Positions 1 to 44,476 of a stretch of 44,476 nucleotides of DNA are shown one piece after another (the stretch's first letter is position 1; every line of letters starts with the position of its first letter). Below the pieces are notes generated by a model, which saw only the letters and a list, made by a program, of their open reading frames with translations, was not told the DNA's origin and did no database searches. The translations under genes were made by a program, and so were the position numbers. The stretch is taken from the sequence record DRR378314_2555. One strand, written 5' to 3'.

Positions 1-49
1 ACCACTGACCACTGACCACTGACCACTGACTACTGATTACTGATTACTG
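1..49. repeat. Tandem 7-bp repeat (ACCACTG x4, ACTACTG, ATTACTG x2), truncated by the window edge
   Basis: Seven consecutive AYYACTG heptamers read directly; the array overlaps the stop codon of the DUF1697 gene. Confidence 0.95.
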
Positions 50-591
50 ATTTGACTCCCCATTTCCAATAGCTTCATCATGGTCCTGTGGTTTCTTGTG
101 GTAGCGGTCACCTGAAGCTTTTTTTCAAAAAAATTATTGTCGCATTTTGTTTTGCCATAGCCTTGGTCACAACTGAGGTAGACACAGTTATTGGTAATTA
201 TAAACCGTTCACTGGGAAATTGTTGCTGTTGTAGACTATGGGTCAATTCCCTGTTGGGAGTTTCTTGCAAGAGCACATAGTACCATTTTTTGGATTCTGA
301 TTCATCGAGTGTCCTAAATGGGGATTGTTTAAGGATTTCGTCCAGCTCAGGCAGGGTCAAGGTCAAAACAGGGACCTCAAAGCCAAAAGCCTTGTATATG
401 CCATTTTTGATGATTTTGGAAACTTCATTGGAAGATGAAACTGAACTTTTTAGAACAATATTACCGCTTTGGATATAGGTGCTTACCGCAGAAAAATCCA
501 TGGATTCCAGCAATGCTTTTAACTGGGACATCTTAATTTTTTTTTGTCCACTTACATTGATTCCCCTAAGCAGTACAATATAGTTTGTCAT
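37..591 (-). CDS. DUF1697 family protein
   Basis: 184 aa with LLRGINVSG, TYIQSGN and C-terminal TTRN motifs typical of DUF1697. Confidence 0.85.
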   Translation of the reverse strand: MTNYIVLLRGINVSGQKKIKMSQLKALLESMDFSAVSTYIQSGNIVLKSSVSSSNEVSKIIKNGIYKAFGFEVPVLTLTLPELDEILKQSPFRTLDESESKKWYYVLLQETPNRELTHSLQQQQFPSERFIITNNCVYLSCDQGYGKTKCDNNFFEKKLQVTATTRNHRTMMKLLEMGSQISNQ

Positions 592-794
592 CTTTACCCT
601 TTTTTACCACCGATGGATAAAAATAACAATATTTTGGAATGGAAATATTCGGGGGTTTATGGCATAACCACCACTTTTTGGTTTGGTGCCAATAAACAGG
701 TTTGTTGAAATGTAATAGGTTTGATTATTAATTTTTCAAATTTAGTGCCTATATTTTGTTATCTTGATACCCATTTAAAATATACCCTACCAAT

Positions 795-2294
795 ATGGAA
801 AAATATATTCTGGCGCTGGATCAAGGTACAACGAGTTCCCGTTCCGTTGTTTTTGATAAAAAAGGTAACATCGTTTCGGTGGCCCAAAAAGAATTTACCC
901 AATATTTTCCGAAACCTGGTTGGGTTGAGCACGATCCACTGGAAATTTGGTCTTCCCAAGCCAGCACGGCAGCGGAGGCCACTACAAAAAAAGGAATCTA
1001 TGGTGCCGATATAGCGGCTATAGGAATTACCAACCAAAGGGAAACGGTAGTAGTTTGGGATAGGAAAACTGGAAAGCCAGTATACAATGCTATCGTTTGG
1101 CAGGATAAGAGGACTTCCAATTACTGCGATGAATTAAAAAGTCAAGGGAAATCCAAGCTGATAAGGGAAAAAACCGGCTTGGTCATAGACTCCTACTTTT
1201 CAGGTACCAAAGTAAAATGGATATTGGACAATGTGGAAGGTGCCCGAAAAAAGGCGGAAGCTGGAGACTTGATTATGGGAACCATAGACTCTTGGCTAAT
1301 TTGGAACATGACCAAGGGGGAATTGCACATTACAGATGTTACGAATGCCTCTAGAACATTGCTTTTCAATATAAATACATTGGAGTGGGACGATGAGCTG
1401 TTGGAGCTATTTAACATTCCAAAGAGTATGCTGCCACAGGTAAAACAGTCCAGTGAAATATACGGTAGCACCAATCCCAATTTCTTTGCCAGTAAAATAC
1501 CCATTGCCGGAATCGCAGGGGATCAACAGGCGGCACTATTTGGACAAATGTGTACCAAACCGGGAATGGTCAAAAATACCTATGGTACGGGTTGTTTTAT
1601 GTTAATGAATATTGGTGAAAAACCCATTGTTTCGGAGAATAATCTCCTAACTACAGTGGCATGGTCCATTAATGGAAAAACCCATTATGCCCTTGAGGGA
1701 AGTATTTTTATTGCTGGTGCCGTGGTACAATGGCTAAGGGACAGCTTAAAAATTATAAAGAAGTCCGAAGATGTAGAAAAGTTGGCTGCTTCTGTAGACA
1801 GTACCGAGGGAGTCTATTTGGTGCCTGCCTTTGCAGGTCTAGGTGCGCCCTATTGGAACCAACATGCCAAAGGAAGTATTTTTGGACTTACCAGGGGCAG
1901 TACGGACGCCCATATTGCTAGAGCGGCTTTGGAATCTATTGCGTTTCAGACCATGGATGTTTTAAAGGCTATGGAAGCAGATTCCAAAATTTCCATAAAA
2001 GAATTAAGGGTAGATGGGGGAGCTACCGTCAATAATTTACTGATGCAGTTTCAGGCCGATGTGCTCAACACCTCTACCGTACGGCCAAAAGTGATAGAGA
2101 CTACGGTTATGGGAGCGGCTTATTTGGCCGGTTTGGCAGTCGGATTCTGGGAAAGTCTGGAAGAGATTCAGGAAATTTGGCAAGTCGATGCCAATTTTGA
2201 TCCCACAACGGAACGAAAAGAAATAGAACAAAATATTAAAGGCTGGTACAGGGCCATTGATGCTGTAGAATATTGGTCCAAACTAAACGATTAA
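795..2294 (+). CDS. glpK: Glycerol kinase
   Basis: 499 aa; [48 protein letters not shown]-kinase motifs. Confidence 0.97.
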
Positions 2295-2312
2295 ATATAA
2301 AACCAACCAACT

Positions 2313-3041
2313 ATGACTCCATTTATTGCTGAAATTATCGGCACTTTTTTCCTGATCCTTTTAGGGGGCGGGGTTGTTGCCAACGTAATCCTGAACAAAA
2401 CAAAATCCAACGATGCCGGCTGGATGGTCATTACCACCGCTTGGGGACTGGCCGTGTACGTTGGGGTGGCAGTGGCGGCACCCTATAGCGGGGCACATTT
2501 AAATCCGGCCGTAAGCATAGGCCTTGCCATGGCCGAAAAATTTGAATGGGCTTTGGTTCCCATTTATGTTTTGGGACAATTCATAGGGGCCATGTTGGGG
2601 GCTTTGATCGTATGGCTCTTCTACAAGGATCACTTTGATGCCACAGAGGACCAGGACACCAAGAAAGCTGTATTTTGTACAGCACCGGCCATAAGAAATC
2701 CCATCAACAATTTATTTAGTGAAGTAGTGGGTACTTTTACCTTGGTATTTGTAGTACTATATTTTACAGATGCTACCATAACCGATACGGAAACGGTTAT
2801 CGGACTAGGGTCTTTGGGCGCCCTGCCGGTTGCTTTTTTGGTTTGGGGAATTGGGCTTTCCTTGGGGGGTACCACAGGTTACGCCATTAATCCGGCAAGG
2901 GATCTGGGTCCCCGAATAATGCACGCTATAATGCCCATTAAAGGCAAGGGCGGCAGCGACTGGGGCTACGCTTGGATTCCCATTGTAGGTCCAGTTATTG
3001 GGGCTATTTTGGCCGCTTTGCTGATGCTATTGTTGAGTTAG
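2313..3041 (+). CDS. glpF: Glycerol uptake facilitator (MIP/aquaglyceroporin)
   Basis: Two NPA boxes (HLNPAV and AINPARD, the aquaglyceroporin form); hydrophobic; 18 bp downstream of glpK. Confidence 0.93.
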   Translation: MTPFIAEIIGTFFLILLGGGVVANVILNKTKSNDAGWMVITTAWGLAVYVGVAVAAPYSGAHLNPAVSIGLAMAEKFEWALVPIYVLGQFIGAMLGALIVWLFYKDHFDATEDQDTKKAVFCTAPAIRNPINNLFSEVVGTFTLVFVVLYFTDATITDTETVIGLGSLGALPVAFLVWGIGLSLGGTTGYAINPARDLGPRIMHAIMPIKGKGGSDWGYAWIPIVGPVIGAILAALLMLLLS

Positions 3042-3049
3042 CCCTTTAA

Positions 3050-4336
3050 TTAGGGTTTGGCAATTGCCTGGGCGGCAATATAGGCTCCGGTCCAGGCATT
3101 TTGAAAGTTGAATCCGCCCGTAATGGCATCTACATTTATTACCTCCCCGGCAAAATAGAGCCCAGGGAGTATTTTGCTTTCGTAGGTCTTAAAATTTATT
3201 TCCTTTAGGTCCACCCCTCCGGCAGTGACAAATTCCTCCTTAAACGTACTTTTTCCATCTACCCTAAACTTGGAACCGGTTAACTGCTTTGCTAAGTTTT
3301 GTAGTTGAATTTTGGAAATATCGGCCCATTTATCCGTGTCGGAAATTTGCGCTGCCTTTACCAAACTGCCCCACAAGCGTTTTGGCAGGTCAAATGCTTT
3401 AGTGCGCAGAATGGTTTTCTTTCCTTCAACTTCCTTAATTTGTTGAAGCTGTCTCAATAATCCTTCCTCATGATAGGCAGGAAGCCAGTTTACTGTTATA
3501 GAAAACTTATAATTCAAATCATTCAATATCCTTGCCCCCCAGGCGGACAACCTTAAGATACCCGGACCGCTCATTCCCCAATGTGTAATCAATAGAGGGC
3601 CTTCGGATTCCAGATCGCTCGTTTGGATGGAATATTTTTTTAAGGCCGCCTTAAATTTTCCGTTGTTGACCTTGGAGGGAATTATCTTAATGCTGGCATT
3701 GGTACTTACGCCTTGTATGCCAGTTATTCTTTCATCCTGGATATTAAAGGTAAAAAGCGAAGGAACAGGGGCTACTATTGTATGCCCCATTTGTCTTAAT
3801 AGTTCCCATATTTTAGGATTGCTGCCCGTAGCTACCAGTATTTTTTTGGCTTGGTAGGTGTTTCGAATTGTTTTGATTGCCCAGGCGTAATCCCCATTTT
3901 CCTTATTTTCGTTCATTGATGTTATCCCAACAATGGAACTGTTCTTTAGGACTTTAATGCCCAAACGCTCGGTTTCCTGAAGAAAGCAGTCTATAATTGT
4001 TTGGGACGAATTGGTAGCGGGAAACATTCGTCCATCCCCCTCAATATTCAATTGGATGCCCCTTTTTTCAAAGAAGGCCATGGTGTCACCGCTACAATAG
4101 GTGTGAAATGGCCCTACAAGTTCTCGCTCCCCCCTAGGATAATTTTTGGTTATTTCCTTAGGGTCAAATTCGGCATGGGCAACGTTGCAGCGCCCTCCAC
4201 CGGATACTTTTACCTTGGTAAGCACCTCTTTGCCTCGTTCCAAGATGGCTATTTTTAACTTGGGGTTGCGTTCCGCTATATGTATGGCACCATAGAAGCC
4301 TGCGGCACCTCCTCCTAAAACTATTACATCGAACAT
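3050..4336 (-). CDS. HI0933/YhiN/BaiN-family NAD(P)/FAD-dependent oxidoreductase
   Basis: GGGAAG, SGGGRCN, THWGMSGP, VTAGGV and LYFAGE...GGFNFQ motifs; start overlaps the upstream stop (TAATG at 4336). Confidence 0.9.
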   Translation of the reverse strand: MFDVIVLGGGAAGFYGAIHIAERNPKLKIAILERGKEVLTKVKVSGGGRCNVAHAEFDPKEITKNYPRGERELVGPFHTYCSGDTMAFFEKRGIQLNIEGDGRMFPATNSSQTIIDCFLQETERLGIKVLKNSSIVGITSMNENKENGDYAWAIKTIRNTYQAKKILVATGSNPKIWELLRQMGHTIVAPVPSLFTFNIQDERITGIQGVSTNASIKIIPSKVNNGKFKAALKKYSIQTSDLESEGPLLITHWGMSGPGILRLSAWGARILNDLNYKFSITVNWLPAYHEEGLLRQLQQIKEVEGKKTILRTKAFDLPKRLWGSLVKAAQISDTDKWADISKIQLQNLAKQLTGSKFRVDGKSTFKEEFVTAGGVDLKEINFKTYESKILPGLYFAGEVINVDAITGGFNFQNAWTGAYIAAQAIAKP

Positions 4337-5088
4337 TAATTAATGCGTTCTGGATAATTGGTGATAATACCATCCACTCCTAATCTCTCTACGGCTTCAA
4401 TTTCTTCGGGCTCATTTACCGTCCAAGGATAAATCTTGAATCCTGCTTTTTTTATTTCGTTTACGTTTTCTAGGGTCAGGTCCTCAAAATAAGGGTTTAT
4501 GGCCACCGCCTCCAGTTCTTGCGCAATATCCAAAGCTTTCAATGGGTCACCGCTTATAAGAATTGCAATAGGTACTTCGGCATTGAGCGTACGCATAGTC
4601 TTAAGTTCGTCCCATCTAAAGCTGGAAATTATAAATTTATCCATAGGCCACCCCTTTTCCTTTATGTAGTAGTTCATTATAAAATTTACCCTGTCGGCTG
4701 TATTGGCGCCTTTGAGTTCTATATTTAACTGTACTTTTTTATCTATTAAGTTTAGGACATCCTGCAGGGTAGGTATTTTATGATTGCCGATCAAAGTTAA
4801 TTTCTGCAGGTCTTCAAAATTATAATCTTCTATATTTCCAATGCTATCCGTTAGCCTTTCCACCTCCTTATCGTGGAAGACTACCGTTTCGCCACTTTTT
4901 ATTTTAAAGACATCTATTTCTATCATGTCTACACCCAGATCCATTGCTTTTTGTATGGACGCCAAGGTGTTTTCCGTTTCATGCCCCATGGCACCTCTAT
5001 GGCCAATAACCAAGGGTTTGTTCATATTGTCACAACTTATAATTAATAGAAATAAGAAGAAAGATCCAACTATTGATGATGTTTTCAT
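4336..5088 (-). CDS. Glycerophosphodiester phosphodiesterase (GDPD), predicted lipoprotein
   Basis: IGHRGA, ENT, IEIDV, FHD, NIELK, WTVN and GIITNYP motifs; lipobox IISC. Confidence 0.92.
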   Translation of the reverse strand: MKTSSIVGSFFLFLLIISCDNMNKPLVIGHRGAMGHETENTLASIQKAMDLGVDMIEIDVFKIKSGETVVFHDKEVERLTDSIGNIEDYNFEDLQKLTLIGNHKIPTLQDVLNLIDKKVQLNIELKGANTADRVNFIMNYYIKEKGWPMDKFIISSFRWDELKTMRTLNAEVPIAILISGDPLKALDIAQELEAVAINPYFEDLTLENVNEIKKAGFKIYPWTVNEPEEIEAVERLGVDGIITNYPERIN

Positions 5089-5105
5089 AATGTAATACTA
5101 TAAAT

Positions 5106-6896
5106 CTAATTTAAACTTAATATTAAGGATTCCAAGGGTTGTATATCTATTCTTATATGGCCTATTTCGTTATCTACATTTAGGGACAACTCTTTTTCTT
5201 TGAACAATGCGTCCTTACATAGGTAGGTGCTATTCTGTAACCCCCATTCCCTAATAATTTCCCTCGGTAGTTTTAGATCGAACCCAAAGGTTTGACCAGC
5301 ATCAAAATTAGAAATAATTATGAGTTTTTCATTCTTGGACCACCTAACAAAGGATAAAACCCGATGATTATAATATTCCGTATGATCTTTGTTATAAAAA
5401 TGAATATCCTTGTATTTTCCCATTAAAGCACTACTGTTAATGGTGAAATTGAGCAAGTTCTTGTAAAATGTCCTTAATTCTTTTTCTTTCGGGGATAATT
5501 GCCCTCCATCAAATTTTTTATTGTTTACCCAGCGTTGAAAATGGGGAACCCCAACATAATCGAAGATAGAGGTTCTACTTGGGGATCCAAATCCAGGACT
5601 TTCGGCAGCCGGCTCACCTACTTCCTGCCCAAAATAGATCATGGTAGGGGAGGTACTTATGGTTGCGGAAACCACCATACCAGGTTTTGCTTTTTCGGCA
5701 TTTCCCAAAAATTCTGGACAGGCAATACGCTGCTCGTCATGATTTTCCAGAAAATGTAGCATTTGGTGCTCAATATCCATGAGTCCGTTTTGTACCACAG
5801 GGATATGGTCTGTCCACCCGTGTCCTTGCATAATGTGCTTTAAGGAGTCATAGAACTCTACCTTGTCGTAGAGATAGTCCATTTTTCCTTTAAAAATATA
5901 ATCCCTGTACAGCTGTGGATTATAGACTTCCGCCATTAAAAATGCATCCGGGTTTTTCATTTTTATGGACGAGTTCATAAAGCTCCAGAATTCTACAGGA
6001 ACCATTTCGGCCATATCATAACGAAATCCGTCCACTCCTTCGTCCAACCAGTACAGGGCAATATCCCTAAATTTTATCCAGGAATCTGGTACTTCTTTGT
6101 TTTTCCAGAATTCAAAATGTTCAGAAAAGTTTTTATGGCCAAAATCTTCTGGCAGCGTGGCAAAATCCCTATGGCCGTCCGGGCTAAAACCATAGTTGAT
6201 CTTTACGGTCTCATACCAATCATTAAAATCGGGTTTGGACAAACGGGAACCATTTCCAGTCCATTTTGCCGGGGATTCGGTATATTTTCCATCGGGCATG
6301 TTGCTTTTCTCCCCTCCCAAAGGCAGGTAGCCATTCCTCCAATCCGGGACCGAAAATGATTCCCCTGGATTGTAATAAAAATTATTGTCTTTGTGGTAGA
6401 CCACATTGGTATTGTCCTTGGCGCCAAAATCCACCACCCCTTTGGGGTTGTTTTTTCCTTCGTATTTTCTGGCAATATGGTTGGGAACTATATCTATGAT
6501 AACCTTTAGGCCCGCCTTATGGCTTCTTGTTAACAGTTCCTTGAATTCCTGATTTCTATTGTTCGGATCATTGGCCAAATCGGGGTTAACGCTGTAGTAA
6601 TCCTTAACGGCATATGGCGAACCCGCCCTGCCCTTCACAATATCCGGGTCGTCATTGGAGATGCCGTATGAGGTATAATCCCTTATAAGGGCATGATGGG
6701 GTATACCCGTATACCAAATATGGCTTACCCCCAGATCCTTGATTTCTTTTAAAGCCTTTGGTGTAAAGTCACTAAACTTGCCCACTCCATTTTCCTCAAT
6801 GGTCCCCCAAGGTTTATTGGTGGTATTGGTATTCCCGAACAATCTGGTAAATACTTGATAAACAACTGTTTTTCTAATTTCAGTGGTCTCTTTCAT
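5106..6896 (-). CDS. GH13 alpha-amylase family glycoside hydrolase
   Basis: DIVPNH (region I), DGFRYDMAE (nucleophile), AEVY (acid/base), FLENHD (region IV). ATG at 6896 preferred over TTG at 6920; no signal peptide seen. Confidence 0.9.
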   Translation of the reverse strand: MKETTEIRKTVVYQVFTRLFGNTNTTNKPWGTIEENGVGKFSDFTPKALKEIKDLGVSHIWYTGIPHHALIRDYTSYGISNDDPDIVKGRAGSPYAVKDYYSVNPDLANDPNNRNQEFKELLTRSHKAGLKVIIDIVPNHIARKYEGKNNPKGVVDFGAKDNTNVVYHKDNNFYYNPGESFSVPDWRNGYLPLGGEKSNMPDGKYTESPAKWTGNGSRLSKPDFNDWYETVKINYGFSPDGHRDFATLPEDFGHKNFSEHFEFWKNKEVPDSWIKFRDIALYWLDEGVDGFRYDMAEMVPVEFWSFMNSSIKMKNPDAFLMAEVYNPQLYRDYIFKGKMDYLYDKVEFYDSLKHIMQGHGWTDHIPVVQNGLMDIEHQMLHFLENHDEQRIACPEFLGNAEKAKPGMVVSATISTSPTMIYFGQEVGEPAAESPGFGSPSRTSIFDYVGVPHFQRWVNNKKFDGGQLSPKEKELRTFYKNLLNFTINSSALMGKYKDIHFYNKDHTEYYNHRVLSFVRWSKNEKLIIISNFDAGQTFGFDLKLPREIIREWGLQNSTYLCKDALFKEKELSLNVDNEIGHIRIDIQPLESLILSLN

Positions 6897-6918
6897 TTTT
6901 GTGCTTTCTTTTCGGAAC

Positions 6919-6950
6919 AAAAAGCCTAAGCTATGTGCTGCTTAGCTTTT
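6919..6950 (-). terminator. Terminator-like hairpin between the GH65 and GH13 genes
   Basis: Minus strand reads AAAAG-CTAAGC-AGCACATA-GCTTAG-G-CTTTTT: a 6-bp stem, extendable past a bulge, followed by a U tract. Confidence 0.45.
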
Positions 6951-7100
6951 CAGTGCAATAATGATACTTGTTTTTGGAATTGGAGTCAATTTTGTCAAAA
7001 ATTTTTAACTGGGAGCAACTTTTGGCTATATTATTTAAAGTTTCTTAAAAAATAATCTGAATTTTTTAATATTTAGGGGCTCTTGGTACTACGGAGTACT

Positions 7101-9416
7101 TTAGTTGACCAGGGAATAAGTTTTCTGGCCAGCAGTCAACACCACACGTTTTCCATTTACCCGAATAGACATCTCGTCCGTGCCTTCCAGGTCAAATGTG
7201 GTTTCGTTTTCCGTAACCTTTACCTTGAGAATTCTATTCCTGAAATTTACCTTGAAGGAATAGGATTTCCATTGCTTTGGTATTCTTGGGGTAAAGGATA
7301 GTTTGTCTTCCAATATCCGCATACCTCCAAAACCTTCTACTATGCTCATCCAAGTGCCGGCCATGGAGGTAATATGGAGTCCTTCTTTTACTTCCTTATT
7401 ATAATCGTCCAGATCCAATCTGGAAGTTCGCAGATAAAAAGCATATGCCTGGTCCATTCTGTTCAGCTTTGCAGCCTGAATACTATGGACACATGGCGAT
7501 AACGAAGATTCATGTACGGTAAAAGGTTCGTAAAAATCGAAGTGTTTTTCCAATTCTTCCGTAGTAAAATGGTCTTCAAAGAAATAAAATCCCTGAAGGG
7601 TATCTGCCTGTTTTATGTATGGAGATCTTAAAATCCTGTCCCAACTCCATTTTTGGTTTATAGGGCGCTCTTTTTGATTTAATTTCTTCACAGGGATAAG
7701 CTCTTTGTCCAAAAAGCCATCTTGCTGCAAATAAATGCCCAATTTTTCATCGAAGGGGAAGTACATTTTTTTCGCCACCTTGGCCCAATCCTCGGTCTCA
7801 TTTTCTGAAAGTTTGGTCACTCCTATTATTCTGTGGTAATCATCCGGATAGCCATCCTTAACTTTTTGTAGTTCCTGCAACGTATAGTTAATGCACCATT
7901 TTGCAATATAATTGGTGTAAAAGTTATTGTTTACATTGTTTTCGTATTCATTGGGGCCAGTGACCCCAAGAATTACATATTTGTTCTTTTGGGTAGAAAA
8001 TGTGGCTCTTTGATGCCAAAAGCGGGCAATTCCGATCAAGACCTCCAGCCCCATTTCCGGGATATAGGTATAATCACTTGTAAAGCGGTAATAGTTATAA
8101 ATGGCAAAGGCTATGGCCCCATTACGATGTATTTCCTCAAAGGTTATTTCCCATTCGTTATGGCACTCCTCGCCGTTCATGGTTACCATGGGATATAGGG
8201 CCGCTCCATTTACAAAACCTAATTTTCTGGCATTTTCAATGGCCTTTTCCAAATGGTTGTACCTATATGTCAATAAGTTTCTTGCCACCTTTTTATTTTT
8301 GGTGGCCATATAAAAGGGAATACAATAGGCCTCGGTATCCCAGTAGGTGCTTCCGCCGTATTTCTCCCCGGTAAATCCCTTTGGGCCAATATTAAGCCTG
8401 GAATCCTTGCCCAGATAGGTTTGGTTTAAATGAAAAATATTGAAGCGAATTCCCTGTTGTGCCTTTACATCGCCCTCAATGGTAATGTCGCTCATTTCCC
8501 AGATTTTGGCCCACGATTTCTTTTGTTGCTCCAACAAAGCCTCAAAACCTATTTCGGTTACCTTTTGCAAAGCTTCTTTGGCAGCCGATATCAGTTCATT
8601 GGGCTTATGATTGGTAGAAACCGTATAGCCCCCAAATTTTACAAGTGTAAGGGTGTCTCCCTTTTTAATATCCTTTTTAAAGTGATGTACTGCGGTAGTA
8701 TCTGATAAAGCTTCCAAGGGTTTTTCCGTTACCATTTCGTTATTATGGTACAATCTGGATTCCATAAAAGTACAGGTAGCGAAGTTGGTTTTCATGGTAT
8801 GTGCCTCAATAAAGGCTTGGGAACCTTCCGTTGTAACCCCTGTGGTGTTCCAAAATTGGTCGTCCCAATTGGTGTCCTCATTGGTAATTCCACTATCAAG
8901 ATAGGGGTGGAAGGCCATAGAGCTATCTTGGTTTATGGCCCTAATTTGGTATTTAATGGCGCCTACTTCATCATAGTCCAAACTAAGGAAACGGGTAATC
9001 AATACCTCTATAGTGGTATCATTGGGCAAAGTAGCCATAAAGCTCCGCGTATACCAACCTTCCTGCATGTTTAATTCCCTGCGAAAATCTCGTACATTTT
9101 TACAGGTATTCAGATCTAAGGTCTCTCCGTTGACAAGAACATTGATGCCGATCCAGTTAGGAGCGTTCAATACCTTGGCAAAATATTCCGGATAGCCGTT
9201 TTTCCACCAGCCTACCCGTGTTTTATCCGGGTAATACACCCCACCAATATAACTACCTTGAAAAGAAGGACCAGTGTACTTTTCTTCAAAATTGGCGCGT
9301 TGCCCCATGGCACCGTTTCCAAGACTGAATAAACTTTCCGAGGATTTTACTCTTTCTTTTTCAAATCCTTCTTCTATGATAGACCAGTTATCGGGCTTTA
9401 TATAATCTTGATTCAT
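7101..9416 (-). CDS. GH65 glycoside phosphorylase (maltose phosphorylase-like)
   Basis: GPKGFTGEKYGG.TYWDTE, EEIHRNGAIA, GPNEYEN, IKQAD and HESSLS motifs; adjacent to beta-PGM. Confidence 0.92.
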   Translation of the reverse strand: MNQDYIKPDNWSIIEEGFEKERVKSSESLFSLGNGAMGQRANFEEKYTGPSFQGSYIGGVYYPDKTRVGWWKNGYPEYFAKVLNAPNWIGINVLVNGETLDLNTCKNVRDFRRELNMQEGWYTRSFMATLPNDTTIEVLITRFLSLDYDEVGAIKYQIRAINQDSSMAFHPYLDSGITNEDTNWDDQFWNTTGVTTEGSQAFIEAHTMKTNFATCTFMESRLYHNNEMVTEKPLEALSDTTAVHHFKKDIKKGDTLTLVKFGGYTVSTNHKPNELISAAKEALQKVTEIGFEALLEQQKKSWAKIWEMSDITIEGDVKAQQGIRFNIFHLNQTYLGKDSRLNIGPKGFTGEKYGGSTYWDTEAYCIPFYMATKNKKVARNLLTYRYNHLEKAIENARKLGFVNGAALYPMVTMNGEECHNEWEITFEEIHRNGAIAFAIYNYYRFTSDYTYIPEMGLEVLIGIARFWHQRATFSTQKNKYVILGVTGPNEYENNVNNNFYTNYIAKWCINYTLQELQKVKDGYPDDYHRIIGVTKLSENETEDWAKVAKKMYFPFDEKLGIYLQQDGFLDKELIPVKKLNQKERPINQKWSWDRILRSPYIKQADTLQGFYFFEDHFTTEELEKHFDFYEPFTVHESSLSPCVHSIQAAKLNRMDQAYAFYLRTSRLDLDDYNKEVKEGLHITSMAGTWMSIVEGFGGMRILEDKLSFTPRIPKQWKSYSFKVNFRNRILKVKVTENETTFDLEGTDEMSIRVNGKRVVLTAGQKTYSLVN

Positions 9417-9514
9417 TGTGCTAGTGTTTCTCGGTTATCTCAATGGGGTTTTGTTGATCAATATCAGATTCCAAATAGAAAGACACCAAATTAATTAATT
9501 ATTGTGAATGTTCG

Positions 9515-10177
9515 TCACGGAGTTTGTTCTAATAGCCGATTTAGGAAATTATCATCCATTTCAGTGAAATCTGCGAACACAAATTTTGCCTCGGAAAGCA
9601 CTTTTTCTTCTCCAATGCCTATGCTTAACATTCCTGCATTGTTGGCGGCCTCTATTCCGGCAACCGCATCTTCAAAGACTACACATTCCTTGGGATTTAC
9701 GCCCATTTGTGCTGCGGCCAACAAAAAAACTTCGGGATCGGGCTTGGCCTTGGTTACTTGTGTGCCATCTACAATGGCATCAAAATAATCCATTAGGTTT
9801 ACTTTTTCCAAAATTGGACGGGCATTTTTGCTGGCAGACCCCAAGGCTATTGGCATGTTGTGCTTTTTAAGGAACTTCAGTACCCTTTGTACATCGGGTA
9901 ATATTTCCGATGCGTCCATTTTTTCTATTAGTGATAAATAATCCTCATTCTTCTCCACCAACCATCTGTTGAACTGTTCTTGTGATGCCTTGATTTTCCC
10001 AATTTCCAATAGGATTTCCAGGCATCTTTTGCGACTTACCCCTTTAAATAGTTCGTTTTGCTCTTGCGTAAATTCAAAGCCCAATTCATTGGCCAATTTT
10101 CTCCAGGCCAGGTAATGGTATTTGGCAGTATCCACAATAACACCATCTAAATCAAATATAAATCCAGTTTTCTTCAT
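9515..10177 (-). CDS. pgmB: Beta-phosphoglucomutase
   Basis: HAD motifs FDLDGVIVDT, SAS, KAKPDP, FEDA and the KGVSR cap motif; next to a GH65 phosphorylase. Confidence 0.93.
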   Translation of the reverse strand: MKKTGFIFDLDGVIVDTAKYHYLAWRKLANELGFEFTQEQNELFKGVSRKRCLEILLEIGKIKASQEQFNRWLVEKNEDYLSLIEKMDASEILPDVQRVLKFLKKHNMPIALGSASKNARPILEKVNLMDYFDAIVDGTQVTKAKPDPEVFLLAAAQMGVNPKECVVFEDAVAGIEAANNAGMLSIGIGEEKVLSEAKFVFADFTEMDDNFLNRLLEQTP

Positions 10178-10336
10178 TGGTTTAAGATATTAATTAAAAT
10201 TTGGTCGGCCCATAAAAAGTAATGTTTAATGTAGGGAAAATGACCTTAGGTGGGCAGTATTTGGGTTTAAGGGCAATGTTGCCAAATTTCCTGCAGTAAA
10301 TGGATAATTTTGGTCTTGCAACTAAGTGTTTGGTTC

Positions 10337-11356
10337 CTAATTAACGGTTGATCCGCGTTCTATCATAGTGGGTTCCAAAACCCTTGTGACATAGGTTTCT
10401 TCCTCCATATCGTTTTCTACCTTGTCTATAAGAATTTCTGCCGCTATTTCTCCCATTTGTTCACCGTGTTGGGCAATAGCGGTAAGTCCAGGGGAGGCGT
10501 ATTTGGACAGAAGTCCGTCTGTAAAACCAATAAAGGAAATATCCTCAGGAATTTTTAAGCCTTTACTTTGTACATAGCGCATACTGTGAATGGCAAATAT
10601 TTCATTTACGCTCAACACGGCGTCTACTTTTTCCCTTTCAAAAAAATCTTCAATGGTGTTTTCATTGATTTCCATGGAAGGAAATTTTAATATCAGATCT
10701 TCATTGTAGTCTATACCATTGTCGGACAATGCTTCCCTATACCCCGCAGCTCTTTCCCTGCTTACACTTATGTAGTCCTCAGAAGTAATTAGGGCTATTC
10801 TTTTCCTGCCGTCCTTTATAAATTTGGTTACCGCATTATATGCACCCTTTTTATCATTGATGATTACCTTGTCACATTTTATATCTTCGGCAACACGATC
10901 AAATAATACCAAGGGTATGCCCTGTTCGGTAACCTCCTTTAAATGGTTGTAGTCGTTCTTCAATTGTGTACCGGAAGAAAGGGCCATAATAAACCCGTCT
11001 ATACTGCCATTGGCAAGCAGTTCCATATTTATAACTTCCTTGTCGAAAGATTCATCGGAGACACAGACGATGACATTATAGCCTTTGGCATTGGCGTATT
11101 TTTCAATTCCCCTGAAAACTGTGGTAAAAAAATGATGTACAATATCCGGAATAATGACCCCAATATTTTTAGTCCGCTTGTTTTTTAAACTGATAGCAAT
11201 ATTGTTGGGCTTGTAATTGTATAACTTGGCAAAAGCCTGGACCTTCTCTTTTGTGTCCGATCCAATTTCCTCACTATTTTTCAATGCTTTGGAAACCGTA
11301 GAAATGGAAACCCCTAATTCCCTTGCAATATGTTTGAGGGTGATTTTTCTTTTCAA
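10337..11356 (-). CDS. LacI-family transcriptional regulator of the maltose/alpha-glucan locus
   Basis: HTH ITLKHIARELGVSISTVSKAL, YKPN hinge and periplasmic-binding-type core. TTG start at 11356 (alternative TTG at 11374). Confidence 0.92.
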   Translation of the reverse strand: MKRKITLKHIARELGVSISTVSKALKNSEEIGSDTKEKVQAFAKLYNYKPNNIAISLKNKRTKNIGVIIPDIVHHFFTTVFRGIEKYANAKGYNVIVCVSDESFDKEVINMELLANGSIDGFIMALSSGTQLKNDYNHLKEVTEQGIPLVLFDRVAEDIKCDKVIINDKKGAYNAVTKFIKDGRKRIALITSEDYISVSRERAAGYREALSDNGIDYNEDLILKFPSMEINENTIEDFFEREKVDAVLSVNEIFAIHSMRYVQSKGLKIPEDISFIGFTDGLLSKYASPGLTAIAQHGEQMGEIAAEILIDKVENDMEEETYVTRVLEPTMIERGSTVN

Positions 11357-11395
11357 AGGTGAATTTTTTTTCAAGTGAATATACTACTAAAAACA

Positions 11396-11424
11396 CAAAA
11401 GTATTTGTACTGCTTAGGCACAAA
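11396..11424 (-). promoter_or_regulatory. Bacteroidota housekeeping-sigma promoter for the LacI gene
   Basis: Minus strand TTTG (11424-11421), 17-nt spacer, TACTTTTG (11403-11396), matching the -33/-7 consensus TTTG...TAnnTTTG. Confidence 0.6.
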
Positions 11425-11638
11425 TTGGAATATTAAATAACAAGATGTAAAAATAGTATATTCAGCTAAGGATTGAAATCTATTTTGAGCATTTGTTTAA
11501 ATAGTACATATTTTTGTCAAAATACCATTGAAATAAAAAATGGTGTATATTCGTACAATATTAAACAATTGATACATCGCCAAAGGGGTGATGGTTTGTT
11601 GTTTTGCTTTTTATTTTAAACTGGAAAGAACGAAATAT

Positions 11639-11656
11639 AACGAAAACGTTTTAGTT
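11639..11656. promoter_or_regulatory. Putative LacI-family operator
   Basis: AACGAAAACGTTTTAGTT, an 18-bp palindrome with one mismatched pair and a central CG, between divergent lacI and susC. Confidence 0.65.
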
Positions 11657-11748
11657 AAATTTTAGGCGTTAAAAATAGAAATATAACAATAAATCGACAT
11701 TTTATTATTTATCTTCGGCAATAAGATGGTAAATTTTATGAAATATTG

Positions 11749-11800
11749 AACTCAATTATTATTAAACTCAATTACAACTATCAATTATTAAACTCAATTA
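11749..11800 (+). repeat. Direct repeats in the susC leader
   Basis: ATTATTAAACTCAATTA at 11758 and 11784; AACTCAATTA at 11749, 11765 and 11791; TCAATTA four times. Confidence 0.75.
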
Positions 11801-11813
11801 AAACTAACAATGT

Positions 11814-14800
11814 ATGAAGCTTAAATTACTTAAAAGCTTTTTGCTATTTGGAACATTTTTGTGTTTTGGATTAGCTTCAGCTCAAGAGGTGTCAGGTACT
11901 GTATCTGATGCCAGTGGCCCCTTACCGGGAGCCAGTGTCGTGGTAAAGGGAACAACCAATGGCGCACAAACGGATTTTGATGGTAATTTTACCATAAGTG
12001 ATGTGGATGCAAGTGCCGTCCTTGTTTTTAGCTATATCGGCTACAAAACACAGGAGGTGGCAGTAGGTAACCAAACCACTTTAAATATTATGATGGAAGA
12101 AGATGCACAGGCCTTGCAGGAAGTAGTGATCATTGGTTATGGTACTACAACTGTTAAGGATGCTACCGGTGCTGTTTCCGCAGTAACTTCCGAGGATTTT
12201 AACGGAGGGGTTATTTCGTCTCCCGAACAATTGATTCAGGGTAAAACCGCTGGGGTTCAAATTTCCCAGGGAAGTGGTGAGCCTGGTTCTGGTGTTGCTA
12301 TCAGGATTAGGGGTACTTCTTCGGTTAGATCCAATAACGATCCCTTGTTCGTGGTAGATGGTGTTCCACTTCCTTCTGGAGGCAGTTCTTCTGAAGGTAC
12401 GGATATTGGTGTAGGATCTAGTTCGGCGAGAAACCCGCTAAGCTTTTTGAACCCAAATGATATTGAGAGCATGAGTATCTTAAAGGATGCATCATCAACT
12501 GCTATTTATGGTTCCAGAGGTGCCAATGGGGTGGTTATCATTACTACCAAGAGCGGTAAAGGCGGTGCACAGGGAGGTACTTGGGAGTTTTCTTCCGATC
12601 TAAGTTTTTCTTCCCCCGCCAATGATTTCGATTTATTGAATAGGAGCGAATTCCTATCTGCTGTTTCTGCCTTTGGAGGAACTGCTACCGATTTGGGGAA
12701 TGACACGGATTGGCAATCATTGGTAACTAGAAATTCATCTTCTACCAATAACAACCTTGCCTACTCCCAAAATTATGGATCGGGTAATGTGAGGGCTACA
12801 TTCAACTATGGGAAACAATTTGGGATAGTACCAAAATCCTCACAGGAGAGGGTTACGGGTAGAATTAATCTTTCCCAAAGAGTTTTTGACGATAAGTTAA
12901 GGTTGGATTTGCAAACTACCCTTTCAAGGGTAAATGACGAGGCACCGCCATTGAGTGGTAGTGCTGGATCTACTGGAGATATGCTGGGTGCAGCTTATTC
13001 TGCCAATCCTACCTGGCCTGCTAACAGTAGCTTCAACCCAGGGGATAGGATCAACCCATTAAACTTGTTGGAGAACTGGCAGAGTTTAACCTATACAGAT
13101 CGTTTTCTGATCAATTTTTCGGCCTCATATGATATTGTAGAAGACTTGACCGCAAAGGCTACCGTAGGTTACGATAAATCCAATTCTACACGTGAAGCTG
13201 AATTGGGGAGTAAATCCTTCAATGTAGGCCGTGGTGCCGGTGGTAATGGTAGAGGTACCATAAACGACCTTGATTTGGAGAATAGGTTATTGGAATTGAC
13301 ATTGTCTTACAAAAAAGAATTCGATAATTCGGTATTGGATGTGCTGGGAGGTTTCTCCTATCAGGATTTCAATACCCAAGGTAGAAATGTTGAAGGTTGG
13401 GGTTATTCCACAACCAATTTGAACAGCATGGCCAGGAATTTAACTGAAGCGGCCAGCAAGATTGAATCCATGATTTCTGGCTCTTACCAGCAATATGGTT
13501 ATTCTTCTGGTGGTGATGCCGACCTTTTTGTAAACAGACTTTTTCCAGAGCCGGTTTCAGATCGCCTTGGGGAGATTACCATTCCGGTAAAATCTATTTT
13601 TACCAATACTTTTGATAATACGGACGAGTTGCAATCCTTTTTTGCCAGGGCCAATTATAGTATAGCTAGTAAGTATCTGTTTACGGCAACGGTAAGGGCC
13701 GATGGTTCTTCTCGTTTTGGTGAAAATAACCGATATGGTATTTTTCCATCCGCAGCTTTTGGTTGGAAGATAAATGAAGAAGATTTTATGGGCGATGCCA
13801 TGTCTACCTTAAAACTTAGGTTGAGTTATGGTATTACAGGTAACCAGGATGGTTTGGGATATGGTCGTTTCGCTCGTAGGGAAAGATATTCCACTACTAC
13901 CAATGGTGATCCAAATATAAGTGATGGAGGGGCCGTTAACGTTCCTGGTATTTCAACCGTGGAGTTTGCCAACCCCGATTTAAAGTGGGAGGAGACTACC
14001 CAATATAACGTAGGTTTGGATTTTGGGTTTAACAATGATCGTTTTAATGGATCGATTGATGTATATCGTAAGGAGACTAGGGACTTACTGCTTAATATAG
14101 AGGCAGCACAACCTTCCCCTCAGCCTACTTTTTTCCAAAATTTGGATGCCGTTGTGTTGAATCAAGGAGCTGAATTCTCCCTAAATTACGATATTTTACA
14201 AGGAGAAGACTACAGTTGGACTGCTGGGTTTAATGTAGCATATAATAAAAATGAAATCACCGATTTTGATGGAGAGATTGCTGCAGGAACCATTCGTGGC
14301 GCCGGTCTGTCCAACGCTTTCGCCCAACGCTTGGCCTCAGGACAACCCTTGTATTCCTTTTATTTAAGGGAGTTTACAGGCTTCGATGCTAACGGTAACC
14401 CTGTACATGAAGGCGGGGTGGATAACCAACAGTTCGTGGGTAAAAGTGCATTACCGGATTTCACAGGAGGTTTCTCTACCTCTGCCAATTATAAAAACTG
14501 GTCGGCCTCAATGTATTTCAATGGGCAATTTGGAAATTATATTTACAACAATACTGCCAACGCCTTTTTTACAGGAGGTGCCATTGGGAGTGGTAATAAT
14601 GTAACCCAGAATGTGGTGGAATTGGCAGGACAGGAAGGCAGATTTGCAGAAGCTTCGGTTTCTACAAGATTCTTGGAGAAAGGAGATTTTGTGAGACTGC
14701 AAACAGCTTCCATTTCGTATGATGTTCCCTTAAAGGATGGCTTGTTCAAGTCTATGAGACTTAGTCTTACAGGTCAGAACCTTTTTGTGATTACAGATTA

Positions 14801-14936
14801 TTCCGGTCTTGATCCAGAGGTGAGTGTGGCGCCTGCAAGTGCTGCCCTATTAAATGGTCTGCCTATTGCGGGTATAGACTATAGTGCCTTCCCAAGACCC
14901 AGAACATACACATTAGGATTTAACGTAACTTTTTAA
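11814..14936 (+). CDS. SusC/RagA TonB-dependent outer membrane transporter
   Basis: Signal peptide, CarboxypepD-like N-domain, EVVIIGYG, LKDASSTAIYGSRGANGVVIITTK plug motif, NPDLKWE, C-terminal Phe. Confidence 0.97.
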   Translation: MKLKLLKSFLLFGTFLCFGLASAQEVSGTVSDASGPLPGASVVVKGTTNGAQTDFDGNFTISDVDASAVLVFSYIGYKTQEVAVGNQTTLNIMMEEDAQALQEVVIIGYGTTTVKDATGAVSAVTSEDFNGGVISSPEQLIQGKTAGVQISQGSGEPGSGVAIRIRGTSSVRSNNDPLFVVDGVPLPSGGSSSEGTDIGVGSSSARNPLSFLNPNDIESMSILKDASSTAIYGSRGANGVVIITTKSGKGGAQGGTWEFSSDLSFSSPANDFDLLNRSEFLSAVSAFGGTATDLGNDTDWQSLVTRNSSSTNNNLAYSQNYGSGNVRATFNYGKQFGIVPKSSQERVTGRINLSQRVFDDKLRLDLQTTLSRVNDEAPPLSGSAGSTGDMLGAAYSANPTWPANSSFNPGDRINPLNLLENWQSLTYTDRFLINFSASYDIVEDLTAKATVGYDKSNSTREAELGSKSFNVGRGAGGNGRGTINDLDLENRLLELTLSYKKEFDNSVLDVLGGFSYQDFNTQGRNVEGWGYSTTNLNSMARNLTEAASKIESMISGSYQQYGYSSGGDADLFVNRLFPEPVSDRLGEITIPVKSIFTNTFDNTDELQSFFARANYSIASKYLFTATVRADGSSRFGENNRYGIFPSAAFGWKINEEDFMGDAMSTLKLRLSYGITGNQDGLGYGRFARRERYSTTTNGDPNISDGGAVNVPGISTVEFANPDLKWEETTQYNVGLDFGFNNDRFNGSIDVYRKETRDLLLNIEAAQPSPQPTFFQNLDAVVLNQGAEFSLNYDILQGEDYSWTAGFNVAYNKNEITDFDGEIAAGTIRGAGLSNAFAQRLASGQPLYSFYLREFTGFDANGNPVHEGGVDNQQFVGKSALPDFTGGFSTSANYKNWSASMYFNGQFGNYIYNNTANAFFTGGAIGSGNNVTQNVVELAGQEGRFAEASVSTRFLEKGDFVRLQTASISYDVPLKDGLFKSMRLSLTGQNLFVITDYSGLDPEVSVAPASAALLNGLPIAGIDYSAFPRPRTYTLGFNVTF

Positions 14937-14946
14937 TCATAGCATT

Positions 14947-16503
14947 ATGAACATACAAAAATATATGAAACCCTTTTTCGGCTCCATATTTGTATTGGTA
15001 GGCCTTGTTGGCTGTACCAATTTGGAGATAGAAGAAACGGATTCGATCATAACTAAGGCCACTAGTGGCGGTTTTACACCAGTGGCCAATCCGGCCTCCT
15101 CTCTTAGTGACCTTTATAACAAAGTGGGTGGAGATTTTGCATCCCAAGAAACCATGTACGCCATGTCCGAAGTAACAACGGACGAGTTGTTGATTCCAAC
15201 ACGTGGAACCGACTGGGGTGATAATGGAATTTGGAGACAGTTGCATACCCATACCTGGACCCCTGCGCATTTGTTTATAAAAAATGCCTGGAACAATTTA
15301 AATCAGAATGTATTTAGGGCAAGCGAGATTATAGAAAGTAGTCCGAGTGCAGAAGTATTGGCGGAAGCCAAATACCTAAGGGCATTTAATATGTTTTTTC
15401 TTATGGACTTTTTTGGATCCGTGCCTTTTAGGGAAGTGGACGAAGGTCCTGAAATTAATCCAAGGGTGTTGACTAGAAGTGAGGCTTTCAGCTTTGTAGA
15501 GTCGGATTTATTGGCGGCATTGCCAGGCTTGCCCGATGGTAGTCCAGGTACTGCCAATACGGGAACAGCTACAAAGGCGGCGGCAAATTTTCTTTTGGCC
15601 AAATTATATTTGAATTCCCATATCTATAACGGGGGCACCGCGGATGATGCCAATATGCAAAAAGTAATAGATGCTGTTGACGAAATAGCGGATTTGGGCT
15701 TTGGAATAGAAACGGGGTATTTTCAAATATTCGAATCCTCGGATGATATTGAGACCATTTTCTTTTTAAAGAGTGATATTGGGGCGAGGATATGGAATGG
15801 TTTGCATTATAACATGAACTCCCCGGACAATACAGGTGGTGGCTGGAATGGGTTTTCTACCTTGGCCGAATTCTATGACTCTTTTGAAGGCGATCCCAAT
15901 ACCAATTATGTAGGTGATGGCCAGGAAGAAAGAAGAGGTTGGGTTCCGGATGCTTCCAATGCGGATAATATTAATTTAGGTCTGGGATATGGCTTTTTGA
16001 TCAATCAGCAGTACAATGAAGACGGGACTAAATTGAAAAATAGACAGGGTGGCGATCTAATATTGAAAAAAGAGTTGACCTCCTTGGTAGGAAATGGAGA
16101 AGCTGATGGTGTAAGAATTCTAAAATACCACCCGAATGATGGTGGAGAAATTAACTCTTTTAGACAGCATCAGATTCTTTTTAGATATTCCGATGCCCAT
16201 TTGATGAAGGCAGAGGCCATGATGCGTATGGGAGGGGATATAACTTCAATGGTCAATGAATTGAGACAAGCTAGAACGAATACCCCAGATTTACCCAGTG
16301 TTACAGAGGATGTATTATTGGCAGAAAGAGGTAGGGAGCTATATATAGAATTTTGGAGAAGGAACGATTTGGTTCGATTTGATAAATTCACCGCTCCTTG
16401 GGGTTTAAAGGAAGTAACGGGAGATCCAAATCTGAATCTTTTCCCAATCCCGGAAACGGCTTTGCTTTCCAATCCCAATTTGGTTCAGAATCCAGGATAC
16501 TAA
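14947..16503 (+). CDS. SusD/RagB glycan-binding lipoprotein
   Basis: Lipobox LVGC; AEAKYLRA, LLAKLYLN, FRYSD..LMKAEA, ERGREL..E..RRNDL.RF and NPNL.QNPGY motifs; follows susC. Confidence 0.95.
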   Translation: MNIQKYMKPFFGSIFVLVGLVGCTNLEIEETDSIITKATSGGFTPVANPASSLSDLYNKVGGDFASQETMYAMSEVTTDELLIPTRGTDWGDNGIWRQLHTHTWTPAHLFIKNAWNNLNQNVFRASEIIESSPSAEVLAEAKYLRAFNMFFLMDFFGSVPFREVDEGPEINPRVLTRSEAFSFVESDLLAALPGLPDGSPGTANTGTATKAAANFLLAKLYLNSHIYNGGTADDANMQKVIDAVDEIADLGFGIETGYFQIFESSDDIETIFFLKSDIGARIWNGLHYNMNSPDNTGGGWNGFSTLAEFYDSFEGDPNTNYVGDGQEERRGWVPDASNADNINLGLGYGFLINQQYNEDGTKLKNRQGGDLILKKELTSLVGNGEADGVRILKYHPNDGGEINSFRQHQILFRYSDAHLMKAEAMMRMGGDITSMVNELRQARTNTPDLPSVTEDVLLAERGRELYIEFWRRNDLVRFDKFTAPWGLKEVTGDPNLNLFPIPETALLSNPNLVQNPGY

Positions 16504-16525
16504 AAATTTAGTTTAGGTTTATACT

Positions 16526-16562
16526 AAAAAGAGGGCTGTTCATTTGAACAGCCCTCTTTTTT
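16526..16562. terminator. Bidirectional Rho-independent terminator
   Basis: AAAAAGAGGGCTGTTCA-TT-TGAACAGCCCTCTTTTTT, a perfect inverted repeat between convergent susD and the symporter gene. Confidence 0.9.
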
Positions 16563-16597
16563 ATGCGGTAAAGTTGTTTGGCGAAATTGCCAAGAAA

Positions 16598-18250
16598 CTA
16601 TTTGGCAAAATAAATATAAATTCCAATTACTATAACGCAAATGGCAATCCCTACATGGTTTACATATTTATAGGGTTCTATAGAAACTTGCTTGGTGTAT
16701 TCCAGCTCAAAGGCTTCCTTTCTAGGGTAAAACTTTCCAATTAATAGCATAAGCCCTGCATTTAATAAAAAAAGAATCGCATTTACATGTAAAAAGTGCG
16801 GATAAGCATCGGCCTCTACTAATTTCAATGCGGCAGGGTCGGTAATACCAGAGGCCTTAGCCGATTCCAGAGCATTTTCTACAAATTTGCCCTTGAGGAT
16901 AAACTGACTTATAATATATAATAATGATCCCGAAAAGATGCCTATTTTAGCAGCTATAGCTGGGACCCTTTTTGTAAAATAACCTACCACAATAATGGTA
17001 AAAATAGGAATACTGTATATACCGTTTATTTCCTGAAGGTAATTGAACAGACTACCTGCATTGGCTATCATTGGCGCTATGAACATGGCGGCCAATGCCA
17101 AACAAATACCAAATATCTTACCGTATTTTACCACCGTTTTTTCAGGGGCTTCCTTATTTATATGCTGTTTGTATATATCAATTCCGAACAAGGTTACCGA
17201 ACTGTTGAGCACACTGTTAAAGGAGCTCAAAATGGCCCCGAACAGGACAGCTGCAAAAAATCCGACCAAAGGTTTAGGCAATACGGCACGTACCAATTCT
17301 GGATAGGCAAGGTCACTGGAAGCTAAACTGCCATCAAAATAATAGTAGGCAATCATTCCGGGCAACACCAAAATTAAGGGGCCCAGAATCTTTAAAAAAG
17401 AAGCCAACAATAATCCCTTTTGACCCTCGGCCAAATTTTTGGCCCCCAAGGCTCTTTGGATAATTTGTTGGTTGGTGCCCCAATAAAAAAGCTGTACCAG
17501 CATCATTCCTGTGAAAATCGTAGAAAATGGCACTTCCTGTCCGGCTTCACCGGTAGAGTCAAATCGAGCCGCATCCGAAGTAATTAAATTATCAAGACCG
17601 GTAAACATATTTCCGTCCCCTATGGCCATCAATCCAAAAATGGGTATTAAGATCCCCCCAACAATGAGGCCAACGGCATTAATACTATCCGAAACTGCAA
17701 CAGCTTTAAGTCCACCAAAAACTGCGTAAATAGACCCAATGACTCCAATTCCCCAAATACACAATACCAAGGCAGTGGAATCTGAAACCCCCAAAAGTTC
17801 GGGAACATTGAACATACCACTTATTGCTACGGATCCGGAATATAGGATAACAGGTAAAAGTACTACCACATAGCCGGTTAAAAAGAGACCGGAGGTAATG
17901 GTTTTGGTAGTTACATCAAATCTTTTTGCCAAGAATTGTGGAATGGTGGTAAGTCCTCCTTTTAAATACCTTGGCAAGAGAAATACGGCCGTTACTACCA
18001 TGGCAATTGCGGCCAAAGTCTCCCAGGCCATTACCGATAAACCATCGGTATAGGCGCTCCCGTTAAGACCTACAATTTGTTCCGTAGAAAGATTTGTTAA
18101 CAGTAAAGAACCTGCTATTACTCCGGCGGTAAGGCTTCTGCCTCCCAAGAAATAACCGTCGGAGGAACTTTCATCAGTTTTTCGGGTAGCCAAGTAGGCT
18201 ATAAGTGCCACTAAAAGGGTAAAGCCTACGAAAGAAAGAATTCCTAACAT
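16598..18250 (-). CDS. Solute:sodium symporter, YidK-like
   Basis: GYFLGGR, SLLLTNLSTEQIVGLNG, GGLKAV..SD and YWGTNQ.IIQR motifs; many TM helices. ATG at 18250 preferred over 18313. Confidence 0.88.
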   Translation of the reverse strand: MLGILSFVGFTLLVALIAYLATRKTDESSSDGYFLGGRSLTAGVIAGSLLLTNLSTEQIVGLNGSAYTDGLSVMAWETLAAIAMVVTAVFLLPRYLKGGLTTIPQFLAKRFDVTTKTITSGLFLTGYVVVLLPVILYSGSVAISGMFNVPELLGVSDSTALVLCIWGIGVIGSIYAVFGGLKAVAVSDSINAVGLIVGGILIPIFGLMAIGDGNMFTGLDNLITSDAARFDSTGEAGQEVPFSTIFTGMMLVQLFYWGTNQQIIQRALGAKNLAEGQKGLLLASFLKILGPLILVLPGMIAYYYFDGSLASSDLAYPELVRAVLPKPLVGFFAAVLFGAILSSFNSVLNSSVTLFGIDIYKQHINKEAPEKTVVKYGKIFGICLALAAMFIAPMIANAGSLFNYLQEINGIYSIPIFTIIVVGYFTKRVPAIAAKIGIFSGSLLYIISQFILKGKFVENALESAKASGITDPAALKLVEADAYPHFLHVNAILFLLNAGLMLLIGKFYPRKEAFELEYTKQVSIEPYKYVNHVGIAICVIVIGIYIYFAK

Positions 18251-18662
18251 TATAATTTCGAGTTTAATTGATTGTTGGGCTAAATATATTGGATTATTTA
18301 TAATATATGGCATGTATATTTACTTTATCACAAAATCCACTTACAGGGTGAATCAAAATTCTATCGGGGAAGCGCAAAAAAATATCAATTATTAACATTG
18401 ATTACACCTGTAAATTATTCAACTTTATTTATCTTGGTCCCTATGTTTAAAGGGTGGTTTTTTCCCTTTGAATACCAGCTTTCATAACGATTTTAGATCT
18501 TTTGAATGGAGGTCCAAAAAGGCCATGTACTTTATGGAATTTATTTTTCCTTACTGGCTGGAAAAAATATTGGCAAAATGGATTGAAATTAAAATGGTAA
18601 GTGGCCGTAGAAAATATTGAATGGATATTAAGGCTATCTCAAAAAAATAATCACAAAGATAT

Positions 18663-21600
18663 ATGGGTAAACTTATAATAAGGGGAAGCCTTATTTTAAC
18701 GGTAGCACTATTGTTGGGGTCTTGTTCCCAAAAAAAAGAAGTTGATAAAGTGGTCGAGGGTAATGGGGATTCCTTATTCTCTTTATTGGCCTCGGAAAAA
18801 ACAGGTATCGACTTTGTAAACAAGGTGGTGAACCAGAAAAACTTTAATATTTTTAAGTATCGAAATTTCTACAATGGCGGGGGAGTGGCAATTGGTGATA
18901 TTAACAACGATGGCCTGCCCGATATTTATCTTACCGGGAATATGGTTCCCAATAAACTGTATTTGAACAAAGGGGGGCTCCAATTTGAGGATATTTCCGA
19001 GAAAGCGGGGGTACAGGGAAATAAACCTTGGTCTACAGGGGTAACCATGGTAGATATTAATAATGATGGCTTATTGGATCTTTATGTAAGCAATGCGGGT
19101 AATATGGAGGGTAATAACCATGACAATGACCTGTATATAAATAATGGAGATCTTACCTTTACCGAGAAGGCAGCTGAGTATAATTTGGCCAAGACCGGTT
19201 TTTCTACACACGCCACATTTTTTGATTACGATAAGGACGGGGATCTGGATGCCTATATCCTAAATAACAGTAATGTACCCGTAAGTAGTCTTGGCTATGC
19301 GGAACAGCGCGAGGTAAGGGCCCAGGATTGGGCCGGAGTACCCGATATCTTTAAGGGTGTGGGTGATATGCTCCTTAGAAATGACAACGGCAAGTTTGTG
19401 GATGTTAGTGAAAAAGCTGGTATTTATGGAAGTTTAATAGGCTTTGGACTCGGGGTAATGGTCAGTGATATAAATGGGGACCTCTATCCGGATATCTATG
19501 TTTCAAATGATTTTTACGAAAGGGATTACCTCTATATCAATCAAAAGGATGGAACTTTTAAGGAGGAAATTGAACAATGGACCTCCCATTTAAGTTTATC
19601 CGCAATGGGAATAGACATGGCCGATATAAACAATGACGGCTATGCGGATATCTTTATTACCGATATGTTGCCCGAAGGGGACCAAAGGGTTAAATCTGTC
19701 ATGGAGTTTGAAGGTTACAACGTTTTCAAATTAAAGCAGAGCAAGGATTTTTACCAACAGTACATACAGAATACCCTGCAATTAAATAATGGAAATAATA
19801 CGTTTTCCGAGATAGCCTATTACAGTGGCGTTGCCAAAACCGATTGGAGCTGGGCCGGACTAATGTTCGATATGGACAATGATGGCTTAAAGGATATTTA
19901 TATAACCAATGGGATTAATCACGATCTAACGGATCTGGATTTTGTTGACTTCTTTGCCAACGAAATTATCCAGGAAATGGCACTCACAGGGGAGAAGCAA
20001 TCCATAGATTCCATTATAGCCAAAATGCCCATTGCCCCCCAGCCTAACTACGCCTATAGGAACAATGGTGACATAACATTTTCCAATGAAACTAAAAATT
20101 GGGGCTTGGAATTGCCAAGTATGTCCAACGGAGCGGCATATGGTGATCTAGATAATGATGGAGATCTGGATATTGTGGTAAATAATGTTAATATGGAGGC
20201 CTTTGTCTATGAGAACCACAGCGAAAAAAAGTTCGGAAACAATTATCTTAAATTAAAATTTGAAGGCAGGGACGGGAACAAATTTGCCATTGGTACTACC
20301 GTAAAACTTTATTTTGACAACCAGGTAATTGTACAGGAATTAATGCCTTCCAGAGGGTTTCAATCTTCGGTAGACTATGTAATGACCATTGGTCTGGGGA
20401 AGAATACCTCCATTGATTCCCTACAGGTAATTTGGCCCGACGACCGGACCCAAAAATTCAACAATATTAAAACCAATCAATTCCTGACCCTTAAGAATTC
20501 CGAGGCCCAGGATATATTTGTTCCGAATAATAAAAGTGTTAATCCACTCTTAAAAGAATTGGCCAGTTCCAAGCTTTTGGTGCACAAAGAGAATAATTAC
20601 AATGACTTTGATTACGAGGGGCTGATTTCTAAAATGCTCTCCCAAGAAGGACCGGCCTTGGCTGTGGCGGACGTTAATGGTGATGGTAATGAGGATGTTT
20701 TTATTGGAGGTGGGGCCAACCAGGCAGGGGTACTCTATCTTCATAAGGGCAATGGAAATTTAACGGCCAGCGTGCAAAAAGCCTTTGAAAAAGATGTGGC
20801 ACTAGAGGATACCGCGGCGGCTTTTTTGGATGTAGATGGTGATGGGGATATGGATCTTATGGTAGGTAATGGCGGAAATCAGGTAGGTGATGAAAAACTC
20901 TATAGGGCTAGGCTATATATTAACAATGGAAAAGGGGTTTTTGAGGCTTCATCCCAAATTTTGCCAAGTACCTTTAAAAATATAGCCGTGATTGCGCCCC
21001 ATGATTTTGATAATGATGGGGATATGGACGTCTTTATAGGTTCTAGGAATGTTGTAGGGAATTATGGTTTGGATCCGGACCATTTATTCCTTGAAAATAA
21101 GGGAGATGGTACTTTTGCGGATGCTACAGAACGTCTGGCTTACGATACCAAACAGGCTGGCATGGTAACAGACGCTATTTGGGTAGATATGGACGGTGAC
21201 AAGAAGAAAGATTTAATAACCGTGGCAGATTGGGGCAGCCCCATAATCTATAAAAACTCCGGCAAGAGAATGTCCAAGATGAATACTGCATTGGATAGTT
21301 TAACAGGATGGTGGAATGTAGTAAGTGCAGAAGATTTGGACAATGATGGCGATTATGATTTGATTTTGGGAAATCAGGGGAATAATGTGCCCTATTCCTG
21401 CTCTAGGGAAAATCCCATGAAATTGTGGGTCAATGATTTTGATAATAATGGGACCATTGAACAAATTACTACTCGAAATTTTGAAGGGAAGGACTATCCC
21501 ATTCATCAAAAGAAGGAGTTGACAACCCAAATGGTGGCCTTGAAAAAGCAAAACCTCAAAGCTTCCGAATATGCGAAAAGGACGATCGGGGAATTGTTTT

Positions 21601-22016
21601 CTGGCGAAACCTTCGATAAATCCATAGTAAAGGAGGGCACCATACAGGAATCGGTAATTGCCATTAATGAAGGCGGAGGAAAATTTACCATAAAAAAGTT
21701 ACCAGGGCGGGTACAATTGTCCTGCGTCTGCGGAATTACCTGTACCGATGTTAATGGCGACGGCTATTTGGACCTTATTATGGGCGGTAATAATTTTGAA
21801 TTCAAACCTCAATATTCACGCCTGGATGCCAATTTTGGAAGTATACTTTTGGGCAATGAAAAATTGGATTTTAAATGGCAGAATTACGATGAAAGCGGGT
21901 TTTTAATAAAAGAGGAAGTGAAACATATTGAACAGTTTCAGGACAGCAATGGTAAACGGTTCGTAATTGCCGCCATTAATGATAACAAACCAAAAGTTTT
22001 TGCACTGGATGAGTAG
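18663..22016 (+). CDS. FG-GAP/VCBS-repeat ASPIC/UnbV (CRTAC1-like) lipoprotein 1
   Basis: Lipobox LGSC; more than ten DxNxDGxxD Ca-binding repeats; ASPIC-like segment AIG...RGFQSS...GLG...IWPD. Confidence 0.85.
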   Translation: MGKLIIRGSLILTVALLLGSCSQKKEVDKVVEGNGDSLFSLLASEKTGIDFVNKVVNQKNFNIFKYRNFYNGGGVAIGDINNDGLPDIYLTGNMVPNKLYLNKGGLQFEDISEKAGVQGNKPWSTGVTMVDINNDGLLDLYVSNAGNMEGNNHDNDLYINNGDLTFTEKAAEYNLAKTGFSTHATFFDYDKDGDLDAYILNNSNVPVSSLGYAEQREVRAQDWAGVPDIFKGVGDMLLRNDNGKFVDVSEKAGIYGSLIGFGLGVMVSDINGDLYPDIYVSNDFYERDYLYINQKDGTFKEEIEQWTSHLSLSAMGIDMADINNDGYADIFITDMLPEGDQRVKSVMEFEGYNVFKLKQSKDFYQQYIQNTLQLNNGNNTFSEIAYYSGVAKTDWSWAGLMFDMDNDGLKDIYITNGINHDLTDLDFVDFFANEIIQEMALTGEKQSIDSIIAKMPIAPQPNYAYRNNGDITFSNETKNWGLELPSMSNGAAYGDLDNDGDLDIVVNNVNMEAFVYENHSEKKFGNNYLKLKFEGRDGNKFAIGTTVKLYFDNQVIVQELMPSRGFQSSVDYVMTIGLGKNTSIDSLQVIWPDDRTQKFNNIKTNQFLTLKNSEAQDIFVPNNKSVNPLLKELASSKLLVHKENNYNDFDYEGLISKMLSQEGPALAVADVNGDGNEDVFIGGGANQAGVLYLHKGNGNLTASVQKAFEKDVALEDTAAAFLDVDGDGDMDLMVGNGGNQVGDEKLYRARLYINNGKGVFEASSQILPSTFKNIAVIAPHDFDNDGDMDVFIGSRNVVGNYGLDPDHLFLENKGDGTFADATERLAYDTKQAGMVTDAIWVDMDGDKKKDLITVADWGSPIIYKNSGKRMSKMNTALDSLTGWWNVVSAEDLDNDGDYDLILGNQGNNVPYSCSRENPMKLWVNDFDNNGTIEQITTRNFEGKDYPIHQKKELTTQMVALKKQNLKASEYAKRTIGELFSGETFDKSIVKEGTIQESVIAINEGGGKFTIKKLPGRVQLSCVCGITCTDVNGDGYLDLIMGGNNFEFKPQYSRLDANFGSILLGNEKLDFKWQNYDESGFLIKEEVKHIEQFQDSNGKRFVIAAINDNKPKVFALDE

Positions 22017-25000
22017 ATATAACTTTTTTGTTTTATTCACAGTGGTTCTCTTGGGTTGTGGGCCTAGGGAAGGTGAAGTTTTCAGGAACCCATCGCCAAG
22101 TGAAACGGGGATTAACTTTCAGAATACCGTTACGGAGTCGGATGATCTGAATATTCTTGACTATCTATATTTTTACAATGGTGGCGGAGTAGCCATTGGG
22201 GATATTAATGGGGACGGACTGCCCGATGTTTTTCTTTCCGGAAACCAAGTAAAAAATAGATTGTACCTCAATGAGGGGAACCTAAAGTTTCGGGATATTA
22301 CGGACAAAGCGGGTATAGCTGGGGACAGTACCTGGAATACGGGGGCCATTATGGGGGATATTAATGGGGACGGACTCCTGGATATCTACGTCTGCGCCGT
22401 TGTGGGTATTAATGGCTTTAACGGACACAACGAGCTGTATATTAACAATGGGGATAATACCTTTACGGAAAGTGCAGCCGAATTTGGACTCGATTTTGAT
22501 ACTTACAGCAGTTCCGCCGCCTTATTGGATTATGATTTGGATGGGGATTTGGATATGTATCTGCTCAATCATGCCGTACATACCCAGGAATCTTATGGGA
22601 AGGCCGAAGTACGGCAAAAGAGAAATGCCCAATCAGGGGACAGGCTGTTGCGCAATGATGGGGGTATTTTTGTAGATGTTAGCGAGGAAGCTGGCATATA
22701 CGGTGGTGCCAATGGATACGGACTGGGCATTGCCATAGCCGATTTTAATCAGGATGGATATCCGGATATCTATGTTGGGAACGATTTTCACGAGGACGAT
22801 TATTATTACATCAACAACGGTAATGGCACATTTTCCGAACAATTGCGGAGCTATTTTGGACATACTACCAAATTTTCAATGGGGAATGACGTAGCCGATA
22901 TTAACCATGATGGTTGGCCAGATATTATTTCTTTGGACATGCTCCCTGAAGATGAAAAGGTCCTAAAGTCATCTGAGGGGGACGACCTTACCCAAACCCA
23001 GATTCTAAGGGTATCCCGTTTTGGGTACCATTACCAATATTCCAGGAATATGCTGTTTGTAAACCAGCAAAATGCGCCCTATTCCGAAACGGCAATACAA
23101 AGCGGAATTGCAGCGACCGATTGGAGTTGGAGTGCACTTTTTGGGGATTATGACCAAGATGGGGAACAGGATATCTTTATTTCCAATGGGATTCCCAAAA
23201 GGCCCAACGACCTCGACTTTATAAAATTCGCCTCGGACGAACAAATAAAAAACAAGCTTAACAATACCAAACTTGTAGACCAACAAGCCATTAATATGAT
23301 GCCGTCCGGGGTGACGCATAATTATGTTTTTAAAGGCGGGGAGGATATGAAGTATCAGGATATGTCCGGCATATGGACCGCAAAGGACACCCTGATTTCC
23401 GGGGCTACGGCCATGGCAGATTTGGACAATGATGGTGATCTGGACCTTATAACCAATACCCTTAACAGTCCAGCGGCATTGTATATCAATAAAACGGACA
23501 CCAAAGCCAATTATTTAAAACTCAGGTTTAATTATAAGGAAAAGAATAAATTAGGTATAGGCACCAAAGTTTTTGCCTATATAAATGGGCAGTTGCATTA
23601 CAGGGAATTGTATACCGTTAGGGGGTTCCAGGCCTCTTCCGAACCTATGGTCCATTTTGGTTTTGGAAAACAGGAGAAGATAGACTCCATAAAAATTGTT
23701 TGGCCCAATAAGACCTTTCAGGTCATAAAAGAAGTGGCTACCAATCAAACCTTGGTTATTTCCCCGGAAAATACAAAACCCTTCAATTATAATTCGCTAT
23801 CGCCTACTTCCAAAAAGATGTTCCATAAGGTTACAGGTAATTTGGGAATCAATTTTGAGCATGTGGAGGACAATTATCTGGATATCAACAGACAAAAATT
23901 GATCCCCTATCAAATATCGGATCGTGGTCCGGCATTGGCCTTTGGGGATTTGAACGGGGATGGAAAAAAAGATTTGTTCTTTGGAGGTTCCAAATACATT
24001 CCGTCCAGAATATTTTTACAAGGGGATACTACCTATCTGGAAAAGCGAATAGATAATATTGCGAACGATTCCATAAAGGAGGATATTACGGCCCTAATAG
24101 CGGACCTCAACAAAGACGGGATGGCCGATCTGGTTGTAGGTACCGGAGGGGGGGATTTTTATAACGAAATGCCTCCCTTAACAGATAGTTATTACCTTCA
24201 AAATAGTACAGGCTTTGAAGCTGCTGTTCTGCCGGAATATTTTGAAAATGCAGCTGTAATTAGGGAAAGTGATTTTGACAATGATGGGGACTTGGATTTA
24301 TTTATAGGCAATAACGCCATAACCAACGATTTTGGAAATATCCCCAATTCCTTTTTGCTAAGAAACAACCAAGGTCGGTTCACTGTTGTAGAAAACAAGG
24401 AACTGCAAAAGCTGGGAATGGTCACGGATGCAGTCTGGACAGATTTTGATAATGATGGCGTGTTGGATTTAATAGTGGTAGGGGAGTGGATGACGCCAAA
24501 ATTCTTTAAGAACAATAAGGGGCAATTGATAGAAACTTCACCTTTGGACCGCCCTTATAACGGACTCTGGGAATGCATTATCCCATTTGATATGGACAAG
24601 GACGGGGACTTGGATTACCTACTGGGAAATTGGGGAGGCAATACCAAATTTAAAGCATCGGATAAATATCCAATGAAAATGTTTTATTCGGATTTTGACC
24701 AGAACGGAAGTACGGAGACTGTAGTGGCTATTGAAAAAAATGGCCAATATTATCCTTTGGAAGGGTTGGATGAACTATCGGCGCAAATGGTTGGCCTTAG
24801 AAAGAAATTTTTGACCTATAAGTCCTTTGCCGGAAAATCCATAGAAGGGGTTCTAGATGAAAATGCCCTTAAAAATAGTACCGTTCTAGAAGTAAATACC
24901 CTAGAATCTGGTTATTTGGAGAATAATGATGGGAAATATTCATTTGTTCCCTTTAAATCGGAATTACAGGTTGCCCCAATAAGGGCATTTGTAGAGTATG

Positions 25001-25257
25001 ACTTTGATAAGGACGGGAATACGGAAATCCTGGCAGCAGGTAACTATTTTGGGATTAAGCCATATCACGGCAGGTTGGATTCCTTCTCAGGAGCACTGAT
25101 AAAGGATAAAAATGATGTAATTTTGGGGAACAAATTAGGACTGGAGCTGGAACTTAAGTCTGTTAGACATTTGAAGATGATAGATTTAAAAGGTAAGACC
25201 TATCTCTTGGTTACCTTTAATGATGATAAGGCTCAGGTTTATGACTTGGGCGATTAA
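22009..25257 (+). CDS. FG-GAP/VCBS-repeat ASPIC/UnbV (CRTAC1-like) lipoprotein 2
   Basis: Paralogue of the upstream gene (FYNGGGVAIGDIN.DGLPD, TDWSW, RGFQ.S); ATG at 22009 gives MSRYNFF...LLGC lipobox and an 8-nt overlap. Confidence 0.85.
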   Translation: MSRYNFFVLFTVVLLGCGPREGEVFRNPSPSETGINFQNTVTESDDLNILDYLYFYNGGGVAIGDINGDGLPDVFLSGNQVKNRLYLNEGNLKFRDITDKAGIAGDSTWNTGAIMGDINGDGLLDIYVCAVVGINGFNGHNELYINNGDNTFTESAAEFGLDFDTYSSSAALLDYDLDGDLDMYLLNHAVHTQESYGKAEVRQKRNAQSGDRLLRNDGGIFVDVSEEAGIYGGANGYGLGIAIADFNQDGYPDIYVGNDFHEDDYYYINNGNGTFSEQLRSYFGHTTKFSMGNDVADINHDGWPDIISLDMLPEDEKVLKSSEGDDLTQTQILRVSRFGYHYQYSRNMLFVNQQNAPYSETAIQSGIAATDWSWSALFGDYDQDGEQDIFISNGIPKRPNDLDFIKFASDEQIKNKLNNTKLVDQQAINMMPSGVTHNYVFKGGEDMKYQDMSGIWTAKDTLISGATAMADLDNDGDLDLITNTLNSPAALYINKTDTKANYLKLRFNYKEKNKLGIGTKVFAYINGQLHYRELYTVRGFQASSEPMVHFGFGKQEKIDSIKIVWPNKTFQVIKEVATNQTLVISPENTKPFNYNSLSPTSKKMFHKVTGNLGINFEHVEDNYLDINRQKLIPYQISDRGPALAFGDLNGDGKKDLFFGGSKYIPSRIFLQGDTTYLEKRIDNIANDSIKEDITALIADLNKDGMADLVVGTGGGDFYNEMPPLTDSYYLQNSTGFEAAVLPEYFENAAVIRESDFDNDGDLDLFIGNNAITNDFGNIPNSFLLRNNQGRFTVVENKELQKLGMVTDAVWTDFDNDGVLDLIVVGEWMTPKFFKNNKGQLIETSPLDRPYNGLWECIIPFDMDKDGDLDYLLGNWGGNTKFKASDKYPMKMFYSDFDQNGSTETVVAIEKNGQYYPLEGLDELSAQMVGLRKKFLTYKSFAGKSIEGVLDENALKNSTVLEVNTLESGYLENNDGKYSFVPFKSELQVAPIRAFVEYDFDKDGNTEILAAGNYFGIKPYHGRLDSFSGALIKDKNDVILGNKLGLELELKSVRHLKMIDLKGKTYLLVTFNDDKAQVYDLGD

Positions 25258-25295
25258 GGGAGATCTAATATTATTATTTGGACAAAAAGATTAAG

Positions 25296-26642
25296 ATGAA
25301 ACTATATTTAAGATTATTTGTATTATTTGCGGTTGTAATATCATGCAACAAAAAGGAAGAGCCTATAATTATAACTTCCCAGGATCTCCATAGGTCTATC
25401 CATAAGGTCACGGAAGTTATGATCCATGATATTTTTTCACCCCCAGTGGCCAGTAGAATTTTTGCTTATCCCAATATAGCGGCATATGAAATTGTGGCCC
25501 TTAACAATAGTGATTACAAATCGTTGGTAGGGCAGGTAACAGATTTGACCCCTATTCCTGTTCCAGTGGAGGATAAACCTGTCAATTATCAAATGGCGGC
25601 CCTAATTGCGCATATGGAATTAAGTAAGCGTTTAATTTTTTCTGAGGATAAAATTGAGGTACATCGCGATAGTTTATATACCAATTGGCAGGAAAAAAAC
25701 TTGACCATCTTTAAGAACTCTGAGGAATATGGTCTGGCCGTGGCAAAACATATAGGGGATTGGTTGGACAAGGACAATTACAAGCAGACTAGGACTATGC
25801 CCAAGTTTACCATTAACACGGACGATGATTCGCGTTGGCAACCCACCCCACCGGCTTATATGGACGGTATAGAGCCTCATTGGAGTAAAATAAGGCCGTT
25901 TGTTATTGACTCGGCAAATCAATTTGTACCAGCACCACCACCGGCATTTTCTATGGATAAAGGATCCGACTTTTACAGGGAAGTAAAAGAGGTATACGAT
26001 ATTAGTAAAGAGATTACTGCCAAAGGGGATAGTTCGGAAGAGATAGCTATTGCAAAATTCTGGGATTGTAACCCCTATGTCTCCGTAACCAGGGGGCATT
26101 TAATGTTCGCAACAAAGAAGATTACACCAGGGGCCCATTGGATTGGGATTACCAAAATTGCCTGCGAAAAAACAAACTCGGATTTTGATAAAACCGTATT
26201 TGCCTATACCAAAACCTCAATGGCAATAGCCGATGCCTTTATAAGTTGTTGGGACGAAAAATACCGCTCTAATTTAATACGTCCGGAAACTGTAATAAAT
26301 CAGTATATAGACGAAAACTGGGCACCTGTGCTTCAAACGCCGCCATTTCCTGAGTACACCAGCGGACACTCCGTGGTTTCTGGTGCGGCAGCTACGGCCT
26401 TGACCAGTATTTTTGGGGATAATTTTGCATTTGATGACGATACCGAAATACCTTTTGGTCTACCTATAAGAAGTTTCACCTCTTTTAATCAGGCTGCAGA
26501 TGAAGCTGCCATTAGTAGAATGTACGGGGGCATACATTATAGGGCCGCAGTGGAAGTCGGGGTAGGACAAGGCAGGAGTTTGGGCAAATTTATTGTGGAT
26601 AAACTGGAAATGAACGGGAATCAGGAACTGGTGTCCAAGTAA
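25296..26642 (+). CDS. Vanadium-dependent haloperoxidase lipoprotein (Zobellia VIPO-like iodoperoxidase)
   Basis: Vanadate-binding motifs CWDEKYRSNLIRP, PPFPEYTSGH, SRMYGGIH and WDCNPY; lipobox VISC. ATG at 25296. Confidence 0.88.
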   Translation: MKLYLRLFVLFAVVISCNKKEEPIIITSQDLHRSIHKVTEVMIHDIFSPPVASRIFAYPNIAAYEIVALNNSDYKSLVGQVTDLTPIPVPVEDKPVNYQMAALIAHMELSKRLIFSEDKIEVHRDSLYTNWQEKNLTIFKNSEEYGLAVAKHIGDWLDKDNYKQTRTMPKFTINTDDDSRWQPTPPAYMDGIEPHWSKIRPFVIDSANQFVPAPPPAFSMDKGSDFYREVKEVYDISKEITAKGDSSEEIAIAKFWDCNPYVSVTRGHLMFATKKITPGAHWIGITKIACEKTNSDFDKTVFAYTKTSMAIADAFISCWDEKYRSNLIRPETVINQYIDENWAPVLQTPPFPEYTSGHSVVSGAAATALTSIFGDNFAFDDDTEIPFGLPIRSFTSFNQAADEAAISRMYGGIHYRAAVEVGVGQGRSLGKFIVDKLEMNGNQELVSK

Positions 26643-26715
26643 GTTTTTAGACTGGATCCAAATCAGTATTCCCAAAGGTTTCCAGAATTACTTACCCCGC
26701 ATAAAATTACAATTA

Positions 26716-27612
26716 GTGAGAAACAAAATTGTTTATTTAGTAGCTTTCCTTCTTCTGGGATCATTGGTTTGGTATTTGTTTATAAAACCCTATGATTATT
26801 CGGTATCCATTGTATCCAAGACATTCCCTGGGACCATTAATCAGAGCATAAAAGTGTGGGGCAATACCAATAAGAATACTGTGCTATTGCAAGAAAAGGA
26901 TTTTTTGAATATCGATCAGCAATTAAAATTCAATGATTCCATATTCCAATATCAATGGAAAATAACCCCTGTCAATGATTCAACTACAAAGATAAAGGTG
27001 TACATAAAGGATGTAGATCATAGTTTGGGGAATAGATTGAAAATTCCTTTTTTCGATACGGGTTTCGAAAAACGGACCAAGAGTACTGTGTTGGATTTCA
27101 ACAATGCGCTAACGGAACATTTGGAAAAATTTAAGGTTACTGTTGTTGATACGCTACAACAGCTTCCGGATACCTATTGTGCCTATATACCCATAAAGGC
27201 TTCACAGTTGGGCAAAGCGAAAGGAATGATGCAGAATTATCCAATTTTAAGTACTGTGCTTGTGGACAACAATGTAGAACTAAACGGAAGACCATTTCTG
27301 GAAATTACCGATTGGAACAGGAAAGTGGACAGTATTAGCTATAATTTTTGTTATCCAATTATTAAGAGTGATAGCCTTCCCCAAAATGACATTATAAAGT
27401 ATAAGAAATTTGGAGGCCTTAAGGCGATAAAGGCCATTTATAACGGAAACTATATTACCTCTGACCGTGCTTGGTACGCCTTGTTGGATTATGCCAAAAA
27501 GAATGGGATGGAGGTCCGGGAAAGGCCTATTGAGGTATTTTTTAGCAACCCAAATTTCGGAGGAAACGAATTGGATTGGATAGCTGAAATCTATATGCCC
27601 TTAAAAGAATGA
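26716..27612 (+). CDS. Membrane-anchored GyrI-like small-molecule-binding domain protein
   Basis: N-terminal TM helix; C-terminal KAIYNGNY...AW..L..Y...PIEVF..NP...AEIYMP pattern typical of GyrI-like domains; GTG start. Confidence 0.65.
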   Translation: MRNKIVYLVAFLLLGSLVWYLFIKPYDYSVSIVSKTFPGTINQSIKVWGNTNKNTVLLQEKDFLNIDQQLKFNDSIFQYQWKITPVNDSTTKIKVYIKDVDHSLGNRLKIPFFDTGFEKRTKSTVLDFNNALTEHLEKFKVTVVDTLQQLPDTYCAYIPIKASQLGKAKGMMQNYPILSTVLVDNNVELNGRPFLEITDWNRKVDSISYNFCYPIIKSDSLPQNDIIKYKKFGGLKAIKAIYNGNYITSDRAWYALLDYAKKNGMEVRERPIEVFFSNPNFGGNELDWIAEIYMPLKE

Positions 27613-27678
27613 TAGAATATAAGCATAAGCAGGACTAATTTGCTAGTTCCCCATTTAGATGATTAAATTTTTAATTGC

Positions 27679-28539
27679 ATGAAAAAATACTTGTTATTGC
27701 TGCTTTGGGGAACAATAATCAGCTGTGCCAGTAATTATGGACAACTGACCTATGTTACCAAACTTCCCCATAAATTGACCGAGAATTCAGGAATGGTCCC
27801 TGGCAAGGACTCAACGGTTTGGTTCGTTATGGATAGAGGTAATCCCGATAAAATTTATCAGGTGAATTATAAAGGTGACTTAGTAAAGGAATTAAAAGTA
27901 AAGAATGCCAAAAACCATGATTGGGAAGATATGGCAAAAGATGAAAATGGTAATGTTTTTATTGGGGATTTTGGCAATAACGGCAACGACAGAAAGAATT
28001 TGGCCATCTATAAAATTCCCGATCCCAATGAAGAAAATGGGGATGATATTAAGGCGGAAAAGATTGAATTTAATTACCCTGAGCAGAAAGATTTTCCTCC
28101 TAAAAAGAATAAACTGCTATATGATGCAGAGGCATTTTTTTACTACCGGAACAATTTCTACATCATCACCAAAAACAGGACCCAGCCATTTAACGGGGAA
28201 GCCTTATTGTACAAAGTGCCTGCTTTAGAGGGCAAGCACAAAGCCCAATATTTGGGTTCCTTTATTCCTCCGAAAGGAAAGAGGAATAGGCAAATAACCT
28301 CTGCCGATATATCTCCTGATGGTAAGACTATAGTGCTGTTGGGCAATGGTACATTATGGGTGTTTACGAATTTTGTAATGGACAATTTTATTTCCAGTGG
28401 GACACTAAAAACGATAGATCTGGGCGTATATACACAATTGGAATCCGTTTCCTTTACCAATAACAATACCTTATTGCTATCGGACGAGGAGTCTGCGAAA
28501 ACGGGAAGAAATCTATATTCTTTTGTGTTGGGCAACTAA
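27679..28539 (+). CDS. Conserved lipoprotein, probable beta-propeller (SdiA-regulated/phytase-like)
   Basis: Lipobox IISC; repeated blade motifs ENSG, DWEDMA, IGDFGNN, YDAEA, ITSADIS, QLES. Confidence 0.6.
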   Translation: MKKYLLLLLWGTIISCASNYGQLTYVTKLPHKLTENSGMVPGKDSTVWFVMDRGNPDKIYQVNYKGDLVKELKVKNAKNHDWEDMAKDENGNVFIGDFGNNGNDRKNLAIYKIPDPNEENGDDIKAEKIEFNYPEQKDFPPKKNKLLYDAEAFFYYRNNFYIITKNRTQPFNGEALLYKVPALEGKHKAQYLGSFIPPKGKRNRQITSADISPDGKTIVLLGNGTLWVFTNFVMDNFISSGTLKTIDLGVYTQLESVSFTNNNTLLLSDEESAKTGRNLYSFVLGN

Positions 28540-28568
28540 CCCGAAATCAAAAAATCTACCGTTCTAAA

Positions 28569-31500
28569 TTAAAAGCCAAAACCAATACCGAAGGAAAATC
28601 TTGGCCCATCAACACTGTTGAACAAGGCTACCCTCGCCGTCATCACATCCGCTCCATTAAGAAAAATTCCTCCTCCGTAGGAGGTGTGCCATAGATCGGA
28701 ATTTTCGTTGGGAGTCCAGACCCTTCCGTAGTCAAAACCGCCATATACTCCCACGGTAACGGGCAATAATCCTGTTTTTAGACTTTTAAGACTGTATCTA
28801 AGGTCTGTATTCTGGTAATAACTGCTCTTACCGGAAAATCGTTGGTTTCTAAAACCTCTAAGTCCATCTATCCCACCTATACTGGCTGCCTGGTAAAATT
28901 CGTAGTCGTCCCCTAAATTAAAATGGGCCTTCCATTTGGAGGCAAGGACCAATCTACCATTGGATACTAATTTATGATCCAAGGAAAGACTGGGAACTAT
29001 ATAGGCATAGGCCTGACCCTGGTTCTCCACACTGGCCTTGTAGCCCAAGAGCAGTCCAGTTGTCATTCCCATAGTAGGGAAAGCGGCATTGTCCAAATTT
29101 TCATAGGTGTATTCCGCATCAACTCCTATAAAACTGTTCCTGTTCTCCTCCCCGTTGGCCAGATAAAAGGTGTTCACGAACCTGTCTTCGGTTTCTTCCA
29201 CTTCCAGACTTTCAAGAGAAATTCCAGTTCTGAATTTTGCCCCCAGCTGTCCACGCCAAATCAAGGAAGGAGAAAAACTTAAGTTTTGAATTTTTACCCT
29301 ATTGTAATCCATCTCCAAAGTATCGTCGAAATTTTCGGTCTCATTTCCGATTCCAAAAAAGTTAACGCTAAAATTGGGGCTTGTAAAGCGGGCGGCCAGT
29401 TCCAAATTCCAGTTTTCTAATATATGGGCAAACTCTCCTTTATAGCCCAACTCAAAGCCATTGGTGGCAAAATAATAGGCGGCATTGTAACTGTGTTGGG
29501 TAGTATAAGGGTTTTGTCGTAGTCCATAAAAGGTATTTGAGGCATTAAAACCAAGCTTCATACCATCATCGGGATTGAATCCGATGGTCGGGATTATCTG
29601 GCGTGTGCTAGTCCTAAGTTTAAGTGGCTGATAAGTGTTGGTCTCGTAATCGTTGGTAAGTCGCAGCTTTGCTCCCTTGATTTCTTTGAAGGTGTTTTTT
29701 TTGGATCTATGGTCATAAATCCAAGTATTGCTGCCTTCAGATATGTCATAAACATCATTGTTTTGTCCGCCGATAAGCCTAATTTTTATTTTGTTCCCCT
29801 TACCGCCTTCGACTTCGAAGATGTCATCATCGTCCAAACCATAGATCCAAATTTCCTTGGTTATATTGTGGTTGAATTTCTTTTGAAAAAAAAGCTTTTC
29901 CTTTTTTCCGTCTATTTTTCTATAAGCTTTGATTTCCACTTCTTGCTCGGCCAAATTGTTAATTTCGAACCAATCATCCTTATCGGTACCTTTTATGACA
30001 ACATACTGGTTGAGTGCCAAAAAGTAGTCCTCGGCAATTTTGGGAAGGTTGTTGATCCGGGATAGAAGTATGCTCTTTAAGCTAAGGATATTTTCGTCCA
30101 AAATCTCTTGGGGAAAGGCTTTAAATGCTGCGTCTATTACCGCTGGGGTTAGGTTTTGCTGTATATATTGTACTTCCTTCTCCCAATCGGCTTTTGTGGT
30201 TTCGGCCAATAAGGTTACATCCAGCCCATAGGCACTCTTGTTAAATGCTTCCACATTTCTAATGTCATTATTAAATCCTTCCATCATTTGAAGGGCAGGA
30301 ATTATTCTTGTTGCAATCCCCATCAGCGCCCCATCTCCCCAAATGGAATACACCTGATCCCGATCTCTTGGGATGGCCTCAAAAACAATCTTTCCTGTTT
30401 CCTTATCCTTCACTTCCCCCCAGCGCCATTGGTCGTCGTGCCTATCCCAATCGCCCATGACCATATCAAATAATCGGGTCCTTAAGTATCTGTCCGTATT
30501 GACTACATATTTTTCGTCCCGTTTAATTTTATCGATCATGTCCCAAGTACTTTCAATTTTATCGGCATATCCGAAACTGCCCAATTCCCCATGACCGTCG
30601 CCCACCTGTTCTTCCAAAATATAAAGCTCATCCCCAAATTCCCCATTAAATTCTGCTAAGGCAGATTGCTTTGGGATATAGTATAATTTAGGGTTGGTAT
30701 GGTAGAGGTCAATGGCGTCCGAAAGAGTTCCCACTGTAAGAAGGCCGTACGGTAGTGCCCCGGTATAAAAGTCCATTAAAAGTTTCTCGGTATAGGTATC
30801 CTTAAATTCTCCCAAAACGTATTTATCCTTAAAGGCCATGGCCTGTAGATATACTTCCGCACTTTTTTTAACTGCCCTAATTACGTATTCCTTTCCATTT
30901 TTATCTGACAATCTCAGGGATTTGGATTGGTTGCCACCGCCTTTACGGACAGGTTTTAAACCGCCAAACAAAGTATCCAGTCTAAGGGTAGGGGCGTTTA
31001 CTTCCATGGCGTAGTACTTCCTATACCTTTCGCCCCAAATAGTTTTGAAAAACTTACTTTTTTCAATGTCTTCCTTAGAGTAAACAGACGCTTTTACCTC
31101 CCTTGGAAAATCATTGCCGTTAAATATGTAATTTTCGTTTCTATCTGGAGGCAGTACCTGTGTAGAAAACAGAAGGTCGGGATCATTATTTTCCCCAACA
31201 CCGAAATATCTTACTTCGGAGGAACCATCTTTGTATACTTTTAATTCTGCAAAACCCATTCTTCCAGTAGAGAATTTAGAGCCGTTCAATAGCCTTGTGG
31301 CCCCTTCCTTGGCCCCGGAACCACTAACGATCTGGGGGGTATTGTCCTCCACAATATATTGAAGGGTATGTTCATGGCCCGAAGTCAAGATAACTTTCTG
31401 CGAATACTGGGCCAAGGTTACCAGACGATTCCTTAATTCCGTATATCTTTTATTCTGGAGATCGGCATAGGAGGCTCCGCTTGTTTTTCTGATAAGGTTT

Positions 31501-32276
31501 ACAAAAGAACCTAAAACGGGGAAGGGAAATTTGCCGCCTGCAGGGTTTAGATGAAGCTTTGCCGAATACTGTCCGCCGTGTGGCCCGTAACTGAACATGG
31601 GGTGGTGTATGGCCAATATGGTAGTCCGGTCCCGGTTTTTTTTGATAAGGCTTTCCAATTCCTCAAAGAAGGTTTCACGGTCCTTTATTTCGCATTTATC
31701 GTTCATCTTGGGGTGTTTGTCCCAATTGGTCAAGTACCATTCAGAATCAATGGCGATAAGCACTATTTTATCGTTGATATCTATTTTCTCTATCGGGCAG
31801 CCATCTTCGGGAAAAAAGACTTCTTTGCTATCTAATTTTTTTTGGATGTATTTTTGCTGTCTTTCAAGTCCTTCCAGACCTTCATTGTACCAATCATGGT
31901 TTCCAGGAATAAATATGGGATTGCCCTTGAATTGGGACAGGGTCTTCAGTTGGGCATCCAAGTTGTTTTTAGCTTCCAGATAGGCTTGGGTGGAATCCTT
32001 TTTGTTGGGCATTCCGGCAGGGTAGATATTATCGCCCAAAAATAGGGCAGTACTATTTTTGCCGGCTTTTCCCAAGGCCTTTTGGAAAGCCTTCAGTGCT
32101 TCACTTTGATCGTTCATTGGAGATTTGCCCGCATCCCCTATAAAATAAAAAGTGTGCAATAATTCACTGTTGCCTGATATGTTCCCAACGGTGGAACTCT
32201 CCACATATTTCGTTTTATATGTGGCACAGCCTACCAATAGAAAAAGTATTATTATAAGTAGGTAATGTTTCCTCAT
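28569..32276 (-). CDS. Metallophosphoesterase / kinase-like / Omp85-type beta-barrel fusion lipoprotein
   Basis: Lipobox LVGC; GDAG, GDNIY, GNHDW, HHP, GHEH; central GGGNQSKSLRL...GDWDRHDDQW...RDRDQ; C-terminal LRGF barrel motif and terminal GFGF. ATG at 32276 preferred. Confidence 0.8.
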   Translation of the reverse strand: MRKHYLLIIILFLLVGCATYKTKYVESSTVGNISGNSELLHTFYFIGDAGKSPMNDQSEALKAFQKALGKAGKNSTALFLGDNIYPAGMPNKKDSTQAYLEAKNNLDAQLKTLSQFKGNPIFIPGNHDWYNEGLEGLERQQKYIQKKLDSKEVFFPEDGCPIEKIDINDKIVLIAIDSEWYLTNWDKHPKMNDKCEIKDRETFFEELESLIKKNRDRTTILAIHHPMFSYGPHGGQYSAKLHLNPAGGKFPFPVLGSFVNLIRKTSGASYADLQNKRYTELRNRLVTLAQYSQKVILTSGHEHTLQYIVEDNTPQIVSGSGAKEGATRLLNGSKFSTGRMGFAELKVYKDGSSEVRYFGVGENNDPDLLFSTQVLPPDRNENYIFNGNDFPREVKASVYSKEDIEKSKFFKTIWGERYRKYYAMEVNAPTLRLDTLFGGLKPVRKGGGNQSKSLRLSDKNGKEYVIRAVKKSAEVYLQAMAFKDKYVLGEFKDTYTEKLLMDFYTGALPYGLLTVGTLSDAIDLYHTNPKLYYIPKQSALAEFNGEFGDELYILEEQVGDGHGELGSFGYADKIESTWDMIDKIKRDEKYVVNTDRYLRTRLFDMVMGDWDRHDDQWRWGEVKDKETGKIVFEAIPRDRDQVYSIWGDGALMGIATRIIPALQMMEGFNNDIRNVEAFNKSAYGLDVTLLAETTKADWEKEVQYIQQNLTPAVIDAAFKAFPQEILDENILSLKSILLSRINNLPKIAEDYFLALNQYVVIKGTDKDDWFEINNLAEQEVEIKAYRKIDGKKEKLFFQKKFNHNITKEIWIYGLDDDDIFEVEGGKGNKIKIRLIGGQNNDVYDISEGSNTWIYDHRSKKNTFKEIKGAKLRLTNDYETNTYQPLKLRTSTRQIIPTIGFNPDDGMKLGFNASNTFYGLRQNPYTTQHSYNAAYYFATNGFELGYKGEFAHILENWNLELAARFTSPNFSVNFFGIGNETENFDDTLEMDYNRVKIQNLSFSPSLIWRGQLGAKFRTGISLESLEVEETEDRFVNTFYLANGEENRNSFIGVDAEYTYENLDNAAFPTMGMTTGLLLGYKASVENQGQAYAYIVPSLSLDHKLVSNGRLVLASKWKAHFNLGDDYEFYQAASIGGIDGLRGFRNQRFSGKSSYYQNTDLRYSLKSLKTGLLPVTVGVYGGFDYGRVWTPNENSDLWHTSYGGGIFLNGADVMTARVALFNSVDGPRFSFGIGFGF

Positions 32277-32330
32277 GTACATCTGTTTAGAAATCAAAAT
32301 TTTGTAATTTGTGGGTCATAATTAACTCTT

Positions 32331-33521
32331 ATGTCGGAAATCCTCGAAAAAACTGAAAATTTTGTTGTTGATTTATTGTCTACTAAGCTAGACTCCAGTT
32401 ATTTATATCACAATTTAAGCCATACGCAACGGGTTGTTAAAAGTACTAAAGAATTATTGAACTTCTATGATTTGGGAGAGAAGGAAAACGAAATAGCGCT
32501 ATTGGCGGCTTGGTTGCATGATACTGGATATACAGAAGGTTCGGAGAATCACGAAGAGACCAGTTGTGATATAACACGCGAATTTTTAGGTAGGCAGGAA
32601 TACGATAAACAAAAAGTAGATCGTGTATGTAGCCTCATTATGGCCACCAAAAGGTTCTATGAGCCCCAAAACCTCTTGGAAGAAATTATCAGGGACGCTG
32701 ATTGCTCCCATTTCGGAAAGAAGAGTTATTTGGAAACTGCTGAACTACTTAGGGAAGAGTTGGATATTTTAGGATTGGCAACCTATACACAAAAGGAATG
32801 GCGGGAGGCCAACCTCAAGATGTTTCAAACGGAACAGCGTTTTTATACTGATTATGCCCTCCAAAATTGGCAGGAAGAAAAGAATAAAAATATAAGAAGG
32901 CTTATTAAGGGAAAAAAAGCGGAGGAAAATTTAGTGAAGAAGGAAAAGTTAAAGGCCAAATACAAGAGCGAAAGTCCGGATAGGGGTATACAGACCTTGT
33001 TTCGGGTGACTCTAAAAAATCATTTAATGCTCAGTGATATTGCTGATACCAAGGCTAATATCCTGCTCTCGGTTAATGCGATTATTATATCTTTGGTGTT
33101 GTCCAACCTTATGACCAAACTGGACAATCCGTCCAACAATTACTTAATCTATCCCACCTTGTTATTTGTTGTTTTTAGTGTAGTGTCAATGGTACTTGCC
33201 GTTCTTGCAACAAGACCAAATGTTACCCAGGGCGAGTTTACCAAGGAGGATGTAAAGCAACGCAAGGTAAACTTGTTGTTTTTTGGCAATTTTCACAAAA
33301 TGAAATTGGAGGACTATCAATGGGCTATAAACGAATTGGTACAGGACAAGGATTATATTTATTCCTCACTGACCAAGGATTTATATTATCTTGGATTGGT
33401 ATTGAACAGGAAGTATAAAATACTGCGTTGGACCTATACTATTTTTATTATAGGAATGATTGTTTCTGTAATTGCCTTTGTCGTATCCTTTAAGTATTTT
33501 GGTCCGGATCGCGGTTTATGA
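32331..33521 (+). CDS. HD-domain phosphohydrolase fused to a Pycsar-type transmembrane effector domain (PycTM/DUF5706)
   Basis: YHNLSH, LHD, HEE.S and RDAD HD motifs; C-terminal ADTKANILL, three hydrophobic helices, LFFGNF and RKY..LR..Y. Confidence 0.82.
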   Translation: MSEILEKTENFVVDLLSTKLDSSYLYHNLSHTQRVVKSTKELLNFYDLGEKENEIALLAAWLHDTGYTEGSENHEETSCDITREFLGRQEYDKQKVDRVCSLIMATKRFYEPQNLLEEIIRDADCSHFGKKSYLETAELLREELDILGLATYTQKEWREANLKMFQTEQRFYTDYALQNWQEEKNKNIRRLIKGKKAEENLVKKEKLKAKYKSESPDRGIQTLFRVTLKNHLMLSDIADTKANILLSVNAIIISLVLSNLMTKLDNPSNNYLIYPTLLFVVFSVVSMVLAVLATRPNVTQGEFTKEDVKQRKVNLLFFGNFHKMKLEDYQWAINELVQDKDYIYSSLTKDLYYLGLVLNRKYKILRWTYTIFIIGMIVSVIAFVVSFKYFGPDRGL

Positions 33522-33527
33522 CCAATG

Positions 33528-35897
33528 TTATTTGTTCAATTCCAGCATTAAGTCCTCGTAGGTATAGGTCTTGCCTTTTTCTTTGTGGGATTTGTATAAA
33601 ATGGAAGCTCTTATGGCCTTTAGGCCGGAAACCCCTTGGAGTCCTTCCAATTCAACAATTTCTACCTTGCCGCTGAAATAACCTTTGGACTTAAGGAACC
33701 TAATATATCGCAAGTATTCCAGCTCATCCTTTTTTTGTGAATAGACAATGGCTATTTTACCGGCTTGGGTCAATCTTTCATTGGTGCCTTTAATATAGGA
33801 TTTATCGATTCGTTTTTTTATAATCTCATACCTGGCATTGTAGGTGCCGTCAACATCAAAACGTTTTTCATCCATCCTGAATCGAATGGATAAAGAGCCG
33901 TTATAGACTAGAATAAGTGATGCCACATTTAATTGTACCTGCAACTTGGATTTAAGGTCGTAATGCTTATTTTCCATTTCGCAGATAACCTGTAACTGCC
34001 ACAACCTAAGGTTGTTAAGGTAAAGTGGGTCAAAGGCCCTTGATCCTGTTATGGAATCCCCTATGTACATGTTGTGCTCTACACCATCGGTCTTGTAACG
34101 CTCAAAATAATGTGGGTACATTTGCTGTGCCTCTTCCTGCTTGCTGTCGATTACAGATGCCAACTTTTTGTTGATCAGCATTACGCTTTGGTCATAATTT
34201 TTTCTATGATCATAGTAGGAACCTGTTCCCTTATCTATTTTGGTCTCATAGGAAAGCAATAGATTTTGAATGTGGGTATCGGATTTTTTGATATGGGCGA
34301 ACACTGGGTTTATTTCTTCTTGTACAAAATCGAAAATGGCCTGTTCGCTATTGGTATGTAAGACATCTTTTATCTCATCAAGGTGATTGTCTACCCTGAA
34401 TATAAGTTCTTCGTAAATTGGCAAACCATATTTTTGCCAAACCTCGGTCATTATTTGTTTAATTTCGGACAACTGGATCATAAGATCCCTTTGGATTGCC
34501 ATATTTCTTTCCTGGGAGGAATTCTGGATATCTACCTGTCCGTATAAGGGATATACTTCATCAAAAACAATTTCGCGGAAAGAGGGTTGCAGGCCTTCCA
34601 TGTCATCCAATATGAAGCGCTTTGCCTCTTCCTTAAATTTCCAGTAAACCGAAGGGTGCACAGAAGTACATTCGTTTTGAATAACCGCATCGATCAAATT
34701 TTCCTCCTCTTGTAATGAACGTAATACCGCAGAAACGATATAGGGAATTACATCGTCCAATTTCGTGGCATTTACGCTGTTCAGGTCATTGGCCTTATCA
34801 GAGACCAGCTCCAATACCCCCAGTAACTGCCCATCTTTGGCAATGGGAGATAAAAGGGCACTTTTAATTTTTTGATCGTGCAAACATTTATATGGAGGCA
34901 TACCATTTGAAAGCTTGTAATACTTGTCTACATCACTTATTACAAAACAGTGGTTTTGATCAATTAATTTACTATATGAGGACTTGCAAAGGGCCTCATT
35001 ACAAGTTTCAACTTGCTTCTCTTGTAAAATAAAACTATTTATTCCATTTACTGAAACCCTCTCAAATTGTTCTTCTTTTGAATTGTAGACCGAGAAGCCA
35101 ATACGCATATTTGGCAAGCCAAATAAAGACTTAAAGGTCTCTTCCACCCCTTTAATGAAATTACCCCCACTTTTATCATTAATGATCAAGTTGGATTTTA
35201 TTTCGGAGATAGAATGCTCCGCAGTAACATCGAACATATTCGAGATTACAAAACCTTTGCTCATAAAACTATTGGGCGGTATCTTTTGTTTCCAAAGATC
35301 CACATTGTCTATATTTTCCAATAACTTGTCTACGTCTTCCTGGGTAATTTCCAATGGGGTCCCATTGGGAAGGATTTCTATAAAATCGGCATTGTACAAA
35401 ATGCGGTAATGTCTCATTACGCCATTGGCATCCGGGATATCGTAGAAAAATGGTCTCTTGAAATCTAAGTTGAATCCGTAATAAAAGTTAAGGATGACTA
35501 CACAGGCCATGATATAATTCACCTCTTCTTCTTGGTTCCTGATTTTCGGTAGATAATTTGGTCCGGCAGCTGCCAATATTTTTTCAAAGCGCTTACTGGA
35601 ATTAAATATGATGTCCGTATATGGAGAGGAAGCTGTTTTTATTTCGTTGGTGGTAAGTACGGACGAAAACAAATCCTGTAAAATTATTTGAATTACGTCC
35701 TTATATTTTTCCAACAGGGTGATGTCTTTGAAACCATCACGCAATTCCGGATATGGAGCTTGGGCATTCAAAATATATCGTGCCTTGGTGGCCAAAAACG
35801 AATCCTCGCTTTCTGCCATTTCATCGTACTGCTTCAATAATTTATTAAAGCTTAAATGATGTTCCAATGGTGATATTTTTTCAGATAATCCCTTCAT
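33528..35897 (-). CDS. GAF-domain protein with a putative divergent class III nucleotidyl-cyclase C-terminal domain
   Basis: GAF signature KSALLSPIAKDGQLLGVLELVS. The cyclase call is my manual motif alignment (see findings); the CDS itself is secure. Confidence 0.75.
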   Translation of the reverse strand: MKGLSEKISPLEHHLSFNKLLKQYDEMAESEDSFLATKARYILNAQAPYPELRDGFKDITLLEKYKDVIQIILQDLFSSVLTTNEIKTASSPYTDIIFNSSKRFEKILAAAGPNYLPKIRNQEEEVNYIMACVVILNFYYGFNLDFKRPFFYDIPDANGVMRHYRILYNADFIEILPNGTPLEITQEDVDKLLENIDNVDLWKQKIPPNSFMSKGFVISNMFDVTAEHSISEIKSNLIINDKSGGNFIKGVEETFKSLFGLPNMRIGFSVYNSKEEQFERVSVNGINSFILQEKQVETCNEALCKSSYSKLIDQNHCFVISDVDKYYKLSNGMPPYKCLHDQKIKSALLSPIAKDGQLLGVLELVSDKANDLNSVNATKLDDVIPYIVSAVLRSLQEEENLIDAVIQNECTSVHPSVYWKFKEEAKRFILDDMEGLQPSFREIVFDEVYPLYGQVDIQNSSQERNMAIQRDLMIQLSEIKQIMTEVWQKYGLPIYEELIFRVDNHLDEIKDVLHTNSEQAIFDFVQEEINPVFAHIKKSDTHIQNLLLSYETKIDKGTGSYYDHRKNYDQSVMLINKKLASVIDSKQEEAQQMYPHYFERYKTDGVEHNMYIGDSITGSRAFDPLYLNNLRLWQLQVICEMENKHYDLKSKLQVQLNVASLILVYNGSLSIRFRMDEKRFDVDGTYNARYEIIKKRIDKSYIKGTNERLTQAGKIAIVYSQKKDELEYLRYIRFLKSKGYFSGKVEIVELEGLQGVSGLKAIRASILYKSHKEKGKTYTYEDLMLELNK

Positions 35898-35987
35898 TAC
35901 TCACCTTAGTCCTTGTTAAGGGCGTAAAGTTACAAAAGAAAATGCTTTTTTTCATTTTTTCGACACTTATGGAATATCCTTCTTTTT

Positions 35988-36017
35988 TTTGGATATTTAT
36001 CCTTTCAAGTACATTTG
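35988..36017 (+). promoter_or_regulatory. Bacteroidota housekeeping-sigma promoter
   Basis: TTTG (35988-35991), 18-nt spacer, TACATTTG (36010-36017), upstream of the CDS at 36106. Confidence 0.55.
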
Positions 36018-36105
36018 GAATAAATGTATGGGTAATTTGTTGATGTTGTTCAGAGTATTCCTCATGTCCCAACACATATTAGTATGAACTATTAACCTAA
36101 AAGAA

Positions 36106-37008
36106 ATGACCTCATCTGCCAGATTGTCCAGGGCTTATAAAAATGCTAAAATCCTGCCTTTTGACGATAGCTCCAAAATTATTCTTTTCAGTGACTGCCA
36201 TAGGGGAGATAGTAGTTTTGCGGACGAATTTGCCAATAACCGCAATATATATTTTCATGCCCTAAGGCATTACTTTAAAGAAGGCTTTATGTACTGTGAA
36301 TTGGGGGACGGGGATGAACTTTGGGAAAATATCAACTTTGATTCCATTTTTACTGCACACAAGAACGTTTATAAGCTTTTAAAGCAATTTCATCTAGAAA
36401 AAAGACTCCATATGATTTGGGGGAACCATGACATGGTTTATAAAGATCCATTGTATGTAAAAAAGAATCTATCATCCTATTTTGAGCCTATTGATAATTG
36501 CAATAAAGAATTGTTTGAAGACATCAACTATCACGAAGCTATAATTTTAAAACATAACGATAGTGGTCAAGAGTTGTTTTTGACCCATGGGCACCAGGCA
36601 GATTGGTGGAACTATACTTTTTGGCGCTGGGGCAGGTTCTTGGTGCGTGTTTTATGGAAGCCATTGCAAGTATGGGGTATTGCCGATCCTACAAGTCCCG
36701 CAAAAAATTACAAGGAGCTTATTAAAATTGAAAGGCGCATAAAAAAATGGATTTTGGCCAACAATGAAATGCTGACGATTGCGGGCCATACCCATAGGCC
36801 CCGATTTCCTGCTCCCGGGGAAATTCCATTTTTCAATGACGGTAGCTGTGTTCATCCGCGGAGTATTACCGGGCTGGAGATCCAAAAGGGAACCATTTCC
36901 CTAATAAAATGGGAAATAGCTACAAAGGACGATGGCACCCTTCAGATTGTTAGGATATTACTGGACGGGCCTCAACAACTTAGCAGTTATAAGAGGGCCA
37001 AATCCTAG
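36106..37008 (+). CDS. Cytoplasmic calcineurin-like metallophosphoesterase (LpxH-like motif spacing)
   Basis: SDCH, GDGDELW, GNHD, THGH, GHTH and NDGS motifs; no signal peptide. Confidence 0.85.
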   Translation: MTSSARLSRAYKNAKILPFDDSSKIILFSDCHRGDSSFADEFANNRNIYFHALRHYFKEGFMYCELGDGDELWENINFDSIFTAHKNVYKLLKQFHLEKRLHMIWGNHDMVYKDPLYVKKNLSSYFEPIDNCNKELFEDINYHEAIILKHNDSGQELFLTHGHQADWWNYTFWRWGRFLVRVLWKPLQVWGIADPTSPAKNYKELIKIERRIKKWILANNEMLTIAGHTHRPRFPAPGEIPFFNDGSCVHPRSITGLEIQKGTISLIKWEIATKDDGTLQIVRILLDGPQQLSSYKRAKS

Positions 37009-37065
37009 GTTCTTAATTCAAATAAAAATGGATTTTTCAAAAATGAAGCTGACTTGTTATTTTCC

Positions 37066-37791
37066 TTATTGCAGCCTAAAAGTTATAGGAATGGTATAGG
37101 GAACCTTTACGGCCCTGCCCCTTTGTTTTCCTGGTGTCATTTGCGGTAACGCGGCAATAATCCGGTGGGCTTCCTTTTCCAATAATTTGTCCGGCCCCCT
37201 TGTTCTTATATTGGTTATATAGCCGGTGTTGTCTATAATAAATTGAACATATACCTTTCCTTCAATGCCCAACTCAACTGCGACATCGGGATAGGTAAAC
37301 TGTTTCATAATATGTTCTTGGATTTTCTTCTGGAAACAGGCTTTCTGAGCTTCGTTGGAGCTTTCTTTACATCCGGGAAAAACAGGTACATTTTCGATTA
37401 CGGCAAAAGGCACTTCAACATCTTCCTCTTCTTCCTCCACCACTGCTATATCTTCAACTTTCAATGGAGCCTCCTCCACTATTGTTTCCTGATTTATTTC
37501 TGTACTCTGAATCACCGTTTCCTCTATTTCGGCCACATCCTCAACAATTTCTATAACTTCGGGCGCTGCTGGAGGAGGTGGAGGTGGTGGAACATTCAAT
37601 GCCTCGGTAACCGGTACTTTCTCGTCCAAGTAATCTGTTACCGTTAACTGCTCAATGGCAGTATTTGCCTTGGGATACGTTTTTAATTCCAAAGCCCTCC
37701 ATACTACAAACAGTACTATAACTAGGCCAATTACAAAGAAAAGTCCACTTTTTCTGTTTAAATCTGCCCTAGGATATTTTTTTGGTTCCAT
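37066..37791 (-). CDS. tonB: Energy transducer TonB
   Basis: N-terminal TM helix, poly-Pro and Glu-rich linker, TonB_C (P.FPG...YP..A...GIEGKVYVQF...PGKQRG.AV.V.Y.IPI.F). Confidence 0.9.
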   Translation of the reverse strand: MEPKKYPRADLNRKSGLFFVIGLVIVLFVVWRALELKTYPKANTAIEQLTVTDYLDEKVPVTEALNVPPPPPPPAAPEVIEIVEDVAEIEETVIQSTEINQETIVEEAPLKVEDIAVVEEEEEDVEVPFAVIENVPVFPGCKESSNEAQKACFQKKIQEHIMKQFTYPDVAVELGIEGKVYVQFIIDNTGYITNIRTRGPDKLLEKEAHRIIAALPQMTPGKQRGRAVKVPYTIPITFRLQ

Positions 37792-37937
37792 GACACAGTA
37801 TTTTAAATATAAGTTACCATGTATTTATATGAATTCATATGACATAGATCAGTTTTTGCATATTTCCTTCTGTAGGTTTCGGTGCTTATTAATTTGAAAA
37901 AGAGTGCAATATTGGGTCTTGGATATAAATTCGTTTA

Positions 37938-37949
37938 TGGAACGTTTCA
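37938..37949. promoter_or_regulatory. Possible LacI-type operator upstream of the GH32 remnant
   Basis: TGGAACGTTTCA near-palindrome with central CG, just after a -7-like TAAATTCG (37926-37933). Confidence 0.35.
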
Positions 37950-37989
37950 GGACGGCTATATTTTCCCTATTATTATTAAAACCGTAGCA

Positions 37990-38527
37990 TTGAAAAAGTA
38001 CCGTATCAAGTTGTTTTGGGTTGTTCTGGGGTTGGCACTTTTGTCGTGCAAGGGTGAGAAAAAACTAGGTCCTGTAAAAGATGTTGATACCCAACTGGGA
38101 CTTTATCAGGAAACCCACCGCCCACAATTTCATTTTAGCCCACCGGAAAATTGATGAACGATCCCAATGGTTTGGTCTATTACCTAGGGGTGTACCATCT
38201 GTTTTATCAATATTACCCAGAGGATATCGTATGGGGGCCCAACAATTTATTTTGGATAGGTCACTTTCGGGGAAAACTTCCTTTGATGTGGATTTTGTTA
38301 AAAATATTCAGGCTATGCCCATCCCCGATTTGCCCAATAGAGAATATGAAGTACGGATAGTGATGGATTGGTCCTCTGTGGAGATTTTTATTAATCGTGG
38401 GCAATACGTGATGACCTGCCAGTTCTTTCCCAACGAATTTTACCGGACCTTATTGATTTCAAATCCAGGGGAAATGGAATTGAAATTGAAAGAATTTTCT
38501 ATAAGCCCCATAAAATCTATTTGGTAA
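37990..38527 (+). pseudogene. GH32 levanase/invertase pseudogene (frameshift plus large internal deletion)
   Basis: Lipobox LLSC and RPQFHFSP, then AAT-TG-ATG-AAC-GAT-CCC-AAT-GGT (WMNDPNG lacking one G at about 38153), YHLFYQY...WGP, then a jump at about 38240 into the GH32 C-terminal domain (LDRS.SG...DWSSVEIFIN). Confidence 0.85.
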
Positions 38528-38571
38528 TTTAAATTGATACCTTTAGATTTATTCAATAATAGTATTTTTAG

Positions 38572-39597
38572 ATGAAACGTCGATTATTTTTTAAGAATGC
38601 AGCCACAGCATCAATAGGGTTGGGGCTTACCAAGTATTCGTCAAAGGATAAGCCTGTGCAGCCCTTCGAAAAAGGCATCCCATTTTGTGTTACTGTTTCG
38701 GAAAACAAGCTTCAATTTTTTTCAGAGGCTATCAAGGAATCTATAAAGATTGTTCATATAGCGGACACCCACCTCTTTATGGACGACGAGCGTGGTGTTC
38801 CGTATGCCATGTACAGTGGACGTATGGCCAAGGCCTACAATCAGACCAAACATTTTAAAACTGGAGAAGCTACCAACCCGGAACTGGCATTCGCAGGAGC
38901 TTTGGATTTCGCCAAAGAATCCAAGGCGGATTTGATCACTTTAATTGGAGATATTTTTAGTTTTCCATCGGAAGCTGCCGTTGAATGGGTGCTGGCCAAA
39001 TTAAAAGAAGTGGATATCCCCTATATTTATGTCGCTGGCAATCACGATTGGCATTATGAGGGCATGGAGGGAACACTGGAAGATTTGAGGGACAAATGGA
39101 TCAAGGAAAGATTGCTTCCCTTATATCAAGGTAAACATCCGTTAATGGCGGCATACGATTTAAAAGGAATACGATTCTTGGCGATCGACAATTCCACCTA
39201 TCAGATAAATAAGGAGCAGTTGGACTTTTTTAAAGAACAGGTTTCCAGCGAGGTACCACTAGTGCTTTTGGTGCATATACCAATGTACGCCCCAGGGAAA
39301 TCTATTTCCTTCGGATGCGGCAATCCTGATTGGGGGGCTTCTTCCGATCAGAATTTTGAGTTGGAAAGACGATTAAAATGGCCAGAAGCAGGTCATTCGG
39401 AAACTACCTTCGATTTTCATAGGGCAGTCTTTTCCGCTCCAAATCTATTGTGTGTATTTGCAGGTCATATCCATCGTTTTTCAGTGGAATCGATTAAAGG
39501 AAAACCGCAAATAGTAACCGATGATAATGCCAGTGGAGGTTTTTTGGATGTCGATTTTTTACCCTTGGAAAACAAGGACAAATCCCTAATTTTTTAG
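38572..39597 (+). CDS. Metallophosphoesterase (Icc/CpdA-like) with possible Tat signal
   Basis: MKRRLFFK; HIADTH, LIGDI, AGNHD, IDNS...EQLDFF, LVHIP and AGHIH motifs. Confidence 0.8.
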   Translation: MKRRLFFKNAATASIGLGLTKYSSKDKPVQPFEKGIPFCVTVSENKLQFFSEAIKESIKIVHIADTHLFMDDERGVPYAMYSGRMAKAYNQTKHFKTGEATNPELAFAGALDFAKESKADLITLIGDIFSFPSEAAVEWVLAKLKEVDIPYIYVAGNHDWHYEGMEGTLEDLRDKWIKERLLPLYQGKHPLMAAYDLKGIRFLAIDNSTYQINKEQLDFFKEQVSSEVPLVLLVHIPMYAPGKSISFGCGNPDWGASSDQNFELERRLKWPEAGHSETTFDFHRAVFSAPNLLCVFAGHIHRFSVESIKGKPQIVTDDNASGGFLDVDFLPLENKDKSLIF

Positions 39598-39697
39598 TTT
39601 ACTGTTAATGGAATTTAGGTTTTAGTTGTGGCATTTATAAAATTGAAGGGCAGAGATATTTGTATAAAATTCCCTTAAAAAAGTAATAAATTATTCT

Positions 39698-41380
39698 ATG
39701 AAATTAATTTGGTGTTTGTTATTGAGTTTTGTGACCATGGTAGTTAATGGTCAGACCAAAAAGTATGATATTGTTATATATGGGGGTACTTCTGCCGGGG
39801 TATCCGCTGCCATACAAAGTAGTAGAATGGGCAAGTCCGTTGTGCTCATAGAGCCAACCAATCGCATTGGCGGACTTACCACCGGAGGCCTGGGCCAGAC
39901 CGATATTGGGAACAAACAGGCCATTGGCGGGATTTCCAGAGAGTTCTATGAGAATATCAAAAAATATTACGACGATCCTGAAAATTGGAAATGGGAGAAA
40001 AGATCTGATTATAAGGATGGGGGCCAAACCCGTACCGAGGAAGGAGAAGCTACCATGTGGACCTTTGAGCCCTCCGCTGCCCTTGCCGTCTATAAGTCCA
40101 TGATAGACAAGGAGAAAATTAAGATGGTCTACAACGAAAGGCTCAACAGGGAAACCGGGGTCAAAAAAGTAGCTGGTAAGATAGAGTCGATCACCATGGA
40201 AAGTGGTAAGATTTTTAAAGGCAAGGTATTTCTGGATGCCACCTATGAAGGGGATCTGATGGCCTCGGCCGGGGTTTCCTATGCCGTGGGCAGGGAAAGC
40301 AACGAAGAGTATGGGGAAACCTTGAACGGGGTACAGGCCAATAGCATAAATACCTCCTTGGCTGGCCTTGTTTCCAGAAATGCGTTCAACCACAACTTTA
40401 TCCCAGGGGTAGATCCATACGTTGTAAAAGGGGACCCCATATCCGGACTCCTGCCAAATGTTAACGAAAAGCCGGGCCTAGAGGGGGAAGGCGATAAGAA
40501 AATACAGGCCTACTGTTTTAGGATGTGTCTTACGGATCACCCTGAAAACCGTATACCTTTCCAGAAACCGGCAAATTATGACGAGGTAAATTATGAACTT
40601 CTTTTCCGTAATTACGAAGCCAGAAAGGGGCCCATAAGGGAGATGTACAGCTATGGCAATTCATTATTGCCCTGGATCAATTCCAGTATGCCCAATAGAA
40701 AAACGGATACGAACAACAAGTTCGGCTTTTCTACCGACTATATTGGCAGGAACTATGATTATCCTGAGGCCAGCTATGCGGAAAGGGAAAGGATCATCGA
40801 GGACCATAGGAACTACCAGATGGGACTTATGTGGACCCTGGCCAATCATCCAAGGATACCTGCCGAGGTCAGGGAGGAGGCATCCAGATGGGGTACTACC
40901 AAGGACGAATTTGAAAGGGCCGATGGTTGGCAGCAACAGCTTTATGTCCGTGAGGCAAGGAGGATGGTCAGCGATTATGTTATGACCCAGAAAAACTGCG
41001 AGGCATTAACGGTGGCAGAGGATGCCATTGGTCTGGCCGCCTACGGTATGGATTCGCACAACGTACAACGATATGTGGATGCCAATGGATATGTCCAAAA
41101 TGAGGGCAATGTGGAGGCCCATGGTTTTAAGCCCTATCCCATTAGTTATGGAGCATTGGTACCCAAAAAGGAGGAATGCAACAATCTTATTGTCCCTGTC
41201 TGTGTAAGTTCCACGCACATTGCCTTTGGATCTATCCGTATGGAGCCCGTATTTATGGTCCTGGGGCAATCAGCGGCCACGGCGGCAGTACTTGCCATAG
41301 ATGCCAATGTTAGTGTTCAGGAAGTGCCTTACCCTAATTTAAAGGAGCAACTTCTAAAAGATCGTCAAAGGCTAAAATAA
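39698..41380 (+). CDS. Exported FAD-dependent oxidoreductase (FAD_oxidored family), paralogue 1
   Basis: Signal peptide; [39 protein letters not shown] and [11 protein letters not shown] motifs. Confidence 0.85.
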
Positions 41381-41419
41381 ATTATAATTTTCTTAGATCA
41401 AATTTAACTACCAAACAGA

Positions 41420-43096
41420 ATGAAGCAAAAAAGAAAGATTATTAATTTAACCATTGCCCTGTTCATATTTGGAATTATGGGCCTAACTGGATGTAAAGAG
41501 TCGGAAGAAGAGACTAAACCAATAGCAACGGCCGATATTATTATCTATGGCGGTACCTCTGCTGCCATTTCCGCAGCGGTGGAAGCAAAGCGCTCCGGAA
41601 AATCGGTTATTGTGGTTTCCCCGGATATCCATTTGGGAGGCTTGTCATCAGGTGGCTTGGGCTATACGGATACAGGTGACAAAAGTGTAATAGGGGGTCT
41701 GGCCAGGGAATTTTACCACAGGGTCTGGCAACATTACAACACTACTGAAGCATGGAACTGGCAGAAAAAAGAGGAGTACGGGAACAAAGGCCAGGGTACT
41801 ATTGCCATGGATGGTGAGAACAGGACCATGTGGATTTTTGAGCCCCATGTAGCGGAAAAAGTGTTTGAAGATTTGGTGGCCGAGGAGCAGATCCGCGTAG
41901 ACCGCGATGAATGGCTGGATAGGAAAAACGGGGTACAGATGAAGGATGGGAATATAGTTTCAATTACCACCTTGTCAGGTAAAAAGTACTCTGGGAAAAT
42001 GTTCTTGGACACTACTTATGAAGGAGACCTTATGGCCGCGGCAGGCGTAAGTTATCACGTGGGCCGTGAAGGTAAAGAGGTATATGGTGAGGAGTGGAAC
42101 GGGGTTCAAACCGGGGTCTTGCACCACAAACACTGGTTTGCGTCAGATATATCCCCTTATGTAGTGCCGGGCGACCCAAGCAGCGGCCTCCTTCCTAGGG
42201 TTTCGGGAGAGGACCCAGGCGAAAAGTATAGTGGGGACGATAAAATCCAAGCCTATTGTTTCCGTATGTGCATGACCAATCATCCTGAAAATAGGATTCC
42301 TTTTCCAAAACCAGACGATTATGATCCCTTGAATTATGAACTCTTGGCCAGGGTCTTCGAAACAGGAAGAAAGGATTGGTTCGAGAAATTTGATGCCGTC
42401 CCCAACCATAAAACGGATACCAACAACCACGGACCGCTTAGCAGCGATAATATAGGTATGAACTATGATTACCCAGAGGGAAGTTACGAAAGAAGGAAGG
42501 AAATCATAGAGGAGCATGTAAATTACCAAAAAGGCTTGCTTTGGTTTGTGGCCAACGACCCCAGGGTCCCCGAGGACATACAGACCGAGATGCAAAAATG
42601 GGGATTGGCAAAGGATGAATTTACTGATAACGGTAACTGGCCACACCAGATCTATGTTAGGGAAGCAAGGCGGATGATAGGGGAGTTCGTTATGACGGAA
42701 AATGAACTATTGAAGAGAAGTCCTACCCCAAAACCAGTAGGAATGGGATCTTATGCCATGGATTCCCATAACGTGCAGCGCTATGTGAAACCAGATGGTT
42801 TTGTCCAAAACGAAGGGGATATAGGGGTAAGTACCAAAGGGCCCTACTCTATTTCCTATGAAACCTTGGTGCCAAAAAAGGAAGAGTGTAAGAATCTCTT
42901 GGTGCCGGTTTGTTTATCTTCCAGTCATATCGCCTTTGGATCTATACGTATGGAGCCAGTGTTCATGATCTTGGGGCAATCGGCTGCCGCGGCTGCAGTG
43001 CTGGCTATCGATGAAAATGCCGTGGTACAGGAAGTGGACTATGATAAATTAAGGGGCGTCCTGTTGGCCAAGGGGCAGATTTTGGAAAAAAAATAG
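41420..43096 (+). CDS. FAD-dependent oxidoreductase lipoprotein (FAD_oxidored family), paralogue 2
   Basis: Lipobox LTGC; same motif set as the upstream paralogue ([37 protein letters not shown]). Confidence 0.85.
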   Translation: MKQKRKIINLTIALFIFGIMGLTGCKESEEETKPIATADIIIYGGTSAAISAAVEAKRSGKSVIVVSPDIHLGGLSSGGLGYTDTGDKSVIGGLAREFYHRVWQHYNTTEAWNWQKKEEYGNKGQGTIAMDGENRTMWIFEPHVAEKVFEDLVAEEQIRVDRDEWLDRKNGVQMKDGNIVSITTLSGKKYSGKMFLDTTYEGDLMAAAGVSYHVGREGKEVYGEEWNGVQTGVLHHKHWFASDISPYVVPGDPSSGLLPRVSGEDPGEKYSGDDKIQAYCFRMCMTNHPENRIPFPKPDDYDPLNYELLARVFETGRKDWFEKFDAVPNHKTDTNNHGPLSSDNIGMNYDYPEGSYERRKEIIEEHVNYQKGLLWFVANDPRVPEDIQTEMQKWGLAKDEFTDNGNWPHQIYVREARRMIGEFVMTENELLKRSPTPKPVGMGSYAMDSHNVQRYVKPDGFVQNEGDIGVSTKGPYSISYETLVPKKEECKNLLVPVCLSSSHIAFGSIRMEPVFMILGQSAAAAAVLAIDENAVVQEVDYDKLRGVLLAKGQILEKK

Positions 43097-43155
43097 GACT
43101 TGTATTATTTTATGATACAATATTTTAATTATTAAAACCTATAAGAAGTAACAGA

Positions 43156-44316
43156 ATGATTTATTCCAACAGATTAAAAAATAGATGTTTATTAATTCTC
43201 TTGTTAATATTCTGGGTATCTCCCTTATTTTCCCAGGCTCCAAAAGAAAAACAGGAAAGTTTGGAGGCATTGAATTTTGTTTTTGAAGGAGGTAATGAAG
43301 ATTATAAATGTTTTCGTATTCCCGCTGTAGTTACAACCAATAATGGCACATTGTTGGCCTTTGCGGAAGGAAGAAAAAATGGTTGTAGTGATACCGGAGA
43401 TATTGATCTGGTAATGAAACGGTCAACGGATGGTGGAAAAACCTGGGGCAAATTGGAAGTGCCTTGGCACGATAAGGGAAATACCTGTGGAAATCCTTCC
43501 CCTGTAGTGGATAGGGTTACAGGGAATATTTTCTTATTGTCTACCTGGAATTTGGGAACGGATCACGAGTCGGATATTATTGACCAAAAGAGTAGGGATA
43601 CTAGAAGGGTCTTTATTTTAAAATCTACCAATGATGGTAAAAGTTGGAGTAAACCCAAAGAAATTACTTCGGATGTAAAATTGCCCAATTGGACATGGTA
43701 TGCCACAGGTCCGGGGTCTGGCATCCAAATTCTAGGGGGCAAATACAAGGGTAGGCTGGTGATTGCATGCGATCATATTGAGGCTGTTACCAAGAAATAT
43801 TACTCCCATGTTATTTTTTCCGATGATCATGGGAGCACATGGGAGTTGGGAGGAATTAGTCCTCGGGATCAGGTTAATGAATGTGAAGTGGTGGAACTTT
43901 CAGATCATAGTCTAATGTTGAATATGCGCAATTACGATCGAAAAATGGTTAGTAGGCAATTGGCCTACAGCAATGACGGCGGTGAATCTTGGAAAGACAT
44001 GCACCATCATGAAGCGCTGGTTGAGCCTATTTGTCAGGCCAGTACCTTGCGTCTGGACCTAGAGGAGCAGATATATGTCCTTTTTGCCAATCCTGCCGAT
44101 GATAAAAAAAGAGCAAATATGACGATTAGGCTAAGTAAGGACGATGGAAAATCTTGGCCCTTTGCCAAACAAATTTATTCCGGCCCTTCGGCTTATTCCG
44201 ATTTAACCGCTATGGATGGAAAAAATATTGGTATCTTATACGAAGGTGGCCAAGAAAGTGCTTATGAAGGCATAATTTGGGAGACATTGAGCCTAACGGA
44301 ACTTATGGAAAAGTGA
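43156..44316 (+). CDS. GH33 sialidase family protein
   Basis: FRIP motif; five Asp boxes (STDGGKTW, STNDGKSW, SDDHGSTW, SNDGGESW, SKDDGKSW); NEC, NMR, SAYS and LYE motifs; signal peptide. Confidence 0.92.
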   Translation: MIYSNRLKNRCLLILLLIFWVSPLFSQAPKEKQESLEALNFVFEGGNEDYKCFRIPAVVTTNNGTLLAFAEGRKNGCSDTGDIDLVMKRSTDGGKTWGKLEVPWHDKGNTCGNPSPVVDRVTGNIFLLSTWNLGTDHESDIIDQKSRDTRRVFILKSTNDGKSWSKPKEITSDVKLPNWTWYATGPGSGIQILGGKYKGRLVIACDHIEAVTKKYYSHVIFSDDHGSTWELGGISPRDQVNECEVVELSDHSLMLNMRNYDRKMVSRQLAYSNDGGESWKDMHHHEALVEPICQASTLRLDLEEQIYVLFANPADDKKRANMTIRLSKDDGKSWPFAKQIYSGPSAYSDLTAMDGKNIGILYEGGQESAYEGIIWETLSLTELMEK

Positions 44317-44411
44317 AACAGTATACTTGGACAAATATCCAGTTCCAATTAATTAAGTGTTCAGTAGTTACGGTAGCCGCCCTTAAAGCGAAGCAATAGA
44401 AGGATTAAAAT

Positions 44412-44441
44412 AAAAAAAGCCCTTGAAAATCAAGGGCTTTT
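44412..44441. terminator. Rho-independent terminator downstream of the tRNA, probably bidirectional
   Basis: AAAAGCCCTTGA-AAA-TCAAGGGCTTTT, with a 7-nt U tract on the minus strand. Confidence 0.85.
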
Positions 44442-44445
44442 GAGG

Positions 44446-44476
44446 TGGTGCCTCCAGGAATCGAACCAGGGACACA
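44446..44476 (-). tRNA. tRNA 3' half, probably tRNA-Phe; anticodon lies outside the window
   Basis: Minus strand TGTGTCCCTGG-TTCGATT-CCTGGAGGCACCA: T-arm with TTCGA loop plus acceptor 3' strand. Phe identity is from recalled similarity to Bacteroidota tRNA-Phe only. Confidence 0.8.

Follow-up and report, generated by a model that had tools for sequence, protein, structure and literature searches.

Five closely spaced genes occupy positions 27,679 to 37,008 of a 44,476-nucleotide stretch of record DRR378314_2555, the whole of which is referred to here as the window. One of them, C, carries a PycTM-type membrane domain. To our knowledge, PycTM-type proteins are known only as phage-defence suicide effectors. 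The locus raises two questions: whether this protein and its neighbours serve defence or physiology, and which of them would write a nucleotide signal for it.

Gene content and layout of the locus

The five open reading frames (A to E) reported in a first-pass annotation were all found at their coordinates (27679-37008). They are listed below with an upstream phosphatase gene.

27679..28539, + strand: A, 286-aa lipoprotein, beta-propeller-like (SdiA-regulated/phytase-like; lipobox, weak Pfam match)
28569..32297, - strand: B, 1242-aa outer-membrane lipoprotein (Pfam, PDB profiles, lipobox)
32331..33521, + strand: C, 396-aa inner-membrane protein, HD and PycTM (Pfam, PADLOC, transmembrane segments)
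33528..35897, - strand: D, 789-aa cytoplasmic protein (GAF in homologues; no Pfam family in the window protein)
36106..37008, + strand: E, 300-aa cytoplasmic metallophosphoesterase (Pfam)
25278..26642, + strand: 454-aa PAP2-family phosphatase (Pfam PAP2, 2.9e-12)

A and B converge with a spacing of 29 bp, C and D converge with 6 bp, and D and E diverge with 208 bp. B and C diverge by 33 bp, counted from the TTG start of C; the 54 bp given previously holds if the second ATG is used. The flanks are housekeeping genes, sugar-use genes among them. In 8 of 41 loci, a gene of the same cluster as this PAP2 gene precedes A, and smaller PAP2 genes are found close to D at loci L041, L085, L090 and L107; the 454-aa phosphatase is a possible, unproven further member of the module.

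Domain architecture of the module proteins

C combines a cytoplasmic HD phosphohydrolase domain (residues 1-195; Pfam HD, E 2.3e-8) with a PycTM domain (residues ~225-390; PF18967, pJV1-SpdB3 family, E 3.7e-38). It also matches the PADLOC PycTM model (4.7e-20) and has three predicted hydrophobic or transmembrane segments, in full agreement with its first description as an HD and Pycsar-TM fusion. The metal-binding pattern H...HD...D is present, with H27, H31, H63, D64, H74 and D122 invariant in 29 sequences, and the HD half matches the PDB profiles 2pq7 (8e-8), 3djb and 3gw7.

B begins with a metallophosphoesterase domain (Pfam Metallophos, 6.5e-11) that resembles purple acid phosphatase (PDB profile 1war, 1.6e-11) and ends in a barrel matched by Pfam ShlB (2.7e-6), by BamA chains (PDB profile, 4e-3) and, under the curated cut-off, by NCBIfam Omp85_fam (2e-17). 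It carries the lipobox signal LVGC, and the Pfam search matched no POTRA domain. The middle of B is a conserved domain (motifs GGGxQSKSLRL, GDWDRHxDQWRW) that lies outside all Pfam and PDB sequence matches. The phosphoesterase and Omp85 parts of the original call are thus upheld and the 'kinase-like' part, which refers to conserved motifs judged by eye in one alignment, is not. In some lineages, B's phosphatase is encoded as a separate gene.

A and E are more loosely attached. A has its lipobox in LLLLLWGTIISC, and its SdiA-regulated match is weak (E 0.0011; 18.7 bits against a Pfam cut-off of 21 bits). A2, the counterpart of A in other orders, is also matched by the A HMM and passes Pfam SdiA-regulated and Phytase-like (E 9e-9 and 7e-10). 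Of the propeller-lipoprotein call, the lipoprotein part is therefore supported in A itself, and the propeller passes the cut-off in A2 only. The cluster of A is present in 15 of 41 loci, and we treat A as an accessory member. E matches Metallophos (2e-5) and Metallophos_2 (5.3e-6) with no predicted signal peptide, as expected of the cytoplasmic enzyme it was taken for. Its cluster adjoins D in 11 of 41 loci, and 357-aa E-like genes come first in the operon E>A2>B>CYC of loci L173-L177. E is probably a looser member of the module and might act as an eraser.

D has three parts: residues 1-230 form an N-terminal domain without known family, ~230-400 a GAF domain and ~430-770 a C-terminal domain that is highly conserved. 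The window protein matches no Pfam family at E <= 0.01, its GAF match reaching only E 0.16-0.18. Support for the GAF domain comes from 36-37 of 63 homologues, which match it at E <= 0.01, and from the family profile, which matches GAF structures at E 6e-4; similarity of this profile to the GAF domains of a cGMP phosphodiesterase is weak (2xss, E 0.064). The C-terminal domain is the most conserved part and holds invariant acidic and basic residues; invariant across the 63 sequences are D456, S460, D604, G605, G684, K694, R696, K699 and R708. D occurs without C or B in other phyla and in Hymenobacteraceae, and it stands alone at 58 of 121 loci, which indicates that it has a function of its own.

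Co-inheritance and the case for defence

Of 121 genera-level Flavobacteriaceae genomes, 88 carry D, and exactly the same 88 carry full-length C (0 discordant). The two genes lie less than 300 bp apart in 76 of these 88 genomes (73 convergent) and less than 5 kb apart in 84. B is present in 90 of the 121, among them every one of the 88 C/D genomes; it remains beside C where D has relocated, and paralogous B+C pairs exist. Module proteins are 40-74% identical across genomes, and their distances follow each other and taxonomy (r across 32 loci: D against C 0.94, D against B 0.89). The first-pass annotation had named co-conservation as a refutation test, and its proposal survives it.

These distributions bear directly on a role in anti-phage defence of the Pycsar or Pucsar kind, in which a cyclase would sense infection and a PycTM effector would kill the cell. 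Such a role is suggested by the PycTM domain of C, by the name 'Pycsar system effector family protein' that NCBI gives to its homologues, and by PADLOC PycC matches of cyclases beside C in other lineages. However, C is the sole PADLOC match in the window module, and neither PF00211 nor PADLOC finds a class III cyclase (PycC/PucC) next to C among the module genes of the window. The distribution is not patchy, mobile or defence-island-like, given the shared 88 genomes, the correlated distances and the housekeeping flanks. Of 72,556 plasmid records, 3 carry full-length homologues, each of them a large, non-mobilizable plasmid; none of 50,697 phage records does. The conserved partners of C are envelope and phosphate enzymes. 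Because of this vertical inheritance, housekeeping context and near-absence from plasmids and phages, phage defence is extremely improbable. The regulated defence system once considered as an alternative is accordingly unlikely, and the physiological phosphate or envelope circuit preferred alongside it is consistent with the gene context, with the link to polyphosphate kinase and with vertical inheritance.

Regrouping of the genes in other lineages

The alternating orientation of A to E rules out one common transcript in the window, and many loci lack E and A. Both observations would fit an adjacency that merely reflects inherited gene order, with five unrelated jobs and no functional coupling. 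In other Bacteroidota, however, the same genes are regrouped in other orders, including co-directional operons that sometimes contain a polyphosphate kinase: C-A2-B-D at L038 (gaps of 9, 17 and 5 bp), C-PPK1-A2-B-D at L036 and L037, and D-CYC-A2-B-C at L096. The HD domain also switches between C and D: it is fused to D in P0134 and L183, and it has shifted from C onto D in one Flavobacterium operon. At L183, one strand encodes the D-HD fusion and then, in order, a PycTM of 208 aa that stands alone, B and PPK1. Together with the paralogous B+C pairs and the exact presence/absence match of C and D, this regrouping makes an uncoupled neighbourhood very unlikely.

Sister lineages of the module also encode true cyclases. 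A class III cyclase (PF00211, E 2e-11 to 2e-17) lies beside C at L172-L177, L168 and L179; these cyclases also match PADLOC PycC models, and the same cyclase and C arrangement appears in the NCBI annotation of Fulvitalea pFA2. Because a true class III cyclase adjoins HD-PycTM in these lineages, a cyclic-nucleotide logic is plausible. PPK1 lies within the cluster at a minority of loci (L036, L037, L086, L163, L165, L168, L179 and L183). A SixA-like histidine phosphatase adjoins PPK1. In the nearest genome, PPK1 sits on a different contig.

D as a candidate writer

D had also been credited with cyclase-like motifs, and these are without statistical support: Pfam, PADLOC, HMMER and hhalign all fail to detect a cyclase. 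PF00211 is matched by 0 of 63 homologues even at E <= 10, D matches no PADLOC PycC model, and its C-terminal domain has no PDB sequence match. Direct comparison of D with cyclases by hhalign gives a probability below 1% (E 0.2-0.4), with reversed controls scoring equally high, and hmmsearch --max gives at best 2.8 bits against 3.3 bits for reversed decoys. A collinear, non-significant alignment places D456-I-R-x-S-S on the cyclase DIxGFT motif, K602-T-D-G on KTIGD, F-D-V-D-G-x-Y-N-x-R-x-E on YDxWGxxVNxAxRxE and QPGKIAIV on xPGKIxVS. The candidate catalytic residues of this non-significant alignment (D456, D604/E607, K602, D681, N687 and R689) are each present in 55-63 of 63 sequences, and its spacing departs from the canonical cyclase pattern, with ~110 residues inserted after the first motif. 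On sequence grounds, D is an unproven candidate for a hidden nucleotide cyclase or another phosphoryl enzyme.

Genome content provides further evidence. No PF00211 match exists anywhere in 26 of the 88 module-bearing genomes, a point for D as the writer. Each of the five PF00211-free genomes checked encodes a small CYTH protein, which could be an alternative cyclase there, and the nearest genome has two PF00211 genes, both away from the module. Loci L096 and L041 contain both D and a class III cyclase, so D is not simply the stand-in for a cyclase. GAF domains also bind cyclic nucleotides, so D could read the signal instead of writing it.

Alternatively, the module may handle phosphate, polyphosphate or envelope phosphoesters without D being a cyclase. 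D would then be a regulator gated by its GAF domain, or an enzyme with different chemistry, that works on or together with C's HD domain, much as GAF domains regulate HD-type phosphodiesterases; any cyclic nucleotide would have its source in other genes, or Flavobacteriaceae would use none. The HD domain fused to D in two cases, the true cyclase sharing a locus with D in two others and the lack of significant cyclase similarity agree with such a role, as do the eight loci with PPK1 in the cluster, the histidine phosphatase next to it and the many phosphatases in and near the module (E, PAP2 and the purple-acid-phosphatase-like domain of B). The recurrence of true cyclases inside the module would be left unexplained, as would the gating of the PycTM-type domain in the 26 PF00211-free genomes, and the invariant Asp, Lys and Arg of the best-conserved part of D look catalytic rather than regulatory. 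We regard a non-cyclase D as a tentative reading.

Proposed function of the module

The reading we favour, with a probability of roughly 0.55, is that B, C and D, joined by A and probably E, form a vertically inherited Bacteroidota envelope module around C that runs cyclic-mononucleotide signalling, with D most likely the writer in Flavobacteriaceae. A cyclic mononucleotide would be synthesised in the cytoplasm, in some lineages by the module-encoded membrane class III cyclase and in Flavobacteriaceae, most likely, by the conserved C-terminal domain of D under the control of its GAF sensor. C would read the signal through its three-helix PycTM-type domain; in defence systems, as described in the accessible portions of PMC11224242 and preprint 10.64898/2026.08.12.744502, this type of domain makes a nucleotide-triggered membrane assembly. 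Reset would fall to the HD domain, on C or in some genomes on D, hydrolysing the signal or a related phosphoester. The output would then cross the envelope to B (phosphatase, middle domain and barrel) and the propeller lipoprotein A, and would concern phosphate, polyphosphate or envelope phosphoester handling. A phosphate or polyphosphate output is proposed because the PPK1 linkage recurs; it is gene company that suggests it. Observed are the five genes as a set, their shared inheritance, the operons, the fusion of HD to D and the true cyclases in sister modules, whereas the messenger, catalysis by D, the direction in which the signal travels and its physiological effect are proposed.

The module is probably an undescribed signalling circuit of marine Bacteroidota, and literature searches listed no published description of it. 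Here, a PycTM-type membrane module is a core, inherited gene in a large bacterial phylum, linked to an HD hydrolase, to a sensor protein and to phosphatases of the outer membrane, and often to a polyphosphate kinase as well. If the cyclic-nucleotide circuit is real, it would show a defence system's housekeeping ancestor or sibling and a physiological role for cyclic nucleotides in Bacteroidota, and it might expose a cyclase family missed by current profiles. It would also point to an unstudied route from cytoplasmic signalling to outer-membrane phosphate chemistry in abundant marine polysaccharide degraders.

More speculatively, D may be the founder of a GAF-gated nucleotide-cyclase family that sequence profiles miss and that is common across Bacteroidota and occurs widely in several further phyla. 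Its flavobacterial members would supply an HD-tipped, three-helix membrane assembly, a housekeeping relative of the Pycsar effector, which with B would control phosphate or polyphosphate traffic across the envelope. Such a cyclase would supply the missing writer for many cNMP-binding-domain proteins in flavobacteria without a class III cyclase.

Comparison with known systems

GAF-regulated cyclic-nucleotide enzymes include the cyanobacterial CyaB1-type GAF-cyclases and the GAF-containing HD-fold phosphodiesterases PDE2/5/10. Like them, D places a GAF sensor ahead of a conserved, enzyme-like C-terminal domain, and the D-HD fusions (P0134, L183) have the GAF-then-HD order. D differs in that its C-terminal domain has no PF00211 or PDB sequence match, in the ~390 residues that separate GAF from the fused HD, and in its additional 230-residue N-terminal domain of no known family.

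B resembles the PlpD-type (type Vd) Omp85 proteins in that an enzyme passenger precedes an Omp85/BamA-like barrel at its C terminus; like the lipidated Omp85 subfamily of Bacteroidetes/Chlorobi, it is also a lipoprotein, as far as the accessible text of Heinz and Lithgow 2014 (PMC4104836) describes these groups. The passenger of PlpD is a patatin, whereas that of B is a purple-acid-phosphatase-like metallophosphoesterase followed by a large domain without assigned fold. In addition, Pfam detects no POTRA domain in B.

The closest parallel to C lies in Pycsar and Pucsar, whose PycTM/PucTM family is cNMP-activated and hexamer-forming in defence systems; the accessible portions of PMC11224242 and preprint 10.64898/2026.08.12.744502 make no mention of HD fusion, GAF or Bacteroidota. 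C differs in its N-terminal HD hydrolase, and its window partner is a GAF protein without a detectable cyclase domain. The C/D pair is convergent, vertically inherited and core-like, and the module is almost missing from plasmids and phages and tied to the phosphatase-barrel B, the propeller lipoprotein A and often PPK1. Nevertheless, the C-terminal half of C belongs to the same PycTM family, and sister lineages of the module likewise encode a PycC-matching class III cyclase beside PycTM. By analogy, a shared logic of writer and membrane reader is plausible.

A conserved envelope module in Bacteroidota

The five-gene locus at 27679..37008 represents a single copy of an envelope module that is conserved in Bacteroidota and built around an HD-PycTM protein. 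In the slightly favoured reading (probability about 0.55), this module runs on a cyclic nucleotide and D, the 789-aa protein beside the HD-PycTM protein C, is the likely writer in the window's lineage. The five ORFs lie exactly where the first-pass annotation had placed them, in the tight, alternating arrangement A> <B C> <D E>, with gaps of 29, 33, 6 and 208 bp (the B/C gap becomes 54 bp if counted from the second ATG of C).

Domain searches confirmed that C joins an HD domain (E-value 2.3e-8) to a PycTM domain (PF18967; E-value 3.7e-38); its C-terminal half also matches the PADLOC PycTM and CBASS '2TM' effector models (best E-value 4.7e-20). Protein E is, as proposed, a cytoplasmic metallophosphoesterase. 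B carries a lipoprotein signal, a metallophosphoesterase domain nearest to purple acid phosphatases and an Omp85/BamA-like barrel. Of its initial description as a phosphatase/kinase barrel, the phosphoesterase and the barrel stand, and the 'kinase-like' middle part is without statistical support. A is a lipoprotein, and the propeller ascribed to it corresponds to an SdiA-regulated match under threshold. Neither A nor E had a match among PDB sequences. Many flavobacteria encode extra B paralogues that cover residues ~267-1242 alone and so lack the phosphatase domain (e.g., G082:C1:439458-442364 and G065:C1:1758799-1761708), and full B occurs in two or three tandem copies in genomes G141, G057, G047, G115 and G137.

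Genomic surroundings

Judged by the names of the nearest proteins, the window derives from an Arenibacter-like flavobacterium. The locus is flanked by glycerol, starch/maltose and SusC/SusD genes, FG-GAP proteins and a PAP2 phosphatase. A promoter and terminator scan of the locus returned counts no different from shuffles. B, C, D and E are partly covered by metatranscriptome contigs from two studies at >=99% identity, for which DNA carry-over is possible and which reveal neither expression level nor strand. Features around the locus are:

10337-11026, LacI-type ORF whose profile match begins only at position 50
18663-25257 and 39698-43096, two FG-GAP/ASPIC (UnbV) proteins of ~1100 aa in tandem and a tandem pair of FAD_oxidored proteins
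25278-26642, PAP2-family phosphatase, 454 aa, two genes upstream of A
38081-38527, 148-aa ORF matching glycoside hydrolase family 32 (GH32) over that family's C-terminal part only
38572-39597, a third metallophosphoesterase, 341 aa

The position of the PAP2 phosphatase upstream of A is kept in 8 of 41 related loci; some Hymenobacteraceae-like loci have smaller PAP2 genes close to D. The GH32-type and LacI-type ORFs look like truncated or mis-started genes.

The first-pass annotation had allowed for a defence system, which is unlikely. The flanking genes are of housekeeping type (sugar use, SusC/SusD), and the region has a uniform G+C content throughout. Among 72,556 plasmid records, 3 carry a full-length C homologue, each of them a large non-mobilizable Bacteroidota replicon; 50,697 phage records contain none. 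PADLOC, run on the locus for defence genes, matched C and no other gene, and reported no PycC.

Co-conservation in Flavobacteriaceae

Co-conservation of the genes, on which the Pycsar-like interpretation depended, was borne out in a survey of 121 Flavobacteriaceae genomes (the window's own genus contributed two, and 119 others one each). D is present in 88 genomes and full-length C in the identical 88, with no discordant genome; B is found in 90, including all 88. D and C are no more than 300 bp apart in 76 of the 88 (73 in convergent and 3 in co-directional orientation) and no more than 5 kb apart in 84, with a median gap of 35 bp. Where D has moved off (G056, G117, G089), B still adjoins C, and paralogous B+C pairs are also present. 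Among the 20 D-less genomes listed, 15 have a size of <=2.7 Mb. Across 32 loci, D, C and B have correlated pairwise distances (r = 0.94, 0.89 and 0.90) and the C tree agrees with taxonomy, a combination that fits vertical inheritance.

Alternative gene orders and domain fusion

Forty loci were excised around D homologues, and 80 more around distant ones. Other orders of the class carry the module genes on one strand with tiny gaps, as in locus L038 (C, A2, B, D; gaps of 9, 17 and 5 bp), where A2, the counterpart of A, is an SdiA-regulated/phytase-like propeller lipoprotein (E-value 9e-9). A polyphosphate kinase (PPK1; four PPK domains, E-value about 1e-66) is inserted in L036 and L037, and a 359-aa metallophosphoesterase in L035. 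Among the 80 distant loci, C, A2 and B accompany D in Chitinophagaceae, Reichenbachiella (with PPK1 as well), a Bacteroidales MAG and Flavobacteriaceae. They were not found beside D in Pontibacter, Ignavibacteria or any non-Bacteroidota phylum, where D is surrounded by unrelated housekeeping genes. By HMM scan, D is without module partners in 58 of 121 loci. A 165-aa SixA-like histidine phosphatase (His_Phos_1) lies between the HD-PycTM gene and PPK1 in two Bacteroidota families (L163:10239-10739 and L168:8413-8910).

A cluster of 968-974-aa proteins consists of D with a C-terminal HD domain, which shares 36% identity over 188 residues with the HD half of the window's C (E-value 2e-34). In Flavobacterium G515, such a D-HD fusion heads a one-strand operon that continues with a stand-alone 208-aa PycTM protein (4 bp on), B and PPK1; a second, canonical module copy lies elsewhere in this genome. 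Since HD is found on C or on D, the domain can belong to either partner, and this is strong evidence for D, the PycTM domain and HD functioning as one unit. No fused D forms of at least 1382 aa were found, and the shorter D matches are fragments at contig ends. In three metagenome-derived loci (L055, L056, L097), the D homologue appears as two ORFs of about 300 and about 460 aa.

Class III cyclases beside HD-PycTM

In Bacteroidota genomes in which D is not adjacent to C, 20 loci around C were inspected, and eight contain a true class III cyclase within the module (L172-L177, L168 and L179). L172-L177 combine it with an E-like phosphoesterase, A2 and a B without the phosphatase domain. In five of these six, the cyclase is convergent on C (the HMM scan found C in all but L174), the place held by D in the window. 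In L168 and L179 the module also includes PPK1. The five cyclases scanned match the class III domain PF00211 with E-values of 2e-11 to 2e-17; these proteins have 3-6 hydrophobic segments at the N-terminus and match the PADLOC PycC models. The NCBI annotation of Fulvitalea axinellae pFA2 has the same arrangement: a metallophosphoesterase, a hypothetical protein, then a 'Pycsar system effector family protein' and an 'adenylate/guanylate cyclase domain-containing protein'. Taken together, the eight loci and pFA2 establish the cyclase and HD-PycTM neighbour pairing as recurrent and inherited.

Is D the writer?

The GAF domain attributed to D is a feature of its relatives, 36-37 of 63 of which match at E <= 0.01, and the D family profile matches GAF structures in the PDB (E-value 6e-4); the window's D itself hits no Pfam family. 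The 'cyclase-like motifs' attributed to it are without statistical support. Several results count against a cyclase: GAF is the sole Pfam family at E <= 10 (52 of 63 homologues), PADLOC gives no PycC match for D, and D coexists with a membrane cyclase in one operon (L096) and in one locus (L041). Profile-profile comparison of D with 28 class III domains and 9 module-linked cyclases gave probabilities below 1%, with reversed controls scoring as high, and with all HMMER filters off 184 D homologues scored no better than their own reversals. D might instead be a GAF-gated regulator or another enzyme within a phosphate/polyphosphate system, a possible but less probable alternative.

The assignment of D as writer draws on other observations. 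Of the 88 module-bearing Flavobacteriaceae, 26 are free of PF00211, including the complete genomes G046, G068, G134, G154 and G155, with the caveat that each of these five encodes one small CYTH protein. The most conserved part of D is its C-terminal domain (mean column identity up to 0.79), with invariant D456, S460, D604, G605, G684, K694, R696, K699 and R708. In hhalign, D and the cyclases are collinear over four cyclase motifs, and over their full length once a 110-residue insertion of D is removed, both at non-significant scores. A CYTH/triphosphate-tunnel fold was also considered for the D C-terminus, in which no Pfam CYTH match was seen. ESM Atlas returned only D's own family for the whole protein (GAF; PF27174 'YeeD' on 14-28% of members) and no usable match for the C-terminal part alone. 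The five complete genomes carry 4-17 cNMP_binding (PF00027) genes each, i.e., readers are present without an obvious writer.

Relation to described systems

No published description of the module was found in the literature listings and selected passages covered, which extended to PycTM, SLATT, spdB3, polyphosphate with GAF and HD, Omp85 with metallophosphoesterase, and cAMP in Flavobacterium. Searches for PycTM combined with an HD domain, PF27174 or DUF5706 likewise found no literature. The PycTM/PucTM family, to which the C-terminal half of C belongs, is known to be cNMP-activated (PMC11224242) and to assemble into a hexameric membrane cylinder (preprint 10.64898/2026.08.12.744502).
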